From: Candidatus Poseidoniales archaeon
GTDB lineage: Archaea > Thermoplasmatota > Poseidoniia > Poseidoniales > Poseidoniaceae
Assembly (NCBI GenBank): GCA_003602575.1
Contig: QQRY01000055.1
Coordinates: forward strand, 10,395-74,394
DNA length: 64,000 nt
Direction of reading: 5' to 3'
Part shown: positions 1 to 64,000 of the stretch, one piece after another
Position numbering within the stretch: the first letter of the stretch is position 1
Layout of the letters: each line of letters opens with the position of its first letter
Notes under the pieces: generated by a model
What the model saw: only the letters and a program-made list of their open reading frames with translations
What the model was told of the DNA's origin: nothing
Databases searched by the model: none
Translations under genes and position numbers: made by a program

Positions 1-2937
1 TGTTTGAGTAATCAAATCCATATCAACAGTTTGGGTAGTACCAATAAATTCTGACATCCAGTCATCCTCATCCTCATCATCACCTGAAGATTTCTTAGGT
101 GTTTTCATACTTGTTCTAATTACTAATAGCATCATTACTAATGAAAATAGAACTATGCCTGAAAGTACCCAGACCATTATGTAAGGAGGATCGCTAAACG
201 AAGGATTCACCACTACTGGCTCTGGCTCTGGCTTCAATGACTCAACATAATTACAAACCGTTGTTCCCTCAAGGCTATTTCGACAATTATCTACGACAAA
301 TACCACTTGAGAAAGTACTTGATTGCCAGCAGAATCAATTGCTCTAAAGGTAACTGCGTGTTGCCCTGAAGGGAAATTTCCGGAATTTATTGGAACGTCC
401 ATAACCAGTGACTTATTATCTCCGTCTACATCTTGAATTTCTTCTGGAGTCGTCCAAGGGGAAGTTGAAGAGGAGCCTGAACCATAATTATATGTGAATC
501 TATATTCGAATGAAGATACTTGAACGTCATCGGATACTCCGGCTAATAATTGAATATAGTTACCATAAAGATACTTCGAACCATCACTACCTGCGGCTGG
601 AGAATAAACTTGCAAGGTTGGATTTGTTGCATCTAGACTACGATTATCCCACATAATTTGGTTTATATTTAGACTCTCATCGGTAAGTGTGACATTAAAG
701 TTAATGACTCCAGCAGAGACAGTACTAGAAATATCGAACGTAAGATAATATTGTGGACCTAGCCCCTCAATTGCTAAGTTATCCGCATAAGATAGCATCT
801 GCTTCAAGCCTCCTGTTACGATACCTCCGGTCTCTGTGGTAATTTCCATTTGAGGCATGGTAAATAGGTATTCATCAACTGAAATAATAATCTTATAACT
901 TCCTGAGACCAGTGAAGGGCTAGTATATCGATTGTCATCATCATCATATAGAGTATAGATTGCGGTTGGATTTGTTGTATCTTCCTTTACCTTCAATGCA
1001 TTTCCACCAGATCCTGGGAAAGCTTCCATATTTTGATTTCCGAACACATCCGAAATTGTGACGGCATACCAAACTTCTTGATCGACTTCAGAATCAATAT
1101 TGTATGTTCTAGAGAAACTATGAGAATGCCATGAAGCACCCGTGTCGATTATTTGCCTGTCATGTAATTGCCAACCATTAGCCAACGAAATAATAGATGT
1201 ATCTTCTTCATCTTCTCCAAATGGGTCGCCGAAGTGTTTCCAAACTGTATATTCTTCAAAATCTATTTGACCATTGTTTAACCACTCTAGCATAACTAAA
1301 TTCGATTGTCCATCAACTGTTAAGGAATTAATTATAGGAGATACTGGGGTAACGGTGTTCTCTTCAATTGCACCAGCCCAGTTTTGAACTAAACTTGTAT
1401 AGTGATAAGTTCCGTTCACATGCTGATAGAGCGCTTCTGAAGTTACGAAATAGAATGATAATCTATCGACTTCTGCAGGAACTGGTATATTCGCTATTTG
1501 TATTCCATCAGGCACACTAGCCATCCAGAACACTGTTTGGTTAGGGACGAACTGGCTGCCGCTAACCAAGTAATCGGAACGCCAAATATGGTAAACTTCT
1601 CCCTCTGCACCCAATTGATCTTTCCATTGCACCACTGTTGTTGCATTTCCTATGAATTCAGCTGTTACTTGAGTAGGTTCTGCAGTCCAATTATAGAATG
1701 CATCTTCGTAAACAGTAGAACAAGATGATTGTGGGATATAAGTATCAAAGACGCCATTTGCATCGATTACTACTACACAGTAAGTTGAATGTCCAAGCCT
1801 TCCAATAGGTAATTGATGCTCATATGATTCTTGTCCTTCAGGCACTATTGAGACAATGGTTGGGCCAAAGGAAGTAGTGTTATTAAACATCGATCCAGAT
1901 GAATAAATCGCATATGACTCTCCTGCTTCTGCCTCAATTTCAACCCATGAAATAATAGTTTTACCCCCGCCAGTAGTTGGGTTTGGTATGAATGATGTTG
2001 TGACCGAGTTCACCTTTTGCGGAGGTAAATTATCTTCTGTAACCGGTGATGTTAATGCATTGTTTGACAAGAATCTAATATCTTCATAATCTTGGTTCCC
2101 AGCAGTCCAATTTGGAAGGTAATATGTGATTGAGTAATAGTAATCTGAATCTGTTTGTTCAGGTACATCTACCACATATGTTGAAATTCCTGCACTTATA
2201 TTTGCTATAGGAGTAGTTGCACTTAGAAGAGAAAAGGAAGTTTGACGAGTTACTGGTTCTGTCGTTTTCCAAACTCTTGTAGAATAAGCGTCCGGGCCGG
2301 TTTCAGGAAGTATTGGGAAAATATCATTGTAATTAACCCAATCAAGAGTTGTAGTACTGGAAGATGCATCAAAGCTTGCTTGTAAGTTATATGGCGTCCT
2401 AATTGGAGTTGTTACTTCTTGAACTCCATGATAAAGACTAGATTCATTAAAAATTAATTCTGAAAAAGTATTGGTCGTCGAGATAGTTGTTGTAATCCCA
2501 TAATAGAAAATGTCATCGGTTCCTGGTGAAACCAGATAAGAGAAACTGTGCCCTGGGTGAGAACCGTTAAACGCCATACAATCATATCTACTGGTTGAGC
2601 CGCCTATTTGACTGGAGTTACAAGCATCTACTTGGTGTATCAATTGTGCCTTATTCACATTATCTCGAGTGATATTTTCAGTGTGCCTGTATAGATTGTA
2701 AACGGCATCAAATATATTGTTTAATTCTGCGCCAGGAGAATCTATATTTCGCCAAGTAATGGTAGTCAGTTCTGTACTTGTATCAAATGAAGCGGAAATA
2801 TCTTGTGCTTGAAGACTCATCGGATCGCCAAAATCTTCGGCCGAGGCTGACATGATTGGAATTACAGAAAATGCCATCAGTACGACTAATAATGTAGCGA
2901 TAAGTTTCCCATCTTTACCGTGCGAACTACCCGTCAT
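1..2937 (-). CDS. Large secreted surface protein whose 3' end runs off the window (>=979 aa). It has a signal peptide, a long ectodomain, a C-terminal TM helix and an acidic cytoplasmic tail.
   Basis: It is absent from the ORF track because no stop codon lies in the window. Hand translation from the ATG at 2937 gives MTGSSHGKDGKLIATLLVVLMAFSVIPIMSASAEDFGDP..., which looks like a signal peptide. The same frame at nt 192-1 reads DPPYIMVWVLSGIVLFSLVMMLLVIRTSMKTPKKSSGDDEDEDDWMSEF..., a TM helix followed by a charged tail. Only one short 76-aa competing ORF exists in these 2.9 kb. Confidence 0.7.
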   Translation of the reverse strand, partial: MTGSSHGKDGKLIATLLVVLMAFSVIPIMSASAEDFGDPMSLQAQDISASFDTSTELTTITWRNIDSPGAELNNIFDAVYNLYRHTENITRDNVNKAQLIHQVDACNSSQIGGSTSRYDCMAFNGSHPGHSFSYLVSPGTDDIFYYGITTTISTTNTFSELIFNESSLYHGVQEVTTPIRTPYNLQASFDASSSTTTLDWVNYNDIFPILPETGPDAYSTRVWKTTEPVTRQTSFSLLSATTPIANISAGISTYVVDVPEQTDSDYYYSITYYLPNWTAGNQDYEDIRFLSNNALTSPVTEDNLPPQKVNSVTTSFIPNPTTGGGKTIISWVEIEAEAGESYAIYSSGSMFNNTTSFGPTIVSIVPEGQESYEHQLPIGRLGHSTYCVVVIDANGVFDTYIPQSSCSTVYEDAFYNWTAEPTQVTAEFIGNATTVVQWKDQLGAEGEVYHIWRSDYLVSGSQFVPNQTVFWMASVPDGIQIANIPVPAEVDRLSFYFVTSEALYQHVNGTYHYTSLVQNWAGAIEENTVTPVSPIINSLTVDGQSNLVMLEWLNNGQIDFEEYTVWKHFGDPFGEDEEDTSIISLANGWQLHDRQIIDTGASWHSHSFSRTYNIDSEVDQEVWYAVTISDVFGNQNMEAFPGSGGNALKVKEDTTNPTAIYTLYDDDDNRYTSPSLVSGSYKIIISVDEYLFTMPQMEITTETGGIVTGGLKQMLSYADNLAIEGLGPQYYLTFDISSTVSAGVINFNVTLTDESLNINQIMWDNRSLDATNPTLQVYSPAAGSDGSKYLYGNYIQLLAGVSDDVQVSSFEYRFTYNYGSGSSSTSPWTTPEEIQDVDGDNKSLVMDVPINSGNFPSGQHAVTFRAIDSAGNQVLSQVVFVVDNCRNSLEGTTVCNYVESLKPEPEPVVVNPSFSDPPYIMVWVLSGIVLFSLVMMLLVIRTSMKTPKKSSGDDEDEDDWMSEFIGTTQTVDMDLITQT

Positions 2938-3031
2938 CAATCCTTTCTAGCATGCAACTGTTATGAGTATACCGCTTTGAGACAAGATAAATGAGGGGTT
3001 TTTTGAGACTTTTGAACACACCGCGCTCGAT

Positions 3032-3733
3032 TTATTCATCCTGTGAATTATTCTGCTGTAATGGATTCTCTCTGTCTATTTGTTGAATTTTCTCTCTAGC
3101 TTGTATGAATCGAATTAAGAATGTCCATAACCCTCCAAGCGCTGAAATAAATACTACTAAACTTAGTGGATTTATCGAAATGTGTTCGAATGGGCCTGGG
3201 AAGGTGCCCCAACTGCTTTTATCCATGTACACCATAACCCCCATTGCAAAAATTGCCACGATACTCAGAATTGTTCTATCGGCGCGTGAAAATCCACGAT
3301 AATTTCTCGTACCTGCTACTGCCTGTGCTTGAGTGCCCATGTAAGAGCCAAGAAGGGTCAGCCAAGCTGCTGAAAGACCCAGTATCAAGTCATCTACAAA
3401 TACCGAGCCAGCGATACAAATTATCCATGTAGCATCCAATAATCTATCAAAGGTATGATCAAGATAATCACCCCATCTAGTAACCCTGCCTGTCGCCCTA
3501 GCAACAGGCCCATCTAAACCATCAAGAATCATCGCTATGGTGATTAGTAAACCGCCCCCAAATAACATTGATGCCCCCAGTGAGTCTTCTGATGCTGTAA
3601 AAATCGCAAGACCGCCAAGTATTCCTATTGGTAATGCAACCCATGTGATTGTTGCAGGAGAGAATTTAGATAGTGATTTCACGATTGGAACGAGTGCTTG
3701 CTCCCAATAATTTCTCAATTTTTCTAGAGCCAT
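3032..3733 (-). CDS. CDP-alcohol phosphatidyltransferase (archaetidylserine or archaetidylinositol-phosphate synthase-like)
   Basis: The complete family motif DG-x2-AR-x8-G-x3-D-x3-D is present as DGPVARATGRVTRWGDYLDHTFDRLLD. The protein is multi-TM, starts at ATG and has a GAGGA Shine-Dalgarno upstream. Confidence 0.85.
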   Translation of the reverse strand: MALEKLRNYWEQALVPIVKSLSKFSPATITWVALPIGILGGLAIFTASEDSLGASMLFGGGLLITIAMILDGLDGPVARATGRVTRWGDYLDHTFDRLLDATWIICIAGSVFVDDLILGLSAAWLTLLGSYMGTQAQAVAGTRNYRGFSRADRTILSIVAIFAMGVMVYMDKSSWGTFPGPFEHISINPLSLVVFISALGGLWTFLIRFIQAREKIQQIDRENPLQQNNSQDE

Positions 3734-3790
3734 TTGACTTCCTCGACTTCACGCAAATGAATTAGGGGGTTGATTGTTGCGGTTGAATTT

Positions 3791-4333
3791 TCAACAATCC
3801 ATCCAATCTATTGCCCCTTGGGACTCTTCGGCCATCGAAGAATATGGAAGGCCTTCTGAAATCCATTTGTTTACTATTTGGAACAACTCTTCAGGACTTT
3901 GCGAAGTTGAATCTAATTCGATAATTGGCAACTCTATTTCAAATTCAAGTAATTCTGACCAATTTCCTGCTATCAATTCCCACTCGCTATTAGACTTGAT
4001 TTTTAGATTGGAATATCCTCTCGTATTCAACCTTGTTTCGATTTCTTTTGGGTTACATCTTAGAAGAACTATAGCATCTAAATCAAGAAAATGGGAAAGG
4101 TGGCCCTCGACAATAACTAAACCAGAATCCTCGTTTTGCCATTCCTCGGATAGTTTGTGAATATCTATTTCTTGCGCTCCGTCTAATTGATCTACTGAAC
4201 CTATACATTCATGTTTTTCAGCCAACTCTTTAACAGAGTAAACTAGAACGTTATTACTCTCGAACAGTTTAGATAGCGATGTTTTTCCACACCCAGGGGT
4301 CCCTGAAATCGCAATACACAAGTCTTCCTGCAT
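3791..4333 (-). CDS. Fap7/AK6-like adenylate kinase / NTPase
   Basis: N-terminal P-loop ISGTPGCGKTS. Length is 180 aa, and VIVEGHLSHFL resembles the Fap7 family core. Confidence 0.7.
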   Translation of the reverse strand: MQEDLCIAISGTPGCGKTSLSKLFESNNVLVYSVKELAEKHECIGSVDQLDGAQEIDIHKLSEEWQNEDSGLVIVEGHLSHFLDLDAIVLLRCNPKEIETRLNTRGYSNLKIKSNSEWELIAGNWSELLEFEIELPIIELDSTSQSPEELFQIVNKWISEGLPYSSMAEESQGAIDWMDC

Positions 4334-4388
4334 ATCAGTGCCTCAAAGTCATTGATTAAACAATATCGCTTCAAGAAATCTGATTTCA

Positions 4389-5192
4389 ATGAATACTCTA
4401 AGAATAGAAGGCATCAAAGGTAATGTCGTTTTGCATCGTTTGTTCATTATGTTTGGAATGAGTGACCCCAACCAAACACTACTCCAACTAGAGAGTTATA
4501 TCAAAGATGGGCGTTTAGAAATGTCCGAAGTAATGGCGACCCAATTTACCGATATGTTTCTTTCAACAAAAAAAAGAGAATTGAATTCTCAGGTAATGTT
4601 GGTCAAGGGCCTTAGGATACTATGTGATGTACTCTTACTGAGGAAAAAGGCCGTAAAGGCAATTGCTTCTGCTAAAACACTTCTTCGTGAACGTAAAAAA
4701 TTGACATCTATGATAAAGTCAAATGACTCGATGACATTAGAAATGATGAGGCCGATATTTGAAGATTATAGGAGGTGTGCAAATGTCTTTGCGTCTGCAA
4801 ATAAAAACCGTATTGCGAAGAAATATTACTTGAAGTGTGAACGTAATTCACCTGGAAATGTCGCTGTGGCACTCGAAGCATTTAATCACTACAATGATGA
4901 TAAAAAGATTCTCAAAAGACTACTAAACTGTACTAATTTAGCAGGACCGGTGATCAGAAGTAACGGAAAGTATGTGATTCAACCGGTCAATCTACCCCCT
5001 GCTGATGCACATGATATTAGTCAAGCTCTAATTCACATAGCAGAGAATGGTTATCCTGAAGCAAAACAACAATCTGATAGAATCATTCAAGAAATCGGTG
5101 CAATAGAACGTGGAGAGGCTGCAAGTAACGCAAGATTACAAACGGCACTTGACTCACTAAAGCCCAAATACGACTACCACGAGTATGTTTAA
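4389..5192 (+). CDS. Hypothetical protein (267 aa, basic, helical)
   Basis: Long ATG-initiated ORF with no competing frame. I recognise no motif. The start is uncertain, with an internal Met at 4449. Confidence 0.5.
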   Translation: MNTLRIEGIKGNVVLHRLFIMFGMSDPNQTLLQLESYIKDGRLEMSEVMATQFTDMFLSTKKRELNSQVMLVKGLRILCDVLLLRKKAVKAIASAKTLLRERKKLTSMIKSNDSMTLEMMRPIFEDYRRCANVFASANKNRIAKKYYLKCERNSPGNVAVALEAFNHYNDDKKILKRLLNCTNLAGPVIRSNGKYVIQPVNLPPADAHDISQALIHIAENGYPEAKQQSDRIIQEIGAIERGEAASNARLQTALDSLKPKYDYHEYV

Positions 5193-5194
5193 AT

Positions 5195-5272
5195 TGGTAA
5201 CGAGGGATGGATTTGAACCATCGATCTCCGGGTTATGAGCCCGACGGGATATCCAGACTACCCCACCTCGTT
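5195..5272 (-). tRNA. tRNA-Met (anticodon CAT), initiator type, CCA encoded
   Basis: The reverse complement folds by hand into a cloverleaf. Acceptor stem is AACGAGG/CCTCGTT, followed by A73 and CCA. The anticodon stem-loop is TCGGG-CTCATAA-CCCGG, and the T arm is GATGG-TTCAAAT-CCATC. A1:U72 and three consecutive G:C pairs closing the anticodon stem are archaeal initiator hallmarks. Confidence 0.9.
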
Positions 5273-5409
5273 ATCTCAACGGCTGACCTCCCCCATTTTC
5301 AATGCACCGATTGTTTTGCCTCCCGACTATCTGTGAAAATCACATAAATTAGTACAAAATTAGGTAAAAATGGAATTTACTTATCAACAAGCGCCTTCTA
5401 CATCAGCAC

Positions 5410-6228
5410 ATGCGACAACATTTCCTCAGTTCGATGATGTTCTTCGTGATTTTCTCTGCCAGTCTATCTGGGTGTATTGGAGATGATGATGACTCCGATG
5501 AGAAAAAAGAAATCGATTTGATTGTCTACTATGACACAACATTTGGAACTATTCAAGAAAATATTCAAAATGGGAATCAGGTGTCCTTTACTGGTGTCGA
5601 GTTAACCTTCAACTATGCATTTACGAAATCTGATACTGGGGAGATTACAACGTTCTATTTTGAATCTGGAGATGGAAGTACAAGAACTGAAGTTGACGCA
5701 AATGAAACTGGGGAAATAACCTATAATTATGTCACTCATGGATTATTCTCAGCAACTTTAGGTGCTCTAGATGATGCGGGTAATGATGAAATGATGACAA
5801 TAACAATCAGAATTGATAAATCAATACAGTGGGGGCAAAGTCAGACAACTAATCCCAATACAATGAATATCGATACAACTCCTGATTGTGAATGTAATTC
5901 TCCAAGTCAAATTGAAATCAACTCAAATGTTACAAATCCTGAGAACCCCAGTATAGGAGGCGTAAATACAGGTGAACCAGTTACAGTTACATGGTATCTT
6001 AACGGTAGCGAAGTAAATAGACAGTCTAATCCAGAAAACCTTGGAGATGGACAAACTGCTCCTTGGAATCATAACGAAGTAGGGCCGATGCCAGAGGCAT
6101 GGACTTTAGAGGTCGGACTAAACCATGACCAAGAACAAGTTAATATTGAACATAATGTTTTGATCAAATATAGTTCAGATCAAAGTTCTCCTAACCCAAT
6201 GCCTACTACTCAAACCCCTGAAGAATAG
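5410..6228 (+). CDS. Secreted lipoprotein-like protein with a PKD-like domain
   Basis: The N-terminus FFVIFSASLSGCIGDDDD is a signal peptide with a lipobox-like Cys. FYFESGDGSTRTE...ITYNYVTHGLFSATLGALDDAGN resembles the PKD domain signature. Confidence 0.6.
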   Translation: MRQHFLSSMMFFVIFSASLSGCIGDDDDSDEKKEIDLIVYYDTTFGTIQENIQNGNQVSFTGVELTFNYAFTKSDTGEITTFYFESGDGSTRTEVDANETGEITYNYVTHGLFSATLGALDDAGNDEMMTITIRIDKSIQWGQSQTTNPNTMNIDTTPDCECNSPSQIEINSNVTNPENPSIGGVNTGEPVTVTWYLNGSEVNRQSNPENLGDGQTAPWNHNEVGPMPEAWTLEVGLNHDQEQVNIEHNVLIKYSSDQSSPNPMPTTQTPEE

Positions 6229-6392
6229 GCTTCAGTTTTAGTTTGGGTAAATCTAAACTTGAAGTGAAAAATAGCACCTAGTATGTCGATTAACAATGTT
6301 TTTCCTGAATAAAAATGGCCTTTATTAACAAAAGGTCTGCTTGTTTTATTGATATACTCTAGCCCTACCAGCATAGTTTGAAGTGATGCAAG

Positions 6393-7430
6393 ATGGCAGG
6401 AAAAACAAAGAAAAAAGTAAAGATTGAAGTTGAAAAGAATCAAGACCCTCAGGAGGAAGCGGTAGTAATGATGCCACAAGAAGAAGAGGGCCCGGAAGTC
6501 GGAATCGAGGATTTACCAGGTGTAGGGCCAGCGACTGCAGAAAAGTTGCGTGAAGCTGGTTTTGATGAACTTTTAGCGTTAGCAGTTATGTCTCCAGCAG
6601 ACCTAGCAGATCAAGCAGAAATTGGAGAAGCAGTAGCTAGTAAAATTATTGCAGCATCCAAGAAAATGGCAAATATTGGTGGCTTCGTATCCGGTGGGGC
6701 ACTACTGGAGAGAAGAAGAGAAGTTCAGAAGTTATCTTCTAAAGTTCAATCAATAGATGACTTACTAGGTGGAGGGTTTGAAACTCAAGCATTAGTCGAA
6801 GTTTACGGGGCTTTTGGAAGTGGAAAAACCCAGATTGGCCACCAACTAGCTGTCAATTGTACCTTGCCTGTCGAGTCCGGAGGACTAGATGGAGATGTAT
6901 TCTACATCGATACTGAAGACACTTTTAGGCCAGAAAGAATTACTCAAATGGCTCGAGGGTTGGACTTAGATCCAGACCAAGTCTTGTCAAGAATTCACGT
7001 GGCTAGAGCATATAATTCAGCCCACCAAATGTTATTGGTTGATGAAATTAAGAGAATGAGTAAAGGCTTAGATGTGAAAATGATAATTGTAGATTCATTG
7101 ACAAGTCATTTCCGTGCAGAATTTATTGGCCGAGGCATGTTAGCAAATAGGCAACAGAAGTTGAACAAGCATCTCAAAGAATTAAAGCAACTTGCTGATA
7201 TAAACAATGCTTTAGTTCTTGTAACAAACCAGGTTCATTCCAAACCAGATGCAATGTGGGGAGATCCTACAAAACCTATCGGAGGGCACGTTTTAGCTCA
7301 CGCCAGTACTTTCAGATTATACCTTCGTAAAGCAAAAGCTGGTCGAAGAATCGCACGATTGGTTGACTCTCCAAACCTTCCTGATGGTGAATGTGTATAC
7401 AATGTCACCCAAGAAGGGCTTAGAGATTGA
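6393..7430 (+). CDS. radA: DNA repair and recombination protein RadA
   Basis: HhH region [17 protein letters not shown], Walker [10 protein letters not shown], and Walker B-like [12 protein letters not shown]. Length is typical, and a Lys-rich N-terminal extension precedes an alternative Met at 6468. Confidence 0.95.
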
Positions 7431-7520
7431 TTGTGGAAAATAACGATTAGTTGTCAAACACGCCTCTAAGGGGTAAAATCAGTCGGTATATTCAAAGACA
7501 CTTGATGTAGGATAACCTGT

Positions 7521-8651
7521 ATGCGTCATCTAATCGAACGTGTTCTTGAACTAAGTGATGAGGAACAAGCTAAAATTTCTCCAAATGAATTACCTCCGGG
7601 TCAAGGAAGTGAAGAAGAGTTACGTGCTCTATTAGAATCATTACAACCTCGAATTAGAGTATATGGTGCCGGTGGTGCTGGATGTAATGCCATTAACAGA
7701 CTTCATGAAGAAGGTCTTTTCGAGAATAGTTATGTTACTGGATACGCAATCAATACCGATGCTCAAGCATTACTAATGTCTCCTATCGAAGAGAAAGTCT
7801 TGATTGGCCGAACTGCGAGAGGCCGGGGGGCTGGTGGCGATCCAACTAAGGGTGAAGCTGCTGCTTTAGAATCTGAAATGGTGCTGCGAAGGATTACCAA
7901 TGATACTCAATTGGCAATAATTACTGCAGGAATGGGCGGTGGTTCAGGAACTGGTGCCGCTGGACATATTGCACGACTAGCAAAGCAACAAGGCGCTATG
8001 ACAATCGCTGTAGTAACTTACCCGTTCAAATCTGAAGGTTCATTAAGGAAACAGAATGCTGAATGGGGGTTAGAGAGGCTGCGAGAGCATTGTGATACAA
8101 TTTTAGTCATTCCTAACGAAAGGCTATTAGAAATTGAAGGTGTCAAGGATTTACCGATTGCTAGCGCATTCCGTGTCGGTGATGAACTACTTGTGCGTTC
8201 AATAACTGGTGTGACTGAATTATTAACAACAGATGGAATGGTAAACCTTGACTTTGAAGATTTGAAAGCCGTAATAAAATCCGGAAGTGGGGTTGCTATG
8301 ATTGGACTTGGCGCTTCGAAGAGTGCAAATCGCGCTGAAGAGGCTACCCTGGAAGCTTTACATTCTCCATTACTAGAATTGGATACAACCGATGCTAGGG
8401 GTGCTCTGATTAATGTCGTAGGTGGCTCTTCTTTGACATTGGGCGAGGCTGAGAAATGTGCTCAAATTATCCAAGAGCAAGTGTCCCCTCATGCTAAGAT
8501 AATTTGGGGCGCTGCTGTTGATGAATCATTGGGCGATGAGATACGTGTCATGTTAGTTCTAACAGGAGTTAAAAGTGAACAAATACATGGCTCAAGTGAG
8601 AATCGTCAACTGCGCGCTCTTAGAAACAAAAGTATTGAATTTGTAAATTAA
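7521..8651 (+). CDS. ftsZ: Cell division protein FtsZ
   Basis: GAGGAGCNAINRL and the tubulin signature GMGGGSGTGAAGHIA are present, with a T7-loop region NLDFEDLKAV. Confidence 0.95.
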   Translation: MRHLIERVLELSDEEQAKISPNELPPGQGSEEELRALLESLQPRIRVYGAGGAGCNAINRLHEEGLFENSYVTGYAINTDAQALLMSPIEEKVLIGRTARGRGAGGDPTKGEAAALESEMVLRRITNDTQLAIITAGMGGGSGTGAAGHIARLAKQQGAMTIAVVTYPFKSEGSLRKQNAEWGLERLREHCDTILVIPNERLLEIEGVKDLPIASAFRVGDELLVRSITGVTELLTTDGMVNLDFEDLKAVIKSGSGVAMIGLGASKSANRAEEATLEALHSPLLELDTTDARGALINVVGGSSLTLGEAEKCAQIIQEQVSPHAKIIWGAAVDESLGDEIRVMLVLTGVKSEQIHGSSENRQLRALRNKSIEFVN

Positions 8652-8653
8652 GG

Positions 8654-9289
8654 CTACTTTATCGCCCTGTATGCCAAAATTATGATTACCAAGCTCACAG
8701 ATGCTAAAATCACTTTTTCATATAGTTCAAACTCATAGAGATTGTTTTGATTTTTCAACTCATCATTATTTTCTACTCCTGGTAGTTTGAAAATTAATGA
8801 GTTCCATTCATCGCCATAAGGATTGTCATTTCCATTTACTGCATTCCCAAAAATTTTGAATTCAACGTAACTTGTATTGTCCATTGGAGAAGTCCAAGTA
8901 AAATTCCATTCTCGGAATTTATTTCCTTCTTCACTATGTGTCCAACCGCCACCTAATAATTGACCCCTTGATGTATTTTCGAGAGTTATTTCTCCATGTG
9001 AAACAAGCATTCTGAACCCTCCAAATGCTGAACTATTTGTTTGATTTTCAATGGCCCCATTGACCTTTAATGTGAGATTATAGGATGTGTTAGACTCATA
9101 CTTTGTCGGCAGACCTTCAACAATTAACTCAGTGGTCTCACGAATTACCCCATGGCATACGCAACCATCATTTGCTACTTCTCCAACTCCATTAGGATAA
9201 CTCTGACTAGCTGGGATTACCAAAACTATTGTTAAAATTATCACCAAATGCAAAAAGCGCTGTGGTGGAAATCGCATCCTACTCATCAT
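8654..9289 (-). CDS. Secreted, C-terminally TM-anchored protein with a Reeler-like (reelin N-terminal-like) domain
   Basis: The ORF-track start at 9325 is GTG. The ATG at 9289 begins MMSRMRFPPQRFLHLVIILTIVLVIPASQS, a signal peptide. The pattern YPNG...C.CHG...GGFRMLV...THSEEGNKF..WNFTWTSP...VEFKIFGNAV resembles Reeler-domain consensus blocks. The C-terminal TM helix is VILASVSLVIIILAY. Confidence 0.5.
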   Translation of the reverse strand: MMSRMRFPPQRFLHLVIILTIVLVIPASQSYPNGVGEVANDGCVCHGVIRETTELIVEGLPTKYESNTSYNLTLKVNGAIENQTNSSAFGGFRMLVSHGEITLENTSRGQLLGGGWTHSEEGNKFREWNFTWTSPMDNTSYVEFKIFGNAVNGNDNPYGDEWNSLIFKLPGVENNDELKNQNNLYEFELYEKVILASVSLVIIILAYRAIK

Positions 9290-9421
9290 TCGCACTATAG
9301 GGTTCTCTTTGAGGGTTGCCCACACATAAGTTATTCAAAATGTCATGATGCATTCAGCGTAAGATTAGAACATGCATTAAAGTATAATGAAGCGCGACTG
9401 TATCTCTAAGGTTGGGAAAAT

Positions 9422-10051
9422 ATGGACTTATTTAGTGCTCCAGAAGTAATCGAAAATGATGATGAAGATATAGATATGTTTGCAGAATTAGGCGTTGTCA
9501 ACCATCAACCAAATCACGGTGTTGCGAGCCAATCTTCTCAAGTTGATACAACTCATGCCGATCTTTTAGCAGCGTTTATGGAAGACGATGAAGAGATTGT
9601 AGAATCAGATAATCAAGATGATTTTGTATTCATTTCTGAGGACGCCCGAGATGTCAAAGAAGAAATCATACAAACTAAACCTTCAATTTCAGAGGAAACA
9701 ATCGCTGAATTACTAGAAGTTCTAGTTAAGAAAGAGTTGAAAGAAAGAGAAAATCGAGGCGAAGAATGGCTATCTGACCTACCTGCAGATGCTCGTGCTG
9801 ACATTCATTCAGCCAAGGTCATCAAGGACCAAGACGCATACCAACTCTCTCTAATCATCGACATGGGTGGTTCGGGGGCAGTAAGGCCCTTTGCAACAGT
9901 TAAGTCTACTCAAGACGGCGTGAAGTCAAATAATGCTCCTTCAACAATTCCAGCGATATGGATACCATTGTATAACGTACTCAGAGATCTGCTAGTACAA
10001 GCTATGAATGCATTAAACTCAACTAGAGTTGGTGTGAATCTCAACGCTTGA
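9422..10051 (+). CDS. Hypothetical acidic protein (209 aa)
   Basis: ATG-initiated ORF with a very acidic N-terminal half. I recognise no motif. Confidence 0.45.
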   Translation: MDLFSAPEVIENDDEDIDMFAELGVVNHQPNHGVASQSSQVDTTHADLLAAFMEDDEEIVESDNQDDFVFISEDARDVKEEIIQTKPSISEETIAELLEVLVKKELKERENRGEEWLSDLPADARADIHSAKVIKDQDAYQLSLIIDMGGSGAVRPFATVKSTQDGVKSNNAPSTIPAIWIPLYNVLRDLLVQAMNALNSTRVGVNLNA

Positions 10052-10489
10052 TGTTATTTCAGCCGTGTGCTTTAGCATGTTAGAAACTGTACAGTATTTT
10101 TCATGACTCTTTTCTACGATTCTTTCTACTAACTTTATTGGAACGTTTCCCCTAATGTGGTATTTCATATGAATAGAGGTAAAGACCCTAGGTGCAGAAT
10201 CTGCTCTTTCACTTTCCATCTCAATCCAAACTTTGTCAAAATCTCTCTGTTTCAACCCCTCCACAACATCTGCTAAAGCACAAGCTCCCATCATTTGTAG
10301 CGTTAGTTGAACTGGAGATGGCCCATTTTCCCAATCAATAGTTATTTTTTGGCCATTCGCATTACTGCACTCTACTAAGTAATCACCAAGCCAATCGACA
10401 CGTCCGTACATATACATCGCACGGGCGGTTGATTCTTGAAGTAAATGCCTGTCGGCTAAACCGATTGCAATGTCTGAAAACAGTATCAA
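10019..10489 (-). CDS. OsmC/Ohr-family peroxiredoxin-like protein
   Basis: [21 protein letters not shown] and [10 protein letters not shown] match the two conserved Cys regions of the OsmC family. The start is TTG at 10489. The next ATG at 10417 would cut into conserved N-terminal strands. Confidence 0.7.
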
Positions 10490-11696
10490 TATGGAAAATG
10501 GAGTATTAAAAATCCCAAATAACCCAATAATTCACTATATAGAAGGTGATGGAATTGGAGTAGATATTACTCCTGTAATGATCAAGGTTGTAGATTCTGC
10601 AGTTGAAAAAGCATATCAAGGTCAAAAGAAGATTCAATGGAGCGAGGTTCTTGCTGGCGAGAAAGCATTCAATGCTACCGGAGAGTGGTTACCTGAAGAT
10701 ACTCTAGAAGCTATGAGAACCGGATTGGTTTCTATCAAAGGCCCGCTAACTACTCCAGTTGGCGGGGGTATTCGTTCCCTAAATGTCGCACTTCGTCAGA
10801 AGTTAGACCTGTATGCTTGTGTCAGACCAGTCCGATGGTATGACGGAACTCCTTCCCCTGTAAAATCGCCAGGAGATGTTGATATGATTATCTTTAGAGA
10901 AAATAGCGAGGATGTTTACGCTGGAATTGAATGGGAGGCAGGATCTAAGGAAGTTGCCAAAGTTATTCAATTTCTTCAAGAGGAAATGGGCGTAGAAAAA
11001 ATCCGATTCCCAAATACCTCTGGAATTGGAATTAAGCCAATTTCGCAAGAAGGAACTGCGAGAATAGTTAGGGCTGCTCTTCAATATGCTATCGATAATG
11101 ACAAGCCATCAGTAACGATTGTCCACAAAGGTAACATCATGAAATTCACAGAAGGTGGATTTAGAGACTGGGGGTACCAATTAGCAAAAGATGAATTCGG
11201 AGCTGTCGAACTCGATGGAGGTCCTTGGTGTACTATGAAAAATCCAAATACCGGTAATGAAATTATAATTAAAGACGTTATAGCGGATGCAATGCTTCAA
11301 CAAATAATCACAAGACCTGCAGAATATTCTGTTCTAACAACTATGAATCTTAATGGCGATTATATCTCTGATGCTTTAGCTGCGCAAGTTGGCGGAATTG
11401 GTATCGCACCTGGTGCAAATATCAATTATGACACTGGAATTGCTATTTTTGAAGCAACCCACGGCACTGCGCCTAAGTATGCTGGGCAAGATAAAGTAAA
11501 TCCAGGAAGTTTAATTCTTAGTGCCGAAATGATGTTGCGTCATATGGGCTGGAATGATGCTGCTGATTTAATTGTCAAGGGCATGGAAGGGGCAATTTCT
11601 GCCAAGACTGTAACCTATGACTTTGAAAGATTGATGGGCGATGCAACATTGATGTCATGCAGTGAATTTGGAAACGCTATGATCTCACATATGTGA
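10470..11696 (+). CDS. icd: NADP-dependent isocitrate dehydrogenase
   Basis: Contains [13 protein letters not shown] and the isocitrate/isopropylmalate dehydrogenase signature [26 protein letters not shown]. Length of 408 aa fits a prokaryotic homodimeric IDH. Confidence 0.95.
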
Positions 11697-11753
11697 GACT
11701 AGTCGTCCGATTTAACTCATTGAAGAAATCGAAATCTACCGAATTGAGGAATT

Positions 11754-14700
11754 TTATATTTCCAACCAAGCATTTAGCATTCTACTATTCTTTACTACGC
11801 CAAAGCCAAAGCGCTCTTCAAATGCCCTTGCAGTTAATGTAAAATCACCATCCCTAGTTGCAACTAAAACGGTACCGAGTCCTTCTAAACATTGTTTGGC
11901 TAAATGAATACAAATCGTCATGATTACTCGATCAGGCGCTTCAGGATAGATCTCTTTACCACCTATCTTAGTTCTTTTTTGCTTACCGCCATGAGCCTTC
12001 TTCATAGCAGTTAACTCATCATAAATGTCACGATAGTCCTGTAAGAATTGTTTTATTTGTTCCTTGTTTTCTGAACTGTTCGAGTCTTCTTCCAATCGTA
12101 TATCAAGTGGTTTCCATTGATTGAAATCACTAATTACTTCATCAACTAATTTCGATAGGTTTTCTTGTTTCACAACTTTATCAAGAATCTCGGGTCTAAC
12201 AAGAGAATTCTTGAATTTATCACGTAATTTTGAAACACCTTTTCCTATCTCTTGTAACTCATGTCTAACTATTTGAGGTAGCCACATACTTATCTTACCA
12301 TCTCTCGCTCTACTGACTAGAACCTTGTGGAATGAATTTTGTTCCGATAAATCGAGACTTGTTTCGCTAGCTAACTCAAGTTGTTGTGATATTTTCTCCA
12401 CCAATGCATCGACAAGAAGATTGGTGTCCACAATCACCAAAGGTGGCAGTGATAGATGTTTGAGATATCTCCTTGAAGAATTAGTAATTTGATATTTATA
12501 TTTTGCAAATAAACTGGTTTCGGAATCTGCCAAAGTCTTAGAGTCTCGAAGTGAAAATTTACCTGAATTTTGAGCTCGTTCAAAGAACATCAATCCTTCA
12601 ACGGGGTTGCTCTCGGCTGCTTCCTTGGCTAAATCATAAACTTCTATCGGTAATGGAGAACTTTGTTGCATAATTGTCATGAATTGCATGTCATATGATC
12701 TACGATTTCTCCTTCTACTCTTGTGAACAGTATTTATTGCAGCAGTAACTCTGCCAGAAAAAGGTTCATGTGGAAGGGTTCTTCTGTGTTCAAATGGATA
12801 ACTTCGCAGAAGGTCTAATTCATCTTCAGCAAAATAGACTCGCTCCTTTTCAATCATCTCTCCTTCTTCATTTTCCTCTTGAACCAATCTCGTTCTTCTA
12901 ACGAAATTTTTGAGCATCTGGGTTGCCTTATCTGTACTTTGTTGATTAGCGGTATAGGATACATTGAGGTAAAGTTGGAATCTTTGAGTAATTGCAGTCT
13001 TCAATGCAGGTTGTTGTTCTAGAAGATTTACCGCTTCACTCCACTGGCCTGCATGAGCCAAATGAATCAATGCTTTACGGTATAAAATTAAAGAGTGTTC
13101 AAAATCAAACTCATCATGTTCTGCTGCTCTTCTATAATCTCTTGCAGCATTTATTTCATCACTCTTATCGGCCGAAACTGCTGCTCTTGAAACTGTGTGC
13201 CAAGGTGACAGAGGGTCGTTGTCTTGATACCAAGAAACTAAAGATTCTAGGCCAATGTCATGTTCGAATATAAGTTGGCTTAGTGAACTAATTATCCTTG
13301 AAGGAATATTATCTCCTTCGACTAGTTTACTCAAGATTTCGACGTTGTCTTTATTTCTAACTCCATGTTGCAAGGTGAGGCGAACATAATTTAGTCTCAA
13401 AGTAGAAATTAATACAGAGAATAATCTAGTTTCCAATTCATCTAAATCGCATTGAGCAACACTAGTGATAAGATGGTCGAGATTTGTCAAAGAAATGGTT
13501 CCGCTTCCACCCTCTTTCAAAGAATGCCTAGCACTCTTTAGTGCTTGATAACCGCGCTTATCTAAAATCGTGAAACTCTCTTCGTCAACACTGCTACCCT
13601 CCATCATCAAAAGCAATGAGTGGCTAGTCGAAGACAAATATTCAGGAGGTTGAGTTGCATGAATTGCAGATAATGCTTCTGACCTAGCACTCTTTGTAGT
13701 GGCTAATAAGTCTGAATCTCCCTTCGCTGCAATCAAATGATATACCAATAATGCCTCATAAGGATGTGCTAATACCAAAACTGGATTTGTTGAAAATAAT
13801 TTTGCTAATCGCTCAAGTTCAAGTGTTTGCGAGTAAATATCGACTGCATTCTCAACGACGTCTTCCCATACCTCGCTATCTTGGTCTTGTAACATATTTA
13901 GTGAAGTCTTAAGAATAGGTTTTGGCATACCTTGAGCCTTGATTATTTCAATTAGACTCGCTTCATCCAAACTAGAGATTTGCCCCTCAAGCCATTGATA
14001 AATTTCATTAGAGTCGATACTGGTGATAACTGGCATTAACTCAGTTAAATTCGCATTTTGGTCAAGAGTTTGTTGTAAAAGTAGTTGTTTTGCTTCTTCA
14101 GTTGCCCCTTCATTATTTAATGCAGAAAGGTAAATCCAAGTCAACTGTTCTATTTTCGAATTATTTTCAGAATTATCTTTAAGCAACTCAATTCCTTTAG
14201 ATAATTCCTCTGAAGATAATTTTATTGCTTGTTCGAGCGGCGTTAATTGCCAAGCTAAATATCTCCTTAAATTCGATAACCCATCTTCGGCTTTTACAGA
14301 AATAGTTCTATTCCAATCTTTGACTTCGCCGTTTATGAGGTTTGATAAATCGGTAAATTCAGATGCCAAGTCTGAGTCAATTTTACTTAATTCTTTTACC
14401 GACTTAGTAATGTCTTTTTGAGACGCTAAAGCGATTAAAACTGATATTATAGACGCTTTTCCTTTGAGTTCTAAAAGTTGACTTGAAGGGGCTAATGTTC
14501 TTCTAGATTTAATTTGTGAGATTACTTTTTGCAAAGCAACCTGTGTTTCTGCATCTTCACAAAGTGAACTAAAGTTATCTAGTGATTCAAGAATTTTTCC
14601 TGAATCATTGATGTCTATTCTTGCTTTAGAGAGATCTGCTTTCTTGCTTGACTTCTTCTGCTTTTTCTTAGAAATTGGATAACTTTCGAATTGCCCAAGT

Positions 14701-15197
14701 AGCGGCGTGTGTTTAGCCAATTTTATCCAAGTTTCACTGACGCCATTTTCTAGACAAAAGTCACGGAGTTTATTTTCTTCAGAACCGTATTCCTCTTTCC
14801 AATCTCCTCTTTTCAATTGTTTATTGATGAGTATTACTGCCAAACGGAAAACTTCGCTATGTTCGGCATCCAACATTATGTCTTCAAGAGAGGGTAGCCA
14901 GTCTAGAGGACTTTGTGCCCCTCCACCACGCGTTCTTCTCCTACTGCCTCTGTGTTGTCGAGACATGGAGGGTTTGTCATCATCGTCGCCTGGGGGTTCT
15001 ATCTCTTCCATTGCTATGTAAACTAAACTTCGCCAAGGCTTCTCTAGCATAGTCCAATCAGCTGTTTTAGCAACAACTCTGCGGCGCTGAGGCTTTGGAA
15101 CATTCGCTTTGAAAGCGACCTCCAAACATTTTGCCATATGCTCTAGTTGCAGTGATATCACTCCGGTAAATTGAACGCGTGGACTCTCGGACTTCAA
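11754..15197 (-). CDS. Large (about 1130-1147 aa) helical-repeat protein with a C-terminal PIN-domain nuclease
   Basis: The last ~230 aa carry the four PIN acidic positions in order: LVIVDTNLLVD, VRHELQEIG, EAPDRVIM and VLVATRDGDFT. The N-terminal ~900 aa are Leu/Glu/Ser-rich and predicted helical, with Arg-rich patches (RGSRRRTRGGG, KSRRRNRRS). The start is ambiguous between TTG at 15197 and ATG at 15137. Confidence 0.7.
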   Translation of the reverse strand: MKSESPRVQFTGVISLQLEHMAKCLEVAFKANVPKPQRRRVVAKTADWTMLEKPWRSLVYIAMEEIEPPGDDDDKPSMSRQHRGSRRRTRGGGAQSPLDWLPSLEDIMLDAEHSEVFRLAVILINKQLKRGDWKEEYGSEENKLRDFCLENGVSETWIKLAKHTPLLGQFESYPISKKKQKKSSKKADLSKARIDINDSGKILESLDNFSSLCEDAETQVALQKVISQIKSRRTLAPSSQLLELKGKASIISVLIALASQKDITKSVKELSKIDSDLASEFTDLSNLINGEVKDWNRTISVKAEDGLSNLRRYLAWQLTPLEQAIKLSSEELSKGIELLKDNSENNSKIEQLTWIYLSALNNEGATEEAKQLLLQQTLDQNANLTELMPVITSIDSNEIYQWLEGQISSLDEASLIEIIKAQGMPKPILKTSLNMLQDQDSEVWEDVVENAVDIYSQTLELERLAKLFSTNPVLVLAHPYEALLVYHLIAAKGDSDLLATTKSARSEALSAIHATQPPEYLSSTSHSLLLMMEGSSVDEESFTILDKRGYQALKSARHSLKEGGSGTISLTNLDHLITSVAQCDLDELETRLFSVLISTLRLNYVRLTLQHGVRNKDNVEILSKLVEGDNIPSRIISSLSQLIFEHDIGLESLVSWYQDNDPLSPWHTVSRAAVSADKSDEINAARDYRRAAEHDEFDFEHSLILYRKALIHLAHAGQWSEAVNLLEQQPALKTAITQRFQLYLNVSYTANQQSTDKATQMLKNFVRRTRLVQEENEEGEMIEKERVYFAEDELDLLRSYPFEHRRTLPHEPFSGRVTAAINTVHKSRRRNRRSYDMQFMTIMQQSSPLPIEVYDLAKEAAESNPVEGLMFFERAQNSGKFSLRDSKTLADSETSLFAKYKYQITNSSRRYLKHLSLPPLVIVDTNLLVDALVEKISQQLELASETSLDLSEQNSFHKVLVSRARDGKISMWLPQIVRHELQEIGKGVSKLRDKFKNSLVRPEILDKVVKQENLSKLVDEVISDFNQWKPLDIRLEEDSNSSENKEQIKQFLQDYRDIYDELTAMKKAHGGKQKRTKIGGKEIYPEAPDRVIMTICIHLAKQCLEGLGTVLVATRDGDFTLTARAFEERFGFGVVKNSRMLNAWLEI

Positions 15198-15293
15198 CCC
15201 ACCGGCAAAACGACTGAAAATTAATGCTGAAAAGTTAAATTTTGAACTGCCAATATAATCTATGACTACCCTCTGGCACTGAGTAGTGGTAAA

Positions 15294-15764
15294 TTGGACA
15301 TAGTGAGAAATCTAGCATTACTCGCTCATCCTTTACTCGCCTGTGGCTTAATTTTTTGGATTTGGATACAATACTCTTGGCGGAAAAAGAGTACTTTGCT
15401 AAGCGGTGAAGAAAGAAAGAATGCCTTGGAACAACATGAAAAAATGGGTAATCGATTGGTTTGGGCCACATTAATTGTAATTTTAGTGGCTTTTATTGGA
15501 AAGGCAATCGCTGGATGGCGTACGAATGGAGATGTTTTCTCTGAAATTTGGCCAACCAATCTTCATGGTTTTATGGGCCCGCTTGGATTTATTCTTTTAG
15601 TTGTCTTAGCAAGGCTCGGTAAGCAAGCAAGAGCGGCAAGAATCGCTGGTGAAAAATTCACGCACCTGAAATTAAAGCATGGTAGGGCTGCTGATTTCAT
15701 AATCATAATTGCAGTTATACACGCTTTCTTGGGCTTCTTATACTTATTTTCAGTCCTTGGTTAA
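15294..15764 (+). CDS. Small integral membrane protein (4 predicted TM helices)
   Basis: 156-aa ORF with four hydrophobic segments, for example LALLAHPLLACGLIFWIWI and FIIIIAVIHAFLGFLYLFSVL. No confident family assignment. Confidence 0.55.
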   Translation: MDIVRNLALLAHPLLACGLIFWIWIQYSWRKKSTLLSGEERKNALEQHEKMGNRLVWATLIVILVAFIGKAIAGWRTNGDVFSEIWPTNLHGFMGPLGFILLVVLARLGKQARAARIAGEKFTHLKLKHGRAADFIIIIAVIHAFLGFLYLFSVLG

Positions 15765-16733
15765 TGCTAACTCTGACTCACGATTAGTCCACATGTTTAA
15801 CCAATGTTCCAAATTTGATTCCAAGCCTGGCTGTTGAACTCTACATCCACAGGCGTTGACATGCCCGCCTCCTGAAGGGTCCAAAGCGGTGGCCATTCGC
15901 GACAAATCATACCTATCTTGTCCATTTTCTAGAAATGAGTTGGCATAAAAACTTGCAGATAATGGCGGCCTTCTAGGGTCATCTAAAGTACCATCTTCAT
16001 ACCCATGTATTATACAACAAGCGTCTGCTTTATCTCCCGCCCAAGCGGTGACAAGGTATCCATTAGAATGGAATCCAGAATTATCTAACCTACATAATGC
16101 CAGTCTGTCAATTATTTTTGTATTATTCGAGATATACTCTTCGATTAGTTTTCTTTCGTTGGCGACTTTACTAACCTGTTTTGATACTTTTTTATCCGAT
16201 AATATTTGTGATATCGACTTCTTAGAAGCAAAAAGTCCCAATAAATGCTGCATATATTCCTCTTCTCTCAAAGATAACGTTCGTGATAGTTGTAATACAG
16301 GACTATCTGCAAGAAATTCTTGGAGAGATATTTTTCCTGAATCCAATGCATCTACAATTGGCATTATTTCTTCAAGATGGGAGAGGTCAATTGACTTTGC
16401 AAGAAGGTCGTAGGCGACTCTAGCTGCCGAGGGTGATGCCTCCCAATTACAAACGCCGCCAGACTGGATGAAGTCGTCCTCTTCCTCACCAGTTGGACGA
16501 TTTGTTTGATGGTGATCTAAATACCATCCACAATTTGGATGAAATGGTAAATCTACCATTGCAGTAGATTTCGTTATCAAATTATCAATTTTGCCAGATC
16601 GGACTAAAGCGGCATGAGAAAAAATAACTTCGGCTTCTGGATTATATGTTTTCAGAACTGCTGCTGCGCATAGACCATCTAGGTCTGAATCAGCAATAAT
16701 TCGGTCAAATGAAGGGATGTTGATTCCGTCCAT
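15750..16733 (-). CDS. DHH/DHHA1-family phosphoesterase (NrnA/RecJ-like)
   Basis: Motifs ADSDLDGLCAAAVL, YLDHHQTN and DHHA1-type GGGHVNACGCRV. The ORF-track N-terminus up to 17045 is Ser/Cys-rich, lies antisense to the Nudix gene and is probably not translated. An ATG at 16733 (or 16796) precedes the DHH core. Confidence 0.75.
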   Translation of the reverse strand: MDGINIPSFDRIIADSDLDGLCAAAVLKTYNPEAEVIFSHAALVRSGKIDNLITKSTAMVDLPFHPNCGWYLDHHQTNRPTGEEEDDFIQSGGVCNWEASPSAARVAYDLLAKSIDLSHLEEIMPIVDALDSGKISLQEFLADSPVLQLSRTLSLREEEYMQHLLGLFASKKSISQILSDKKVSKQVSKVANERKLIEEYISNNTKIIDRLALCRLDNSGFHSNGYLVTAWAGDKADACCIIHGYEDGTLDDPRRPPLSASFYANSFLENGQDRYDLSRMATALDPSGGGHVNACGCRVQQPGLESNLEHWLNMWTNRESELALTKD

Positions 16734-16821
16734 GATATCCAGTCCTGATGGATTTAGGCCAAGTAGTTTCTCGACAAAAATAGGGAAAACACACATGACC
16801 AACGACAGGTTGGAGTTGTAC

Positions 16822-17232
16822 ATGGAGACCTCCTGTGGAGTAGTCCTAGTCAATCTAGGAACAGTATTATTATTGCAATATCCACAAGGACACTGGGATT
16901 TACCAAAAGGACATATTGAAGATACTGACTTAGATAACTTTGAAACTGCTAAACGAGAATTAAGTGAAGAAACCGGTATAATGGACTTCGAATTTGTTGA
17001 TGGTTTCGAATTTCGTACACAGTATGAATTCAAGCATAAGGGCAAATTACGTAGTAAGCAAGTATTTTGGTACTTGGCAACTACAGAAAAAATTTCTATT
17101 TCTTTATCGAAGGAGCATAGGGATTATATGTGGCTAGATTGGCCACAAGCGATTGAATTAGTGACTCACGATGAAACAAAGGGAGTAATCACAACTGCTC
17201 ATGATTTTATGAAAGAGATTGGGCTAGATTAG
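16822..17232 (+). CDS. Nudix hydrolase
   Basis: Nudix box core GHWDLPKGH...AKRELSEETGI. The ATG at 16822 follows GGAG and begins the conserved fold (METSCGVVLV). The ORF-track start at 16717 overlaps the DHH gene. Confidence 0.85.
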   Translation: METSCGVVLVNLGTVLLLQYPQGHWDLPKGHIEDTDLDNFETAKRELSEETGIMDFEFVDGFEFRTQYEFKHKGKLRSKQVFWYLATTEKISISLSKEHRDYMWLDWPQAIELVTHDETKGVITTAHDFMKEIGLD

Positions 17233-17936
17233 TCGATCATCGAAAATTCATCATCGTTAGAGTTGAATTTTTTTATTATATCTACAACGCCTTCTACTTG
17301 CTCTCTTTTTGCTAGTGGTTTCCAAATAGTTTCATCATTACCCAAACTAAAACTAACCCATCTCCCAAGTACAAAAAGCCAATCGGAAAGTCTGTTCACA
17401 TAAATTAATGCCAACTTGCGTACAGAATCTTCACCTTCGCTTTCAATCAATCTAACCATCGACCGCTCCAGTCTTCTAGTCACAGTCCTAGAAAAGTGAA
17501 TCATGGCCTCTGGACCTTGCCCCGAAGGCAAAATGAAATTTCGTAAAGGCTCTAGATGCTCTTGCCATGCATCCATCTCACTTAGTAATAAATCAGATTG
17601 TAATTCATTTATCAATTCCATATATTCGGGCAACTCACTAGGTAGACAAGCTAGTTCTGCACCTAAATCAAATAATTCATTTTGTATGCGAGACAATGCT
17701 GAATTCACCACACTCTTAACTCTCTTAGTACTGCTACTTTGCCCCCCATCATCATGACTCTGAAGCCTATTGCATTCCATTATGATTAAACCTAAAGTAG
17801 CATTTAATTCGTCACATGTTCCGACTACTTCGAATCTCAAATGCGATTTTTTGTGTCGTGAACCGTCTACAAATGCAGATGTACCATCGTCCCCAGTTCC
17901 AGTGTAAACACGAGTTATTCGAACCAAAATAGTCAC
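17229..17936 (-). CDS. ATP:cob(I)alamin adenosyltransferase, PduO type
   Basis: The N-terminal VYTGTGDDGTSAF...K...RFEVVGTCDELNATLG matches the PduO-type signature. The C-terminal LSDWLFVL helix is also present. GTG start. Confidence 0.85.
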   Translation of the reverse strand: MTILVRITRVYTGTGDDGTSAFVDGSRHKKSHLRFEVVGTCDELNATLGLIIMECNRLQSHDDGGQSSSTKRVKSVVNSALSRIQNELFDLGAELACLPSELPEYMELINELQSDLLLSEMDAWQEHLEPLRNFILPSGQGPEAMIHFSRTVTRRLERSMVRLIESEGEDSVRKLALIYVNRLSDWLFVLGRWVSFSLGNDETIWKPLAKREQVEGVVDIIKKFNSNDDEFSMID

Positions 17937-17956
17937 TCCGAGTAAATAGTCCCAAG

Positions 17957-18442
17957 TTATGCTTCTATGAGTGGTTTACGGGTCAGATATGTTGCATTAG
18001 TATGGTGATACCATTCTATATCCTCTTCACCAAAACACCAAGAATAGAGGGCAATCTCTCCATCGACAACGCCATACCATTCTAGCCTACCTGGCTCTAA
18101 TGATGCAACTCTAGCTCCCGTCAATGATAATTTTGAAGAAATTATTTGCCAATTTCTAATTGTAGTAGCAAGTGTGTCGGCGACTTCTACAACATGTTCA
18201 TGTTCCGGCTCCAGATCTTCCAATAAGATCTCAATTTCCTCTGTTAAATCGTGAGCATAATCATTCATTACTTGCAGTTCAATCAATAACTGCTTTGCTT
18301 CAGACAAACTTTCTCTAGCCTGTTCAATAGTTACTAAATGAGCGTTATGGGGCAATGATTGCGCCATTTCTTCGCTATCCTCTAGCATACTAATTTCCAT
18401 AGGTCGTCCAGAAAATAGTGGTGTATTACTTTCATCTGCCAC
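17957..18442 (-). CDS. Hypothetical protein (possibly DUF2203-like)
   Basis: GTG start preceded by GAGGA. The N-terminal half is coiled-coil, and the C-terminal YSWCFGEEDIEWYH resembles the conserved block I recall for DUF2203. This is a low-confidence family call. Confidence 0.45.
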   Translation of the reverse strand: MADESNTPLFSGRPMEISMLEDSEEMAQSLPHNAHLVTIEQARESLSEAKQLLIELQVMNDYAHDLTEEIEILLEDLEPEHEHVVEVADTLATTIRNWQIISSKLSLTGARVASLEPGRLEWYGVVDGEIALYSWCFGEEDIEWYHHTNATYLTRKPLIEA

Positions 18443-18528
18443 AATCCTCTTTCAACGAGACAGGTCTTGAACTCATCGCCTGTTAGAGAGAGAATAATGC
18501 ATTTTGATTATTTTTTTGAAAACTCCGT

Positions 18529-18801
18529 TCATGCAGTGACGACTGGTCTTGAATCGAACTTTTTCAATACCTTCTTGCCTATGAAGCCGCCAAGGAAAAG
18601 CCACATTGCAATCTCGATAAATATAGCAATATAGTACACAGGCCCTAAGGATTTGAGCATCGAAATACCATCATATGGAAGTCCATATGCGATTATGTAA
18701 GCTAATTGAGAAAGTAAATTTGAACAAAACCATACTATGAATACAAACCATCCAAAATTAGTCCATTTTTTACTTCTAATGCTGTCATTTTCCCCGTCCA
18801 T
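18529..18801 (-). CDS. Small membrane protein (90 aa, 2-3 TM helices)
   Basis: ATG-initiated ORF with hydrophobic segments FGWFVFIVWFCSNLL and VYYIAIFIEIAMWLFLGGFIG. Confidence 0.5.
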   Translation of the reverse strand: MDGENDSIRSKKWTNFGWFVFIVWFCSNLLSQLAYIIAYGLPYDGISMLKSLGPVYYIAIFIEIAMWLFLGGFIGKKVLKKFDSRPVVTA

Positions 18802-18866
18802 AATACTAATTGGTTTTTTATCTTATTAATTGCTTTGTTTTTTTGTGTAGAAAAATTCTCTAAATT

Positions 18867-18900
18867 AACATAATGTGTAAAATAAATTCCGCATTATGTT
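18867..18900. other. Inverted repeat / hairpin in an AT-rich spacer
   Basis: AACATAATGTG pairs with CGCATTATGTT over 11 positions, with one T:G position, across a 12-nt A/T-rich loop. It lies between two co-directional minus-strand genes, and T-tracts flank it on the minus-strand transcript. Confidence 0.35.
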
Positions 18901-18922
18901 ATAAAAAGTCAAAATCATAGAG

Positions 18923-19648
18923 TTAGTTTGTGTTTATCGAGGATAAACTTGTTTCGATCGCTTCAATCCATTCTTTAGCAACTGCCTCTTCTCCGCCAGA
19001 ATCAATAAGTGCTTCATACCACTTTTCTACCTCCTCATCATTACCAAGAAATTGATTTATCCTATGCAAGGCTACGTATGCCATTGGATTGAGATGTTCC
19101 TCATCTACGTCCCATGCTTTCTCAAAGCAAGCTAAAGCTCCGTGTGGCCCTGATATCTGCCCCCGATTTAATGCTACAATCCCAGCTTGGCTCCATGCAA
19201 GAGGTAATCTTCCTATTAGCAATCCTCGAAAAACCAGCCATACTTGACCGCCGGATAATACTACTAAAGCAAGGAATCCAGACCACTGTTCCATCGTATT
19301 TAGAGTGGACCAAGTTTGAATCATTAGTCCACCAACTCCAACAGAGAAAAGGAAACCTGACATTGGAGCAACCAAAACTTCACGCCTGGTTCTTAACATG
19401 TGATGAACTCCAAACAACAATCCAAACGCCCCAATTAGTGACAGGAATGTCAAATGCCCATTGACGGTTGCTGGCCTCGGGGCTGTTTGTCCAAGAAGAA
19501 ATAGGCAAGCCATCATCAAAATTAGTATTCCTAACTTTCTAGAAGGTGCTGGAAATGGTTGACTCTTAGAGCCAAAGTACAATATTAAACCGATGACAAA
19601 TTCGAAAAGAATTAGTATCCAACGAGTTGACGACTCTTCGAAAAACAT
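18923..19648 (-). CDS. Membrane protein with a soluble helical C-terminal domain
   Basis: 241 aa with about five hydrophobic helices, followed by the TPR-like tail CFEKAWDVDEEHLNPMAYVALHRINQFLGNDEEVEKWYEALI. Confidence 0.55.
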   Translation of the reverse strand: MFFEESSTRWILILFEFVIGLILYFGSKSQPFPAPSRKLGILILMMACLFLLGQTAPRPATVNGHLTFLSLIGAFGLLFGVHHMLRTRREVLVAPMSGFLFSVGVGGLMIQTWSTLNTMEQWSGFLALVVLSGGQVWLVFRGLLIGRLPLAWSQAGIVALNRGQISGPHGALACFEKAWDVDEEHLNPMAYVALHRINQFLGNDEEVEKWYEALIDSGGEEAVAKEWIEAIETSLSSINTN

Positions 19649-19694
19649 CTTGCTCCCACATTGTGCGACTTATCAAGCATTTTTGATTATTTGC

Positions 19695-20126
19695 TCATAC
19701 TCTATGATACATTGTGCCCTTAATTATCTCTGATGCTCGGTATAATTGTTCAAGAATCAAAACTCCGGCCAATTCATGGGGGAATGTCATTTTGGAAAGT
19801 CTGATGGAATTCTTACCAGTTAGATGATTCTTATTTGGCCATCCATCAACAGGACCGACTGCGAGGTGAATATCTTCAGAATTAAGCCCCCAGTTAGAGA
19901 CCATCTTAGAAAGTTCCATAGAAGAATATTCTTGCCCGCCCTCATCTAACAATAATATCTGTTTATTATCCATTAATTTATTTTGATAATCTATTGATGA
20001 AACCTTATCTGAATGGATTTCGACTTTGATATTGCGCCCTTTCAATCGCTCTGTATACATCTCAATTAAAGCAGAATATGATGCCTGTTTTGGTTTACCG
20101 TGTAAATGAACAATTATTCGCCCCAT
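19695..20126 (-). CDS. rlmH: rRNA pseudouridine N3-methyltransferase RlmH (SPOUT family)
   Basis: The C-terminal LSKMTFPHELAGVLILEQLYRASEIIKGTMYHR matches the RlmH knot-region consensus (mTfpHql.R..l.EQiYRa..i..g.pYH). The 143-aa size fits. Confidence 0.85.
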   Translation of the reverse strand: MGRIIVHLHGKPKQASYSALIEMYTERLKGRNIKVEIHSDKVSSIDYQNKLMDNKQILLLDEGGQEYSSMELSKMVSNWGLNSEDIHLAVGPVDGWPNKNHLTGKNSIRLSKMTFPHELAGVLILEQLYRASEIIKGTMYHRV

Positions 20127-20210
20127 GATATCGCTAAAGCGTTTAGGTTTTCAAGACACTAGACGCGTTTGATTAGCCAAGTTCAAGAAGTATGATATCT
20201 AGGGAGATTT

Positions 20211-20546
20211 ATGAGTTGGTGGAGATTTTGGAAGAAGTCTGAGAAAAAGACCTTCAATGATCCGTTGCTAAAAGATGGAAGAATGTGGTTGTCAGACCTA
20301 CGAAATCTTTGTGAAATGAATTTTGATAACCCTGAAGAAGCGCGAAGACAAATTCGACAAATGCAAATAGAATGGAATGATTGCTTTAATTCTGGAACTC
20401 TTTCTTCTGCCAATAAAGATGGTTTGGAGAGTCGTGCATTTCGACTTCTGACTTGTTCTGATAAAGAATGGATTAATTGGCTGGATGATCTAAATTTCTG
20501 GAAAATGGGCTGGAAACCTGTATCGGATAGCGAAGACAAGGTTTGA
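20211..20546 (+). CDS. Small Trp-rich hypothetical protein (111 aa)
   Basis: ATG preceded by AGGGAG, lying 25 nt upstream of the co-directional GST-like gene. Its composition is more protein-like than the overlapping antisense ORF at 20183-20539. Confidence 0.4.
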   Translation: MSWWRFWKKSEKKTFNDPLLKDGRMWLSDLRNLCEMNFDNPEEARRQIRQMQIEWNDCFNSGTLSSANKDGLESRAFRLLTCSDKEWINWLDDLNFWKMGWKPVSDSEDKV

Positions 20547-20571
20547 AGTGTGACCTATTTTTGGCATTTTC

Positions 20572-21267
20572 ATGGGACAAAAGCCCACATTACACCTATT
20601 GTATTCATGCCCGTTTTGCTGGAAGGTGCGCGGGCTAATTGAATATCTAAAAATGGATGTCGAATTGGTGCCTGTAAATGGATTGAAGATTAAGAAAGCC
20701 GTTTCATTTGCCGGTGATTGGGGTAAAGTTCCTGTTTTCACAGACGAGAATGGAGATCACCATGTTGACTCTACACCACTTCTAAAATTAATCGACGCAA
20801 CCTACAATGAAGGGAAATTATCAGCAATTTCCTCTGCAGAACGTAATGATAAATGGATGGAATGGGCAGACACTAAGGTCTCTAAGGCTACTGTACCAAT
20901 TCTTTATGGAACATTATTTTCTGCATTCAAAACCACTACAAGAATCTCAAAAATTGAAAAATTTGGTTTCATCTCGAAACGACTCTATGCATGGGCAGGC
21001 TTTCCTGTGATGTGGGGGATTATTGCTAAGAAGCGCGTTAAGAAAGATGGGCGTACTCCAAAGAAATTATGGCACGACCTACTCACTGAATTTACAGATG
21101 AGCACCAAGGGAAAAATTATTTTGGGGGCGACTGCCCTAATCTAGTTGATTTCTCAGTATTTGGATACATGAGGTCAGTATCACCGTTCCCTCAATTTTC
21201 TTTACTTGAAGAACATCAGCCTGGTATGGCTTGGTATAATCGAATGATGGCTGAAATTAAGGTGTGA
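20572..21267 (+). CDS. Glutaredoxin-2 / GST-like (PGES2-like) thioredoxin-fold protein
   Basis: N-terminal LYSCPFCWKVRGLIEYL is a CPFC active site in a beta-alpha-beta context, followed by a helical GST-C-like domain. Confidence 0.65.
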   Translation: MGQKPTLHLLYSCPFCWKVRGLIEYLKMDVELVPVNGLKIKKAVSFAGDWGKVPVFTDENGDHHVDSTPLLKLIDATYNEGKLSAISSAERNDKWMEWADTKVSKATVPILYGTLFSAFKTTTRISKIEKFGFISKRLYAWAGFPVMWGIIAKKRVKKDGRTPKKLWHDLLTEFTDEHQGKNYFGGDCPNLVDFSVFGYMRSVSPFPQFSLLEEHQPGMAWYNRMMAEIKV

Positions 21268-22133
21268 TTTCATTGACTTCGCTAACTTTAGCAGGCTTGG
21301 AGTTTGACAAAGTAAAATCGGGCTCGGTCTTGATTGGTGAAAATAAAGGCGGATGGATTTATGCTAGCCAAAGACCTCGACATGAGGTAAAATGTCCGGA
21401 CTTTTACATAATGCAAAGTCCGCTTAATGATGAGCAAATAATGATGATCTCAAAAGAAATCGGACTCGAACAAAAGTCTGATTCATGGAGCGCTAAAAAA
21501 TTAAATTTAATCCTCGCTTACCTCTCTGAGAAACTTAACGATAATCTTGAACATTTAGACGATGAAAAAGATTGGGAGATAAGGTGCCCTAGTCAAGGTG
21601 AATGGTACCTCTCTCTAAAAAATGATAAAATACTCACTACCAAGAAATCTCGTGAACTTTTGTCTGATGGAACTTCTTCAAATCATAGAGGGGCTATGAT
21701 GGATGGAAGGCCAAGGCAATTCGAAGGCTTTGGCCCGATGCAATACCATAGGGCTGCAATTGAAACCCACCCTTCTAAGAAAGAGATAACTGCCCTGTCA
21801 AGTATTCCATTGGATAGAGAAAATACTGGGATTACAGTTAGATTTGTAGTTTCTCCAATCCGTAGGGGAGACATAGTACGAGTCCCTGCTAATGCAGATG
21901 TTTTATCCAATATTAGAGTTGAACTTTTTTGGACCCTTGTATTGGGTATAATTCCATCCTTTGCTATTCCAATTCTAAGAGGAATGGGTTCGTATGCAAT
22001 CGATGGATGGGCTAATCTCCTCTTCGGAGGGCTTTGCGCTGGTTTTGTTTCGGGCGCCTTTTGGCGGCCTAAAAGACCAACTATTCTCTATGAAGATGGA
22101 GAAATAATTACAATTACAAACCGCCATCGGTAG
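21264..22133 (+). CDS. Membrane-anchored hypothetical protein, possibly a degenerate FGE/SUMF1-like fold
   Basis: A GTGA overlap couples it to the upstream GST-like gene. Weak resemblance to FGE blocks (PRHEVKCPDFYIM, WEIRCPSQGEWYLS, ITVRFVVSP). Two C-terminal TM helices are present. Confidence 0.45.
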   Translation: MISLTSLTLAGLEFDKVKSGSVLIGENKGGWIYASQRPRHEVKCPDFYIMQSPLNDEQIMMISKEIGLEQKSDSWSAKKLNLILAYLSEKLNDNLEHLDDEKDWEIRCPSQGEWYLSLKNDKILTTKKSRELLSDGTSSNHRGAMMDGRPRQFEGFGPMQYHRAAIETHPSKKEITALSSIPLDRENTGITVRFVVSPIRRGDIVRVPANADVLSNIRVELFWTLVLGIIPSFAIPILRGMGSYAIDGWANLLFGGLCAGFVSGAFWRPKRPTILYEDGEIITITNRHR

Positions 22134-24432
22134 CTAAAGTCTCCCAATATGAATCTTGGCGTATCGCATCTGCAGCGCATATAGCAGCCATATTCACAAT
22201 GTGTCGAACTCCATCTTGCCGAGCCACAAGTTGAACTGGTTTGTCCATCCCTTCTAGAATTGGCCCGGTCATTTCGGCACCACCTAATTCTTCTAATAAT
22301 TTGTAAGCGATATTTGCAGCCGCTAAATTAGGCAAGACCAAGACGTTTGCAGGGCCTTCAAAGTTCATGAAGGGGTATTCAGATTGGACCGATAAATTCA
22401 GTGCAGTATCTGCTTGCATAGGCCCATCGATTTTCAATGTTGGATCTATATCTCTTGCAATAGATACGGCATCCTCGATACGTTCAGACCTTTGCGCCCT
22501 AGTACTTCCGAAATTAGAAAAAGAAAGCATTGCGACTTTAGGGTCAATACCAAATCTACGAGCTATCTTAGAAGTTTGAACCGCGATCTCGGCAAGAGTT
22601 GGACTATCAGGATAAACATTTACTGTTGCGTCGGCCAAAAATATTGTTCGGCCTTTGACATTGACCATATAACATCCAATTACACAGTGAGCAGAATCGT
22701 CAGAACCTATCACCTCTATTGTTGGGCGGAGTACATCGGCATAATTTCGACTTATTCCGCCAACAAATCCATCCGCATCGCCCGAAGCAACCATTTGACT
22801 AGCAAAATAAGGGCGGCTTTTGAGTAGCCTTTCAGCATCTTCTATGGTCATTCCTTTTCTCTGTCGACGCTTGAATAATGCAGGTGCATAAATCAATTTA
22901 CGCCGTTCGTCATATCTTGGATCAAATACTTGATAATCAAAATGAAGCCCTAGTTCCTCAACCATTTCATCGATTCTCTCTTTAGACCCTAGAAGTATCG
23001 GGATGCATATTTTTTGTTCCACCAATTGAGCTGCTGCTTTGAGTACCTTCTCATTGTCCCCTTCAGGGAATACTATTCTCTTACCTCTTCTTCGAACTTG
23101 GTTGATAATATGACGCATGATAGAGTAAGACTGCCCAAGCCTACCTTCCAATACTTCTCGGTATTTTTCTAATGAGAAATCGGTTGAATCTATCCTTGCA
23201 ACGCCTTCGTCTACTGCAGCCTTGGCCACTGCAGACGCCTCCCAAATCAAGACTCTTCTGTCGAATGGTTTTGGGATAATATATTCAGGGCCAAATTGCA
23301 TCATAACACCATCATAAGCGGCTGAAATATAATCTGGCACCGGCTCTTTAGCCAATTGAGCCAATGAAAGAGTGGCCGCCATTTTCATATTCTGAGTTAT
23401 ATCTGTAGCTCTAACATCTAAGGCCCCTCTGAAAATATAAGGGAAACCAAGTACATTGTTGACTTGGTTTGGATAGTCTGAGCGCCCGGTTGCAATGATA
23501 GCATCTTGGCGAACCTCGAGAACTTCTTCTGGCATTATCTCGGGAGTGGGGTTTGCTAAAGCGAAAATAATTGGTTTATCTGCCATACTTGCAACCATTT
23601 CCTTGGTGACTAAACCTCCTTTGGAAAGACCTAGTAATACATCGGCACCTTTCAAGGCGAATGATAGATCTCCTTCTTCCTGATCGTGAGCAAATACTTC
23701 TTTGAATTCATTCAACTCCCCAGCTTCAAGTCTTTTCTTTGTGACTATTCCTTTACTATCTATCATTGAAATGTTGGCTAGAGTAACACCCAATGCCACA
23801 TAATGATTAGCACACGCGATGGCAGAAGCGCCGGCTCCAACAACTACAACTTTGATGTCTTTCAGTTTCTTACCTTGCAATTCTACAGCGTTTAATAGAG
23901 CAGCTCCCGAAATAATCGCCGTCCCGTGTTGATCATCATGCATTACTGGAATATCGGTTTCCTCGGAAATTCTTCTCTCGATTTCGAAACATTCTGGGGC
24001 TTTGATGTCTTCGAGATTTATGCCTCCGAAGGTTTTGGAGATATTGACCACTGTACTGATGAACTCTTCAGGATCTTCGGTATCAACCTCAATATCAAAA
24101 ACATCGATATCCGCGAATGTTTTCAGCAAAAGTCCCTTACCTTCCATAACCGGCTTACTCGCTAGGGGGCCAATGTTGCCTAATCCTAAAACAGCTGTGC
24201 CATTTGATATTACTGCAACTAAATTTGCTTTGGAAGTGTACAAGTAAGCAGCTTCTGGTTTTTCAGCTATTTCCAAACAAGGATAAGCGACGCCTGGGGA
24301 GTATGCAAGACTTAGTTCATGGGCGGTAGCGTGTGGTTTTGTAGGTACAACTTTTATCTTACCGTGAGGTAAAGATTCGTGATAATCAAGTGATTCTTTT
24401 TTCAAAAGTCGTTCACGCTTTTCCTCTACCAT
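22114..24432 (-). CDS. maeB: NADP-dependent malic enzyme, MaeB type with a C-terminal phosphotransacetylase-like domain
   Basis: Contains VISNGTAVLGLGNIGPLASKPVMEGKG and the NAD(P) site VVVGAGASAIACA. The 772-aa length includes a PTA-like C-terminal half. Confidence 0.95.
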   Translation of the reverse strand: MVEEKRERLLKKESLDYHESLPHGKIKVVPTKPHATAHELSLAYSPGVAYPCLEIAEKPEAAYLYTSKANLVAVISNGTAVLGLGNIGPLASKPVMEGKGLLLKTFADIDVFDIEVDTEDPEEFISTVVNISKTFGGINLEDIKAPECFEIERRISEETDIPVMHDDQHGTAIISGAALLNAVELQGKKLKDIKVVVVGAGASAIACANHYVALGVTLANISMIDSKGIVTKKRLEAGELNEFKEVFAHDQEEGDLSFALKGADVLLGLSKGGLVTKEMVASMADKPIIFALANPTPEIMPEEVLEVRQDAIIATGRSDYPNQVNNVLGFPYIFRGALDVRATDITQNMKMAATLSLAQLAKEPVPDYISAAYDGVMMQFGPEYIIPKPFDRRVLIWEASAVAKAAVDEGVARIDSTDFSLEKYREVLEGRLGQSYSIMRHIINQVRRRGKRIVFPEGDNEKVLKAAAQLVEQKICIPILLGSKERIDEMVEELGLHFDYQVFDPRYDERRKLIYAPALFKRRQRKGMTIEDAERLLKSRPYFASQMVASGDADGFVGGISRNYADVLRPTIEVIGSDDSAHCVIGCYMVNVKGRTIFLADATVNVYPDSPTLAEIAVQTSKIARRFGIDPKVAMLSFSNFGSTRAQRSERIEDAVSIARDIDPTLKIDGPMQADTALNLSVQSEYPFMNFEGPANVLVLPNLAAANIAYKLLEELGGAEMTGPILEGMDKPVQLVARQDGVRHIVNMAAICAADAIRQDSYWETLATDGGL

Positions 24433-24613
24433 GGTGGCACCATTCTTGTGGCAGCGCGTATCATGTTTGAGTGTTTGGTGTATCTAATTAGAAAACAACT
24501 GATTATATGACCTTCTTTAAGTGCTCAAGACAATGATTCGGCTTTCATATTTGAATGATATATTAACGCACGAATTAGGGCCGCGTTCAAATAGTGTAAG
24601 AAACGGCACAATA

Positions 24614-27600
24614 ATGATGAAATCCGCGGTTACTGCCAAATTACCGATTTCGAAAACCAAGAAATCTGTTTTTCTAGTAATGTTGATGTTGGTTTCTCTA
24701 ATGTCTCCGATGCTAGTCATCTCTCCTGTTTCAGCCCACGAAACCGCTAATGATGTAATATGGCCAAAACAGGGCAGTAACGATACTGGTTGGGTCCAAT
24801 TAGATGCTGTTGGAGCAAATCCCACCATTGGGATGCAGGCAAGTGCAAATTGGGGCTTGAATTTCGCCCCAGGTGCTGAAATTTCTAACTTGACTATGGA
24901 GGTGAGAGTGAATGGTAGTGATAATTTAATGATAGAGGAGCCAATAATTACTGCTGCAGATATAGGAATCAATCTTTTCGATTGGTCCGGCCTAGGTATG
25001 TTAGGTTCAAGTGATTCGTTTGATGGAGTCAACCCCCACTCTGGAAGGCTTTCACCCAATAGCGAGGCCGGTGCAGTATGGACACTTCCTTCTGGGGCAG
25101 AGATTACTGAGTTGATTGTTGAGGCTTTGGCGCCCGTTGATCCTGCTGTATCTTTCGAACCTGTCAATCTCGTAATCAATGATTATGCTGTTCATTTTGT
25201 AGATGGAAGAATGTATCTTGCGATAGGTGACGCCCTTATGACCATTGATTACAACAATGACCCGAAAATAATCGACATCGTTGAGTTTGATGAAGAGATT
25301 ATTGGCATTGAGATAGATTCTACAAATTTAGCCCTTCATGTACTGACTGATGGAGGTTTTTTCCACTCAATTTCATTGATTGATTCTTCAGAGTTAATTC
25401 CTTTGCCTACCAGTATTTCTCAGACCCCATTCCAAGTATTCTATATTGCAAGCGATGGGAATGTATACGCTTCGAATGAAGATAGGATATCGATTTTTGA
25501 TGGCGTTGGATGGTCTGACGCATATTCTAAAACTACCTCTGGTGATGCATTGGATATCATTGAAGTAAACGGTATACTTTACTTTTCTTTTGATAATGAA
25601 GGCGTAGTTAGATGGGACATGAACACAAATAGTGCTCTATCTACATGGACCACAGCAAATAATTTGCATAGCGACTCTGTTTCTAAATTCGTAGTTTCTG
25701 GAAACCAGTTATTGATGGCCTCTAAAGATAATGGGTTAGCAAGATATGATTGGAATGCTGGATTTTGGTTATCAACTTGGAGTTCAGCAAACTGGTTAAC
25801 TAGTGATAATATCGGAGATGTTTTATTTGAAAATAATATACTCTACATTTTGAGTGGAGATTCGCTTCATACCTACAATACTGCGAATGGTATTTTCCAA
25901 CAGACATACTCAATTTCTGATTTTGGACTAAATGGTGATGCTGGAGATAATCTAATCTCGTGGCCTAGTATTGGAGAACGTTCACCTGCTACTGATAAGA
26001 TTCTGATAAGCGATGGTTTTGGATTGCTTGCAGAATTAACTCCTGGAAATACTCCTCTTCAAACCGGAAGTATGCTGCTTGCCAGTGGGCCTACTTCTGC
26101 TGATATGGAAGCTGTAGTGGAACTTGACGACGTGGTTTACATCGCAGCAGGGGGCTTCATGAATAGATATGACACTGCCCAGTCAAGGTGGTTAGAACCT
26201 ACATTTATTGGAGATGAAGTGAACCATTTATCTACTGATGGAACTTACATTTATATCGCTGCTGAAAACTCTGGCGCCCATAAAATGCATAACAATGGTA
26301 CAATTCTGCAAACCTGGGACACAAGTAATGGCCTTGACGAAAATAGTATACAATCTCTTTCAATGGCTTCAAGCAGTTTAATCGCTTTATCTTCTGGCGC
26401 TGTTTCAGTAATTGATCCAAGTGGCTTATCCACAATTAATTCCTATGAAGTCGATGGTTTTGGATTAAATGGAATGGCTCTCTATGAAGAGATTGCATAT
26501 ATTGCAACCGATGATAGTGGCCTGGCTCGCTTCGACATTACTAACGAAACATTCCTATCGCCATGGGGTTCTACTGGAGTCAATAATGCGGATAATGTCC
26601 CCATTGCAGTACAAGGAGATATCCTTCACCTAGGACTTCCTGGCTACGGGGTTGTAAGAAAGGATCTTGCAACCGGTGAAATTTTACTCCCCTTGACAGA
26701 ATCATTGGGAGGGGCAAGTAATGGTCTTGATTTCCTTCCTAGTGACAATATTTACGCATTGATCTCAGATGGTTCTAGTGTTTATATCGGTACAGGCAAT
26801 GGTGCTGTGAAATGGAATGGAAATTCTGCCATACAATTCCAAGGCGATCGTTCTAGTTGGACTAGACAGCCTAGTCAATTCTATGATTTCGCTCTACTAG
26901 GTTCTGAACTATATGTTGGGACTAATATTGGAGTATGTAGATATCCCACTTCAACTGTTGATATTGATGATTGTATGAATGTGTATGATGGTATGCCAAA
27001 CTGGGCAACATATGCCGTAGATACCGATGGTTCAAAGGTCTATGGTGGAACTACTCAAGGAGTGGGGATTTTGACAATTAGCCCATTCGATGTCGTTGAT
27101 ACTTGGGAAGCTGGAGAAGATACCGATAATGCGCCTGTAGAAGTTATTGGCGATACCGCATACATTGGATTAGATGGTATTGGAATTGCTCGTTATGATA
27201 TTCCAACTAATTCTTGGTTACCAACTTGGACAGAATATAGCGGAGGCCCTTCCGGTAATGAAATTCTAGACCCCGGTAATGGCGATGTAACCGGCCTAGT
27301 AGCCGACATCAGACCAAACCACATATGGATCGGTGGCGATGATGGATTCCAACTAATCGATGTAATCAACCAAACGGAAATCTATGATATTGAGAAAAAT
27401 GACGCACTCTATCTTGGAAATGGTGATCCATATCAAATGACCATTCATAACAATATAATGTACTATCATCAAGGAAGTAGTAGTAACAGTGTATACCGTA
27501 TTGATGTGGCCAACTTTACTGGTTTGTCAAATATCGATGGCGGAATACAATTAGACGATAATACCGGAGATGCATGGGGAATGGGTGTTGTCGGTGATAC

Positions 27601-30600
27601 TCTAATGGTCAGTGTTGCATCGAATGGAGGGTTCCCCGACTACTATGATGGGAGAGGAGGAATTGCTCAATGGGATATTCTAAACGATGACTGGGGTGCT
27701 GATATTTTGCCATCCGGCCAAGTGGATAGGGTGACAGCGCACCAAACTTCTAATGGAGAAATGTGGATTTCTTGGGGTGAAAATAAATTAGATTTGTATG
27801 CTCAAAATAGTTCTTTAATCGGCTCATGGGATAGTGATGATGGCCTCGAATTCCCAATAAGAGAAATTATCGAATTCAACGGTGAAGTCTTATTTGCGAC
27901 CGAAGATGGAATCGCAAGGTTTGACCCAGCCAGTAATACTTGGCTTTCAACTTGGGAAGAAGGCAATGGACTTCCAAATAATGCGGGTGAAGAGATCTAT
28001 GAATTGTGGACAAACGGAATTGACCTCGTGGTTGGAGGAGGAGATGGTTCTAGTTGGCAAGGTTTCCAAGGTGGTGCAATTTCTCATTGGAATGGTGCTT
28101 CTTGGAATGTATTTACTTCTCAAGGACAAGGCGGAATATTAGATGGATACCCAATTACAATGACAGAGTGCGGTGGACTAGTAAACGTTGGACTCTATGA
28201 TGCTGATGGAGGTATTGAGCAATTAGATCTAGCAACCTCGGCAATTACTGGAACCTTCACACGTGCAACCCTAGGCGAAGGTAGAGTTTCTGGTGTTGCT
28301 TGTGATACATCCACCGACACAATGTATGTAGCATTCTACTCTGATGAAGAGCCAATTAAGAAATACAGTTTTTCTTCTGGGCAATGGCTTCCAGATATTA
28401 CTACTCAAACTCACAATCTACCTAGCGATAGAATTTGGTGGGACGCTATAGGTTATGATTCTGGTAAATTAGTGGTTGGCCATGGACTGGGCCAACAAGG
28501 ATCTAATGTAATCGGTGGAGGGTATTCGGTTATCACCACCTCGGGAGCAAGCACAAGCCAAGTTAATTTCAATGGCCAAGGTTCCTCTGTGACTTCTTTC
28601 CAATGGCTAGGAAATGAATGGCTGATTGGACAAGCCGGTGGTTCGTCAGGTTACAGCCATGTTGACACATTAGGGGCTAATGGTCAAACTGTGATGTACA
28701 ACTTACCAGGCCTAGTAAGCGGTCAGGTTACAACAATGACTGGGAATAATACCCATGTATGGGTAACCACGATTGGAGAGAATGTTGGTTTTGGACAATC
28801 TACTGGCGCTGGTGTTTTACAAGGTGAAATAGCATCAACAGGAGATATTGAATGGCAATATGGGTGGACTTTACCTGCTAATTCAAGAGCCGCTGATACT
28901 CAATTGGTTGGGTCTGATTTGTACATTTCAACCTACCCTAGTGGATTGATGAAACTCGACACTTTAACAGGTGACCTACGACCAATGCAAGGAGCATTAC
29001 ACAATAATATGGATGGACTAAAATTAGTCGGGACGGATTTAATTATCGGTTTGCAAGGCAATTTTGGCTCGTCGGCAGGAGTGCAAATTTTTGATACTAC
29101 TACCGATACTTTTGGTAATGGTAGACTTCTTGCTGGATTACCCTCCAACATTGTAAATGGAATCGAGGTTGCACCTGATGTGGTTTACATCGCAACTAAT
29201 GGAGGTATTGGAAGATGGTCATTACAAACCAATGATTGGTTAAATCCGCTAACAACTACAGACGGTTTACCTTCAAACTTAGTTGAAGATGTAATGTTTG
29301 ATTCTCCCTACCTGTGGGTTGCTACTCCATTAGGACTAGCAAGAATGGATACTAACAATGGTTCAACCAACGTATTGACAAGTGCCAATGGTATGCTAGG
29401 TACTTCTTCTTGGGGGCTAACAAAAGCCAATGGTGAAATTCATGTTAGCCATGATGGGGCTGGTAGCGAAAGACCTGGCGTAACTAGTGTCGATAGCCTT
29501 ACTGGGCTTGTTAGTCAAACACATCGATTCGATCAGTTGCCGTCGAATACTGTAACTGCTGTCACCAGCGACTGGTGGGGTCTTCACATTGCAACTGATG
29601 TCGGGCCAATGACTCATTGGAACGCCCTAAATACACAATTCGAAGACGGGGCTGCATCTTGGCAAATTCCAAGTTGGCCTGTTGAAAGGATGGTTAGTAA
29701 CGGTGATGAACTACTGGTAATTGGAAATGATATAATCACTATAATCGAAGCAAGAACGATTTCACACTCTCCGATTAAAACTCTAGTCATACCTAATCAA
29801 GTTCTTACAGATGCTGCAATTACATCTGATAATGTTTGGGTCACTACTGAAGCCTCAGGTCTATATGGCTGGGTAAATAGCCCACAGTGGACTGAAGTTG
29901 AACGCTTTGAATTGCGCAGAGCTGACCCTCTCAATATGGGATTCAATCTTGTAACTCAAGACATTACCGATATGACTCATCCGGGAATGGTTATCGAACT
30001 TGCTAACCTTTCAAACACAATTACATTGGGAGATGATGTTGGTTCACCAGGAGTGCACGGCCTTCTATTCCAAGGAGTTCCACTCGCATTTACATCACCA
30101 GTAAGTGGTTCTGCTACATGGGCAAAATCAAACAGTCTCAAATATAATGTTACTCTGAATTTATCTCAAGACCAAAGCATACAACAGAATCTGCAGTTAG
30201 CGATAAATAATGCTGCGCAAATAAATGGAACCAAGTATGTTCAATTGAATCTGCGCTCTTTGACAAATGGCTCACTGCATGTTAGATTAACTTATGATTA
30301 TATCAAATTAGAAACTCCGATTGATATGATAGATCTGTTCGACCGTCCAGATGATGGTGGAGAAACGCTAACTGCTTCTTGGAGTTTAGTTCATGACGAT
30401 GATTTCTCGAGATATTTAATTTATCTAAACGAAGGGCCATTCCTCTCAACACCTCTCGTAAACGACTTCGATTTGAGTACTAGGCAAGTTGACAAATCGA
30501 TTTCTCTACATAGCAGACTTCAGAGTGAAGTCAATACAGCAAATGGTCAGCCGTTAGTGAATGGTGTTGATTATTATGCATTGGTTGTTGTAGAATATAA

Positions 30601-32926
30601 TGATGGCCGCCTTGGAACTCCTTCAATACCTATCGGCCCAGCATCACCTAGTGATGAAATCCCTGAGCCTCCACAATGGGCACAAGCAGGCCCGCATGAA
30701 GGCGGGAGCGATGGGGATTTGGATCTTGAATGGAAGCGCTGTACTGCCTTAGATTTAGCAAATACCAACATCTACACCTCAACGATTGAAATTAACGATG
30801 TTCTTGGCTTAACACCAGAAGAGTCGCTTCCTCCAAGTGAAGGAAATTCCACTATTCTAAATCTGGACCCTGGGCGACCATATTGGCTAGGACTAACTTG
30901 TGTAGATGAGGCTGGACAAGAAGATTTGCTAAATGCTACAATTATAGGTCCTGTTGTTCCAACTGGAGGATTAAACGATCTAACTGCGCCTCCAATACTG
31001 GAGAATGTCGATGCAGTGGATACTCCAAATGATGATGGTGGCAGAGTAACGGTCTCGTGGGATATTAGCACTGCTGAGGATTGTACCTTCTATGCTGTTT
31101 GGATTAGAGAAAATACGCCAAGTATCGCAGTTGTAGGTTTGGCTTTGGATGAGGCTGGATTCTCTCAAGCGCAGATAATTGATGATTGCTCAACGAATTC
31201 AACTATTATAGACGGATATGATGGTGTTTCACTTCAAGATGGTCAATCCTATCTTGTTGCAGTTGTGGCATATGACGACTGGCTCAATGTGGATTTAATC
31301 GACGCAGATATTGTTGAAGTTACACCGTTTAGAAATACTGTTGGAAATGGTAACATTCCTGATAGAATTGGTACGATAACAGCATTTGACCATCCTGATG
31401 ATGATGGAACTGCAATCGATGTTATTTGGACAATATCTGATGCTGATGACTTCGCGTATTACATAGTGTGGGTTGCCGACCAACCTGTTACAGACTTGTC
31501 TGGAGCATGGGCTGCATTTGGAGATGATGAATCTCGATGTGGTTGCTTAAAGATTGACAAACAATGGATTGATGAAGATAAGAATCCGATTCAATTAACG
31601 ATATCAACTGCTCTTTATGGAAACAATGGAAATATGATGGATTTAACCCAAACTACTCCTCAGTTAATCAAACCCGGCATTGAACTATTTGCTACTGTAA
31701 CCATTCATGATATCAAAGGCAATGTACATCTAAACAACTTGATTCAAGCAACTACTGTGCCAATCAATAATTTACAAGACACTACGCCTCCAGAGCGTTT
31801 GACAAGCCTCGAACTAACCGATAAGCCGATGGATGATGGAACTGCATTATTACTAGACTTTGAGTTGAGCGCTGAAAGTGATGTTACAACATACGAAGTT
31901 TATGCTGCCACATGGGCCTTCCAAAGTGTAATGACCGGCGGTGATGGCCCAACCACACCAATAGCAACCCTCTCTAGGGAGCCAAGTCTGCCACTGGAAA
32001 TTGACTTAGTTGCCGGAGACCAACCTGTTGTTACTGGACAACAAATTTGGGTGGCGATTGTCGTTAGAGATTCTGCTGGTAATGCTTGGGAAGATAGTCT
32101 AAACGTTGTTTCAAACCAATCTATAGATGATGGGTTTGACGATAGTGGAGATTATCTAAACCCGGTTGAAGATGTGACTCTTGAATGGGAAGGTGGAACT
32201 GATATTATTGTTTCATGGCAACACACAGATGATGGGGATGTAAGAGGTTACCAAATTTATATTTCTACTGAAGATTTCTCATCCACTGATGATGCTACAA
32301 AGATAGGTGAAGTTCAAGCCTCAAATTCTTTCTTAATTACAAGTGATAATTTTGAAGACTTGGACAATGAAACATCATGGTATGTGGCAATATCTCCATT
32401 TGACGAGGTGACAAATAGAAATATGGTAGAGTCTGTAAAGATAGACCCTGCGGCTCAATCAGGCATCGTTAAAGATGATGTTGAAGATGATTCAAATGAT
32501 TTCGCTTCACTGTTAACTCCACCGAACTTACTCGCCGCTGGATTGGTTCTACTGGCCGTAATACTATTGGTAGCAATCGTAAGAACAAGAGGAAACCAAC
32601 GCTCGAGAAATAAATCATGGGAACTTCAAGAAGCAACTTGGGGGATTCAAGATGATTTGGGCTCATGGGACGATGTTGATCCAATAATCTCCCAAGTACC
32701 TCAAACTCCACCGCCTTCTGTATCTCAAGCACAAACTGCCGATATTTACGGAGCCGCTCAACGAATGGAAAGCAACCCATATGACCGCCAAATGTATCAA
32801 CCTCAAGTACAACAACCGGTACTTCAGCCTCAAAACCAGAATCTGTTAAATGAGCTTAATGGCGGACAGGCTAGTACACCGGTCAAACCAAAGATTGATA
32901 CTTCGTTCTTGGATGACTTACTTTGA
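24614..32926 (+). CDS. Giant (about 2770 aa) surface protein with a signal peptide, a long beta-propeller (Reg_prop-like) repeat region, six tandem Fn3-like DDG modules, a TM anchor and a Gln/Pro-rich cytoplasmic tail
   Basis: The ORF-track start at 24521 is GTG. The ATG at 24614 begins MMKSAVTAKLPISKTKKSVFLVMLMLVSLMSPMLVISPVSAHE, a signal peptide. Recurrent GLARYD / GLARFD / GIARYD / GIARFD / GLARMD / GIGRWS blocks are followed by W-containing turns. The C-terminal modules begin D-x-P-x-DDG. The TM helix is LLAAGLVLLAVILLVAIV. Confidence 0.85.
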   Translation: MMKSAVTAKLPISKTKKSVFLVMLMLVSLMSPMLVISPVSAHETANDVIWPKQGSNDTGWVQLDAVGANPTIGMQASANWGLNFAPGAEISNLTMEVRVNGSDNLMIEEPIITAADIGINLFDWSGLGMLGSSDSFDGVNPHSGRLSPNSEAGAVWTLPSGAEITELIVEALAPVDPAVSFEPVNLVINDYAVHFVDGRMYLAIGDALMTIDYNNDPKIIDIVEFDEEIIGIEIDSTNLALHVLTDGGFFHSISLIDSSELIPLPTSISQTPFQVFYIASDGNVYASNEDRISIFDGVGWSDAYSKTTSGDALDIIEVNGILYFSFDNEGVVRWDMNTNSALSTWTTANNLHSDSVSKFVVSGNQLLMASKDNGLARYDWNAGFWLSTWSSANWLTSDNIGDVLFENNILYILSGDSLHTYNTANGIFQQTYSISDFGLNGDAGDNLISWPSIGERSPATDKILISDGFGLLAELTPGNTPLQTGSMLLASGPTSADMEAVVELDDVVYIAAGGFMNRYDTAQSRWLEPTFIGDEVNHLSTDGTYIYIAAENSGAHKMHNNGTILQTWDTSNGLDENSIQSLSMASSSLIALSSGAVSVIDPSGLSTINSYEVDGFGLNGMALYEEIAYIATDDSGLARFDITNETFLSPWGSTGVNNADNVPIAVQGDILHLGLPGYGVVRKDLATGEILLPLTESLGGASNGLDFLPSDNIYALISDGSSVYIGTGNGAVKWNGNSAIQFQGDRSSWTRQPSQFYDFALLGSELYVGTNIGVCRYPTSTVDIDDCMNVYDGMPNWATYAVDTDGSKVYGGTTQGVGILTISPFDVVDTWEAGEDTDNAPVEVIGDTAYIGLDGIGIARYDIPTNSWLPTWTEYSGGPSGNEILDPGNGDVTGLVADIRPNHIWIGGDDGFQLIDVINQTEIYDIEKNDALYLGNGDPYQMTIHNNIMYYHQGSSSNSVYRIDVANFTGLSNIDGGIQLDDNTGDAWGMGVVGDTLMVSVASNGGFPDYYDGRGGIAQWDILNDDWGADILPSGQVDRVTAHQTSNGEMWISWGENKLDLYAQNSSLIGSWDSDDGLEFPIREIIEFNGEVLFATEDGIARFDPASNTWLSTWEEGNGLPNNAGEEIYELWTNGIDLVVGGGDGSSWQGFQGGAISHWNGASWNVFTSQGQGGILDGYPITMTECGGLVNVGLYDADGGIEQLDLATSAITGTFTRATLGEGRVSGVACDTSTDTMYVAFYSDEEPIKKYSFSSGQWLPDITTQTHNLPSDRIWWDAIGYDSGKLVVGHGLGQQGSNVIGGGYSVITTSGASTSQVNFNGQGSSVTSFQWLGNEWLIGQAGGSSGYSHVDTLGANGQTVMYNLPGLVSGQVTTMTGNNTHVWVTTIGENVGFGQSTGAGVLQGEIASTGDIEWQYGWTLPANSRAADTQLVGSDLYISTYPSGLMKLDTLTGDLRPMQGALHNNMDGLKLVGTDLIIGLQGNFGSSAGVQIFDTTTDTFGNGRLLAGLPSNIVNGIEVAPDVVYIATNGGIGRWSLQTNDWLNPLTTTDGLPSNLVEDVMFDSPYLWVATPLGLARMDTNNGSTNVLTSANGMLGTSSWGLTKANGEIHVSHDGAGSERPGVTSVDSLTGLVSQTHRFDQLPSNTVTAVTSDWWGLHIATDVGPMTHWNALNTQFEDGAASWQIPSWPVERMVSNGDELLVIGNDIITIIEARTISHSPIKTLVIPNQVLTDAAITSDNVWVTTEASGLYGWVNSPQWTEVERFELRRADPLNMGFNLVTQDITDMTHPGMVIELANLSNTITLGDDVGSPGVHGLLFQGVPLAFTSPVSGSATWAKSNSLKYNVTLNLSQDQSIQQNLQLAINNAAQINGTKYVQLNLRSLTNGSLHVRLTYDYIKLETPIDMIDLFDRPDDGGETLTASWSLVHDDDFSRYLIYLNEGPFLSTPLVNDFDLSTRQVDKSISLHSRLQSEVNTANGQPLVNGVDYYALVVVEYNDGRLGTPSIPIGPASPSDEIPEPPQWAQAGPHEGGSDGDLDLEWKRCTALDLANTNIYTSTIEINDVLGLTPEESLPPSEGNSTILNLDPGRPYWLGLTCVDEAGQEDLLNATIIGPVVPTGGLNDLTAPPILENVDAVDTPNDDGGRVTVSWDISTAEDCTFYAVWIRENTPSIAVVGLALDEAGFSQAQIIDDCSTNSTIIDGYDGVSLQDGQSYLVAVVAYDDWLNVDLIDADIVEVTPFRNTVGNGNIPDRIGTITAFDHPDDDGTAIDVIWTISDADDFAYYIVWVADQPVTDLSGAWAAFGDDESRCGCLKIDKQWIDEDKNPIQLTISTALYGNNGNMMDLTQTTPQLIKPGIELFATVTIHDIKGNVHLNNLIQATTVPINNLQDTTPPERLTSLELTDKPMDDGTALLLDFELSAESDVTTYEVYAATWAFQSVMTGGDGPTTPIATLSREPSLPLEIDLVAGDQPVVTGQQIWVAIVVRDSAGNAWEDSLNVVSNQSIDDGFDDSGDYLNPVEDVTLEWEGGTDIIVSWQHTDDGDVRGYQIYISTEDFSSTDDATKIGEVQASNSFLITSDNFEDLDNETSWYVAISPFDEVTNRNMVESVKIDPAAQSGIVKDDVEDDSNDFASLLTPPNLLAAGLVLLAVILLVAIVRTRGNQRSRNKSWELQEATWGIQDDLGSWDDVDPIISQVPQTPPPSVSQAQTADIYGAAQRMESNPYDRQMYQPQVQQPVLQPQNQNLLNELNGGQASTPVKPKIDTSFLDDLL
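30341..32450 (+). repeat. Six tandem protein-level modules of about 110-145 aa inside the giant gene (coordinates approximate)
   Basis: Module heads are DRPDDGGETLTASWS (30341), HEGGSDGDLDLEWK (~30692), DTPNDDGGRVTVSWD (31019), DHPDDDGTAIDVIWT (31388), DKPMDDGTALLLDFE (31820) and EDVTLEWEGGTDIIVSWQ (~32160). Each is followed about 12 residues later by an aromatic Y-x-[IV]-[YW] strand (RYLIYL, FYAVWI, YYIVWV, TYEVYA, GYQIYI). Confidence 0.75.
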
Positions 32927-33609
32927 TGCTTGGACCTAAGAGTGCGGTTTTCACTACCGTCAGAGCAAGGAATGGAGAGTTATTCCACCTTGACTTACAT
33001 CTTGCAAGGCTTGCCAAACACGCCGCTGTATTAGGAATAGAAATCCCTGAAATTGAACTGCCTCCAGATTTAGATGGCTTAGTAAAAATTCAAGTCGATA
33101 CAAGTGGTGTTACCTACAGCGTCAAACCTTTTTATCAAGAAATACACATGGAGGCTGAAGGAATTACTGTTCCTGCGCCAAGATGGACACGTAAGGTAAA
33201 TGGAACTAAGCATGGAGATTGGCAGCCATACCGAGATATTACTGCTGAAGTATTCTCCAAAGGTGCTGATGCGGGCCTACTTGTCCATGATTTTTGTATT
33301 ATTGATGGCGACCGTGTTATGCCATTAGTGCTTGACCACGACGGCGTTGTCTGGATCAGTGATAGTAAATTGGGTGGAGTGTCGTCCGTAACCTTTGATG
33401 TTTGTAAGCAAGCGATTAAAGATGCTGGATTTATTATTAGTTCGGGCCGTTTAAACGAAAGATTGGTCGCTAGAGCCAAGGAGTTTGTACTACTTGGAAC
33501 AGGTATGGGTGCTGCCAGATTAACTGTCTTAGATGATGTCGATATCGGCGATGATAGCGATACTCTTCAACAAGTATGTATCACGGCACTTGGTGAAAAT
33601 TGGATTTAA
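32926..33609 (+). CDS. Class IV aminotransferase-fold protein, probable aminodeoxychorismate lyase (PabC-like)
   Basis: The N-terminal NGELFHLDLHLARLAKHAAVLGIEIP resembles the class IV (BCAT/ADCL) block. It sits immediately upstream of the PabB-PabA fusion. Its ATG shares a TGATG overlap with the stop codon of the giant gene. Confidence 0.55.
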   Translation: MLGPKSAVFTTVRARNGELFHLDLHLARLAKHAAVLGIEIPEIELPPDLDGLVKIQVDTSGVTYSVKPFYQEIHMEAEGITVPAPRWTRKVNGTKHGDWQPYRDITAEVFSKGADAGLLVHDFCIIDGDRVMPLVLDHDGVVWISDSKLGGVSSVTFDVCKQAIKDAGFIISSGRLNERLVARAKEFVLLGTGMGAARLTVLDDVDIGDDSDTLQQVCITALGENWI

Positions 33610-33675
33610 GGGACAAAGAAAATACTCTCAACATTATTGAAACCCAAGCACATGGGTTGACATGAGCGAGTATCT

Positions 33676-35925
33676 ATGAGCGACCAGGTTATTGCTTTGC
33701 AACACTGCTTGCGAACTAATGGATTACTTGGAAATTCGGCATTTAAATTCGGTTCGCCCGACGAAGTAGTATTTGCTTCGGGGGGCCCCAGTTCACATTT
33801 ATCTAATGCTTCAATGATTTGTGGGCCAAGTAAATTAAGAGTAATTATTCGACAACCTTCAGCAACCCTAATTGCTCCTAAAGAAACTCATAGCCCACTT
33901 AATGGAGATATAAAATTAACAAGTCAAAAAGAACCGTTTACTGCAAGATTTGAAGAGTGGCAACATGGTTCTTGGTATCATTCTAATTCCATTTCTGCAA
34001 AAAATATTTCAGATTTATTAGAGCAATTGAAACGATGGACGCCCCAAGAAGAATTTGAAAATAAGCCTTCAGAATTTACCCCCAACAAAGCATTCTGGGC
34101 TGGTAGTTTTGCTTATGATATGGTTCAATGGACTCAACCTATATCTCTACAATATCCGCCAAAAGAAGGAGAAATTCTTGCCATACTTTGGTTGGTTGAC
34201 AAATATATCGCTCATTCAAAAAACAGTGATGAAATAGAGGTTTTTTCTCATGATGGAAATTGGAAATCACTTGTCCAAAATATAATCTATGGAGATTTAG
34301 AACTCCCTATTATTGCAGTCCAACCAAGTAATGAATTTGTAGAGTCGAGTACTCATACAGATTTAGAACATGGTGAAATCGTTGAGAGAATCAAACGCGG
34401 AATCTCGGAAGGCCAAGTATACCAAGTTAATTTTGGTCGTTTTTGGTCTGGAAGGCTGGTCGAAGATCCCACTGTTATTTTCCACCGCTTACTAAAGTCC
34501 AACCCAGCACCATTCTCCAGCCTAATTTATGCTGAAGACTTGGGTTTAGCCATAGTTTCTAGTTCACCAGAAAGTTTGCTGAAATGTCAAGATGGAGAAA
34601 TCCGTACATCTCCAATTAAAGGAACTTATGAAATTGGTATTGATGCTATTGAAGAAAATGAATTACGAACACAGATGGTTGAAGACGTCAAAGAACGTTC
34701 AGAACACAGGATGCTTGTCGACTTAATGCGTAATGATCTCTCAGCAGTTTGTGATGTTGGTAGTGTTCAAATCGAGCGTTTTGATGTCGAAGCATACACT
34801 AATGTTCAGCACCTTGTATCTCATCTAAAAGGAAATTTATTGGCTAATGAAAATGGTCTTACTGCATTGAATTCGATTTTCCCTGGCGGAAGTATAACCG
34901 GTTGTCCTCGAACAATGGTCTGTGCTGTAATCGACGAAATTGAGCAAAAGCCTCGTTCTTTTTGGACGGGCTCTGCTGGATGGGTCGATGTTCACTCAGG
35001 AGATAGTTCATGGAATATACTGATTAGAACTTTACAGGCCGGAAAAAAAGAAGGAAAGTGGCTTGGAAAAATAGGTTCAGGCGGGGGGATTACAATACGT
35101 TCTACAGCTGAATTAGAAGTTCAAGAAACATACTGGAAGGCTGATGCATTACGCTCTGCTTGTGGCTGGAATAAACAGAACAAGAACTCTCAATCGAAGG
35201 GAGAATTATCGATATATCCTTTGGAAATCGAACAATGTAATACTGATGCCGGCGATGGTAAAGTCAACACCTTTGAACAATGGAAAAATAGTACTGATGA
35301 ATGTGGAGTTTTATTGATTGATAATCTGGATTCTTTCACACTAAATATTGCTCATTCCATCGCCGGAATAGGCCATAATGTAACTATTCTCACGGGCCGT
35401 GGAGATCTGGCTGAGGAGCTTTCAGACCCGACTGCTCTATGCGACATATTAGAAATTCTAAATCCAAGCCATATCATAATTGGCCCTGGCCCGGGAACTC
35501 CAAGCGATTCTCTACTATCAAAAGCAATCTCAACACATGCTTTAGCACAACAAATTGACTGCTCGGTTTTAGGAATATGTCTTGGTCATCAATCGATTGC
35601 AGAAATGGTAAATGGGACGGTTGTCAAGTCTCCAAATGGAGCGGTACATGGAACTCCGATATCCTGTAATCATGATGGAAAAGGAGTTTTTGAAGGATTG
35701 AGTTCTCCTCAAAATTTTACAAGATATAATTCATTGACAGTAAACATAGACGAGGAGAATTCTCCGTTATCAATATCGGCAAGAGATGAAAATGGAGAAA
35801 TAATGGCATTGCGACATGATTCTTTACCAATTTTTTCTGTTCAATTTCATCCTGAATCCATCGGCTCCCCTAATGGTAAGAGATTATTAGAAAATTTTCT
35901 TAAATTTAATCGGATGCTTGAATAA
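33676..35925 (+). CDS. pabB: Aminodeoxychorismate synthase, fused component I (PabB) and glutamine amidotransferase (PabA)
   Basis: Chorismate-binding motifs are SPIKGTYE (Lys as in PabB PIKGT, not the anthranilate synthase PIAGT) and FPGGSITGCPR. The C-terminal class I GATase shows LLIDNLDSFT, catalytic GICLGHQSIA and VQFHPES. Confidence 0.9.
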   Translation: MSDQVIALQHCLRTNGLLGNSAFKFGSPDEVVFASGGPSSHLSNASMICGPSKLRVIIRQPSATLIAPKETHSPLNGDIKLTSQKEPFTARFEEWQHGSWYHSNSISAKNISDLLEQLKRWTPQEEFENKPSEFTPNKAFWAGSFAYDMVQWTQPISLQYPPKEGEILAILWLVDKYIAHSKNSDEIEVFSHDGNWKSLVQNIIYGDLELPIIAVQPSNEFVESSTHTDLEHGEIVERIKRGISEGQVYQVNFGRFWSGRLVEDPTVIFHRLLKSNPAPFSSLIYAEDLGLAIVSSSPESLLKCQDGEIRTSPIKGTYEIGIDAIEENELRTQMVEDVKERSEHRMLVDLMRNDLSAVCDVGSVQIERFDVEAYTNVQHLVSHLKGNLLANENGLTALNSIFPGGSITGCPRTMVCAVIDEIEQKPRSFWTGSAGWVDVHSGDSSWNILIRTLQAGKKEGKWLGKIGSGGGITIRSTAELEVQETYWKADALRSACGWNKQNKNSQSKGELSIYPLEIEQCNTDAGDGKVNTFEQWKNSTDECGVLLIDNLDSFTLNIAHSIAGIGHNVTILTGRGDLAEELSDPTALCDILEILNPSHIIIGPGPGTPSDSLLSKAISTHALAQQIDCSVLGICLGHQSIAEMVNGTVVKSPNGAVHGTPISCNHDGKGVFEGLSSPQNFTRYNSLTVNIDEENSPLSISARDENGEIMALRHDSLPIFSVQFHPESIGSPNGKRLLENFLKFNRMLE

Positions 35926-35958
35926 TTAAGACCAATTGCATTGACTCGAGGGAAGCAC

Positions 35959-36345
35959 ATGCCAACATGCAGGTTCTGTTCTGGGACATATACCAGAGAA
36001 AATTTCATTCATGGAAATGGCCCTCGCGCTCAAGTTTGTGCTAGGTGCGGGGTAGAGAAGAATTTCATTACTGAGGAAGAAGCCGCAAATCTATTCGATG
36101 ATAAATTACGTAATGCGAGACTATCGATTGTCGCTAGAAGATATAGTATGTTCCTTTACATTCCAGCACTTTGGACTCTATGGATTATGTTCCTAAGTTC
36201 TGTACAACCTTGGGGAATTTATTTTCTGTTGATCTTGGTTGCTCTAACTCTATTTGCACCGGTATGGTTCTTCATACGTAGTGCACAGTTTGCTGGTGAT
36301 ATGGCAAGATTAACTCCCGCATTCGACCGTCCAAAAGGACATTAA
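35959..36345 (+). CDS. Small zinc-ribbon membrane protein
   Basis: ATG at 35959. CRFC...CARC forms two CxxC pairs, followed by two TM helices (MFLYIPALWTLWIMFL and IYFLLILVALTLFAPVWFFI). Confidence 0.55.
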   Translation: MPTCRFCSGTYTRENFIHGNGPRAQVCARCGVEKNFITEEEAANLFDDKLRNARLSIVARRYSMFLYIPALWTLWIMFLSSVQPWGIYFLLILVALTLFAPVWFFIRSAQFAGDMARLTPAFDRPKGH

Positions 36346-37625
36346 TTCTTTGCGTGAATCTTCAGTACGTCGCCGTCGACTAACTCATGTTCTGAACCTA
36401 CTGTTCTTCGGCTACGTCCATCGGTTCCTCTGATGAATCCATCACCTAAATCTGAATGAACTTTGTATGCTAAATTCTTAGCTTGAATATTATTTGGAAC
36501 GACAAAGGCATCTGGTAGAACTTTACCTTCGCTATCGGTCCATTGATTCTCATCTTGAACCGGATAAACTACAATATGGTCTAATTCTTCAAATAAAACA
36601 GTGTCAATAATAGTTGAAACTCCAGTATTGTTATTTTGAGTTAGGCGCTCTTGCATATGTTTTAGAGCACCAATTTGGGCCTCTGATAAGTTTTCAGAGT
36701 TTGAAACTTCGAAGGTTTGCTGGCCAGATATATAATGAATTAATCCTGCAGATTCTGCTCTTCGAAGGGCTAATTCCATATCCGCCATACAAGGTATTAC
36801 TCGACCATTAGTTTGAAAATTATAATCAATATCTTTTGGAGCGATGTCAGCCTTATTTGCTGCGATATGAATTGGGAATAGTGATTTTCTTATCTCTATT
36901 GCAAGACTCTTGAGCGTGCTTGGTGTCCAGTCCCAAGGCGGTGAGGTTTCTTGATTGATTTTTTTGAATGAATCAAAAGCGAGATTTATTGATTGAAAAG
37001 AGGAGCCTAGTCCAGTGAACCTGTCATGTAAAAAGGAAATCATTCCTTTCTCACCTTCTGCTTGAACTCTTCTAACTCCTCTAACCCAACCATCGTTTAG
37101 TATTCCACAAATCCAAGCATCTAATTCATCACTAAGGAATGATATCTCTTCACTCATACTCGCTTTCGCAGCCTCGGGTGTTTTTGCTGGGTCTTGTGGG
37201 TTTCCTTCGATATCTGTTGAAGCAGAAGCATCGACTACCTGAATTAGGGCATCACAATTTGCAAGGTCTGAAAGAAAGGCATTACCTCTACCACGGCCTT
37301 CACTTGCGCCAGGGACTAATCCTGCAACATCGACTAGAAAACATGGAACTAATCGCCTAAAACCAATACAAGATCCTGTACGCGGGTTACAGATACTACC
37401 TTCTCTCTCATCATCGGGAGAAACTGGTTCTAGCCTTCCATCAGATTCTAATTTTTCACGTAACTCTTTACATGGGCAGGGTTTTCTTGCGGCGATAAAG
37501 GCAACCCCTACATTTGGTTCAATGGTACAGAAGGGATAATTTGCGATGTCTACTTTAGCCAATGTCGCTGCACTGAAGAATGTCGACTTACCAACATTTG
37601 GCTTTCCAACCAAGCCAATTCGCAT
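36342..37625 (-). CDS. Obg-like (YchF/OLA1-related) GTP-binding protein with a C-terminal TGS-like domain
   Basis: G1 GLVGKPNVGKST, YchF-like ANYPFCTIEPNVGV, G3 DVAGLV and canonical G4 NKAD. The C-terminal DGDVLKIHAK is TGS-like. Confidence 0.85.
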   Translation of the reverse strand: MRIGLVGKPNVGKSTFFSAATLAKVDIANYPFCTIEPNVGVAFIAARKPCPCKELREKLESDGRLEPVSPDDEREGSICNPRTGSCIGFRRLVPCFLVDVAGLVPGASEGRGRGNAFLSDLANCDALIQVVDASASTDIEGNPQDPAKTPEAAKASMSEEISFLSDELDAWICGILNDGWVRGVRRVQAEGEKGMISFLHDRFTGLGSSFQSINLAFDSFKKINQETSPPWDWTPSTLKSLAIEIRKSLFPIHIAANKADIAPKDIDYNFQTNGRVIPCMADMELALRRAESAGLIHYISGQQTFEVSNSENLSEAQIGALKHMQERLTQNNNTGVSTIIDTVLFEELDHIVVYPVQDENQWTDSEGKVLPDAFVVPNNIQAKNLAYKVHSDLGDGFIRGTDGRSRRTVGSEHELVDGDVLKIHAKN

Positions 37626-37638
37626 GAGTTGAATCTCC

Positions 37639-39816
37639 TCAAGCGCCTAAGATTGCTTCTACCAAATCTTTCTTGGTTCCAGATGATGAAACTCCCAAGG
37701 ATTCTGCTAATTCTACAAGTTCTGCTTTCTTCATCTTGTTCAATTCTGCTTCAGAAGGTGTTGAGGATGCTTCTTCTGAATCATCTACTTCTTCTACTTC
37801 TTCTGCTTCTTCTGCAGGCAATAATTGTGCACCTATTCTAGCTAGAGATATGTCTAATTCTGGGAGATTTATTTTTCCATCGCCGTTAAGGTCAATTGCA
37901 GCAACTAGGCCATCGATTTCCCATGGTGGGAAGTCGCCAACATCACTATTCTTGAGCGCTTGTTGGAATTCAAAACTATCTATTTCTCCAGACGAGTCCA
38001 AGTCTATTGAGCCGAAGAATTCGAATACTGTTTGCCCGCTAGATTTGAGATAATCGAGAAGCATTACCAATTCTTTTGCTGGCCCTTTGCTCTCAACTTC
38101 CTCTTCGTCTTCTTGTGATTCTTCTTCGGGGAATTCGGTAATCTCGTCATTGTGTAATTCCGCGTTAACTGCGATAATGGTAGTCCCGCCATCGCTTTCT
38201 TCAGATTCTCCTACAATGATTTTGGTTGTAACACCGACTCCTCTTCCGAGTAATTGTTGAATTGTAGTGACTCCACCTGAAAGCGTGTAGGTGTCTATGT
38301 CGGTTACTTCTTGTCCAACTTCCACCATCTTGCTGGATGAATTTCCTGTTCTAATCAGTACAAGTATAGACATAATCGAGGCAATTGGTACTAAGTAGAA
38401 TAATGCAGATGCTGTAAGGTAAAATCCGCTAGATGATGCTACAACATCTTCGACTGCTGATTCATTTACTGCGATTTCGGTAAATCCACCAATCATCATT
38501 GTAATAGTAGAGGATATTCCTCCAAACAGAATAAACCATACCGCTAAGTTAGCCTTTGGGGAATCTGCTAAATTATTGCCTGATGCAAGAGGATAGGATG
38601 CAAAAATTGTTGAAACCATCATTAAACCACCGACTGTAAACATGAAACTATTGTCAAGCATTTCCGCCATATCTCCCATTTTTGCTGTGTCAGTAAATGT
38701 GTCCATACTGGTGAAATAGCCTCCAACTGCAAATAATGGAAGTGCGAACATGGCTAAAGTTGCAGCTAACGCGCCTGGATTCTTCAAAATGGCTGATGAA
38801 TTGGTTGCTGCTGTTGCTAGCAGATTTACGACTGTAGCAAGGATTGGAATTAGTGAAAAGGTCAGTAATAATGCTCCAATATTAGTCAAAATACCACTTG
38901 CTCCAACGGACCCTACAAAGAACGGAGGGACTGTGATAAACAGTAGAATCATACCGGCATTAAGTAGTGAACCCGACCAAATCGGTGTTTGGGTTGTATA
39001 TGGGATGATGTGGTATGCAACTGCAAATATCAGTGCTAAAGGAACCCAACCATTGAGAATTTGTTCAGCCATCCAAACTGTTTGGGTCGAGTCGAGAAAC
39101 TCTCCAAGAAGATAGAAGGTCGAAGCGACTAGTTTTGCTACCAAGGCCATTATAAAGAACCAAGCTGACACTGAGGTAGTACCATCTTTACGCATGGAAT
39201 AAGTTGCTAATGCATTGATTAGAACTGCTGTGAAAAGCATAGTTGTAACTCCATAATTAATTATCATCGAAACAAAATCAAGCCTAGATGCTTCATCTGT
39301 AATGTCGATAAATGAGAATATGATTGGAATCAATATCAAATTCAGAGATAGTACTGCAGTATATATGACTGCAACCATTGATGCGCTGGCCTCGCTTGCC
39401 AATCGATTATTTGCTGAGCGAGATATTGCAACAAATGCTCCACCGACCATCAAGTAAAGAAAAGCAACCTTTAGAGTTGCCAGTGTGAACTCTTGTAATG
39501 CTGAGCCATCATCATATGACCAGCCAATGCTTGCAAGGGAGTCAAGAGCGGTTGGATCATACTTATGCCATATTGCTAAAAATCCTGAGATTGTGGCTAA
39601 TAAAAACCATCCTGAACCAAATTTCATCCATGTACGGCTTCCACTTCCTGGTCTATCGCTGAATAAATCAACCAAGCCAACAGGCGCTTTATTCATCAAG
39701 AATAAGGAAAATTGACGCAAAGGCTCGCCCATTGTCCCTACGCCATTTGTCGTGAAATATGATGCGGCCATTAGTGAGATTACAACTACTGTTGCTGAGA
39801 TAAAGACTGTTTCCAT
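37639..39816 (-). CDS. Polytopic membrane protein (about 13 TM helices) fused to an acidic linker, two canonical EF-hands and a SAP/HeH (Rho-N-like) C-terminal motif
   Basis: EF loops DLDSSGEIDSFE and DLNGDGKINLPE both fit DxDxxGxIxxxE. The terminal LNKMKKAELVELAESLGVSSSGTKKDLVEAILGA fits the helix-extended-helix SAP/Rho_N pattern. The ATG is preceded by AGGAGGTG, which overlaps the upstream stop codon. Confidence 0.75.
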   Translation of the reverse strand: METVFISATVVVISLMAASYFTTNGVGTMGEPLRQFSLFLMNKAPVGLVDLFSDRPGSGSRTWMKFGSGWFLLATISGFLAIWHKYDPTALDSLASIGWSYDDGSALQEFTLATLKVAFLYLMVGGAFVAISRSANNRLASEASASMVAVIYTAVLSLNLILIPIIFSFIDITDEASRLDFVSMIINYGVTTMLFTAVLINALATYSMRKDGTTSVSAWFFIMALVAKLVASTFYLLGEFLDSTQTVWMAEQILNGWVPLALIFAVAYHIIPYTTQTPIWSGSLLNAGMILLFITVPPFFVGSVGASGILTNIGALLLTFSLIPILATVVNLLATAATNSSAILKNPGALAATLAMFALPLFAVGGYFTSMDTFTDTAKMGDMAEMLDNSFMFTVGGLMMVSTIFASYPLASGNNLADSPKANLAVWFILFGGISSTITMMIGGFTEIAVNESAVEDVVASSSGFYLTASALFYLVPIASIMSILVLIRTGNSSSKMVEVGQEVTDIDTYTLSGGVTTIQQLLGRGVGVTTKIIVGESEESDGGTTIIAVNAELHNDEITEFPEEESQEDEEEVESKGPAKELVMLLDYLKSSGQTVFEFFGSIDLDSSGEIDSFEFQQALKNSDVGDFPPWEIDGLVAAIDLNGDGKINLPELDISLARIGAQLLPAEEAEEVEEVDDSEEASSTPSEAELNKMKKAELVELAESLGVSSSGTKKDLVEAILGA

Positions 39817-39828
39817 TCATCACACCTC

Positions 39829-40164
39829 CTATTCGACTATTACCTCTCCAATGAAGGAGGCTACAATTGTTCCAATACCAATTAAAAAGCCAATCAGGTA
39901 ATACCAAATTCCACTGCCGCCAAGATTGCCGATGAAGGGCACTATATCGCCAATAATTGGCATTGAGTCCCAACCAAAAACATTAGCGAATAAGGCGAAT
40001 AGGCCAATAATTCCTACGAACATGAGAGTCAAAACAACCCTTCCAAAGGCTGGTTGTCCAGTTCCTACTGTTGTATCTGGTAAAATCGCATTGTTTGACA
40101 TATCTTCACCCATGACCCCGTAGGGGTCAATCCGTCCACTGGAAGGGCAGTCATAAAGATTCAC
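39829..40164 (-). CDS. Small membrane protein (2-3 TM helices), translationally coupled to the EF-hand membrane protein
   Basis: Hydrophobic segments VVLTLMFVGIIGLFALFANVF and IWYYLIGFLIGIGTIVASFIG. The ORF-track start is GTG, with internal Met alternatives. Confidence 0.5.
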   Translation of the reverse strand: MNLYDCPSSGRIDPYGVMGEDMSNNAILPDTTVGTGQPAFGRVVLTLMFVGIIGLFALFANVFGWDSMPIIGDIVPFIGNLGGSGIWYYLIGFLIGIGTIVASFIGEVIVE

Positions 40165-40187
40165 TAAAATCCGACTTCAAAAATGGC

Positions 40188-41354
40188 CTAAAAAGAGCGC
40201 AATCTGTTGAGCAAATTGCCTCGTCTCGGTTTTGAAATTCCAAGAGGAACTGGTAAATCGGATTCTAATGCTAATTCCTCTCGCCAGACAGCTTGACATT
40301 CGCACTCTAGTCCGTCAAATTCTGTCAAATCTCCAGAGACTGCATAATTCTCGATTGCTGTAATAACTTGACTATCACAAGATCCGCAATTATGTGCCCC
40401 CCTAATTTTACCACCTGCAGTTGGGTGGATTATCAATCTAGAGATTTGGTCTGCATCACCATTAACTCCTCCTTTTGGATGAATTAAAGGATGTGCTCGG
40501 CGTATCATTTCCACTAAAGACCAAAGCCATGGCGGCCTATACTCGTTATTTCTATGTAGTCTATCGATTACTGTTCCCCTTTGGATATTCATTGGATTTA
40601 CTGATATTTCATCACTTTTTTCTGCTACAGCAGAGATCCATTTGACTCCGTGTTCAAGTGCATCGTTCTCACTCATGAAAGGTGGTTTAAACATAAGATA
40701 TGTCTTGATCCTCAGATTAAATTTTTGCAGATTCGCAACTGCTCTATCCCATGATTTGGTAGTAAATCCTTTGTTGACATGGAAACGTAATACTTCATCA
40801 TCATAAGCTTCAAGCCCAATCGCAACAGAAAAATTATCATTTATTGAAGTCGCCCAAGCGAGTTTCTTTTCAGTCAATTGCTCACATCTACTTTCAACGA
40901 TTAATTCTTTGCCCATCTCATTGCAGTCTCTAAGAACTGTCTCTTGAAAATCAACCGGAATTTCTCTATCTTCTAACAGAGACCCTGAAGTATATACTTT
41001 TACCATTTGATGGTCTTTGAAATCGTCAAAGTCCGCTTTGGCTTTATTCCATTGTGCGTGTAGATTATCGCTGGTTACGTCGTCTCTTGTATCATTAAAA
41101 TAACCACAGAAAGTGCAACCGCTAGACCACCACCAATGGCAGCCCTTGGTACGTAAAATTACAGTTATTGCAGTACAAGGTGTTCCATCGGATAATGTTT
41201 CAGGAGTATAATAAACAGTTGCTGGCTCATTACCATCCCAAGATTGTTGTTTAGCCTTAGCCCATGGAGTATTTGCAGGCGCTTTGACTAAGTCGTGAAT
41301 ACGAGCGCCTTTACCGCCCTCGCCGACCAATGTCAATGATTTGGGTGCTACCAT
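40188..41354 (-). CDS. Radical SAM-like protein (TIGR01210 / RaSEA-like family, tentative)
   Basis: Cys cluster GCHWWWSSGCTFCGYFND (C-x7-C-x2-C) near the N-terminus, followed by a TIM-barrel-like alternation. Strong Shine-Dalgarno AAGGAGGA before the ATG. The family assignment is from memory of the motif context. Confidence 0.6.
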   Translation of the reverse strand: MVAPKSLTLVGEGGKGARIHDLVKAPANTPWAKAKQQSWDGNEPATVYYTPETLSDGTPCTAITVILRTKGCHWWWSSGCTFCGYFNDTRDDVTSDNLHAQWNKAKADFDDFKDHQMVKVYTSGSLLEDREIPVDFQETVLRDCNEMGKELIVESRCEQLTEKKLAWATSINDNFSVAIGLEAYDDEVLRFHVNKGFTTKSWDRAVANLQKFNLRIKTYLMFKPPFMSENDALEHGVKWISAVAEKSDEISVNPMNIQRGTVIDRLHRNNEYRPPWLWSLVEMIRRAHPLIHPKGGVNGDADQISRLIIHPTAGGKIRGAHNCGSCDSQVITAIENYAVSGDLTEFDGLECECQAVWREELALESDLPVPLGISKPRRGNLLNRLRSF

Positions 41355-41409
41355 AGAATTCCTCCTTATCTCGCGTACTAGGTATCGTGTTTCAAACCAC
41401 CGATTAGTT

Positions 41410-42261
41410 TCATTGTTTGATTGGCTTGAAAATTATTGTTGAACCAGCTTGAACAAATTGTCCTTTAGGGAATTGAGAGTTTTTATCCTCTGCAGATATA
41501 ACTGCTGGTTTGTACTTATTTGCTGGAACTCTAACATCAACTCGAGAACCGAGTCTAATCATTCCATAACGTTGCCCTCTTCTTACCTTGGAATCAATCG
41601 AAAGCCACGGAACAATTGTACGTGCTAATGCTCCTGAAATTTGACAAACTTCGATTCTTGTTTGGTCTTCCGCCAAAAATACTGTTCTAACTCTCTCGTT
41701 ATTTTCGCTTTCTTTCTTCATCGCAGGAAGAAATGGTCCTCTCTTACGGCCTTTTCCAACTCTATGTTCCATTCTCTCAATTGTAGATTCAAATGGTGCA
41801 CGATTGACGTGGACGTCAAGAGGCGACATGAAAATTGCAATTCTCCACACATCTAAGTCGGATTCTTCGCCCTCTTTTACAGCCTCAAATCGCTGTTCAG
41901 TAGAAAATTTTAGAGTTTCTTCTAGTGGTTCGGGATACCAGGTTCCTGTTTGAGGGTCTTCCTCAATCGTTGAGTCGGACATTTCCTTTGAAGATGGTCG
42001 CCGACCAGTTGCCCTCTCTCTTTTTGCAAACATAACATGCCCATCAGCAGGAGAGACTAGAACTCCTTCATCTGAAGGAATCGCTCTATCCGGGTCTCTC
42101 CAGAAATTAACAAAAAATGCTGAAATCATCCAACATAATATTCCAAATAAGTGAACTAGGCCATTTAGTGAATCGATTGTAACTCCGATAATGATAGCAC
42201 TTGTCCCCATCATAAAAGTAATCAAAACCGGGGCGTGACCGCCTCGGGCCAATCCACCCAT
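41410..42261 (-). CDS. Phosphatidylserine (archaetidylserine) decarboxylase proenzyme, short type with an internal insertion
   Basis: Contains FWRDPDRAIP, LVSPADGHV, FMSPLDVHVNRAP and a self-cleavage-region-like LGSRVDV. There are N-terminal TM helices. About 40 extra hydrophilic residues sit between the SPADG and DVHVNR blocks. Confidence 0.75.
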   Translation of the reverse strand: MGGLARGGHAPVLITFMMGTSAIIIGVTIDSLNGLVHLFGILCWMISAFFVNFWRDPDRAIPSDEGVLVSPADGHVMFAKRERATGRRPSSKEMSDSTIEEDPQTGTWYPEPLEETLKFSTEQRFEAVKEGEESDLDVWRIAIFMSPLDVHVNRAPFESTIERMEHRVGKGRKRGPFLPAMKKESENNERVRTVFLAEDQTRIEVCQISGALARTIVPWLSIDSKVRRGQRYGMIRLGSRVDVRVPANKYKPAVISAEDKNSQFPKGQFVQAGSTIIFKPIKQ

Positions 42262-42269
42262 TCAATCAC

Positions 42270-43082
42270 CTAGTTGTCTGCCCATGGGTCGGAGTCATCT
42301 CCCCAAGTAGGCGCTGGAGTTTCTGTTTTCGGTTCTTCAGAGGGTGTCTCTTCTGGTGCCTCTTCAGCTACTTCTTCAACTGCTTCAACCGCTTCTTCGG
42401 CAGCAGCCTCGATTGCTTCATCAACTGCTTCTTCGTTGTAATCTTTATCTTCATCAGCCTTGACTTTCTCAACAGATGCATTTGCTGCTTCAGCCTCTTC
42501 GATGGTCATTTCAGCGGCTCTAGCACTTACCATTTCTTCCATACGCTCGTCAAATGCACGAGCCATATGTTGAGATTTCCTTTCTGCTTCAACTGCCTTC
42601 TCAATCATCTCATAGCGTTCTTTAATCGCCTTGTTTAAGTCTTCAAACAGCGACATGTGAGCAACATACCAGTCATCTCTTGCCTTCATTTCAGAGACTG
42701 CCAATTTTAGATCGTCATCTAATTCAGTGGCAATATTGAATATTTTACCCAGTCGATCTTTTTCTCGTGAGTACTTTTCTTCCATCTTCTCCAGTTCTGG
42801 TTCAAGATGCTCAACCTTCTTCGAAGCCTTGACTGCTCTAAGTTCAAGTTCTCTAATTCTAACTTCTTTTTCTGAAAGAAGCGCTTCTTGAGTCTCCTTT
42901 TCGATTTCTCTCTCAATAATTTCTTTCTCGAGTACTTCAATTTCAGCACGTGAATCCATCAAGTCTTTTTCTTGACCTTCATATGCAGCGAATAACTTCT
43001 GAACACGCTCGGTTTCTGTCGCTAATGCTTCTTCTAGTGCTTGAATCCTTACTTCAGGTGTAATGGTTCCTTCTTCGGTCAT
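42270..43082 (-). CDS. Coiled-coil protein with a highly acidic Ala/Glu-rich C-terminal tail
   Basis: 270 aa with heptad-like E/K/L-rich sequence throughout. The tail is EAVDEAIEAAAEEAVEAVEEVAEEAPEE...DPWADN. Shine-Dalgarno GGTGAGGAA precedes the ATG. Confidence 0.6.
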   Translation of the reverse strand: MTEEGTITPEVRIQALEEALATETERVQKLFAAYEGQEKDLMDSRAEIEVLEKEIIEREIEKETQEALLSEKEVRIRELELRAVKASKKVEHLEPELEKMEEKYSREKDRLGKIFNIATELDDDLKLAVSEMKARDDWYVAHMSLFEDLNKAIKERYEMIEKAVEAERKSQHMARAFDERMEEMVSARAAEMTIEEAEAANASVEKVKADEDKDYNEEAVDEAIEAAAEEAVEAVEEVAEEAPEETPSEEPKTETPAPTWGDDSDPWADN

Positions 43083-43179
43083 TTCCTCACCCGGAGGCTT
43101 GCCTCCACATTAGTCCACTCGCATTGAGCATATCAAGCCGACGCTTAATTAGGTCAGTAAATAGGTAAACTGAAGTAAA

Positions 43180-44139
43180 TTATACAGAATCAGTAAAATT
43201 AACTAATTCCTTTGCAATACCAACTTCTCCCATAGAATGTCCTGAGTCAGGGATTATACTTAGTTCACTATTTGGTAGAGCTTTATGTAATTCCCAAGCG
43301 CTTCTTGTAGGGCAAACCACATCATACCTCCCTTGAACAATAAATGTCGGAATGTGTTGGATTTTATCGACATTGTTCAAAATATGTGCTTCTTCGACAA
43401 AAATTGCATTGATGAAGTAATGACATTCAATCCTGGCAAAGGCAACTGCAAAGTCTAAATCTTCTGCCTTTTCTAAATATTCAGTATCGGGAATTAAGCG
43501 GCTAGTAGCCATTTCCCAGCGCGTCCACTCCTTAGCAGCAGCCCTTCTAATCTCTACATCTTCACTTGTCAAGCGACGATGGTATGCCTCGATTAGATTT
43601 TCTTGCTCTTGTTTAGGAATATGGCCTCTATAGGAATCAAAAGCATCAGGGAATATGTGGCTGGCTCCTTCTTGATAAAACCAATGAAGTTCACTTTTCC
43701 TACACATGAAAATTCCTCTAAGAATCAAACTTTGTGCTCTATCTGGATGGTTTTGAGCATAAATTAACGCTAATGTTGAGCCCCATGAACCACCAAATAC
43801 GTGCCAAGTATCGATTCCCAAAAATTCTCTTAAGGCTTCTATGTCCCCAACCGAACTATGAGTGTTGTTATCTTCTAATTCGGCATATGGTTTTGATTTC
43901 CCACACCCTCTTTGGTCGAATTGAATAATATCGAATTTTTCAGGATTAAAATATTGACGATAAGAGGGTTGACTACCTCCACCCGGTCCGCCGTGTATCA
44001 CTATCACAGGCTGCCCTTGTGGATTTCCGCATCGCTCCCATGCTATGGTGTGCAAGGGAGATACCTGTAGATTACCGGTTGAATGTGGTTCGATTTCAGG
44101 ATACAAAACGTCACTTAACGATGAAGACTGAGTGGACAT
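43180..44139 (-). CDS. pip: Proline iminopeptidase (prolyl aminopeptidase, alpha/beta hydrolase)
   Basis: Oxyanion-region HGGPGGG and nucleophile elbow GGSWGSTLAL. The C-terminal IPDSGHS carries the catalytic His. The 319-aa length is typical. Confidence 0.9.
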   Translation of the reverse strand: MSTQSSSLSDVLYPEIEPHSTGNLQVSPLHTIAWERCGNPQGQPVIVIHGGPGGGSQPSYRQYFNPEKFDIIQFDQRGCGKSKPYAELEDNNTHSSVGDIEALREFLGIDTWHVFGGSWGSTLALIYAQNHPDRAQSLILRGIFMCRKSELHWFYQEGASHIFPDAFDSYRGHIPKQEQENLIEAYHRRLTSEDVEIRRAAAKEWTRWEMATSRLIPDTEYLEKAEDLDFAVAFARIECHYFINAIFVEEAHILNNVDKIQHIPTFIVQGRYDVVCPTRSAWELHKALPNSELSIIPDSGHSMGEVGIAKELVNFTDSV

Positions 44140-44225
44140 ATTTGCCGGACATTGAGATATCCCTTGTTCCTTTCGATACTTGTATAATCACACGCTTTAT
44201 TGAATATCGACTCTCGCACAAGACC

Positions 44226-44849
44226 ATGGCGATTAGAAAAGCAACTGATGTCTTCCATGATTGGGCTTTGGCAGGAAAAGACAAAGGTATGGAAAAGGGA
44301 CATTCTAGTGCAGTTGGAGAGATGCTTGGTTTTATCTTCCAACATGTAGAGAAAAAACAAGAAAAGTTCTCTGCTATTGATGTAGGGTGTGGCAATGGAT
44401 GGGTTGTACGCTTATTGAAAGAACATCCTCTTTGTTCTTCTGCTGAAGGTATCGACGGTGCTGAGGCAATGATTGCGAAGGCTAAACAAATAGACATTGA
44501 AGGTGATTATTCAGTACGTCAATTACCGGAATATGCACCTTCAAAGCGTTATGACATCATACACTCGATGGAATTTCTATACTATCTTGAAGACCCCAAA
44601 TCAATGCTAAAGTTGTTTTACGATAATTGGGTTGCTAAAGACGGTTGGTTAGTTGTTGGAATAGATCATTATCTTGAACATGAAGAAAGTCTAAGCTGGC
44701 CAGAACATGTCGGAGTGCACATGACTACGTTAAGCAGACAAGAGTGGAAAGATGCTTGGCATGATGCCGGATTTACCAATATTTCTAGTTGGCAAGCCGG
44801 TGAAAAAGATTCAGTAACATTGGTTATTGCTGGACAAAAAGTGGACTAG
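44226..44849 (+). CDS. SAM-dependent methyltransferase (class I)
   Basis: Motif I AIDVGCGNGWVVRLL. The ATG at 44226 removes the ORF-track N-terminus that overlaps pip on the other strand. Confidence 0.75.
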   Translation: MAIRKATDVFHDWALAGKDKGMEKGHSSAVGEMLGFIFQHVEKKQEKFSAIDVGCGNGWVVRLLKEHPLCSSAEGIDGAEAMIAKAKQIDIEGDYSVRQLPEYAPSKRYDIIHSMEFLYYLEDPKSMLKLFYDNWVAKDGWLVVGIDHYLEHEESLSWPEHVGVHMTTLSRQEWKDAWHDAGFTNISSWQAGEKDSVTLVIAGQKVD

Positions 44850-47800
44850 TCTTCTGGGTCTTTTTTCGGCCCGCATAACTTGATATCCCCGCGATTAAAT
44901 GGACATTTCATACATGAAATCTTATCTGCACCTTGTAGCCTTTCAGGCTCTGGAACGGATTCTGGCTCAGCGGCTAATTGTGCAATCCAATCCAAATGAT
45001 TTTGCAAATCGTTCTTGGCATCTAGATACTGTTTTTCTGTTAACTCTACACTTCGACCAGAAGCCCCAATTAGTATCGATGGTGGTAGTATTTTACGTCT
45101 TTCTTCTACCGGTTTATCTGACTCTATTGCTTCTAAAGCCATTGAATAGAGTGTCAGTTGAAGTCTATGTTCATGAAGAATTTCTTTCTCTGCTTCGGTT
45201 TGAGGGTAAATATCCAATAAATCTCCTTTGACAATTTGAAGAGGAGCGCCTGCATTAGCATCTATTGGATTGAAGTTTGATCTACAATCGGTAGTTTTCA
45301 AATCTGAAATCTGTAAGTAGCCCTGTCCATCGGTGTCTCGGAATGCTAAAACCAAATCTGCTCGGCCATCAAATGAAATTTCTACTTGCCCAACATTTGC
45401 AATTTTACTTGGGCCATCTATAGTGAATCCCATACGATAAACGTCATTCATTTTTACTATATTTTGATAGAAAAATGGCAGTTCAGTCCTCAAACCTTCT
45501 GGTATTCTATTATGGTGCTTTTCACCTTGAGCATAGCGACCAATTAGACCTTTGTCAACTAATTTAGATAAATGTGTTAAGCGGTGTTTTAGTAATGATG
45601 TTCTTTTGTTCTCCCTACTAGTTCCTGAGTTGGTAAAGCCTTCTTCTAATAGTACTTCTTCTACAGTTTTTTCATCACCCAATCGATTGTCATTTTTATG
45701 TTTCCAACTCTCTGGAAGAGGTAATGTTGGTGGTGAATTTACTTGGGAGGGGTTCTTGAGGCCGACTTCTAATAGACGATGCATGATTGTACCAAATAAG
45801 GTCGGACTAGCAAACTTTTCACTGTCATCTCTAACAATATCATTGGTGTTTCTCAAGTAAAATGGTTCAGGGATCCATCCTTTAATTTCAGTAAGCCAAT
45901 GACGACGCGGACATTGGAAGGTAGAGTCAAGGCCGTGAGCACTCATCCTAATTCCGTGTTGTACAATCAAATTTGTACTATCTTTCGCTTCCATTATAGG
46001 GGGGTTTCCAATTAGTGCAGATGCTATTTTCTCGATATTCTTCCAACTATTCAATGGGGTTTGTTCAGAGATTGTATCGAAGCATTCAGGAGAATGATAA
46101 ATCCTAATCGATTCGATATTTTTTCCACCAAACATCGAGTTCTTGAACAGTGAGTAGGGATTTATGCTTACATTGGTCTCACTATAAGATTCTAAAGGCT
46201 TATTGAAATCATCATTTGGTAAAAGCCACGGCGAATCTTCGACTTTATTCTTGTAAGATAAGCTTCTTAGCCCATCCATCCACATTGCACCCATGGTTTT
46301 CATCGATGGTTTGCTCTTGAAAAATAGATTATTGGTTGATTCTTCCAGACTAGAGGTTGTATTGGGGCTACCGACCACAATTAATCGATCTTTCACCCTA
46401 GTCAATGCGACATAAAATTCTCTTCTTCTCTCGGCTTGTCTTTGTGCTCCATCCATATTCTTAGCAAATTCCCAAAGACCGTCGTATGGTCTATCACGTG
46501 ACGCCCAAGGGTTGATTCGCCCAGATACAATTTCGGGAGTTACTAGAACATTATTTCTTGCTGCTAAAGATGAGTCTGATTTACCTGCATGGAACATTCC
46601 TGCTACAACTACTACCTTAGATTGTAAACCTTTAGCGCCGTGTATTGTCATAATTCTTACAGCGCCACCCGAAGGGATTGTTATCGCTTGTGGGCCTTTA
46701 TTGCCCAAGCCTTGTAAGGATTTTAGATGTGAATAAATCTCAGTTGGCTCATGCCCATATTCGCTTCCAATATTGTAAACCAATCCGCACCATAATTCTG
46801 CATTTTGTCTCGATGTATCATCGGGATAGGCAATCAATAAATCTGAATGGTCCAATACTATGTCTAAAACCTGATGTAGTGCTCCTTTAGTAACCAAACT
46901 AGCAATATGCTTTACAAGAGTTTTAGAGCGCTTTGTAGGTGCATTCTCATGAAGTACAGGCCACCAATTATCAGCAGTATTTTTACTAGAGAATATATCG
47001 TGAATCTGCCCGTCGCTTAAGCCCAATATCGGTGAGCGTGCAAATGAAACCGCAGCAAATTTAGAACTAGGGTAAGCGACTAAGTGAAGAACTGCCATCA
47101 AGGTTCTAACTACGGGACGTTGTAGCAACTCGCCCTGTCTATCTGAAATAACTGGTATGCCTTTCAATTCCAGCCTCTGCAATAAATCCGGAATGTGTTT
47201 TCTGGAATGTACCAAAATTGTGATGTCTTTGGGTTGAATATTTGATGACTCGCAGTCGATTTCAGTAAATGAGGATGAGTTACTATCCCATAGTTTGGTA
47301 TTTCTATTGGCAAGGAGGCTATGAAGCCTTAAGGCGATTAATTCATGCTCTAGATGAATATTCTTAGCATTAGGATTAGCAAATACTGGACTGATTGAAT
47401 TTAAGTCAAGTGACGGAATCTTTGTCACGGTTTGAAGTGGAATTAACCATTCTAATACACCTAAATTTTGATCATCGCGTGCAGGTTTCAATTCTTGTGC
47501 TTCAGCGTGCCAATCACCCGGTAAAGTGTAGTGCCTACTATCAAAAACATCATCAAAAATTCCATTCATTGTACGCATCAGATTATGCAATGTTCGATGA
47601 TTTGATGTAAGATCAATATGGCCGTGGATTCTTCGATTTAATCTTTCAGGAGAAACTTGAACATAGGTCTTTTTGCCCTTAGGAGAATCTTCAAATTCTG
47701 CACAAACATGATCCCATGGTTTGGATTCTTGCTTCGGACCGGTTGATGAATGTTGATTGGAAAAAGAACCTATTTCACCTCCAGCGCCAACAGGTCTCGG

Positions 47801-49819
47801 ATCTCTCCCGTGATTTGCTTTGCGAAGATGCGCTAATCTTACTTCGGATTGTTCTATTTGGTTTATTGATTTTATGAACTCAACAGTTCTACGCATAACA
47901 GTTACTTCTGCTTGTCTAAAACGGTAGATACTCTGTTTCATATCTCCTACAATGCAAACTGTAGGATCCCATGGACCAAGAGGTCTTTCAGGGTCATCGC
48001 TAAGTTTTCCTCTGCGCCCCCAAAGTCTGGATAATAAACGGAAATGAGCGGGATTTGTATCTTGATATTCATCTATAATGAAAGCACAAAACCTTCTCCT
48101 CAGAGTTTGAAGAATCGAGAAGCGTTGTTGTAAATCTGCAAGGCATTTAGGATACTCTTGAGCCAAGGTCATAGCAGAAGAAATATGCAAATCTAGCCAT
48201 GGCTCCTCGTCTAGACTATCAAGTGCTTCTACAACTTTTTGGGGATATTCAAAGCGAACTGAATCTGGACATCTTGCCAACAGTAAATCGGCTGCTAAGC
48301 GCTGTACGTCATCAAAATCATGTACTCCTTCATTGACCTTTTTCAGAGTAATAATCTCTTGACAACCTCTGTGTACAATCAATAAATCTGCTAAAACTTT
48401 AGTCTGCTGCTTATCGGTTATTCGTAGTTTACCACTCGGAGCAATATCGGTTAACTCATCATCCAAAGGATGCGCGCGTAATGGGCAGTCATAATCCATG
48501 AAATTAAGATTAAACATAGGGCTGAATAAGAAAGAACTTCGTCCTAATAACCTGACTAAACGTCCATCTTGACTGCGAAGTAATTTATTCATCGACGCAC
48601 CGTGTTTTGCTAAATTAGATGCTACAGAGTCCTTCGTAGTTCCTGGAATACCTCTAACTTTACTCTTAGGGAAAAGACCTGGCATCCATTCATTACAATG
48701 GTTAGGTTGAGGTAAAACGCCTTTCGGGAAAAATGTCATCTCGTCTTTGATTAATGATGAATAAGATGCTGCAGCAAAAGACACCATCCAAACCCATTGT
48801 AACTTTTCTGCTTTGGAATTTGGATAAGTATGACGAACTAATTCCACAAGGTGATTGAAGCGAGTATTGCGGGTGCCTTGTTTAACTTCACAAGCGCCAA
48901 CAAATGCCGTAGAATGCAATAATGCCTCGTCAACCCACTTATTCAAATGTCCATGTAATTTATCTGCAAAAGAGTCGATGATTCCTTCCGCAGGCTCCAA
49001 TAACATTCCAGAAATGACCTCTGGATTTATCGGTTCTACGCCATCCCAGTTGAGTCCTCTTTGAGTAATTCTTTTCTTTATTGCGCGTTTTGATTCCTCC
49101 ACAAATAGTGAAGTGTTTAACATGCCCGTAAGTATGACTTCTGCTCTAGCTTGGCCGCCAACCAAGATTGCCAGTCTATTTCTTGCAGCAATAAATTCGC
49201 TGGTATCTCCTCTGACTCCAGCCTCTCTAGCATCGTTAGGCGTCCTTATTCTCCATGCGGAACGGATTGTTTCCTTGACCAACAGAGGTGAACGAACCTC
49301 AGATATCTGTTCTCTTGTTGGGTTGATTGCAACTATGTCTAAATGAGGAGATAATAACTGTGAAAGAAAAGCATCTATGGTTGAAATCGGAGCTTCGTCG
49401 AGTCCTGAAAGAAGCATCTCTAAATCGCCAGAGCGATGGATTCTTGGATCGAAAATTCCTTTTTCTCCATTAGCGACCGGCGTTGAACGGGTCAAAGCAA
49501 GTCTAGTTCTAATTCTTGATTTCAATTCTGCTGCAGCCTTCTTAGTAAATGTAATCGCAACTATCTCATTTGGTAATAGGCCTGGCCAACTCTTCAAATC
49601 AGTTCGCTCCCTAGCCGGTGCTCTTAATGCTCCATGCCCTTCCAATGGTTCTCTAGGACCGTTTGGAAGTAAAATTGTAGCCCGTTGCTCAGCAGAGATT
49701 AAATGTTGAACATAACGTTCCGCCATGACTGCTGTTTTACCCGTACCAGCACCTGCATCCAAAGCGATGTGTTTGTCCAAATCCAATCCAAGAATTTGGC
49801 TATTGTTGAATGGAATCAT
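44846..49819 (-). CDS. AddA-like UvrD/Rep (SF1) helicase fused to a C-terminal PD-(D/E)XK (RecB-type) nuclease, 1657 aa
   Basis: Helicase motifs are I DAGAGTGKT, Ia AITFTKKAAAELKSRI, II FIIDEYQDTN, III IVGDMKQSIYRFRQA, IV SNHRT, V TIHGAKGLQSKVVVV and VI FYVALTRVKDRLIVV. Nuclease motifs are GTIMHRLLE, GRADLV, ISDLKT and LQLTLYS. Cysteines flank the nuclease: FQCPRRHW and CMKCPFNRGDIKLC. Confidence 0.85.
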   Translation of the reverse strand: MIPFNNSQILGLDLDKHIALDAGAGTGKTAVMAERYVQHLISAEQRATILLPNGPREPLEGHGALRAPARERTDLKSWPGLLPNEIVAITFTKKAAAELKSRIRTRLALTRSTPVANGEKGIFDPRIHRSGDLEMLLSGLDEAPISTIDAFLSQLLSPHLDIVAINPTREQISEVRSPLLVKETIRSAWRIRTPNDAREAGVRGDTSEFIAARNRLAILVGGQARAEVILTGMLNTSLFVEESKRAIKKRITQRGLNWDGVEPINPEVISGMLLEPAEGIIDSFADKLHGHLNKWVDEALLHSTAFVGACEVKQGTRNTRFNHLVELVRHTYPNSKAEKLQWVWMVSFAAASYSSLIKDEMTFFPKGVLPQPNHCNEWMPGLFPKSKVRGIPGTTKDSVASNLAKHGASMNKLLRSQDGRLVRLLGRSSFLFSPMFNLNFMDYDCPLRAHPLDDELTDIAPSGKLRITDKQQTKVLADLLIVHRGCQEIITLKKVNEGVHDFDDVQRLAADLLLARCPDSVRFEYPQKVVEALDSLDEEPWLDLHISSAMTLAQEYPKCLADLQQRFSILQTLRRRFCAFIIDEYQDTNPAHFRLLSRLWGRRGKLSDDPERPLGPWDPTVCIVGDMKQSIYRFRQAEVTVMRRTVEFIKSINQIEQSEVRLAHLRKANHGRDPRPVGAGGEIGSFSNQHSSTGPKQESKPWDHVCAEFEDSPKGKKTYVQVSPERLNRRIHGHIDLTSNHRTLHNLMRTMNGIFDDVFDSRHYTLPGDWHAEAQELKPARDDQNLGVLEWLIPLQTVTKIPSLDLNSISPVFANPNAKNIHLEHELIALRLHSLLANRNTKLWDSNSSSFTEIDCESSNIQPKDITILVHSRKHIPDLLQRLELKGIPVISDRQGELLQRPVVRTLMAVLHLVAYPSSKFAAVSFARSPILGLSDGQIHDIFSSKNTADNWWPVLHENAPTKRSKTLVKHIASLVTKGALHQVLDIVLDHSDLLIAYPDDTSRQNAELWCGLVYNIGSEYGHEPTEIYSHLKSLQGLGNKGPQAITIPSGGAVRIMTIHGAKGLQSKVVVVAGMFHAGKSDSSLAARNNVLVTPEIVSGRINPWASRDRPYDGLWEFAKNMDGAQRQAERRREFYVALTRVKDRLIVVGSPNTTSSLEESTNNLFFKSKPSMKTMGAMWMDGLRSLSYKNKVEDSPWLLPNDDFNKPLESYSETNVSINPYSLFKNSMFGGKNIESIRIYHSPECFDTISEQTPLNSWKNIEKIASALIGNPPIMEAKDSTNLIVQHGIRMSAHGLDSTFQCPRRHWLTEIKGWIPEPFYLRNTNDIVRDDSEKFASPTLFGTIMHRLLEVGLKNPSQVNSPPTLPLPESWKHKNDNRLGDEKTVEEVLLEEGFTNSGTSRENKRTSLLKHRLTHLSKLVDKGLIGRYAQGEKHHNRIPEGLRTELPFFYQNIVKMNDVYRMGFTIDGPSKIANVGQVEISFDGRADLVLAFRDTDGQGYLQISDLKTTDCRSNFNPIDANAGAPLQIVKGDLLDIYPQTEAEKEILHEHRLQLTLYSMALEAIESDKPVEERRKILPPSILIGASGRSVELTEKQYLDAKNDLQNHLDWIAQLAAEPESVPEPERLQGADKISCMKCPFNRGDIKLCGPKKDPED

Positions 49820-52800
49820 TTCTCATCACCGCCTAATTCTGCAGATGGGCACATTACTCTAACAGAACAATAAGAGCATTGTTTACCAGGCATAGGTTGT
49901 GTAAAACCTGAATCAGCGTGCATAATTACTCTTGCGACAGTTCTTAATCTCTCATCCAGCCAATCTCTAAAACCATTTATAATTGATTTTTCAGTCAATT
50001 TTAATGGCCGATAATGAAGCGATGTATAGTATGTCTCAACCCCTAATTCGGCATTTGATAGATACTTCGACAAGGTGTGATCAAGTTCAACGTAATGTGT
50101 TGTAGTTTCTCCAATCTCACTTATCCCAACACCAACCACCCTATCCCCTGGATTGGAACTTTCCCATGCCTTTGCATAAAGTGCCAACTGAAGTTCATCA
50201 AAAATACCCCTTCTATGGCGATTTCCTTTATCTGATTCTTTAGGCCCTTCCAAGCTTTTGAGATCTCTAATGATGACCCATCTTTGGTGATTTGAATCTT
50301 CCTCGGATAGTACTCCATCCTTAATCGCTTCCTTTTTCATGTCCTCATCTAGTATAACACAGTCCACTCTATCTATACGTCCAAATAAATCGAAACTGAA
50401 TTTACTTCCATCATCGGATTGGACTTCTATGCTTAGACTTTTTTTACCCTTTTGTGATAGTTCCCATTCACAAGCGATGGGGGCACTGTTTTCTAATTCG
50501 AGATCTGCCTCTAGCATCCTTCCGATTCTCCCTGCTGGAACTAAATCAATTTCCCCGTTGAGATATTGAGACCACATTTCAGAATTTACTCCAAGCATAT
50601 CTCTACATCTATGGTATGCTACTGCATTAGAACGTGAAAGCCAAGATGCGTTTTCTTCAAGGTATTGTAAAGCAGTAATCCATAATTTATCAATATCATT
50701 TAATGGCCCTTGTGAAAGGGGTACTGGGGTATTAGAAGCCTCTCCAGCGATTTCTATTCCATGTTTTTCCAGTATCTCTGCTTCTATATCATGTACCAAT
50801 AAACCTCGAGTTCTATTGTCAATATCTTCCGTCGGCTGCTCTAACTGTGATGCCCCTAAGTGTTTAGAAAGCCACGCTTGTCGAGGACAAGATTGCCAAC
50901 TTTGTATTCTACTAGCAGACCAGACTTTACGTCCAATTTTTTGCCCGGTAGCACCTGTAATTGATTGTAATGCCTTACTCTTCGATTGAAACATAGGCAG
51001 TGGCCTTGGATCTATTGCTGGGCCATTACTTCTCGAACCTTTCATACCTAAATGCGGCCATATTTTACTCTTCTTTGAGCCTTCTTTTACTTGAGATTTT
51101 GTCGGCCTAAGAGTAAGATTGTCAACGCTTACAAGTGAATTTCTAGCACTCCACTCCAAATACTCATGTTTCTCGATATTCTTATGGCTAGGTTGTCTTT
51201 TCATTCGGTCGTTAAATATTGTAAATTCGTGAGCATAGGCCAAATTATTAATCGAGATTGGGGCGATTTCTGGCTTATCTCCATTTGATAATTTCAAGCC
51301 AGCTCTTTGCCTAAAATCGCGACCCCTAGAACCCGAACGATGCCCTACTGCGCCGTGTGCCCCCATGGACATTGAATACGGCCTAGGAGTCAACCATATC
51401 TCTTCTTTTTCTTCTTCTGAAGAACATAAATTCCATGGCCTATCCAGCCAGCCTTCCTGATATGATTCAATAGGTATGAAGGAGGGGATTTTGCTAAGTA
51501 GTTGATAAGTACCCATACGTTTCATTTCTTCAAAAAATTCTACTAAAGGCGCGCTTGGACCTGCTGATTCATCTAGGCTGCTATCTAGAATTACCACTTC
51601 TTGTCCAGCATTAATTAGATGTTTTAATTGGTGTCTGCCTCTACGTATTTCTTTATCGGAATTCAATATTCCGAGTTGTAATCTAGATTCGGAATCTAAC
51701 CATGGCGTCTTAGACGATTTCATAGACCATGAATCGACATCTAGGCCAGCTAAAATTATCAAATCACATTCCAATCCAAATGCTTCATTAGGATTTAATA
51801 TAGTTATATTTTTTGACTTGATTCGGGAATTGGTCAATTTTGTATTATCGGTAATTCTCATAATATGCTTGATAAAATCTTGACCGGTTTTCGGTACATT
51901 GAAATCTAATTCAATTAAAGAAGAAAATAATCTGTGGTGCTCTTCGTTCAAGGTTTGTAAAGCAGATATAGAATTTGAAAATGCAGCGTCTGATAGGGCC
52001 AATACATTCCAATCTATTGACCTAAAAATTAAATTTAGCCATTCTGTGCCATCCTTTATACTTTCAATAGTTGGTAATTTTACACCTGAAGAACATCCAA
52101 TAATAGGTGTATTTGATACACTCATGGCATCTTCATACAACGGCGACCACACCTTTACGATATTGGCAAACCACCACAGAGTTTCTTCTAATTTCCGACT
52201 CATAGTGTCTATGTCATCACCCAAAATTGGAGTAGCGCTTTCCAGGGTTTTAATCCAGCGAATTAATGCCCCGGGGCCGCCAAGAACATGGAAACTTCGT
52301 GAAATATTCTCAAGTACATCTAAGTGTGCTTTTGGTTTCCATTCCGTGTTTTTGGGATGAACTAGATTAGAAAAATTTTCAAAATTTAGTGGCAGTCCAT
52401 TATTCTCGATAATTCTACGAAATTTCTCAAATGACCATGCCTCAAGGCCTTCCCCAACTTGCAATAAATTAGTAAGGCCGGATATAGAAGGTTGCTCATG
52501 CATTTTTGGAGGGCCAAAATTGGTTACTATTCCAATTTCGTTAAGCCGGCTTGACCAAATACGACGATTTGAATCAACTGCAGCATCTATGATCAATATA
52601 TTCTTGTTGTTATGTTCAAGATATGATGCTACCAATTCTAATGTAGCATCAATATTGTGTTCTTTTCTTTCTAAGGAGACTCTATGGATGGTGGTTTTCT
52701 TATTTATTCCAACTGGAGAAACCCAATTGGTATTTTTTGGATAATTCCAGACCTCATGCTTTGGTAACCAAATAGGCAATGATTCTACATCTGTCCAATC

Positions 52801-53544
52801 TATATCCTCGACATAAGCTCCATGAAACCCTAATCGAAATGAGCCTGGATTGCATAATTGGTGTATTGGTGTAATCTTCGAGATAGAAATGAGCAATTCT
52901 CTATCCATTTCACTAAATTCTGGAGGGTGATTTAATACAATAATTCCTTCTATACTCTTTAGTGAAAACGGAATTTCTAAATTAGATATGGCTTCCTTAA
53001 TCCTGGTATGTAGATGAGTTTTCATTAGATCAGGATGAGTTTTTTTAGTTCTTTTCTCCATCTCTAATAGTAAATTTCTATACTCCTTCACTCCTGGGTC
53101 ATTGTCCCACTTCCAAGGTGATTTTATTTGGCTAAGTTCTCTATGTAATTGTTGTAATCTCTGGGTTTTATACTCAGACCATTGCTTATCCTTATATGGC
53201 GAAAACATCAATGGAAAATTACCCTTTTGCGCATGTTCCTGTACCATGTCATGAGTCAAAGAAAACAATAGTGCGTCTTGGTCCATCAAGTTTGGAAGTC
53301 GGAAATCAAGAAATAGTGCATTAAATAGACGTTCGATTGTCAAATGCTTGGATGTATCAATAGATGATTTGATCTGAGAAAGTTCACTTAATGTTGCTTT
53401 CCTTGCCCTCTCGCTTGGATGTAATATCAATAGATTTGTTGGCTCTTGTGATACTAAATCTCGATGTAGCCAATCAGGCATATTTTGTCCGCTTGGAGTT
53501 GCTTCAATGGAGATATTGTCGCTCAAAATATTACCATCAGACAT
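49816..53544 (-). CDS. AddB-like subunit with a degenerate helicase-like N-terminus lacking a Walker A and a C-terminal Cas4/AddB-type PD-(D/E)XK nuclease with 4-Cys motif, about 1242 aa
   Basis: Nuclease and iron-staple pattern: SWQSCPRQAW, LLVHDIEAE, GRIDRVD, IRDLKS, LQLALYAKAW and CSYCSVRVMC (C-x2-C-x5-C). No GxGKT is present anywhere in the protein. The ORF-track start at 53583 is GTG. The ATG at 53544 is preceded by GGAGGTGAG. Its stop overlaps the AddA-like start (ATGA). Confidence 0.8.
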   Translation of the reverse strand: MSDGNILSDNISIEATPSGQNMPDWLHRDLVSQEPTNLLILHPSERARKATLSELSQIKSSIDTSKHLTIERLFNALFLDFRLPNLMDQDALLFSLTHDMVQEHAQKGNFPLMFSPYKDKQWSEYKTQRLQQLHRELSQIKSPWKWDNDPGVKEYRNLLLEMEKRTKKTHPDLMKTHLHTRIKEAISNLEIPFSLKSIEGIIVLNHPPEFSEMDRELLISISKITPIHQLCNPGSFRLGFHGAYVEDIDWTDVESLPIWLPKHEVWNYPKNTNWVSPVGINKKTTIHRVSLERKEHNIDATLELVASYLEHNNKNILIIDAAVDSNRRIWSSRLNEIGIVTNFGPPKMHEQPSISGLTNLLQVGEGLEAWSFEKFRRIIENNGLPLNFENFSNLVHPKNTEWKPKAHLDVLENISRSFHVLGGPGALIRWIKTLESATPILGDDIDTMSRKLEETLWWFANIVKVWSPLYEDAMSVSNTPIIGCSSGVKLPTIESIKDGTEWLNLIFRSIDWNVLALSDAAFSNSISALQTLNEEHHRLFSSLIELDFNVPKTGQDFIKHIMRITDNTKLTNSRIKSKNITILNPNEAFGLECDLIILAGLDVDSWSMKSSKTPWLDSESRLQLGILNSDKEIRRGRHQLKHLINAGQEVVILDSSLDESAGPSAPLVEFFEEMKRMGTYQLLSKIPSFIPIESYQEGWLDRPWNLCSSEEEKEEIWLTPRPYSMSMGAHGAVGHRSGSRGRDFRQRAGLKLSNGDKPEIAPISINNLAYAHEFTIFNDRMKRQPSHKNIEKHEYLEWSARNSLVSVDNLTLRPTKSQVKEGSKKSKIWPHLGMKGSRSNGPAIDPRPLPMFQSKSKALQSITGATGQKIGRKVWSASRIQSWQSCPRQAWLSKHLGASQLEQPTEDIDNRTRGLLVHDIEAEILEKHGIEIAGEASNTPVPLSQGPLNDIDKLWITALQYLEENASWLSRSNAVAYHRCRDMLGVNSEMWSQYLNGEIDLVPAGRIGRMLEADLELENSAPIACEWELSQKGKKSLSIEVQSDDGSKFSFDLFGRIDRVDCVILDEDMKKEAIKDGVLSEEDSNHQRWVIIRDLKSLEGPKESDKGNRHRRGIFDELQLALYAKAWESSNPGDRVVGVGISEIGETTTHYVELDHTLSKYLSNAELGVETYYTSLHYRPLKLTEKSIINGFRDWLDERLRTVARVIMHADSGFTQPMPGKQCSYCSVRVMCPSAELGGDEK

Positions 53545-53860
53545 TAACTCACCTCCCTCGACTATTGATACAGATGCCGACACTTATTGAAGGCTTTTCT
53601 AAATAACATCGATAATCTAAATCATGTTGTTATTCTTTATATATTGTCGAATTTGATGATGTTCATGAACTCCAATAAGAATCATTCATGTTTGGGATTA
53701 TTATGGGATTTTATACCAAAGTTTTATCAACTTGGTCGAACACATATTAACTCCTGCGCTGGCAAAGGCTCCTACATACCGCATTTATTACAACGTACTT
53801 TCGTTGCGGTTTGGCAAAGAGTAGGCTTGTCGTCGTATAACAAGATTGAGGCATGATAGT
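53545..53860. promoter_or_regulatory. Largest intergenic region in the window, a divergent promoter region between the addB-like and TFB-like genes
   Basis: AT-rich sequence with TATA-like elements TTTATATATT (53636-53645) and TATAA (53836-53840). The second lies about 23 nt upstream of the ATG at 53861, implying a leaderless or near-leaderless mRNA. An imperfect nested hairpin ACCG..CAACG-TACTTT-CGTTG-CGGT lies at about 53777-53810. Confidence 0.4.
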
Positions 53861-54979
53861 ATGGAAAATAATAAGAAAACAACAAGAAAAGAAGATAAAT
53901 GCGATAATTGTGGATGTTTAGATTGGGATTATGATTCTAAACTGGGTGAGAAAGCATGCTCCAGTTGTGGGCTAGTAGACTCAGACTATTCCCCGATAGA
54001 AGGCGTATCAGATAGCATTACCCAAGGTGCAGAACGACAAACTGAACGTGTTAGTCGTGGCAGTAAACCCGGTACAAGCGGTGCTAGAATTTTGCCTGGC
54101 GACCTAAGAGGTGTCAAGAATCCTGGATTCTGGAAATATGAGAAAAGAAAATATGATTCTTTTAGAGAAAAGCACCCTTTCTGCAAGAAGGTTCACGCTT
54201 TAATCGAAGCACGCTATGGTAAGAATGTAAGAGATGTCGTTTATGACATCACTGAAATGGCTTGCACTCCACTTACGCCCGAGCAGGAAAAGGAACGTTC
54301 GCAATTGGATGACAAGGGAATCAAGAAAGCATTGTCGATGCCTAAGCAAGTCATATGTCGCCAGAAAAAAGGCATCAAAGGTGAAAGTGAGCATCAGAAT
54401 GCCGTAATTATTGCTGCTGCAATTGTCGAGTTAGCAGGAGAGTTAGGTATCTTGACTAAATTCGATAGAAGGCGTGCTCTGAAAAATGATGGTGTGACTG
54501 CTAAACAAATTGCTAAAGCAAGAATTATTGTCCTTAACCATTGGAAAGCTAGGTCTAGAATGGGTTGGTTTTTGCAACCGATACCTAGGAAGAGCCCTGG
54601 CGAGAAGAGGTATGATGACATTTCTCAAGCAATGACTCACGCTGACCAACTACTATTGGAATTCTTGCCCGAACAAGTAGTCGACCAAGTATTGCAAGAT
54701 GTGAACGCTAGAGTACTGGCGTTGGGTGAAGGTGAGAGCGGCGCTACTACCATTAATTCAGAGGCAAAGATGCTTATTGCCACTTTAACATATGCTAGCC
54801 TTACTATGCTTGACTGTGAGAAGGGATTATTGGCAAAGATCGCCAAATGCCTGGATGCAACAGGTAGTGGCGTTAGTTCCAGCCTGAAAAACTTCCAGAT
54901 GAAAGTCAAGAATGGAACTCTAGTAGATAATGGTGCATTTGATACTGATGCAGACTGGTATGATGATGAAGATGAATGA
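53861..54979 (+). CDS. Divergent TFB/TFIIB-like protein with an N-terminal zinc ribbon, two cyclin-like helical repeats and an acidic tail
   Basis: CDNCGCLDWDYDSKLGEKACSSCGLV fits the TFB ribbon (C-x2-C-x15-C-x2-C with GE.vC..CGlV). NAVIIAAAIVELAGELGILTKF...VTAKQIAKARIIV resembles a cyclin-repeat helix pattern. The protein ends in DADWYDDEDE. The ORF-track start at 53846 is TTG. Confidence 0.6.
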   Translation: MENNKKTTRKEDKCDNCGCLDWDYDSKLGEKACSSCGLVDSDYSPIEGVSDSITQGAERQTERVSRGSKPGTSGARILPGDLRGVKNPGFWKYEKRKYDSFREKHPFCKKVHALIEARYGKNVRDVVYDITEMACTPLTPEQEKERSQLDDKGIKKALSMPKQVICRQKKGIKGESEHQNAVIIAAAIVELAGELGILTKFDRRRALKNDGVTAKQIAKARIIVLNHWKARSRMGWFLQPIPRKSPGEKRYDDISQAMTHADQLLLEFLPEQVVDQVLQDVNARVLALGEGESGATTINSEAKMLIATLTYASLTMLDCEKGLLAKIAKCLDATGSGVSSSLKNFQMKVKNGTLVDNGAFDTDADWYDDEDE

Positions 54980-55021
54980 TTGAATCGTTTATTTCAAATC
55001 TCAGGGCCTCTAGCGCTCTAT

Positions 55022-55915
55022 ATGCGCCGTGTTGTAATTGTTTGTTGCCTGCTAGTATTGATCAGTTTCACCGGTACAAGCGGAGTTTCTGCTAAGGCGC
55101 CTGAAGATACCGGCACAGGGCCATTATTTGGTGGACAATGGGCATGGACGAATGATACAAGTTCACAAACCACAACTCTAGATTCACTCCCCTCCATTGC
55201 GGAAGACTATACTGCCACGTGGTGTACTAATTGCGTAAAGGTAGAACACGTTCTAGAAGACTTGGAGAATAATGGAGAGATTAAGAAGTATCATTTCCAT
55301 CGTGCTAACGACCATGAAGACCCATTTGGCTCTGATAATACGGAACAACATTTCGATAGCAGGTATAACGCAGGCGCTCCTCCAATTGTTGTATTCAACG
55401 GAACTCAGAAGCAAATAGGGAGTACTGCTAACGGAGATTCATTAGAAGATGACTATCGCTCTTTAATCGGTCAGTCTTTGAACCTAGGCAGTGGAAATAC
55501 CACACTGTCATGGTCTTCACAAGATGGTGATACAGGTGTTGTTTCTTGGTCCGCTGATCTAAATATGGCACAATTCGAAGAATATGAGATGAGTGTTAAT
55601 GTGTGGTTTGTAGAAGCCTCGGCTGAATTCACAGAAGGATCAAACGGTGAAGAAATATACCCCAGTATTGTGACAAAAATTGTTGAAGTTGGCAATAAAT
55701 CAAGCGGAACTGCGACCGTCAGTATTCCTAATTCTTATGATGGAGATGATATGCAAGTCCACCTAATGTACCACTTTACTCCAATTGAAACTAGTCAAGA
55801 TACAGTCATTGAGGACACAAGTGAAGATAGCGATTCTAGTAGCCTTCCATCTATTTCGGCGGTAATCAGTTTGTCTTGTATTATCGCTGCTGCAATATTC
55901 AAGTGGGATAATTAA
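55022..55915 (+). CDS. Secreted, C-terminally anchored thioredoxin-like protein
   Basis: The ATG at 55022 begins MRRVVIVCCLLVLISFTGTSGVSAKA, a signal peptide. TATWCTNCVKVEHVL contains a WCxxC motif. The C-terminal TM helix is ISAVISLSCIIAAAIF. The ORF-track start at 54980 is TTG. Confidence 0.6.
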   Translation: MRRVVIVCCLLVLISFTGTSGVSAKAPEDTGTGPLFGGQWAWTNDTSSQTTTLDSLPSIAEDYTATWCTNCVKVEHVLEDLENNGEIKKYHFHRANDHEDPFGSDNTEQHFDSRYNAGAPPIVVFNGTQKQIGSTANGDSLEDDYRSLIGQSLNLGSGNTTLSWSSQDGDTGVVSWSADLNMAQFEEYEMSVNVWFVEASAEFTEGSNGEEIYPSIVTKIVEVGNKSSGTATVSIPNSYDGDDMQVHLMYHFTPIETSQDTVIEDTSEDSDSSSLPSISAVISLSCIIAAAIFKWDN

Positions 55916-58272
55916 GTCCAATTTATAGGTCTAAGTTCATCACTAAGATCTTCTTCAAGTTGCCATCTAAACTCCGGGATTTCGCAAGGCGGCTCGATTA
56001 CATCTGCAAAATGCCACCACCAAGGAGGAGCACCCCGTGCACCCAATAAGCGCTGAAAATTCGATAAAGTCTGAGTTAGCATACGGCGGTTGCGTGGACT
56101 CGGATGATCTCTACGGTAGTAAATTTGAGACCTCTCTAATTGATCCCCATCATCTTCATGATAACCAAGTATTGACAAGAATCTTTTGAGTAAATTTATT
56201 TCGCGGTTATCTCTTAAAGTTACTTTTAATTGGCAATATTGGAATGAAATCTCTTTGCCTACGACTGTTGGTAGCACTACTTGAGAGCCTATTGGATGCA
56301 ACATCAAAGCTTCCCAGATACGAGGCATGACCTCACAATATCTTCGTTCACCGTTTCTAACATCTCCAATTGGGTATTCTTGTTCTGGACGTCCATAGTT
56401 ACGTAAGTACATCCAATCCCTACGTCCACGAAACTGATTCCAATACTGTGCAAAAAGTCCTTGTGAAGACGGGTTTTCTTGGTGAGGGGAGAAATTATCT
56501 TTCCAAACTTTAACCATTTTTTCTATTGATGGCGTTTTATTTCCTTGTTCTAAATCGTTATTGATGACATCTCTAGCCTTGTCGGTTTTTGCACTATCTT
56601 TCTGAGCTTGTTCTCCAAGTTCAACAAAATATCTATTCCTGCGCATGATGAAATTAAATTGTTGACGGACCCTTTCTTCGGCTGCAAATCCTTGCTCCTC
56701 AATTCGCGCCCATTCCTTCTCACCTCGAGAAAGCCACTTTGGAAAACCAGATGCGGTTCTAGAGATTGAAGTTGTGAAATCATCTAATGATTCCTTATTG
56801 ATTAATTCTGTATATTCTGGTGAAAGCAATTCGGGGAAGCCCAGTGGTTGATTGTCAATTAGTTCACTACGTAAACTATCAACCTTTTCGCTTGTAGTAA
56901 CATCATCGATTAAAGAGAGTACGACAGATGCGATTATATCGCCTAATGGCATATTTGAATGGAATCTTCCGCTATGGATACATATCGATTGGGTTTTCCG
57001 TGGATTTAGTGATTTAATATGTCTAATTATGTATGGCGCTCCATGAGCGCCCTCTCCAACTTTGACCTCATAGAAATGGCCTAATCTACCGATAACCAAA
57101 ATTGTATCTTGTTCAATGAAAACTTGACTTGGACTTCCTGATATCACTTCATTGAGCAGTTGTATTGAACGGCGGAGTGGTGGCTCGATTTTGACTAATG
57201 CATCTTGTTGATGTGTCCAATTATATTGAATCGCGTAAAGTAGATGCCCGTTCAGAGAAGAAGAAGGGGAGAATGATAATGAGATAAGAGACGCCCATAT
57301 AGCCGGTTTATCTGGAATTATAGCCAATCTAGTACCATTTGATTTTGTTCGCACCAAAAGTCTTAGATTCATTCCGAAAATTTTCAGTGGCCACTTTGAA
57401 GGAATGTTATATGTTGATGGGCATCGATATTCTTGCCAATGTTCAATCCAGGGATAATCAGCGAGTTCGCTCAATCCGCTAGGGTGATTAAGAAAGGCTG
57501 CATTAACTGTTTCATGGAAAATAGGTCCACCAATATTAGTGACGTTTGTCCTAAGGTCTCTAGCCCATGCCGATAATGGATGAATCCGATAATTTTCAGG
57601 TGGCGAGATATTCTCTTCAGCCATCCATTCAATCCATGATAGTGTGGCCATTAACGAGTCTCTATCTACGTGCCTACGTCTTTGCCTCCGCCTAAAATGA
57701 AAACGATCCCGTGGTGTTAATTCTGTTGATATTTGTGTCGAACCAAGGGAGATTATCATTTTGTTGATATCCCACCCAATGCGCTCTTTCTTATCAAAAA
57801 GCATCCTTACTAGTGAAGCAACAGGAACGTCGTTTGGTAATTCGCGACCATTAATAATGGCTTTAGATGATAAGAATGACAAGTGCACGTCATCGATCAT
57901 TGTAAAGCCTTGATGTAAGATTGACCTATCCTCTGAAGTTAGTCTGGCACCATTCTCCAAGTCATAGCAAATTTGCAGCCCCTTCTTCGCACTACATGGA
58001 AATGTCAAAACGGGGTCTATGTTTTCATCCAATTTAGCCCAATCTGCTAGTTTAGCATCTTGTGCCGAAGATTGAAAACACTCCCATCTTTTCTTACTAG
58101 ATTTGTCTCCGCCACCAATGAATTCCAATGCTTTCTCTAATGCCTCGGGGTGAATATCTTTGCCCCACTTCTTATTCTTTGATTGCTTAGTCATTGAATC
58201 GCATAATGCGCACAAGCCTCCTTTGGAGGCTTTTGACTCACATGTTTGACATTTTGCACCCTTGTTAGCCAT
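55912..58272 (-). CDS. Large orphan protein (786 aa) with an N-terminal zinc ribbon and an Arg-rich patch
   Basis: The ATG at 58272 follows GGAGAG; the ORF-track start at 58308 is TTG. The ribbon is CQTCESKASKGGLCALC (C-x2-C-x9-C-x2-C). An Arg-rich patch reads RFHFRRRQRRRHVDRD. I recognise no other motifs. The long uninterrupted ORF has no competing frame above 80 aa. Confidence 0.6.
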   Translation of the reverse strand: MANKGAKCQTCESKASKGGLCALCDSMTKQSKNKKWGKDIHPEALEKALEFIGGGDKSSKKRWECFQSSAQDAKLADWAKLDENIDPVLTFPCSAKKGLQICYDLENGARLTSEDRSILHQGFTMIDDVHLSFLSSKAIINGRELPNDVPVASLVRMLFDKKERIGWDINKMIISLGSTQISTELTPRDRFHFRRRQRRRHVDRDSLMATLSWIEWMAEENISPPENYRIHPLSAWARDLRTNVTNIGGPIFHETVNAAFLNHPSGLSELADYPWIEHWQEYRCPSTYNIPSKWPLKIFGMNLRLLVRTKSNGTRLAIIPDKPAIWASLISLSFSPSSSLNGHLLYAIQYNWTHQQDALVKIEPPLRRSIQLLNEVISGSPSQVFIEQDTILVIGRLGHFYEVKVGEGAHGAPYIIRHIKSLNPRKTQSICIHSGRFHSNMPLGDIIASVVLSLIDDVTTSEKVDSLRSELIDNQPLGFPELLSPEYTELINKESLDDFTTSISRTASGFPKWLSRGEKEWARIEEQGFAAEERVRQQFNFIMRRNRYFVELGEQAQKDSAKTDKARDVINNDLEQGNKTPSIEKMVKVWKDNFSPHQENPSSQGLFAQYWNQFRGRRDWMYLRNYGRPEQEYPIGDVRNGERRYCEVMPRIWEALMLHPIGSQVVLPTVVGKEISFQYCQLKVTLRDNREINLLKRFLSILGYHEDDGDQLERSQIYYRRDHPSPRNRRMLTQTLSNFQRLLGARGAPPWWWHFADVIEPPCEIPEFRWQLEEDLSDELRPINWT

Positions 58273-58320
58273 CCCTATCTCTCCGATAATTCGGCGAGAG
58301 TATTTCAATAAATGATAGAA

Positions 58321-59364
58321 TTAGGCTATTTGTTTGAATGCTTCTATTGTACGATCTATGTCTTCATCTGTGATGTGAAGGTGCGTCACTGCCCTAACCG
58401 CGATTGGCCCAACTTCAAGAACATCTATTCCCAATTCAGTAAGTTTTCTAAGAATCTCTTTCGCACCTTGAACTCCTTGAATATAAACCATATTTGTTTC
58501 GACACTATCTAAGTCTACACTAAAGCCGTCTATTTGATTGATGGCTTCGGCTAATCTTTGTGCCCTTGAGTGGTCCTCAGACATCCTCTCTATGTGATTT
58601 TCTAATGCATAAATTCCACATGCTGCTAATACTCCTGCTTGACGCATGCCCCCCCCAAACATTTTGCGCCACCTATGTGCCTTTGAGATGAATTCAGATG
58701 AGCCTACTAAAACACTGCCTACTGGAGTACCTAGGCCTTTTGATAAACAAATTGAAATCGAATCATAATCTCTAACCATCCTAGATGCTGGGGTACCTGT
58801 AGCGACAACTGCATTGAAAAGTCTAGCACCATCAATGTGAGCAGCACATCCATTATCATGGGCAACTTTAGCTATTTCATCGAGGGTTTCTTGAGGATAG
58901 CAAGTCCCACCCCCTCTATTTGCTGTGTTCTCAACACATACTAGCGAGCCATTTGGATAATGTCCTAGGCTACCCTCTTGTTTGCGAATCGCTTTGGCAA
59001 CATCTTCTGCATTCATTATTCCTGACTTTCCTTGTACAAGGGCGACTGAGCAACCTGAAAGAGCAGCGTATCCGCCCCCTTCATAAACATAAATATGGCT
59101 TGCAGTTTCAGTTATTATTTCGTCAGCAGGATTTGTATGCGCTCTTATTGCTATCGCGTTGGACATTGTTCCGCTCGGAACAAAGAGGCCGGCTTCCTTA
59201 CCAAGCATTTCTGCCAACATATCTTGTAATCTGATTACTGTTTTATCGTCGCCCAGAACATCGTCTCCCACTGGAGCTTTCATCATGGCTTCCCTCATAG
59301 CGATAGTTGGCTGGGTGACTGTGTCACTACGGAGGTCTACTCGTTCGCTAGGATACTCGCGCAT
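58321..59364 (-). CDS. ltaE: Low-specificity L-threonine aldolase (PLP-dependent)
   Basis: Contains DLRSDTVTQPT, GDDVLGDD and the PLP-lysine region SICLSKGLGTPVGS. The 347-aa length fits. Confidence 0.9.
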   Translation of the reverse strand: MREYPSERVDLRSDTVTQPTIAMREAMMKAPVGDDVLGDDKTVIRLQDMLAEMLGKEAGLFVPSGTMSNAIAIRAHTNPADEIITETASHIYVYEGGGYAALSGCSVALVQGKSGIMNAEDVAKAIRKQEGSLGHYPNGSLVCVENTANRGGGTCYPQETLDEIAKVAHDNGCAAHIDGARLFNAVVATGTPASRMVRDYDSISICLSKGLGTPVGSVLVGSSEFISKAHRWRKMFGGGMRQAGVLAACGIYALENHIERMSEDHSRAQRLAEAINQIDGFSVDLDSVETNMVYIQGVQGAKEILRKLTELGIDVLEVGPIAVRAVTHLHITDEDIDRTIEAFKQIA

Positions 59365-59404
59365 AAAGAGCCGTACTATCCATTATTCATCAATGCGGCG
59401 ATAG

Positions 59405-59746
59405 TCACAGTAATTTTAAGTCGTCAGTAATTTTTGATAATACTGATTCTATATCGGGGCCCAGTGCTAAAACGGTCAAAGATCCACTTGGGATTTGTGT
59501 ATGGCCTGCATCGTGAATTTTAGTAGATAATATTCCTTCGCTTGATGCTAGCTTTTCTAATGCCAATAAATTGTCTGCATCAATGCCTTTTACACAAATT
59601 TTCTTCTGCCCTGATGCAAGCCATGATTCTAGTAAATCCGGCGCTTCTTTCCCGCATTTTAAGGTTGAAGAAACTGCTGCGTGACCGACTTGGGCAGCAA
59701 TTTTACCTTTACCCATTTTTAAATTGGTATTTACTACCAAAACCAT
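59405..59746 (-). CDS. pth: Peptidyl-tRNA hydrolase, archaeal/eukaryotic Pth2 type (copy B)
   Basis: MVLVVNTNLKMGKGKIAAQVGHAAV...IHDAGHTQIPSGSLTVLALGP. I prefer the ATG at 59746, giving a 113-aa product of typical Pth2 length. The ORF-track TTG start at 59857 would add 37 unconserved residues. Confidence 0.85.
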   Translation of the reverse strand: MVLVVNTNLKMGKGKIAAQVGHAAVSSTLKCGKEAPDLLESWLASGQKKICVKGIDADNLLALEKLASSEGILSTKIHDAGHTQIPSGSLTVLALGPDIESVLSKITDDLKLL

Positions 59747-59853
59747 TTTCACTTCTTGGTCAATTACATTTCGATGTCTAAATGGCGGCGCCGTTAGACT
59801 ATGTATGAATGAACGTAGACCCATTGCGCTTCGTTCACAGCACTGGCTCTTAC

Positions 59854-60195
59854 TCAATAAGGCTTCAAGTCTTGAACCAAAGCATCGATGCTTCTTCTAG
59901 GCCCTGGGCCTATTCCGAGTACCGTTATTGTCCCTGCCGGTATTTCAGTATGGCCTGCATCCTTCACAATATGCGTAATCAGATTTGCCGACTGTGCTTG
60001 GCCTGCTAAAATTTGAAGTGAGGGTAAGTCTTCTACTTGTAAGCATATTTTCCTTGCACCACTATTTTTCCACCTTTCCAGTAGTCGCTTCTCAGATTTA
60101 ATAGCGACAAGTGTACAACTAGTAGCTGCATGAGCACATTGAACTGCTAGCTTACCTGCAGATAATTTCAAATCTTTACGTGCGATTAAGACCAT
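59854..60195 (-). CDS. pth: Peptidyl-tRNA hydrolase, Pth2 type (copy A)
   Basis: MVLIARKDLKLSAGKLAVQCAHAA...VKDAGHTEIPAGTITVLGIGPGP. The ATG at 60195 also gives a 113-aa product. The longer ORF-track start at 60231 overlaps the upstream membrane-protein gene. Confidence 0.85.
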   Translation of the reverse strand: MVLIARKDLKLSAGKLAVQCAHAATSCTLVAIKSEKRLLERWKNSGARKICLQVEDLPSLQILAGQAQSANLITHIVKDAGHTEIPAGTITVLGIGPGPRRSIDALVQDLKPY

Positions 60196-60205
60196 AGTAG
60201 TCTCA

Positions 60206-60865
60206 TTATGACTCGATGACATAACCTTCAACCACCAATACTTCTATTTCTTCGAGAGTTGGTTGATGTTGTAGAACTCTTGCGAACCAAGTGCCGAACC
60301 ATGCAGCGAACGTTAGATTCCCAAGAGCATGCATGAAGTCGTATGGGATGCCATTAGCAAGGTAAATCATGAATTGATTGAGGCTGATTGACCCATCGAT
60401 AATTGAGAATGACACAATGATATCGAACAAAAAAGCACTGAAAATTGACAACATGAATAACCTACTGAAATTGATGCTATTCGAGACAATTAGTTTTGTA
60501 TTCGCTCCAATGATTGCAATAATAGACCAACCGATCGCTTGATACAGAGTCCAAATTCCATTCCCGATTATGAAATTAGAAATCATAGTAACAAGTATTG
60601 CAAATGACACTCCTCTCTTAGCACCCAACTGTGCTCCAACAAGAAGTGCTGCTACTGTTACTGGCTGAATATTTGGTAATGGCGTCATGACTACACGTAA
60701 AAGTGAGATCCCAGCAATTATCGAAGCAAATAGAATAATGTCAGAGGCTCTTCTCTTTGTTGAACTCATCAATGTCCAAAAAACAATCCCTAGTAAAACA
60801 ACGTCTAGAACCAAACTTCCCATAGGCCCCAACACGGGGCCGTGGATGCCGGAGGCTTGGAACAT
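60206..60865 (-). CDS. Six-TM membrane protein, possibly an ECF-transporter S-component-like vitamin carrier
   Basis: 219 aa and all hydrophobic. LPNIQPVTVAALLVGAQLGAKRG and IPYDFMHALGNLTFAAW resemble blocks of S-component/DUF6580-type proteins. This is from memory and low confidence. Confidence 0.5.
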   Translation of the reverse strand: MFQASGIHGPVLGPMGSLVLDVVLLGIVFWTLMSSTKRRASDIILFASIIAGISLLRVVMTPLPNIQPVTVAALLVGAQLGAKRGVSFAILVTMISNFIIGNGIWTLYQAIGWSIIAIIGANTKLIVSNSINFSRLFMLSIFSAFLFDIIVSFSIIDGSISLNQFMIYLANGIPYDFMHALGNLTFAAWFGTWFARVLQHQPTLEEIEVLVVEGYVIES

Positions 60866-60902
60866 GAACTGGCCAAAAAGTGAAATGTCTTGAGCATTGT
60901 CA

Positions 60903-62615
60903 TCAAATTATCTTCCAGTGTACAATACTATCACTATTTATTTCAGCATATTGAGCCGACACCATGGCTTCTGAACCATCTATGAAAAATATCCACCCCT
61001 CTCCTCGAATGTCATTAAAACTTTCAATATACTTACCAATGGATGTATCTGAATCTTGAACAGATATCTTCAGATTCTCGGATGATTGATAAGTCAATTC
61101 AAGAGCATTCTCATTATTTATATGCCCGCCAGAAACTAATGTTTGGTTCTCAAACTCAAAGATTGCAACTTGTGTGCCTCGCCATTCTTCTGGCCATTCA
61201 TCATCCCACAACTCTTCAGCACTCTTAGATTCATCATTGATATCAGAGATGTATGAGGACCATGCTGCTACTATATCATTGAAGGCAAATGTGAAAATTA
61301 CGACTAAAATGATGATTAGATACTGGAATGAAGATTTGTAATTTTCTTTAAGAAACTGTATGCCGGAAATGGCTACAAACAGAAAGAGGAAAAATGTCAT
61401 AATTTGTGAAGTATAGTTGGTTTCAATTGTTTCTTCTTCGAACTGTTGTGAAACTGCCTCATCGACTAATGATGAGAATACTTGTAGATTGCCATTATCA
61501 TTACCGATTGCCAGAATCTGTCTCTTTCCTACTAATTGATACTCGGGTGCCGCTGTTCCATACCAATCATACTTTGTTGAAATAAGTTCATTGAAAATTA
61601 TTTGACTGGAGTTGTTTAGTGAAAATAAACCCCATCCACCATCTACTTTGTTTCTTGGTAGCATAAGCATTTCATCGAATACCACTGAGGATTCGCCATT
61701 GGAACTAAATGGATACTGATCGATGAAATTGCACGTGGCTGAACATTCGAATCTCTTCACAGAATTAGAATCAATAGTGATAATTGAATCATTAAAAATT
61801 AAAGGAATCCCTGGTGATGGTCCGGCATTGGAAACTACTTCTAACGACAAATCATCGGGATTTACTAAAACAATTGTACTATCAATAAGACCTTGGCCAT
61901 GAACCAGTAATTTCCCATTTACAACTAATGGAGCATGTCTAATTTTACCAATATCTAAGTTTTTAGATGTCGTATTTCCATTTTTGGAAACTTTCCAAAG
62001 AGTGCCCATTTCATCTCCTAAGAAGTAATTATCATCAAGTTTAGATACGCCATTTCTCCAACCAAGGCCTATATCTATGTCAAAATTAATATCACCATTT
62101 GAAAGACAATAATTAGCTAATCCCGTTCTTGTTGGGACCAATAAATTATCTGAATCAATCAATAATGAGCCGGTGATTCCCCATGTTAATACCTCAGTAT
62201 TTTGTTGCCAAAATTTTGCTCCTGAATCTGGATGTAATGCCTCAATCGTTCCATTGGCCCAGCCAATAACTAGCATATCAGGCCACACTCCACAGTCACC
62301 TTGTCCCTGTTCAACATAAGTTATTGGCGACATGTCATTTGAAATTGGATTATAGTTCAATTTAGACCAAAGCAATTCACCATCTAAATCGAATGCATAA
62401 ATTCCTGCGGGTCCAGAGTTCGGAGTGGAAGTTGAAGTCCTAACAAAAATAGTCTCATTAGCAATCAATGGTTTTGTCGAAATGAATGTGTCTCCAAAAT
62501 CATACTCCCAATCCAATTCCAAACCTTGAATTGTTTCAATTTCATCTTGGGCTGAAACATTTGATAGCCCTGATAGTAAGATGAAAATGGATAATAAAAT
62601 AGCACCGTAGCGCAT
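60903..62615 (-). CDS. Secreted PQQ-like beta-propeller protein with two TM helices and an extracytoplasmic C-terminal DUF4430-like (transcobalamin-like) domain
   Basis: The ATG at 62615 follows GGAGTGAT and begins MRYGAILLSIFILLSGLSNVSAQ, a signal peptide. Repeated G-x-L/I-x-A...G...LW/FW blocks are present (DGELLWSKL, SGAKFWQQN, GTLWKVS). The TM helices are IMTFFLFLFVAISGIQFL and YLIIILVVIFTFAF. The C-terminus GKYIESFNDIRGEGWIFFIDGSEAMVSAQYAEINSDSIVHWKI fits the DUF4430 pattern. Confidence 0.65.
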   Translation of the reverse strand: MRYGAILLSIFILLSGLSNVSAQDEIETIQGLELDWEYDFGDTFISTKPLIANETIFVRTSTSTPNSGPAGIYAFDLDGELLWSKLNYNPISNDMSPITYVEQGQGDCGVWPDMLVIGWANGTIEALHPDSGAKFWQQNTEVLTWGITGSLLIDSDNLLVPTRTGLANYCLSNGDINFDIDIGLGWRNGVSKLDDNYFLGDEMGTLWKVSKNGNTTSKNLDIGKIRHAPLVVNGKLLVHGQGLIDSTIVLVNPDDLSLEVVSNAGPSPGIPLIFNDSIITIDSNSVKRFECSATCNFIDQYPFSSNGESSVVFDEMLMLPRNKVDGGWGLFSLNNSSQIIFNELISTKYDWYGTAAPEYQLVGKRQILAIGNDNGNLQVFSSLVDEAVSQQFEEETIETNYTSQIMTFFLFLFVAISGIQFLKENYKSSFQYLIIILVVIFTFAFNDIVAAWSSYISDINDESKSAEELWDDEWPEEWRGTQVAIFEFENQTLVSGGHINNENALELTYQSSENLKISVQDSDTSIGKYIESFNDIRGEGWIFFIDGSEAMVSAQYAEINSDSIVHWKII

Positions 62616-62620
62616 TGAAA

Positions 62621-64000
62621 TCACTCCGTTATCTTTTGAATGGCAGCCCTAAGTAAAGCGCTAACCGCTTTACCATCCGCAGCACCAGCAGCCTGCATTA
62701 CAATCCCCATCAAAGGACCCATAGCGCCCATGCCTCTTTCCTTAACGAAATCCGCTCTTTGACTAACTATATCATTAACAATTGATTCCAAATCTCCCAA
62801 ATCTGCAGGTTTCAAACCATTATCAGAAGCATACTTTGCAATATCTTGTAAACTTGGTAGCGGCTGATTTGAAAATTCTAGAATTACTGAATTTACCGCC
62901 TCTCTAGTCAAATCACCATTCTCTTTAGCGGTCAAAACTAAACTTGCTAGTTGTGGGTCTTTGTCGTCATTCTCCAACAATACTGCTGCCCAACCTTTGT
63001 GCGGCAAGTCTCCGCAGAAATCAACAAATAAGTCATCTAATTCTCTTGCTAATAATTGGCTAGATTGATCTTTAGAAATGTCGTATTGCTCCATTCTTTC
63101 CGACCTTTCTTTATCAGTCATTGGTAAATTCGAAATTATATTTTCCCACATCTCAGTAGTCAATTTTAGAGTTGGAATATCGGTTTCAGGGTACATCCTA
63201 GCGCCGCCCGGCAGTGGACGCATTGGGGCTGTTGTCCCATCCTCAGGAGCACCTTTCTTGATAACAACATTCCTCACTTCTTGTGAAACTCTGTGCCATG
63301 CCATTCTAGCTCTAGCAAGTACACTCTCCAAGGCTAATTCTGCTTGCCAACTAGGAGCTAAGCATAGTACAAAGCCGTCGTTGTCTTTCAAAGATAATTG
63401 CTTTCTGACCAAGTCTACATGTTCTTTTTCAATTCCATAGGCAGGCAATTCATCGGAATGGAATACCCCCTTGACGCCTGCTAGTTTTGCTGCACCGGCC
63501 AATTCTCGACCGAGTCGTGGTAATTGAGAACCTTCATCATCGAGTTCTTTAGTACCGATTAGCCCTGCTAAACCTGGAAGCGGTAAAGCCAACATCACGC
63601 TATTTTTTGCCAATCCTGTTTTGACCATTTTAGAGTCGCAATCAGCAAATTGGGTTGACACATCTGTTAATTCGAGAGGTAATGCTAATGCCACTTTTTC
63701 TGCAACTTCTTGCTCGATTTGTGGGTCTGTTGAGCGTCTATCCGGTGGAAGAAGTGGCAAATCCATAGACTCTCTAAGTTTATTTGATAGACGGTAAAAA
63801 TGTAGTTGTCTAGCCATTTCAAGTCTAATAATTCGAGGAATCCAAGATAAATCCTGACAGCCTTTTATCTCAATTCTATCGCCACAAGCAATTGATACAT
63901 TGAGGTCTTGCCGAATACTGCCAAGGCCCCTTCTAACCCTTCTTGTCTGTCTTAGAGACCTACCAAGTGCGATTGCTGTTTGCTTTGCATGTTCAGGGGA
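62621..64000 (-). CDS. gatE: Glutamyl-tRNA(Gln) amidotransferase subunit E (GatE), with its 5' end outside the window
   Basis: Contains SDELPAYGI and RMYPETDIP, plus a C-terminal GatB/YqeY-like helical domain. Hand translation upstream of the ORF-track Met stays open to nt 64000 and reads ...GSIRQDLNVSIACGDRIEIKGCQDLSWIPRIIRLEMARQ, the conserved GatE core. Confidence 0.9.
   Translation of the reverse strand, partial: SPEHAKQTAIALGRSLRQTRRVRRGLGSIRQDLNVSIACGDRIEIKGCQDLSWIPRIIRLEMARQLHFYRLSNKLRESMDLPLLPPDRRSTDPQIEQEVAEKVALALPLELTDVSTQFADCDSKMVKTGLAKNSVMLALPLPGLAGLIGTKELDDEGSQLPRLGRELAGAAKLAGVKGVFHSDELPAYGIEKEHVDLVRKQLSLKDNDGFVLCLAPSWQAELALESVLARARMAWHRVSQEVRNVVIKKGAPEDGTTAPMRPLPGGARMYPETDIPTLKLTTEMWENIISNLPMTDKERSERMEQYDISKDQSSQLLARELDDLFVDFCGDLPHKGWAAVLLENDDKDPQLASLVLTAKENGDLTREAVNSVILEFSNQPLPSLQDIAKYASDNGLKPADLGDLESIVNDIVSQRADFVKERGMGAMGPLMGIVMQAAGAADGKAVSALLRAAIQKITE

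What the first reader, a model, noticed from the sequence alone, without database searches (positions are those of the whole stretch)
37639..40164. Polytopic membrane protein fused to a canonical EF-hand pair and a SAP/HeH-like DNA-binding-type tail, coupled to a small membrane partner
A domain of about 13 TM helices is followed by an acidic linker and two textbook 12-residue EF loops, DLDSSGEIDSFE and DLNGDGKINLPE. A second acidic stretch follows, and the terminal motif is LNKMKKAELVELAESLGVSSSGTKKDLVEAILGA. That motif matches the helix-extended-helix SAP/Rho-N pattern usually associated with nucleic-acid binding.

The gene is translationally coupled to a 111-aa membrane protein, because AGGAGGTG overlaps the upstream stop codon.

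Paired canonical EF-hands on an archaeal integral membrane protein suggest Ca2+-regulated transport or signalling. A membrane protein carrying a SAP-like motif could instead tether nucleic acid to the membrane. I could not assign the TM domain to any transporter family by eye.
Basis: partly seen in the sequence, partly recalled or inferred. Interest (0 to 1): 0.6.

Follow-up and report, generated by a model that had tools for sequence, protein, structure and literature searches.

The report
Metal-less oxidase-fold protein with Ca/SAP tail
The unassigned membrane domain descends from the catalytic subunit of a cbb3-type respiratory oxidase but has lost every haem and copper ligand; with its tiny partner it is a core gene pair of the abundant marine archaea Poseidoniales, here carrying a cytoplasmic calcium-binding and SAP tail, and its job is unknown.

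Summary
The gene at 37639-39816 (-) encodes 13 TM helices, an acidic linker, two canonical EF loops and a C-terminal SAP domain. A small 2-TM gene sits 12 nt upstream, and AGGAGGTG overlaps its TAG stop. That partner is 90 aa, not 111.

A family profile hits CcoN at E 1.6e-17. The AF2 model matches 3mk7_A at Z 36 (2.9 A over 427 residues). All six ligand histidines and the cross-linked tyrosine are replaced across 172 relatives, mostly by Phe or aliphatic residues, so the protein cannot be a haem-copper redox enzyme.

The A+B pair occurs in 199 of 201 Poseidoniales genomes. It was not found in the sister class-level family (0/8); the rest of the phylum gave one weak hit (about 230 genomes). 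It always lies in the array RaSEA-B-A-YchF-like GTPase.

The tail is cytoplasmic and evolutionarily labile: EF+SAP, EF only, SAP only, or none. It therefore modulates a core function rather than defining it. SAP and EF-hand modules are expanded in this genome.

Function is untested. The scan has reported this family before in other genomes, and my independent analysis agrees.

The parts
39829..40101 (-). Gene B: 90-aa, 2-TM partner protein. The ORF can be read from the GTG at 40164 as 111 aa, but homologues start at the Met at 40101.
   Evidence: Found directly upstream of gene A in 32/32 loci from three families of the order. Invariant residues are P17, P48, W66, G71 and G75. No Pfam, NCBIfam or PDB sequence match.
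39823..39830 (-). Shine-Dalgarno AGGAGGTG overlapping the TAG stop of gene B, 6 nt before the ATG of gene A
37639..39816 (-). Gene A: 725-aa protein made of a CcoN-like core, an EF-hand pair and a SAP domain
39655..39816 (-). Residues 1-54: family-specific N-terminal module. It holds an extra TM1 (2-24), an amphipathic helix (27-42) and the start of the most conserved cytoplasmic loop (G25, F39, K43, A44, D50).
   Evidence: It lies outside the structural match to CcoN, which begins at model residue 55. Loop 25-57 is among the best conserved segments.
38344..39654 (-). Residues 55-491: 12-TM haem-copper-oxidase subunit I (CcoN-like) core without metal ligands
   Evidence: Profile against PDB hits CcoN at E 1.6e-17. 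Foldseek's top 7 are all CcoN. VIA-align gives Z 36.0 to 3mk7_A. Ligand columns are replaced in 172 relatives.
38224..38277 (-). Residues 514-531: conserved cytoplasmic juxtamembrane motif (consensus G-x-TTIR-x-LL-xx-GVG-x-DT), also present in tail-less relatives
   Evidence: Positions 520 and 530 covary (R/D against Q/N or Q/T).
38077..38223 (-). Residues 532-580: acidic linker, predicted disordered
   Evidence: pLDDT 33-46; composition
37822..38076 (-). Residues 581-665: EF-hand pair, with loops at 37969-38004 and 37858-37893
   Evidence: Pfam. Centrin and calmodulin hits. pLDDT 82-91. Loops are canonical in 149/150 relatives.
37753..37821 (-). Residues 666-688: second acidic linker, disordered over most of its length
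37645..37752 (-). Residues 689-724: SAP / helix-extended-helix domain
   Evidence: PF02037 29.1 bits against a cut-off of 23.9. pLDDT about 91, with helices 689-694, 697-707 and 715-724.
37635..37640 (-). Shine-Dalgarno GAGGAG overlapping the TGA stop of gene A, 9 nt before the GTPase ATG
36342..37625 (-). YchF-related Obg-like GTPase with a TGS domain; conserved downstream neighbour
   Evidence: NF007171 423.3 bits (cut-off 387). Pfam YGR210-like_G4, MMR_HSR1 and TGS. Found downstream of A in 31/31 testable loci.
40188..41354 (-). RaSEA-type radical SAM gene (archaeosine biosynthesis family); conserved upstream neighbour
   Evidence: TIGR01210 289.2 bits (cut-off 212). Found upstream of B in 32/32 loci.

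Best explanation
Shown: gene A encodes a redox-dead descendant of CcoN, the catalytic subunit I of C-family (cbb3-type) haem-copper oxidases.
- It keeps the 12-helix oxidase fold and adds one N-terminal helix.
- Every haem or copper ligand, and the cross-linked Tyr, has been replaced, mostly by Phe or aliphatic residues.
- It is encoded as a translationally coupled pair with a 90-aa, 2-TM protein (B). The pair is a near-universal, single-copy, order-restricted core gene pair of Poseidoniales (Marine Group II archaea).
- In this genome A carries a cytoplasmic, flexibly tethered tail: acidic linker, canonical EF-hand pair, acidic linker, SAP domain.

Inferred:
- A and B form a non-redox membrane complex. 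Its working surfaces are the family-specific, highly conserved cytoplasmic loop 25-57 with the juxtamembrane motif 514-531, and the conserved outer loop 87-104.
- The tail is an accessory regulator or tether, because many relatives lack it.

Mechanism I commit to (about 1 in 3):
- The old oxidase scaffold serves as an ion- or proton-conducting, or ion-sensing, membrane module. It retains CcoN-shared polar residues in helix VIII (N331, T335) and conserved polar residues at its cytoplasmic entrance (E142, N201, T205).
- Where present, the EF pair modulates it in response to cytoplasmic Ca2+. It would do so calmodulin-style, by docking on the conserved amphipathic helix 27-42 or elsewhere on the cytoplasmic face.
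- The SAP end holds the complex near nucleic acid (nucleoid or ribosome).
For: Homology:
- Distant relatives P0135 and P0147 hit Pfam COX1 above the gathering score (43.2 and 42 bits against 34.8).
- The 20-sequence family profile hits CcoN chains 9g6b_A and 3mk7_A at E 1.6e-17 and 2.2e-17, against 0.52 for NorB.

Fold:
- The AF2 model of residues 1-535 has pLDDT 82.7 and pTM 0.85.
- Foldseek's top 7 hits are all CcoN (E 3e-9 to 1e-8, TM 0.66-0.70 and 0.75-0.79).
- VIA-align gives Z 36.0, rmsd 2.9 A over 427 residues to 3mk7_A, and Z 32 to NorB. Other oxidase and NOR families score Z 22-27, and nothing unrelated exceeds Z 9.5.

Ligand loss in 172 relatives:
- H60 to F (130 of 172); H207 to R or Q; Y251 to F (155).
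- H257 to F (152); H258 to F or G; H345 to I, L or V; H347 to N, D or T.
- No His column is conserved.

Distribution and context:
- 199/201 genomes and 24/24 genera of the order carry the gene.
- 0/8 genomes of the sister family in the same class carry it, and about 230 other genomes of the phylum gave one weak hit.
- B lies upstream in 32/32 loci.
- The RaSEA-B-A-GTPase array is conserved in all testable loci and is absent around the GTPase in the sister class.
- The genome has a separate, normal coxB-coxA-coxC oxidase. The family profile barely resembles it (hhalign probability 7%).
- No CcoO was found in this 87%-complete genome.

Tail:
- Pfam calls the domains.
- In the full-length AF2 model the EF (581-665) and SAP (689-724) domains are confident and the linkers disordered.
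- EF loops are canonical in 149/150 relatives.
- K+R counts are 11 inside against 2 outside under the CcoN-based topology.
- Tail classes among 172 relatives: EF+SAP 140, EF only 10, SAP only 4, none 18.
Against: - P0001 itself does not reach any Pfam COX1 score, and identity to CcoN is only 11-14%. Homology rests on the profile and on a predicted model built from a 20-row alignment.
- No experiment or expression data were available.
- A-B contact is inferred only from conserved adjacency and translational coupling.
- The ion-conduit idea is weak. The former cofactor pockets are filled with Phe or aliphatic residues, which argues against an aqueous pore through the old active site.
- No charged residue is conserved in the middle of the membrane.
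- The Ca2+ and SAP functions cannot be essential to the core role, since one whole family of the order lacks the EF pair.
- The ligand numbering of P. stutzeri CcoN is from my memory of the 3mk7 literature. It agrees with the canonical motifs seen in the aligned chain (H60; WWYGH; GPHH; GHVH).
Confidence: 0.8

Rival explanations
1. Membrane docking platform. A+B is mainly a structural anchor that holds nucleic-acid-associated machinery (nucleoid or ribosome/translation factors) at the membrane through the SAP tail and the conserved cytoplasmic face. It may work with the co-transcribed YchF-like GTPase, and the oxidase fold is just a stable 12-helix anchor.
For: - SAP domain at the end of a roughly 230-residue flexible cytoplasmic tail.
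- In this genome SAP is also fused to ribosomal proteins eL32 and eS1, to Pus10, to an FKBP, and to other proteins with 1-4 predicted TM helices. It therefore looks like a lineage-typical nucleic-acid-binding tag.
- Gene A is translationally coupled to a YchF-related GTPase with a TGS domain, and a tRNA-modification enzyme (RaSEA) lies upstream. The array is conserved order-wide.
- The cytoplasmic loops are the best-conserved parts.
Against: - SAP is missing in 28 of 172 relatives and in most of one family.
- A mere anchor would not need a conserved outer loop 87-104, nor a dedicated 2-TM partner.
- The GTPase exists without A/B in the sister class, so the linkage may be plain synteny.
Confidence: 0.2
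2. Pseudo-subunit. A+B is an accessory or regulatory component of another membrane complex, for example the aa3-type oxidase encoded elsewhere or another respiratory or light-driven complex. Dead paralogues often regulate active enzymes in this way.
For: - The genome keeps a complete coxB-coxA-coxC oxidase.
- Pseudoenzymes commonly act as regulators or scaffolds (general knowledge).
- Both membrane faces carry conserved surface patches.
Against: - The family is related to the C-family, not to the genome's own A-family oxidase (hhalign probability 7%).
- It is never encoded next to respiratory genes in the 32 loci examined.
- No CcoO partner was found.
Confidence: 0.15
3. It is still a redox enzyme (oxidase or NO reductase) that binds haem or metal through non-histidine ligands.
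For: - Fold and homology to CcoN and NorB.
- A few relatives carry His at the H207 (12 of 172) or H347 (7 of 172) columns.
Against: - All six ligand columns and the catalytic Tyr are replaced, mainly by Phe, Leu or Ile.
- No conserved His, Cys or Met column takes their place.
- No cytochrome c or cupredoxin partner is present. B is only a 2-TM hairpin.
Confidence: 0.03
4. Decaying relic or mis-called ORF with no function.
For: Loss of all catalytic residues.
Against: - An intact single-copy ORF without internal stops in 199/201 genomes and all 24 genera.
- Many invariant residues down to 21% identity.
- Conserved partner and operon.
Confidence: 0.01

Closest known systems
CcoN (FixN), subunit I of cbb3-type (C-family) cytochrome c oxidase, e.g. 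Pseudomonas stutzeri PDB 3mk7, 9g6b, 8smr, 6xkw, 9g83
   Same: - 12-TM subunit I fold: Z 36, rmsd 2.9 A over 427 residues.
- Profile-level sequence homology (E 1.6e-17).
- Shared structural motifs: W248 with W203; PIWS with PVYS; P298 with P256; N331/T335 with the N/T of MINGMMT; the P409 loop.
   Different: - All six His ligands and the cross-linked Tyr are lost.
- One extra N-terminal TM helix and a conserved cytoplasmic loop.
- No CcoO/CcoQ/CcoP genes; a 2-TM partner sits upstream instead.
- A cytoplasmic EF-hand/SAP tail.
- Found in Archaea. C-family oxidases are regarded as bacterial; this last point is from memory and was not tested here.
[quoted passage not shown]
   Same: - Same superfamily fold (Z 32 for NorB; Z 21.7-22.5 for qNOR).
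- The two qNOR rows are the only ones whose aligned range starts at model residue 1.
   Different: - Sequence similarity is far weaker than to CcoN (E 0.52).
- NORs keep the haem and FeB ligands.
fam02696 of Halobacteria, a distant homologue of oxidase subunit I noted by Meheust et al. 2022 (PMC9258230)
   Same: An unannotated archaeal protein family with only remote similarity to haem-copper oxidase subunit I.
   Different: - That family co-localises with oxidase or NOR genes and belongs to Halobacteria.
- I could not compare sequences.
- The paper's main text mentions Poseidoniales-specific families with calcium-binding domains but does not describe this protein.
Calmodulin/centrin-type EF-hand pairs, and Ca2+-regulated membrane proteins that carry them (e.g. 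LETM1, plant Rboh NADPH oxidases; from memory)
   Same: - Two canonical 12-residue loops in a helix-loop-helix pair.
- Best PDB sequence hits are centrin and calmodulin.
   Different: - Only one pair, fused by a disordered acidic linker to a prokaryotic oxidase-fold protein.
- Ca2+ binding is untested.
SAP / HeH / LEM-type motifs: SAF-A, PIAS, the Rho N-terminal domain, and the inner-nuclear-membrane HeH proteins Heh1/Heh2 and MAN1 (from memory)
   Same: - A roughly 35-residue helix-extended-helix that passes Pfam SAP.
- As in the HeH nuclear-membrane proteins, it sits on an integral membrane protein and faces the nucleic-acid compartment.
   Different: - Archaeal.
- Part of a lineage-wide expansion in which SAP is appended to ribosomal proteins, Pus10, an FKBP and peptidases.
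- Nucleic-acid binding is untested.

Membership tests
Haem-copper oxidase superfamily, subunit I (Pfam PF00115 COX1) | 12-TM subunit I fold | tested here: met
   Foldseek's top hits are all subunit I chains. VIA-align gives Z 36.0 (CcoN), 32.0 (NorB) and 21.7-27.1 (other oxidase and NOR families); the next unrelated fold scores Z 9.5.
Haem-copper oxidase superfamily, subunit I (Pfam PF00115 COX1) | Sequence match to the family model above the curated cut-off | tested here: inconclusive
   P0001 has no PF00115 hit. Relatives P0135 and P0147 pass (43.2 and 42 bits against 34.8). The family profile hits CcoN at E 1.6e-17.
Haem-copper oxidase superfamily, subunit I (Pfam PF00115 COX1) | Six invariant His ligands: low-spin haem (helix II, helix X), high-spin haem (helix X), CuB/FeB (helix VI, two in helix VII) | tested here: not met
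   In P0001 the aligned residues are F110, Q252, F299, F300, L387 and N389. None of the six columns is conserved as His in 172 relatives, and no conserved His column exists anywhere.
C-family (cbb3) oxidase, CcoN | Helix VII Tyr cross-linked to the CuB His (Y251 in P. stutzeri) | tested here: not met
   Phe in 155 of 172 relatives; F293 in P0001.
C-family (cbb3) oxidase, CcoN | Encoded with the cytochrome c subunits CcoO/CcoP (ccoNOQP operon) | tested here: not met
   The neighbours are RaSEA, B and a YchF-like GTPase in 32 loci. No FixO/CcoO (PF02433) match in the own genome, which is 87% complete.
EF-hand pair (PF13499/PF00036/PF13202) | Two 12-residue loops with ligands at positions 1, 3, 5 and 12, Gly at 6 and a hydrophobic residue at 8, flanked by helices | tested here: met
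   EF-hand_5 30.4 bits (cut-off 25.9) and EF-hand_1 29.4 (25.4). The pair model EF-hand_7 scores 26, below its cut-off of 30, in P0001 but passes in relatives. Loops are canonical in 149/150 relatives. The helix-loop-helix geometry is confident in AF2.
EF-hand pair (PF13499/PF00036/PF13202) | Binds Ca2+ | not testable with these tools
   Needs ITC or a 45Ca overlay on residues about 578-668.
SAP domain (PF02037) | Roughly 35-residue helix-extended-helix matching the family model | tested here: met
   29.1 bits against a cut-off of 23.9 at residues 692-723. Two main helices, 697-707 and 715-724, with pLDDT about 91. Relatives score up to 38 bits.
SAP domain (PF02037) | Binds DNA or RNA | not testable with these tools
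   Needs EMSA or anisotropy with residues about 685-725.

The most novel reading that the evidence does not exclude
A respiratory oxidase scaffold, probably acquired from Bacteria, has been converted in the ancestor of Marine Group II archaea into a new kind of non-redox two-subunit membrane machine. It would be an ion- or proton-conducting or -sensing module whose cytoplasmic face is gated by a tethered calmodulin-like EF pair. A SAP end would link it physically to the nucleoid or to ribosomes. That would be a prokaryotic Ca2+-signalling device built on an oxidase fold.
Probability: 0.2. Interest if true: 0.85.

Novelty: new variant of a known kind. Interest (0 to 1): 0.66.

Why it matters
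- Poseidoniales are among the most abundant archaea in the surface ocean and are uncultured. A near-universal, order-specific gene pair of unknown function is therefore a real gap in understanding them.
- I know of no characterised case of a haem-copper oxidase catalytic subunit that has lost all cofactors yet stays under strong conservation. It would be a clean example of a membrane pseudoenzyme being repurposed.
- If C-family oxidases are otherwise bacterial, it also bears on inter-domain gene transfer.
- Annotation pipelines that recognise the fold could miscall the gene as an oxidase and inflate inferences about microaerobic respiration.
- The EF-hand and SAP expansion in this lineage points to Ca2+ signalling and membrane-nucleic-acid tethering in archaea. 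Both are barely explored.

Tried and rejected
- Direct family scans of P0001 and of B (Pfam, NCBIfam) gave nothing for the TM core or for B. A single-sequence PDB search found only the EF-hand.
I used the genome search instead.
- Complex prediction for the A core plus B gave no verdict (score 0.01, below the mark). This is not evidence either way.
- A profile of B against PDB sequences gave only chance-level hits to chemoreceptor TM segments (E 0.1-0.3). Whether B is a remnant of the oxidase subunit II hairpin or of a CcoO/Q anchor could not be tested.
- hhalign of the family against the genome's own COX1 gave 7% probability and only one helix XI-XII patch. I rejected a recent paralogue origin.
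- Met-rich stretch M380-x2-M383-x2-M386 near the former haem site: I considered it as a Cu(I) motif and rejected it, because it is not conserved in the alignment.
- Literature searches found no description of this family (papers read). I could not retrieve the list of cbb3 proton-pathway residues, so the link from N331/T335 to the K-pathway analogue stays an inference.
Full report
**Observation.** The ORF at 37639..39816 on the minus strand encodes 725 residues. Hydropathy and AlphaFold2 secondary structure give 13 transmembrane helices, ending near residue 491. Five elements follow:
- an acidic stretch predicted disordered (residues 492-580; 21 D/E against 4 K/R);
- EF loop DLDSSGEIDSFE at 605-616;
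- EF loop DLNGDGKINLPE at 642-653;
- a second acidic linker (666-688);
- the terminal SAP-like motif (692-725).

Pfam supports these calls. EF-hand_5 scores 30.4 bits and EF-hand_1 29.4, both above their cut-offs. SAP PF02037 scores 29.1 against 23.9. Rho_N scores 21.5, just below its cut-off. The best PDB sequence matches are centrin and calmodulin, over the EF region only.

The upstream small gene ends in TAG at 39829-39831. AGGAGGTG (39823-39830) overlaps that stop, and the ATG of the large gene follows 6 nt later. Two details need correcting. Comparison with 32 orthologous loci shows the small protein starts at the Met at 40101, so it is 90 aa rather than 111. The same stop-overlapping Shine-Dalgarno arrangement (GAGGAG, 37635-37640) also couples the large gene to the next gene, a GTPase.

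**Identity of the membrane domain.**
- P0001 itself matches no Pfam or NCBIfam model in its first 530 residues.
- An exhaustive search of 1.84 billion representative proteins found only 97 relatives, so the family is narrow.
- Two of the more distant full-length relatives, at 27-30% identity, hit Pfam COX1 above its gathering score.
- A profile of 20 diverse members (alignment A2) matched solved cbb3-oxidase CcoN chains at E 1.6e-17 to 5.7e-15 across profile positions 110-445. NorB reached only E 0.52, and A- and B-family oxidases did not appear.
- An AF2 model of residues 1-535 (pLDDT 82.7, pTM 0.85) gave CcoN as the seven best Foldseek hits.
- An exhaustive VIA-align search gave Z 36.0 (rmsd 2.9 A, 427 residues; model 55-503 against CcoN 9-470). 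NorB followed at Z 32, other oxidase and NOR families at Z 22-27, and no unrelated fold exceeded Z 9.5.

Helices 2-13 are therefore the 12 helices of an oxidase subunit I. Helix 1 and the loop after it are additions.

**Loss of the active site.** In the profile alignment to P. stutzeri CcoN the canonical ligand motifs of the chain are visible: H60, WWYGH207, Y251...GPH257H258 and GH345VH347. The residue numbers are from memory of the 3mk7 literature and agree with the printed chain numbering.

I aligned 172 family members to the profile and tabulated those columns:

| CcoN residue | Replacement in the family |
|---|---|
| H60 | F in 130 of 172 |
| H207 | R or Q |
| Y251 | F in 155 |
| H257 | F in 152 |
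| H258 | F or G |
| H345 | I, L or V |
| H347 | N, D or T |

In P0001 the residues are F110, Q252, F293, F299, F300, L387 and N389. No column of the membrane domain holds a conserved His, and the alignment's invariant and near-invariant positions include no His, Cys or Met. The protein cannot bind the two haems and CuB in the known way. The mainly aromatic and aliphatic replacements suggest the pockets are simply filled.

**Distribution and context.**
- The family profile found one copy in 199 of 201 genomes sampled from the order, in all 24 genera, with no internal stops.
- It found none in 8 genomes of the sister family of the same class, and one weak hit (E 1.7e-4) among about 230 other genomes of the phylum.
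- Source names attached to close homologues identify the order as Poseidoniales (Thalassarchaeaceae/Poseidoniaceae).
- The 2-TM partner B lies directly upstream in 32 of 32 loci from all three families. Spacers are typically 1-14 nt, and the reading frames overlap slightly in a few loci.
- B has invariant P17, P48, W66, G71 and G75.
- The four-gene array RaSEA radical SAM, B, A, YchF-related GTPase is kept in every testable locus.
- In five genomes of the sister class the orthologous GTPase follows an unrelated large protein instead.
- The genome has a normal coxB-coxA-coxC oxidase on another contig. The family profile hardly resembles it.
- No CcoO was detected in this 87%-complete genome.

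**The tail.**
- By homology to CcoN, the C-terminus is cytoplasmic. Under that topology K+R counts are 11 in inside loops against 2 in outside loops.
- The full-length AF2 model shows confident EF (581-665) and SAP (689-724) domains joined by disordered acidic linkers, like beads on a string.
- Wherever the EF domain exists, the loops are canonical in 149 of 150 proteins. Position 1 is D, position 3 D or N, position 5 S or D, position 6 G, position 8 I, V or L, and position 12 E.
- The tail is not a fixed feature of the family. Among 172 members, 140 have EF+SAP, 10 EF only, 4 SAP only and 18 neither. One whole family of the order has only the short forms, and many species of this genome's own genus have lost SAP.
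- Both modules are expanded in this genome. SAP passes its cut-off in nine ORFs, against none of 14 control genomes. It is fused to ribosomal proteins eL32 and eS1, to Pus10, to an FKBP isomerase, to an M28 peptidase and to small membrane proteins.
- EF-hand pairs occur in at least six other ORFs.
- Meheust et al. 2022 independently noted Poseidoniales-specific families with calcium-binding domains (PMC9258230).

**Where the function may lie.** In a 31-sequence non-redundant set, the best-conserved segments are these:
- the family-specific cytoplasmic loop 25-57 (G25, F39, K43, A44, G57);
- helix 2 (W63, G67, W70, F79, W83);
- the outer loop 87-104 (A90, L91);
- the PIWS loop shared with CcoN;
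- polar positions E142, N201, T205, N331 and T335;
- the juxtamembrane motif 514-531.

Positions 520 and 530 of that motif covary strictly: R/D against Q/N or Q/T. This hints at a contact, although shared ancestry could also produce the pattern. Both faces of the membrane domain therefore carry conserved, family-specific surfaces. The protein is under selection for something other than redox chemistry.

**Mechanism.**

Shown:
- an oxidase subunit I fold and CcoN homology;
- loss of all ligands;
- order-wide conservation with partner B;
- a cytoplasmic EF/SAP tail that is dispensable in many lineages.

Inferred:
- A and B form a complex;
- the tail is an accessory Ca2+-responsive regulator and nucleic-acid tether.

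My best guess, at roughly one in three, is an ion- or proton-conducting or -sensing module that reuses remnants of the oxidase's cytoplasmic uptake path. The EF pair would dock, calmodulin-like, on the conserved amphipathic helix 27-42 or on the cytoplasmic face. The hydrophobic filling of the old active site argues against a through-pore. A docking-platform role (about 0.2) and a pseudo-subunit role in another complex (about 0.15) remain serious rivals. Residual redox activity (0.03) and a dead relic (0.01) are essentially excluded.

**Comparison with the known, and novelty.** The protein works on an oxidase scaffold, but it fails the defining features of an oxidase: the ligands, the cross-linked Tyr and the cytochrome c partners. 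It is a divergent, non-catalytic offshoot of the haem-copper oxidase superfamily, closest to the C-family, and not a member of the enzyme family. I found no paper describing it. The scan itself has reported the same family from other Poseidoniales genomes at least ten times. I reached the CcoN reading before consulting those notes, and my tests agree with them.

- the corrected partner start;
- the chain of stop-overlapping ribosome-binding sites;
- the tail-class counts;
- the ligand-column tabulation;
- the negative synteny in the sister class;
- the genome-wide SAP fusion pattern;
- the 520/530 covariation.

**Limits.** There are no experimental data. The model rests on a 20-row alignment. 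The A-B complex prediction gave no verdict. The origin of the family, bacterial transfer or deep branch, was not resolved.

Noticed in passing
Own genome outside the window: L039 (C27:5747-6388), L040 (C46:40042-40875), L041 (C55:63412-64302), L042 (C36:27671-29428), L043, L044, L045, L046 (C8:4901-6667): SAP domains are unusually common in this genome: nine ORFs pass the Pfam cut-off, against 0 of 14 control genomes. They sit as N- or C-terminal tags behind acidic linkers on ribosomal proteins eL32 and eS1, an FKBP isomerase, an M28 peptidase, Pus10 (internal) and two small multi-TM proteins.
   Followed up: partly
Own genome: C50:1295-2404, C28:1261-1440, C53:14073-14264, C35:68329-68496, C53:147802-147975, C52:46465-46620: EF-hand pair (PF13499) matches above the cut-off in at least six further ORFs, one of them with three pairs. 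Only 1 of 14 control genomes has any. I did not examine what these proteins are.
   Followed up: no
window 38224-38277 (residues 514-531 of gene A): In the conserved juxtamembrane motif, positions 520 and 530 covary across 172 relatives: R/D 46, Q/N 82, Q/T 42, with essentially no mixed pairs. This may be a salt bridge swapped for a hydrogen-bonded pair, but shared ancestry has not been excluded.
   Followed up: partly
window 40188-41354 (-): RaSEA-family radical SAM protein (TIGR01210, 289 bits) with the unusual cluster motif GCHWWWSSGCTFCGY (Cx8CxxC) instead of CxxxCxxC. It is conserved directly upstream of the B-A pair in all 32 loci.
   Followed up: partly
window 41410-44139 (-): Further upstream on the same strand lie a phosphatidylserine decarboxylase (41410-42261), an acidic coiled-coil protein of 270 aa with no family match (42270-43082) and an alpha/beta hydrolase (43180-44139). 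Together with the RaSEA-B-A-GTPase array they form a long head-to-tail run. psd is also upstream of RaSEA in L025 from another family.
   Followed up: partly
window 32923-35925 (+): A class IV aminotransferase-like ORF (228 aa) is followed by a 749-aa fusion of a chorismate-binding domain with a class I glutamine amidotransferase. This looks like a fused PabB/PabA or TrpE/TrpG with its lyase.
   Followed up: no
window 24521-32926 (+), 44846-49819 (-), 49816-53583 (-): Three giant ORFs of 2801, 1657 and 1255 aa flank the region. I did not examine them.
   Followed up: no
window 35941-36345 (+): A 134-aa ORF with two CxxC pairs (zinc-ribbon-like) followed by two hydrophobic helices. It converges on the GTPase gene and has no Pfam or NCBIfam match.
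   Followed up: no
L034-L038 (sister-class genomes): In five genomes of the sister class the YchF-like GTPase is preceded by a large ORF ending in a Lys-rich stretch and a ...FGPSIGG(L/F) terminus. This may be a C-terminal sorting signal of a surface protein.
   Followed up: no

Follow-up and report, generated by a model that had tools for sequence, protein, structure and literature searches.

RecBCD is composed of RecB, of RecC, whose nuclease-like domain lacks an active site, and of the SF1B motor RecD. The AddAB enzyme of Bacillus subtilis (RexAB; PDB 3U44 and 4CEH-4CEJ) is encoded in the order addB then addA and has a single SF1A motor with a RecB-type nuclease, together with a partner subunit combining a helicase-like, non-motor N-terminus with a nuclease stapled by four cysteines. 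Only AddB has the Fe-S domain in characterized AddAB enzymes, and the arrangement of one cysteine before and three after the nuclease is the layout of both AddB and Dna2 (PMC3378879). Mycobacterial AdnAB similarly consists of two helicase-like/nuclease subunits with one productive motor; its Fe-S cluster has been described only in the nuclease domain of the non-motor subunit AdnA, where it forms a subdomain at the fork, and the motor-like domain of AdnA still binds nucleotide (PMC13000450). A further related group is that of the UvrD-Cas4-like fusions (pfam12705 branch; Hudaiberdiev et al. 2017), in which a UvrD-type SF1 helicase is joined to a Cas4-like pfam12705 nuclease and which occur in bacteria and mesophilic archaea (PMC5704561).

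Domain composition of the operon and comparison with known enzymes

We analyzed a stretch of 64,000 nucleotides from a Candidatus Poseidoniales archaeon, hereafter called the window. A preliminary description of this DNA had proposed two very large genes in the order addB then addA, overlapping at an ATGA; both were found as open reading frames on the minus strand, and every motif quoted for them could be located in the two products. Their features are as follows.

49816..53583, minus strand: gene of the AddB-like subunit, an open reading frame of 1255 aa from GTG, whose N-terminal region resembles an inactivated SF1 helicase and which ends in a PD-(D/E)XK nuclease
50884..53541, minus strand: N-terminal helicase-like region of the AddB-like protein, residues 15-900, without Walker A (regex; AF2 and Foldseek)
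49819..50940, minus strand: nuclease domain of the AddB-like protein, in canonical iron-staple layout (motif positions)
44846..49819, minus strand: gene of the AddA-like subunit, 1657 aa, with an SF1A UvrD-type helicase that looks active by its motifs and a C-terminal nuclease
46360..49819, minus strand: helicase core of the AddA-like protein, residues ~1-1153, with motifs I, Ia, II, III, V and VI
44849..46102, minus strand: linker and nuclease domain of the AddA-like protein, residues 1240-1657 (AF2 model and motifs)
49816..49819, minus strand: ATGA overlap between the stop codon of the AddB-like gene (TGA) and the start codon of the AddA-like gene (ATG)

The ATGA overlap indicates translational coupling of the two genes, and a 4-nt overlap is kept in the loci L001, L003, L004 and L005 (ATGA, or TTGA in L005). 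Since the first ~23 residues of the AddB-like protein are unconserved outside close relatives, its true start may be M14 at 53544, which would give 1242 aa.

In the AddA-like protein the helicase motifs start at residues 23 (GAGTGKT, motif I), 90 (TFTKKAA), 583 (DEYQDTN, containing DEYQD of motif II), 625 (GDMKQSIYRFRQA, motif III), 1058 (TIHGAKGLQ, motif V) and 1137 (VALTRVKDRL, motif VI), and they are invariant in 27 diverse homologues. The nuclease follows with FQCPRRHW at 1301, GTIMHRLLE at 1343, GRADLV at 1485, ISDLKT at 1504, LQLTLYS at 1553 and the C-terminal cysteine motif CMKCPFNRGDIKLC at 1636, its key residues being C1303, D1488, D1506-x-K1508, Q1554/Y1558 and C1636-x2-C1639-x9-C1649. 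Pfam recognizes UvrD-helicase (9e-32), UvrD_C (5e-16) and PDDEXK_1 (7.6e-10) in this protein, the top NCBIfam model is addA_Gpos (166 bits), and the family profile retrieves B. subtilis AddA as its best PDB match (3u44_A, E 1.9e-32). As the preliminary description had remarked, the protein is several hundred residues longer than its Bacillus counterpart: 1657 aa against the 1232 aa of the AddA chain in PDB, or ~425 aa more. The additional residues are spread over the stretch between motifs I and Ia, region 1B, the segment following motif III and the linker/nuclease part, the helicase core having insertions of roughly 34, 137 and 71 aa in the HMMER alignment to 3u44_A. An AF2 model of residues 1240-1657 (pLDDT 90.9) has as its best PDB matches AdnA (top), AddA, AddB, ACE1 of the Cas4 family, Dna2 and RecB.

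The nuclease of the AddB-like protein is covered by Pfam PDDEXK_1 (residues 888-1246, E 5.6e-16) and contains SWQSCPRQAW at 895, GRIDRVD at 1068, IRDLKS at 1105, LQLALY at 1131 and CSYCSVRVMC at 1236, with C899, D1071, D1107-x-K1109, Q1132/Y1136 and C1236-x2-C1239-x5-C1245 as key residues. Its catalytic D, DxK and QLxxY are invariant among homologues, as are the D, DxK and QxxxY of the AddA-like nuclease. NCBIfam gives a weak match to addB_alphas (39.6 bits), and by these profiles the protein appears nearest to AddB/Cas4-type nucleases. Neither [AG]x4GK[ST] nor GK[ST] was found by regex in its whole 1255-aa sequence, and Walker A is likewise absent from four orthologues on other contigs, in agreement with what had been said of the upstream product. 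By their motifs, then, an intact helicase is restricted to the AddA-like subunit and intact nuclease catalytic residues are present in both. A sequence search of PDB with the AddB-like protein did not match AddB. The AF2 model of residues 15-900 (the N-terminal 886 aa; pLDDT 88.9, pTM 0.81), in contrast, yields AddB chains at the five top ranks of a Foldseek search of PDB (E 1.3e-14 to 1.1e-12, ~770 aligned columns), followed by UvrD, AdnA/AdnB and RecC. The model thus shows a predicted AddB-like fold for this motif-less region, which we infer to be a non-motor, DNA-scanning domain.

Pfam, NCBIfam, PDB and AF2/Foldseek agree with the earlier view that this archaeal chromosome carries a helicase-nuclease operon of the AddB-then-AddA type. 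The genes are adjacent and co-oriented, the AddA-like product has SF1A motifs followed by a RecB-type PD-(D/E)XK nuclease, and the AddB-like product has a helicase-like non-motor N-terminus and a C-terminal nuclease with the 1+3 cysteine layout. B. subtilis AddAB is also the best PDB match, by sequence for the AddA-like and by structure for the AddB-like subunit. The archaeal pair differs from it in that the AddB-like subunit has no Walker A of any kind, in a host that uses the recombinase RadA. Against the curated equivalog models (TIGR02785/TIGR02784 for AddA, TIGR02773/TIGR02786 for AddB), the AddA-like protein scores 165.7 bits with a cut-off of 707.65 and the AddB-like protein 39.6 bits with a cut-off of 486.5; both values lie so far below the cut-offs that the pair belongs to the broad AddAB type and not to any curated subfamily. 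All considered, the products of the two genes are probably the subunits of a helicase-nuclease of AddAB type that has one motor and two nucleases and is part of the Poseidoniales core genome.

Other known enzymes fit less well. Although AdnA is the top structural match of the AddA-like nuclease model, sequence likeness to AdnAB is confined to the helicase motifs, and identity with AdnAB is excluded by the lack of a P-loop in the AddB-like subunit and by the presence of cysteine brackets on both subunits. RecBCD is rejected on three grounds: neither the window nor L001-L005 have a third helicase gene beside the pair, the nuclease motifs of the AddB-like subunit are intact, and the structural search places RecC after AddB. 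UvrD-Cas4-like fusions stand alone or in restriction-modification or Dcm/Vsr defence contexts, whereas in the loci examined the AddA-like gene is always coupled to the AddB-like gene and has housekeeping neighbours. Haloarchaea have AddA-like helicase-nucleases of their own (e.g., WP_117369112 of Natrarchaeobaculum), which are the highest-scoring relatives outside the family (108 bits) but are only 1250-1300 aa long, have no cysteine bracket and score higher than the window protein against bacterial AddA models (292 bits).

Cysteine brackets of the two nuclease domains

The AddA-like nuclease has its own bracket of four cysteines in the iron-staple layout, one N-terminal and three C-terminal of the PD-(D/E)XK core, unlike characterized AddAB. 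This feature, singled out in the preliminary description, is real: it is conserved in the family, including members at only 31-46% identity, and is absent from the characterized AddA and AdnB motor subunits. On the AddB side, four cysteines are present in 101/110 cluster representatives; eight others have the form CxxCxxC with the last cysteine changed to serine (109/110 if this compensated clade is counted), and one sequence is truncated. On the AddA side the canonical bracket is found in 93/121 sequences, while eight have lost the last cysteine and gained one upstream (C-x7/8-C-x2-C) and two have lost the N-terminal cysteine and gained a fourth C-terminal one (C-x2-C-x2-C-x7-C). Four cysteines are thus present in 103 of the 120 full-length representatives, ten of these through compensatory relocation, and the complete set is missing in the remaining 17, which form two clades (~14 with one N-terminal and one C-terminal cysteine, three with none or one). 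Judging from this distribution of sequences, the AddA-side bracket is ancestral and was lost in two clades.

The four cysteines around each nuclease most likely hold an Fe-S cluster stapling the domain, by analogy with AddB, AdnA, Cas4 and Dna2, and with such a site on each subunit most members are predicted to have two clusters per enzyme instead of one. The 17 representatives without a full set indicate that the second cluster would be dispensable in some clades. A rather unlikely alternative is that the AddA-side cysteines form a structural zinc site or a lineage-specific relic, so that the enzyme would be a normal AddAB with one cluster and some additional cysteines. Zinc or another metal could indeed fill the site, its C-x2-C-x9-C spacing is unlike the C-x2-C-x5-C of the AddB-like subunit in the window, and the two clades without the full set retain an otherwise intact AddA-like protein. 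However, relocation of cysteines with the count of four kept in two independent clades argues for a four-ligand metal site; the bracket is preserved down to 31% identity; its 1+3 layout around the nuclease matches that of AddB and Dna2 (PMC3378879); and most top structural matches of the AddA-like nuclease are described Fe-S nucleases (AdnA, AddB, the ACE1/Cas4 family and Dna2).

The new double-iron-staple variant envisaged earlier would not be confined to archaea of this lineage: two bacterial metagenomic AddB-AddA operons share four cysteines per subunit. These short operons (L086 and L088, for which gene context suggests a bacterial source) encode an AddB-like protein of 875-900 aa followed by an AddA-like protein of 1058-1067 aa, each with one cysteine upstream and CxxCx5C downstream of the nuclease, and they too score below the curated AddA and AddB cut-offs. 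They are much shorter than the archaeal pair, and their AddA-like proteins match the window protein with ~88 bits in the helicase core only; the archaeal AddA-like nuclease profile has no significant match in them, and the AddB-like nuclease profile matches their AddB-like proteins weakly (25-30 bits).

Distribution, genomic context and ancestry

In GTDB, 382 species genomes contain relatives of the pair, among them the assembled 2.06-Mb MG-II chromosome record CM001443.1; the 80 genomes listed are Poseidoniales or generically labelled archaeal MAGs. The relatives form a discrete family with AddA-like proteins of about 1500-1700 aa and AddB-like proteins of about 1160-1300 aa. Gene order and the neighbouring genes for PTH2, a beta-eliminating lyase, PS decarboxylase, a radical SAM protein and a YGR210 GTPase are kept in L001, L003, L004 and L005, and this housekeeping synteny holds across orthologues at 31-49% identity. 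The archaeal context given earlier holds for RadA (6393-7430; Rad51+HHH_5), PTH2 (59405-59857) and a GatE-like gene, to which FtsZ can be added, but not for the neighbour called TFB-like (53846-54979), which had no match in a Pfam search. Homologues are ubiquitous in the lineage, a possibility that had been raised, but are not annotated as AddAB, their current names being 'UvrD-helicase domain-containing', 'PD-(D/E)XK nuclease family', 'hypothetical' or 'exoDNase V beta'.

Horizontal acquisition, also suggested in the preliminary description, can be retained only in a very ancient sense. That the operon is a mobile island recently acquired from bacteria would accord with the otherwise bacterial occurrence of AddAB, with the separate AddA-like proteins of haloarchaea and with a proposed transfer of AddAB into archaea (Cromie 2009, as cited in PMC2887965). 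Nevertheless, this origin is contradicted by composition, synteny and the gap in scores, and we consider it extremely improbable. In tetranucleotide composition the operon correlates with the remainder of the window at 0.962 (sliding-window mean 0.949 +/- 0.026), its GC3 and codon usage are typical of the flanks, and the pair persists in syntenic position in host genomes with GC from 0.41 to 0.71. AddA-like scores drop from at least 335 bits inside the family to 108 bits for the best relative outside it, indicating that there is no close bacterial donor, and the AddB-like search returned no sequence between 995 and 39 bits. We are fairly confident that Poseidoniales and related marine archaea inherit this AddAB-type pair vertically, as part of their core genome; it may have been transferred in ancient times, before the lineage radiated. 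It is improbable, although less so than recent transfer, that the pair is mainly a defence nuclease degrading linear foreign (viral) DNA, as RecBCD or AddAB do when Chi is lacking, rather than an enzyme of recombinational repair. RecBCD and AddAB destroy unprotected linear DNA, and the AddA-like helicase gives partial PADLOC matches of GajB type (UvrD helicase). UvrD-Cas4-like fusions, moreover, are linked to type III restriction-modification and Dcm/Vsr contexts (PMC5704561). However, the PADLOC matches are to the generic UvrD core, with at most 67 bits, and PADLOC found no specific defence system and no defence-system partner in the window; the pair is surrounded by housekeeping genes whose synteny extends over highly divergent genomes, unlike the variable defence islands, and the divergence across the 382 species genomes looks vertical. 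The defence function envisaged earlier consequently finds no support in gene context or PADLOC results. Repair and defence roles of such a pair are not mutually exclusive.

Proposed function and significance

Most likely, the pair resects DNA ends for RadA with one motor and two nucleases. If it works like AddAB of B. subtilis and AdnAB of mycobacteria, its two subunits would together bind a double-strand DNA end as a heterodimer, and the SF1A motor of the AddA-like subunit would draw the 3' strand in the 3'->5' direction through the complex. The AddA-like nuclease would cleave this strand and the AddB-like nuclease the displaced 5' strand, while the helicase-like domain of the AddB-like subunit, itself inactive, may scan the 3' strand, perhaps in search of a Chi-like sequence. 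The expected output would be a 3' single-stranded tail for RadA. A more extended reading, which we advance tentatively and as a whole regard as doubtful, is that a two-Fe-S-cluster AddAB of bacterial type but anciently resident is the principal double-strand-break resection enzyme of Poseidoniales and their relatives and supplies RadA with 3' tails. It might then stand in for HerA-NurA and respond to a Chi-like signal specific to the lineage, and the cluster of the motor subunit might be functional, for example in strand splitting or in redox sensing in sunlit, oxidising surface water, and only the clades now lacking it could do without it.

The Poseidoniales (Marine Group II, MGII) rank with the most abundant archaea of the plankton, and the MGII literature consulted reports no cultured representative. 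Next to nothing has been described of how they repair DNA: we found no publication linking MGII to AddAB, and one major survey of MGII genomes mentions neither repair nor helicases nor nucleases. The pair is a real, unstudied and very divergent lineage-wide version of bacterial AddAB. Genes now named 'hypothetical', 'UvrD-helicase domain' or 'PD-(D/E)XK nuclease family' could receive a consistent annotation. Orthologues with predicted two-cluster, rearranged-cluster and one-cluster arrangements, together with the bacterial operons having two brackets, provide a natural series for studying the function of the iron staple. A lineage-wide AddAB-type enzyme, with RadA in the same window, bears on how bacterial-style resection may be coupled to an archaeal/eukaryotic-type recombinase, and also on the universality of HerA-NurA in archaea.

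Operon layout and identity of the two subunits

The two overlapping minus-strand genes reported in the preliminary description are both present, the ATGA at 49816-49819 being shared by the stop of the AddB-like gene and the start of the AddA-like gene, and the motifs quoted for their products were each located where expected. The AddA-like protein has GAGTGKT at residue 23 together with the complete set of SF1 motifs; in the upstream product, which had been described as devoid of Walker A, a strict Walker A is indeed missing, as is any GK[ST] tripeptide. The archaeal setting ascribed to the window is equally evident from its neighbouring genes, which are archaeal housekeeping genes. Besides RadA, the window encodes FtsZ, PTH2, a GatE-like gene product, phosphatidylserine decarboxylase, a proline-iminopeptidase-like hydrolase and a methyltransferase convergent with the operon. 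The label "TFB-like" earlier given to one neighbour is not backed by Pfam, in which this gene had no match at E ≤ 1e-3.

Genes of the operon and other features of the window
49816-53583, minus strand: AddB-like protein, 1255 aa, GTG start
44846-49819, minus strand: AddA-like protein, 1657 aa, ATG start, head-to-tail with the AddB-like gene
44019-44849, plus strand: SAM-dependent methyltransferase (Methyltransf_23), converging on the AddA-like gene with a 4-nt overlap at its 3' end
6393-7430: RadA (Rad51 and HHH_5)
53846-54979, plus strand: gene formerly labelled TFB-like; an N-terminal CxxC...CxxC ribbon is its sole visible feature
24521-32926, plus strand: 2801-aa ORF, probably a giant surface protein, with a weak fibronectin type III match alone; its start is overlapped by a 220-aa antisense ORF
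37639-39816, minus strand: 725-aa protein combining EF-hand calcium-binding motifs with a SAP/Rho_N-like DNA-binding motif at the C-terminus, which is unusual for an archaeon
11754-15197, minus strand: 1147-aa ORF, no Pfam match
55912-58308, minus strand: 798-aa ORF, no Pfam match, with a CxxC-rich beginning

The convergent methyltransferase is also found in L001 and L003, two homologous archaeal loci on other contigs, the latter of which contains an EF-hand gene similar to that of the window; in L004 and L005, the most divergent loci, this position is occupied by a peptidase M20 gene. Directly upstream of the operon, L001, L004 and L005 have a gene of about 290-350 aa without Pfam matches; in L001 and L004 it is encoded by the opposite strand.

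The AddA-like protein contains the Pfam domains UvrD-helicase, UvrD_C and PDDEXK_1, and its best NCBIfam match is addA_Gpos (165.7 bits), followed by recB and addA_alphas, all with scores far under the curated cut-offs of 700-860 bits. A family profile built from 27 diverse homologues retrieved B. subtilis AddA (3u44_A) as its best match in the PDB (E 1.9e-32), with an alignment extending through helicase domains 2A/2B. This alignment also locates the extra length of the archaeal protein (1657 vs 1232 aa): about 34 aa of it separate motifs I and Ia, about 137 aa fall within the 1B region, about 71 aa come past motif III and about 160 aa belong to the linker and nuclease. In the PDB, the best matches to an AF2 model of residues 1240-1657 (pLDDT 90.9) are AdnA, AddA, AddB, the Cas4-family protein ACE1, Dna2 and RecB.

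The AddB-like protein is less readily classified, as Pfam detects PDDEXK_1 alone (residues 888-1246) and NCBIfam gives a weak match to addB_alphas (39.6 bits). Sequence searches of the PDB returned nothing with the single sequence and, with a profile, a marginal match to Cas4 and no AddB, so structure prediction was needed. We thus modelled residues 15-900 from an alignment of 123 sequences (pLDDT 88.9, pTM 0.81) and compared the model with the PDB using Foldseek. The top five matches were the five AddB chains of B. subtilis AddAB structures (E 1.3e-14 to 1.1e-12, about 770 aligned columns), ranking above UvrD/PcrA/Rep, AdnB/AdnA and RecC. Since AddB chains occupy these top positions, the upstream protein is identified as an AddB-like subunit, with a predicted helicase fold that lacks a motor and is followed by a nuclease.

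Across homologues, the nuclease residues (the D of GRxDxV, DxK and QLxLY) are invariant in both subunits, and the helicase motifs are invariant in the AddA-like subunit only. Such a combination corresponds, as judged from the sequences, to the single-motor, dual-nuclease layout of AddAB. A recent duplication of the two nuclease domains was also considered and rejected, their hhalign alignment being collinear but weak (E 0.003, probability 10%).

Cysteine brackets of the nuclease domains

Each nuclease domain is bracketed by one N-terminal and three C-terminal cysteines. Double-bracketed operons were found in these archaea and in two bacterial-looking metagenomic contigs, L086 and L088:

AddB-like protein: C899 ... 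C1236-x2-C1239-x5-C1245
AddA-like protein: C1303 ... C1636-x2-C1639-x9-C1649
L086, 3610-9495: "short" operon, AddB-like (900 aa) then AddA-like (1058 aa), 1+3 Cys on both subunits
L088, 5373-11204: "short" operon, AddB-like (875 aa) then AddA-like (1067 aa), 1+3 Cys on both subunits

The canonical bracket is present in 101 of the 110 AddB-like representatives (90%-identity clusters); one further sequence is truncated and the remaining eight form a single clade in which the last cysteine is gone and an upstream one has been gained (CxxCxxC). On the AddA-like side 93 of 121 representatives are canonical. In one clade, eight members have C-x7/8-C-x2-C instead, with a new upstream cysteine and the last one gone, and two sequences have C-x2-C-x2-C-x7-C, in which the N-terminal cysteine is gone and all four are C-terminal, so that four cysteines are retained in 103 of 120 full-length sequences. 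Three sequences have all or nearly all of them gone. The best argument at hand for putative four-ligand metal sites is that cysteines have relocated with their number preserved, in two independent clades and in both subunits. Fe-S clusters have been described for AdnA (PMC13000450), for AddB and Dna2 (PMC3378879) and also for Cas4 proteins, and the AddA-side bracket is probably a second Fe-S site.

A different situation is seen in a clade of AddA-like proteins of about 1610 aa (14 representatives: P0039, P0062-66, P0078, P0082-84, P0087, P0089, P0101 and P0105; e.g. L001:10001-14839). Here the N-terminal cysteine lies within a His-rich CRHHHW and the protein ends early with a single cysteine (...EHAMxCWN), reducing the bracket to two cysteines, while the AddB-like partner still has four; this clade may have another kind of metal site or may have lost the cluster. 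Outside the bracket, C517, C622, C1246 and C1512 of the AddA-like protein are (nearly) invariant across the 121 homologues, and one of these extra conserved cysteines directly follows the catalytic DLKT motif (DLKTTGC).

The presence of brackets on both subunits distinguishes the Poseidoniales pair from characterized AddAB, which has the cluster on AddB alone (PMC3378879), and from AdnAB, which has it on AdnA alone (PMC13000450). The proposed double-iron-staple variant is, however, not exclusive to these archaea. A C-terminal cysteine cluster occurs in four of the approximately 35 full-length AddA-like representatives fetched from outside the family, most of which lack it, and two of these four, placed by genomic context, belong to the L086 and L088 operons, which share the double bracket with the Poseidoniales pair but have much shorter subunits. 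Two-bracket AddAB operons hence exist in bacteria at the sequence level; to our knowledge, and in the literature searched, none has been characterized. UvrD helicases fused to Cas4-like pfam12705 nucleases have also been catalogued, either stand-alone or in defence contexts (PMC5704561). These operons and fusions provide sequence-level precedents for a stapled nuclease on a motor subunit. The double bracket is real and ancestral to the family, yet neither universal in it nor unique to it. The origin of the AddA-side bracket is not traceable, since an HMM of the AddA-like nuclease domain gave no significant match among the fetched outgroups. Another arrangement is that of P0372, a metagenomic protein of 2097 aa ending in CEYCDFDRICRKDC, which resembles an AddA-like helicase-nuclease and an AddB-like protein fused into one chain.

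Distribution and history of the family

For each protein, word-indexed searches recovered full-length homologues in the hundreds (46-100% identity for AddA-like, 31-95% for AddB-like), generically annotated and derived from Poseidoniales, Poseidoniaceae or Thermoplasmatota MAGs. When one genome per GTDB species was scanned, 382 genomes proved to encode an AddB-like relative, among them CM001443.1, an assembled MG-II chromosome record of 2.06 Mb; the best 80 of the 382 are Poseidoniales or MAGs generically labelled "Methanobacteriota" or "Euryarchaeota". An archaeal operon of this kind also lies on a contig (NZEQ01000040.1) of a MAG labelled "Verrucomicrobiales bacterium", probably a binning error.

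To define the boundary of the family, residues 458-1657 of the AddA-like protein were searched exhaustively against 1.84 billion cluster representatives. The family is discrete: its members (1500-1716 aa) extend down to 31-34% identity with at least 335 bits over the full length, and the score then falls to about 108 bits for outsiders, the nearest being haloarchaeal UvrD-helicase/nuclease proteins (1250-1300 aa) and bacterial AddA-like proteins (about 1100 aa). A profile search with AddB-like sequences gave no score between 995 bits and a gammaproteobacterial AddB-like protein at 39 bits, a gap in which the word prefilter may hide intermediates. The most divergent members come from archaeal contigs, one of them of 3.0 Mb with 71% GC, that keep the AddB-like to AddA-like order, the 4-nt overlap and some of the same neighbours; the AddA-side bracket is kept in nearly all of them.

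It had been suggested that the pair was acquired horizontally. A recent transfer from bacteria is rejected, because the GC, GC3, codon usage and tetranucleotides of the operon are indistinguishable from those of its flanks within the window (tetranucleotide r = 0.962 vs a window mean of 0.949 ± 0.026), and the lineage-wide spread also speaks against it. Such a composition marks the pair as a long-standing core feature that this archaeal class has inherited vertically. Acquisition can be upheld only for the very distant past: a bacterial origin, if any, predates the radiation of the lineage, with a close donor absent from databases. As to the alternative of a defence function, destruction of linear foreign DNA by the pair is compatible with an end-resection mechanism. 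A dedicated defence island is disfavoured, since the housekeeping synteny around the pair is stable and PADLOC returned generic UvrD/GajB and marginal Cas4 matches, with no specific defence model.

Proposed mechanism and significance

By analogy with AddAB and AdnAB, the heterodimer would bind a duplex end, and the AddA-like motor would move 3' to 5' along one strand, passing it into its own nuclease, while the AddB-like nuclease would cut the displaced 5' strand. In the AddB-like subunit, the helicase-like domain without a motor may read the 3' strand in search of a regulatory sequence, and RadA, encoded in the same window, would make use of the 3' tail so produced. The clusters would stabilize the nuclease domains and help to hold or split the DNA end, roles shown for those of AddB and AdnA (PMC3378879, PMC13000450).

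Architecture and predicted fold support the AddAB-type assignment well; this assignment does not extend to membership of the curated subfamilies, since by its sequence scores the pair falls outside every curated AddA or AddB subfamily. Our literature search found no paper describing an AddAB-type system of Poseidoniales, and the pair represents a previously unstudied version of a known type of machine.
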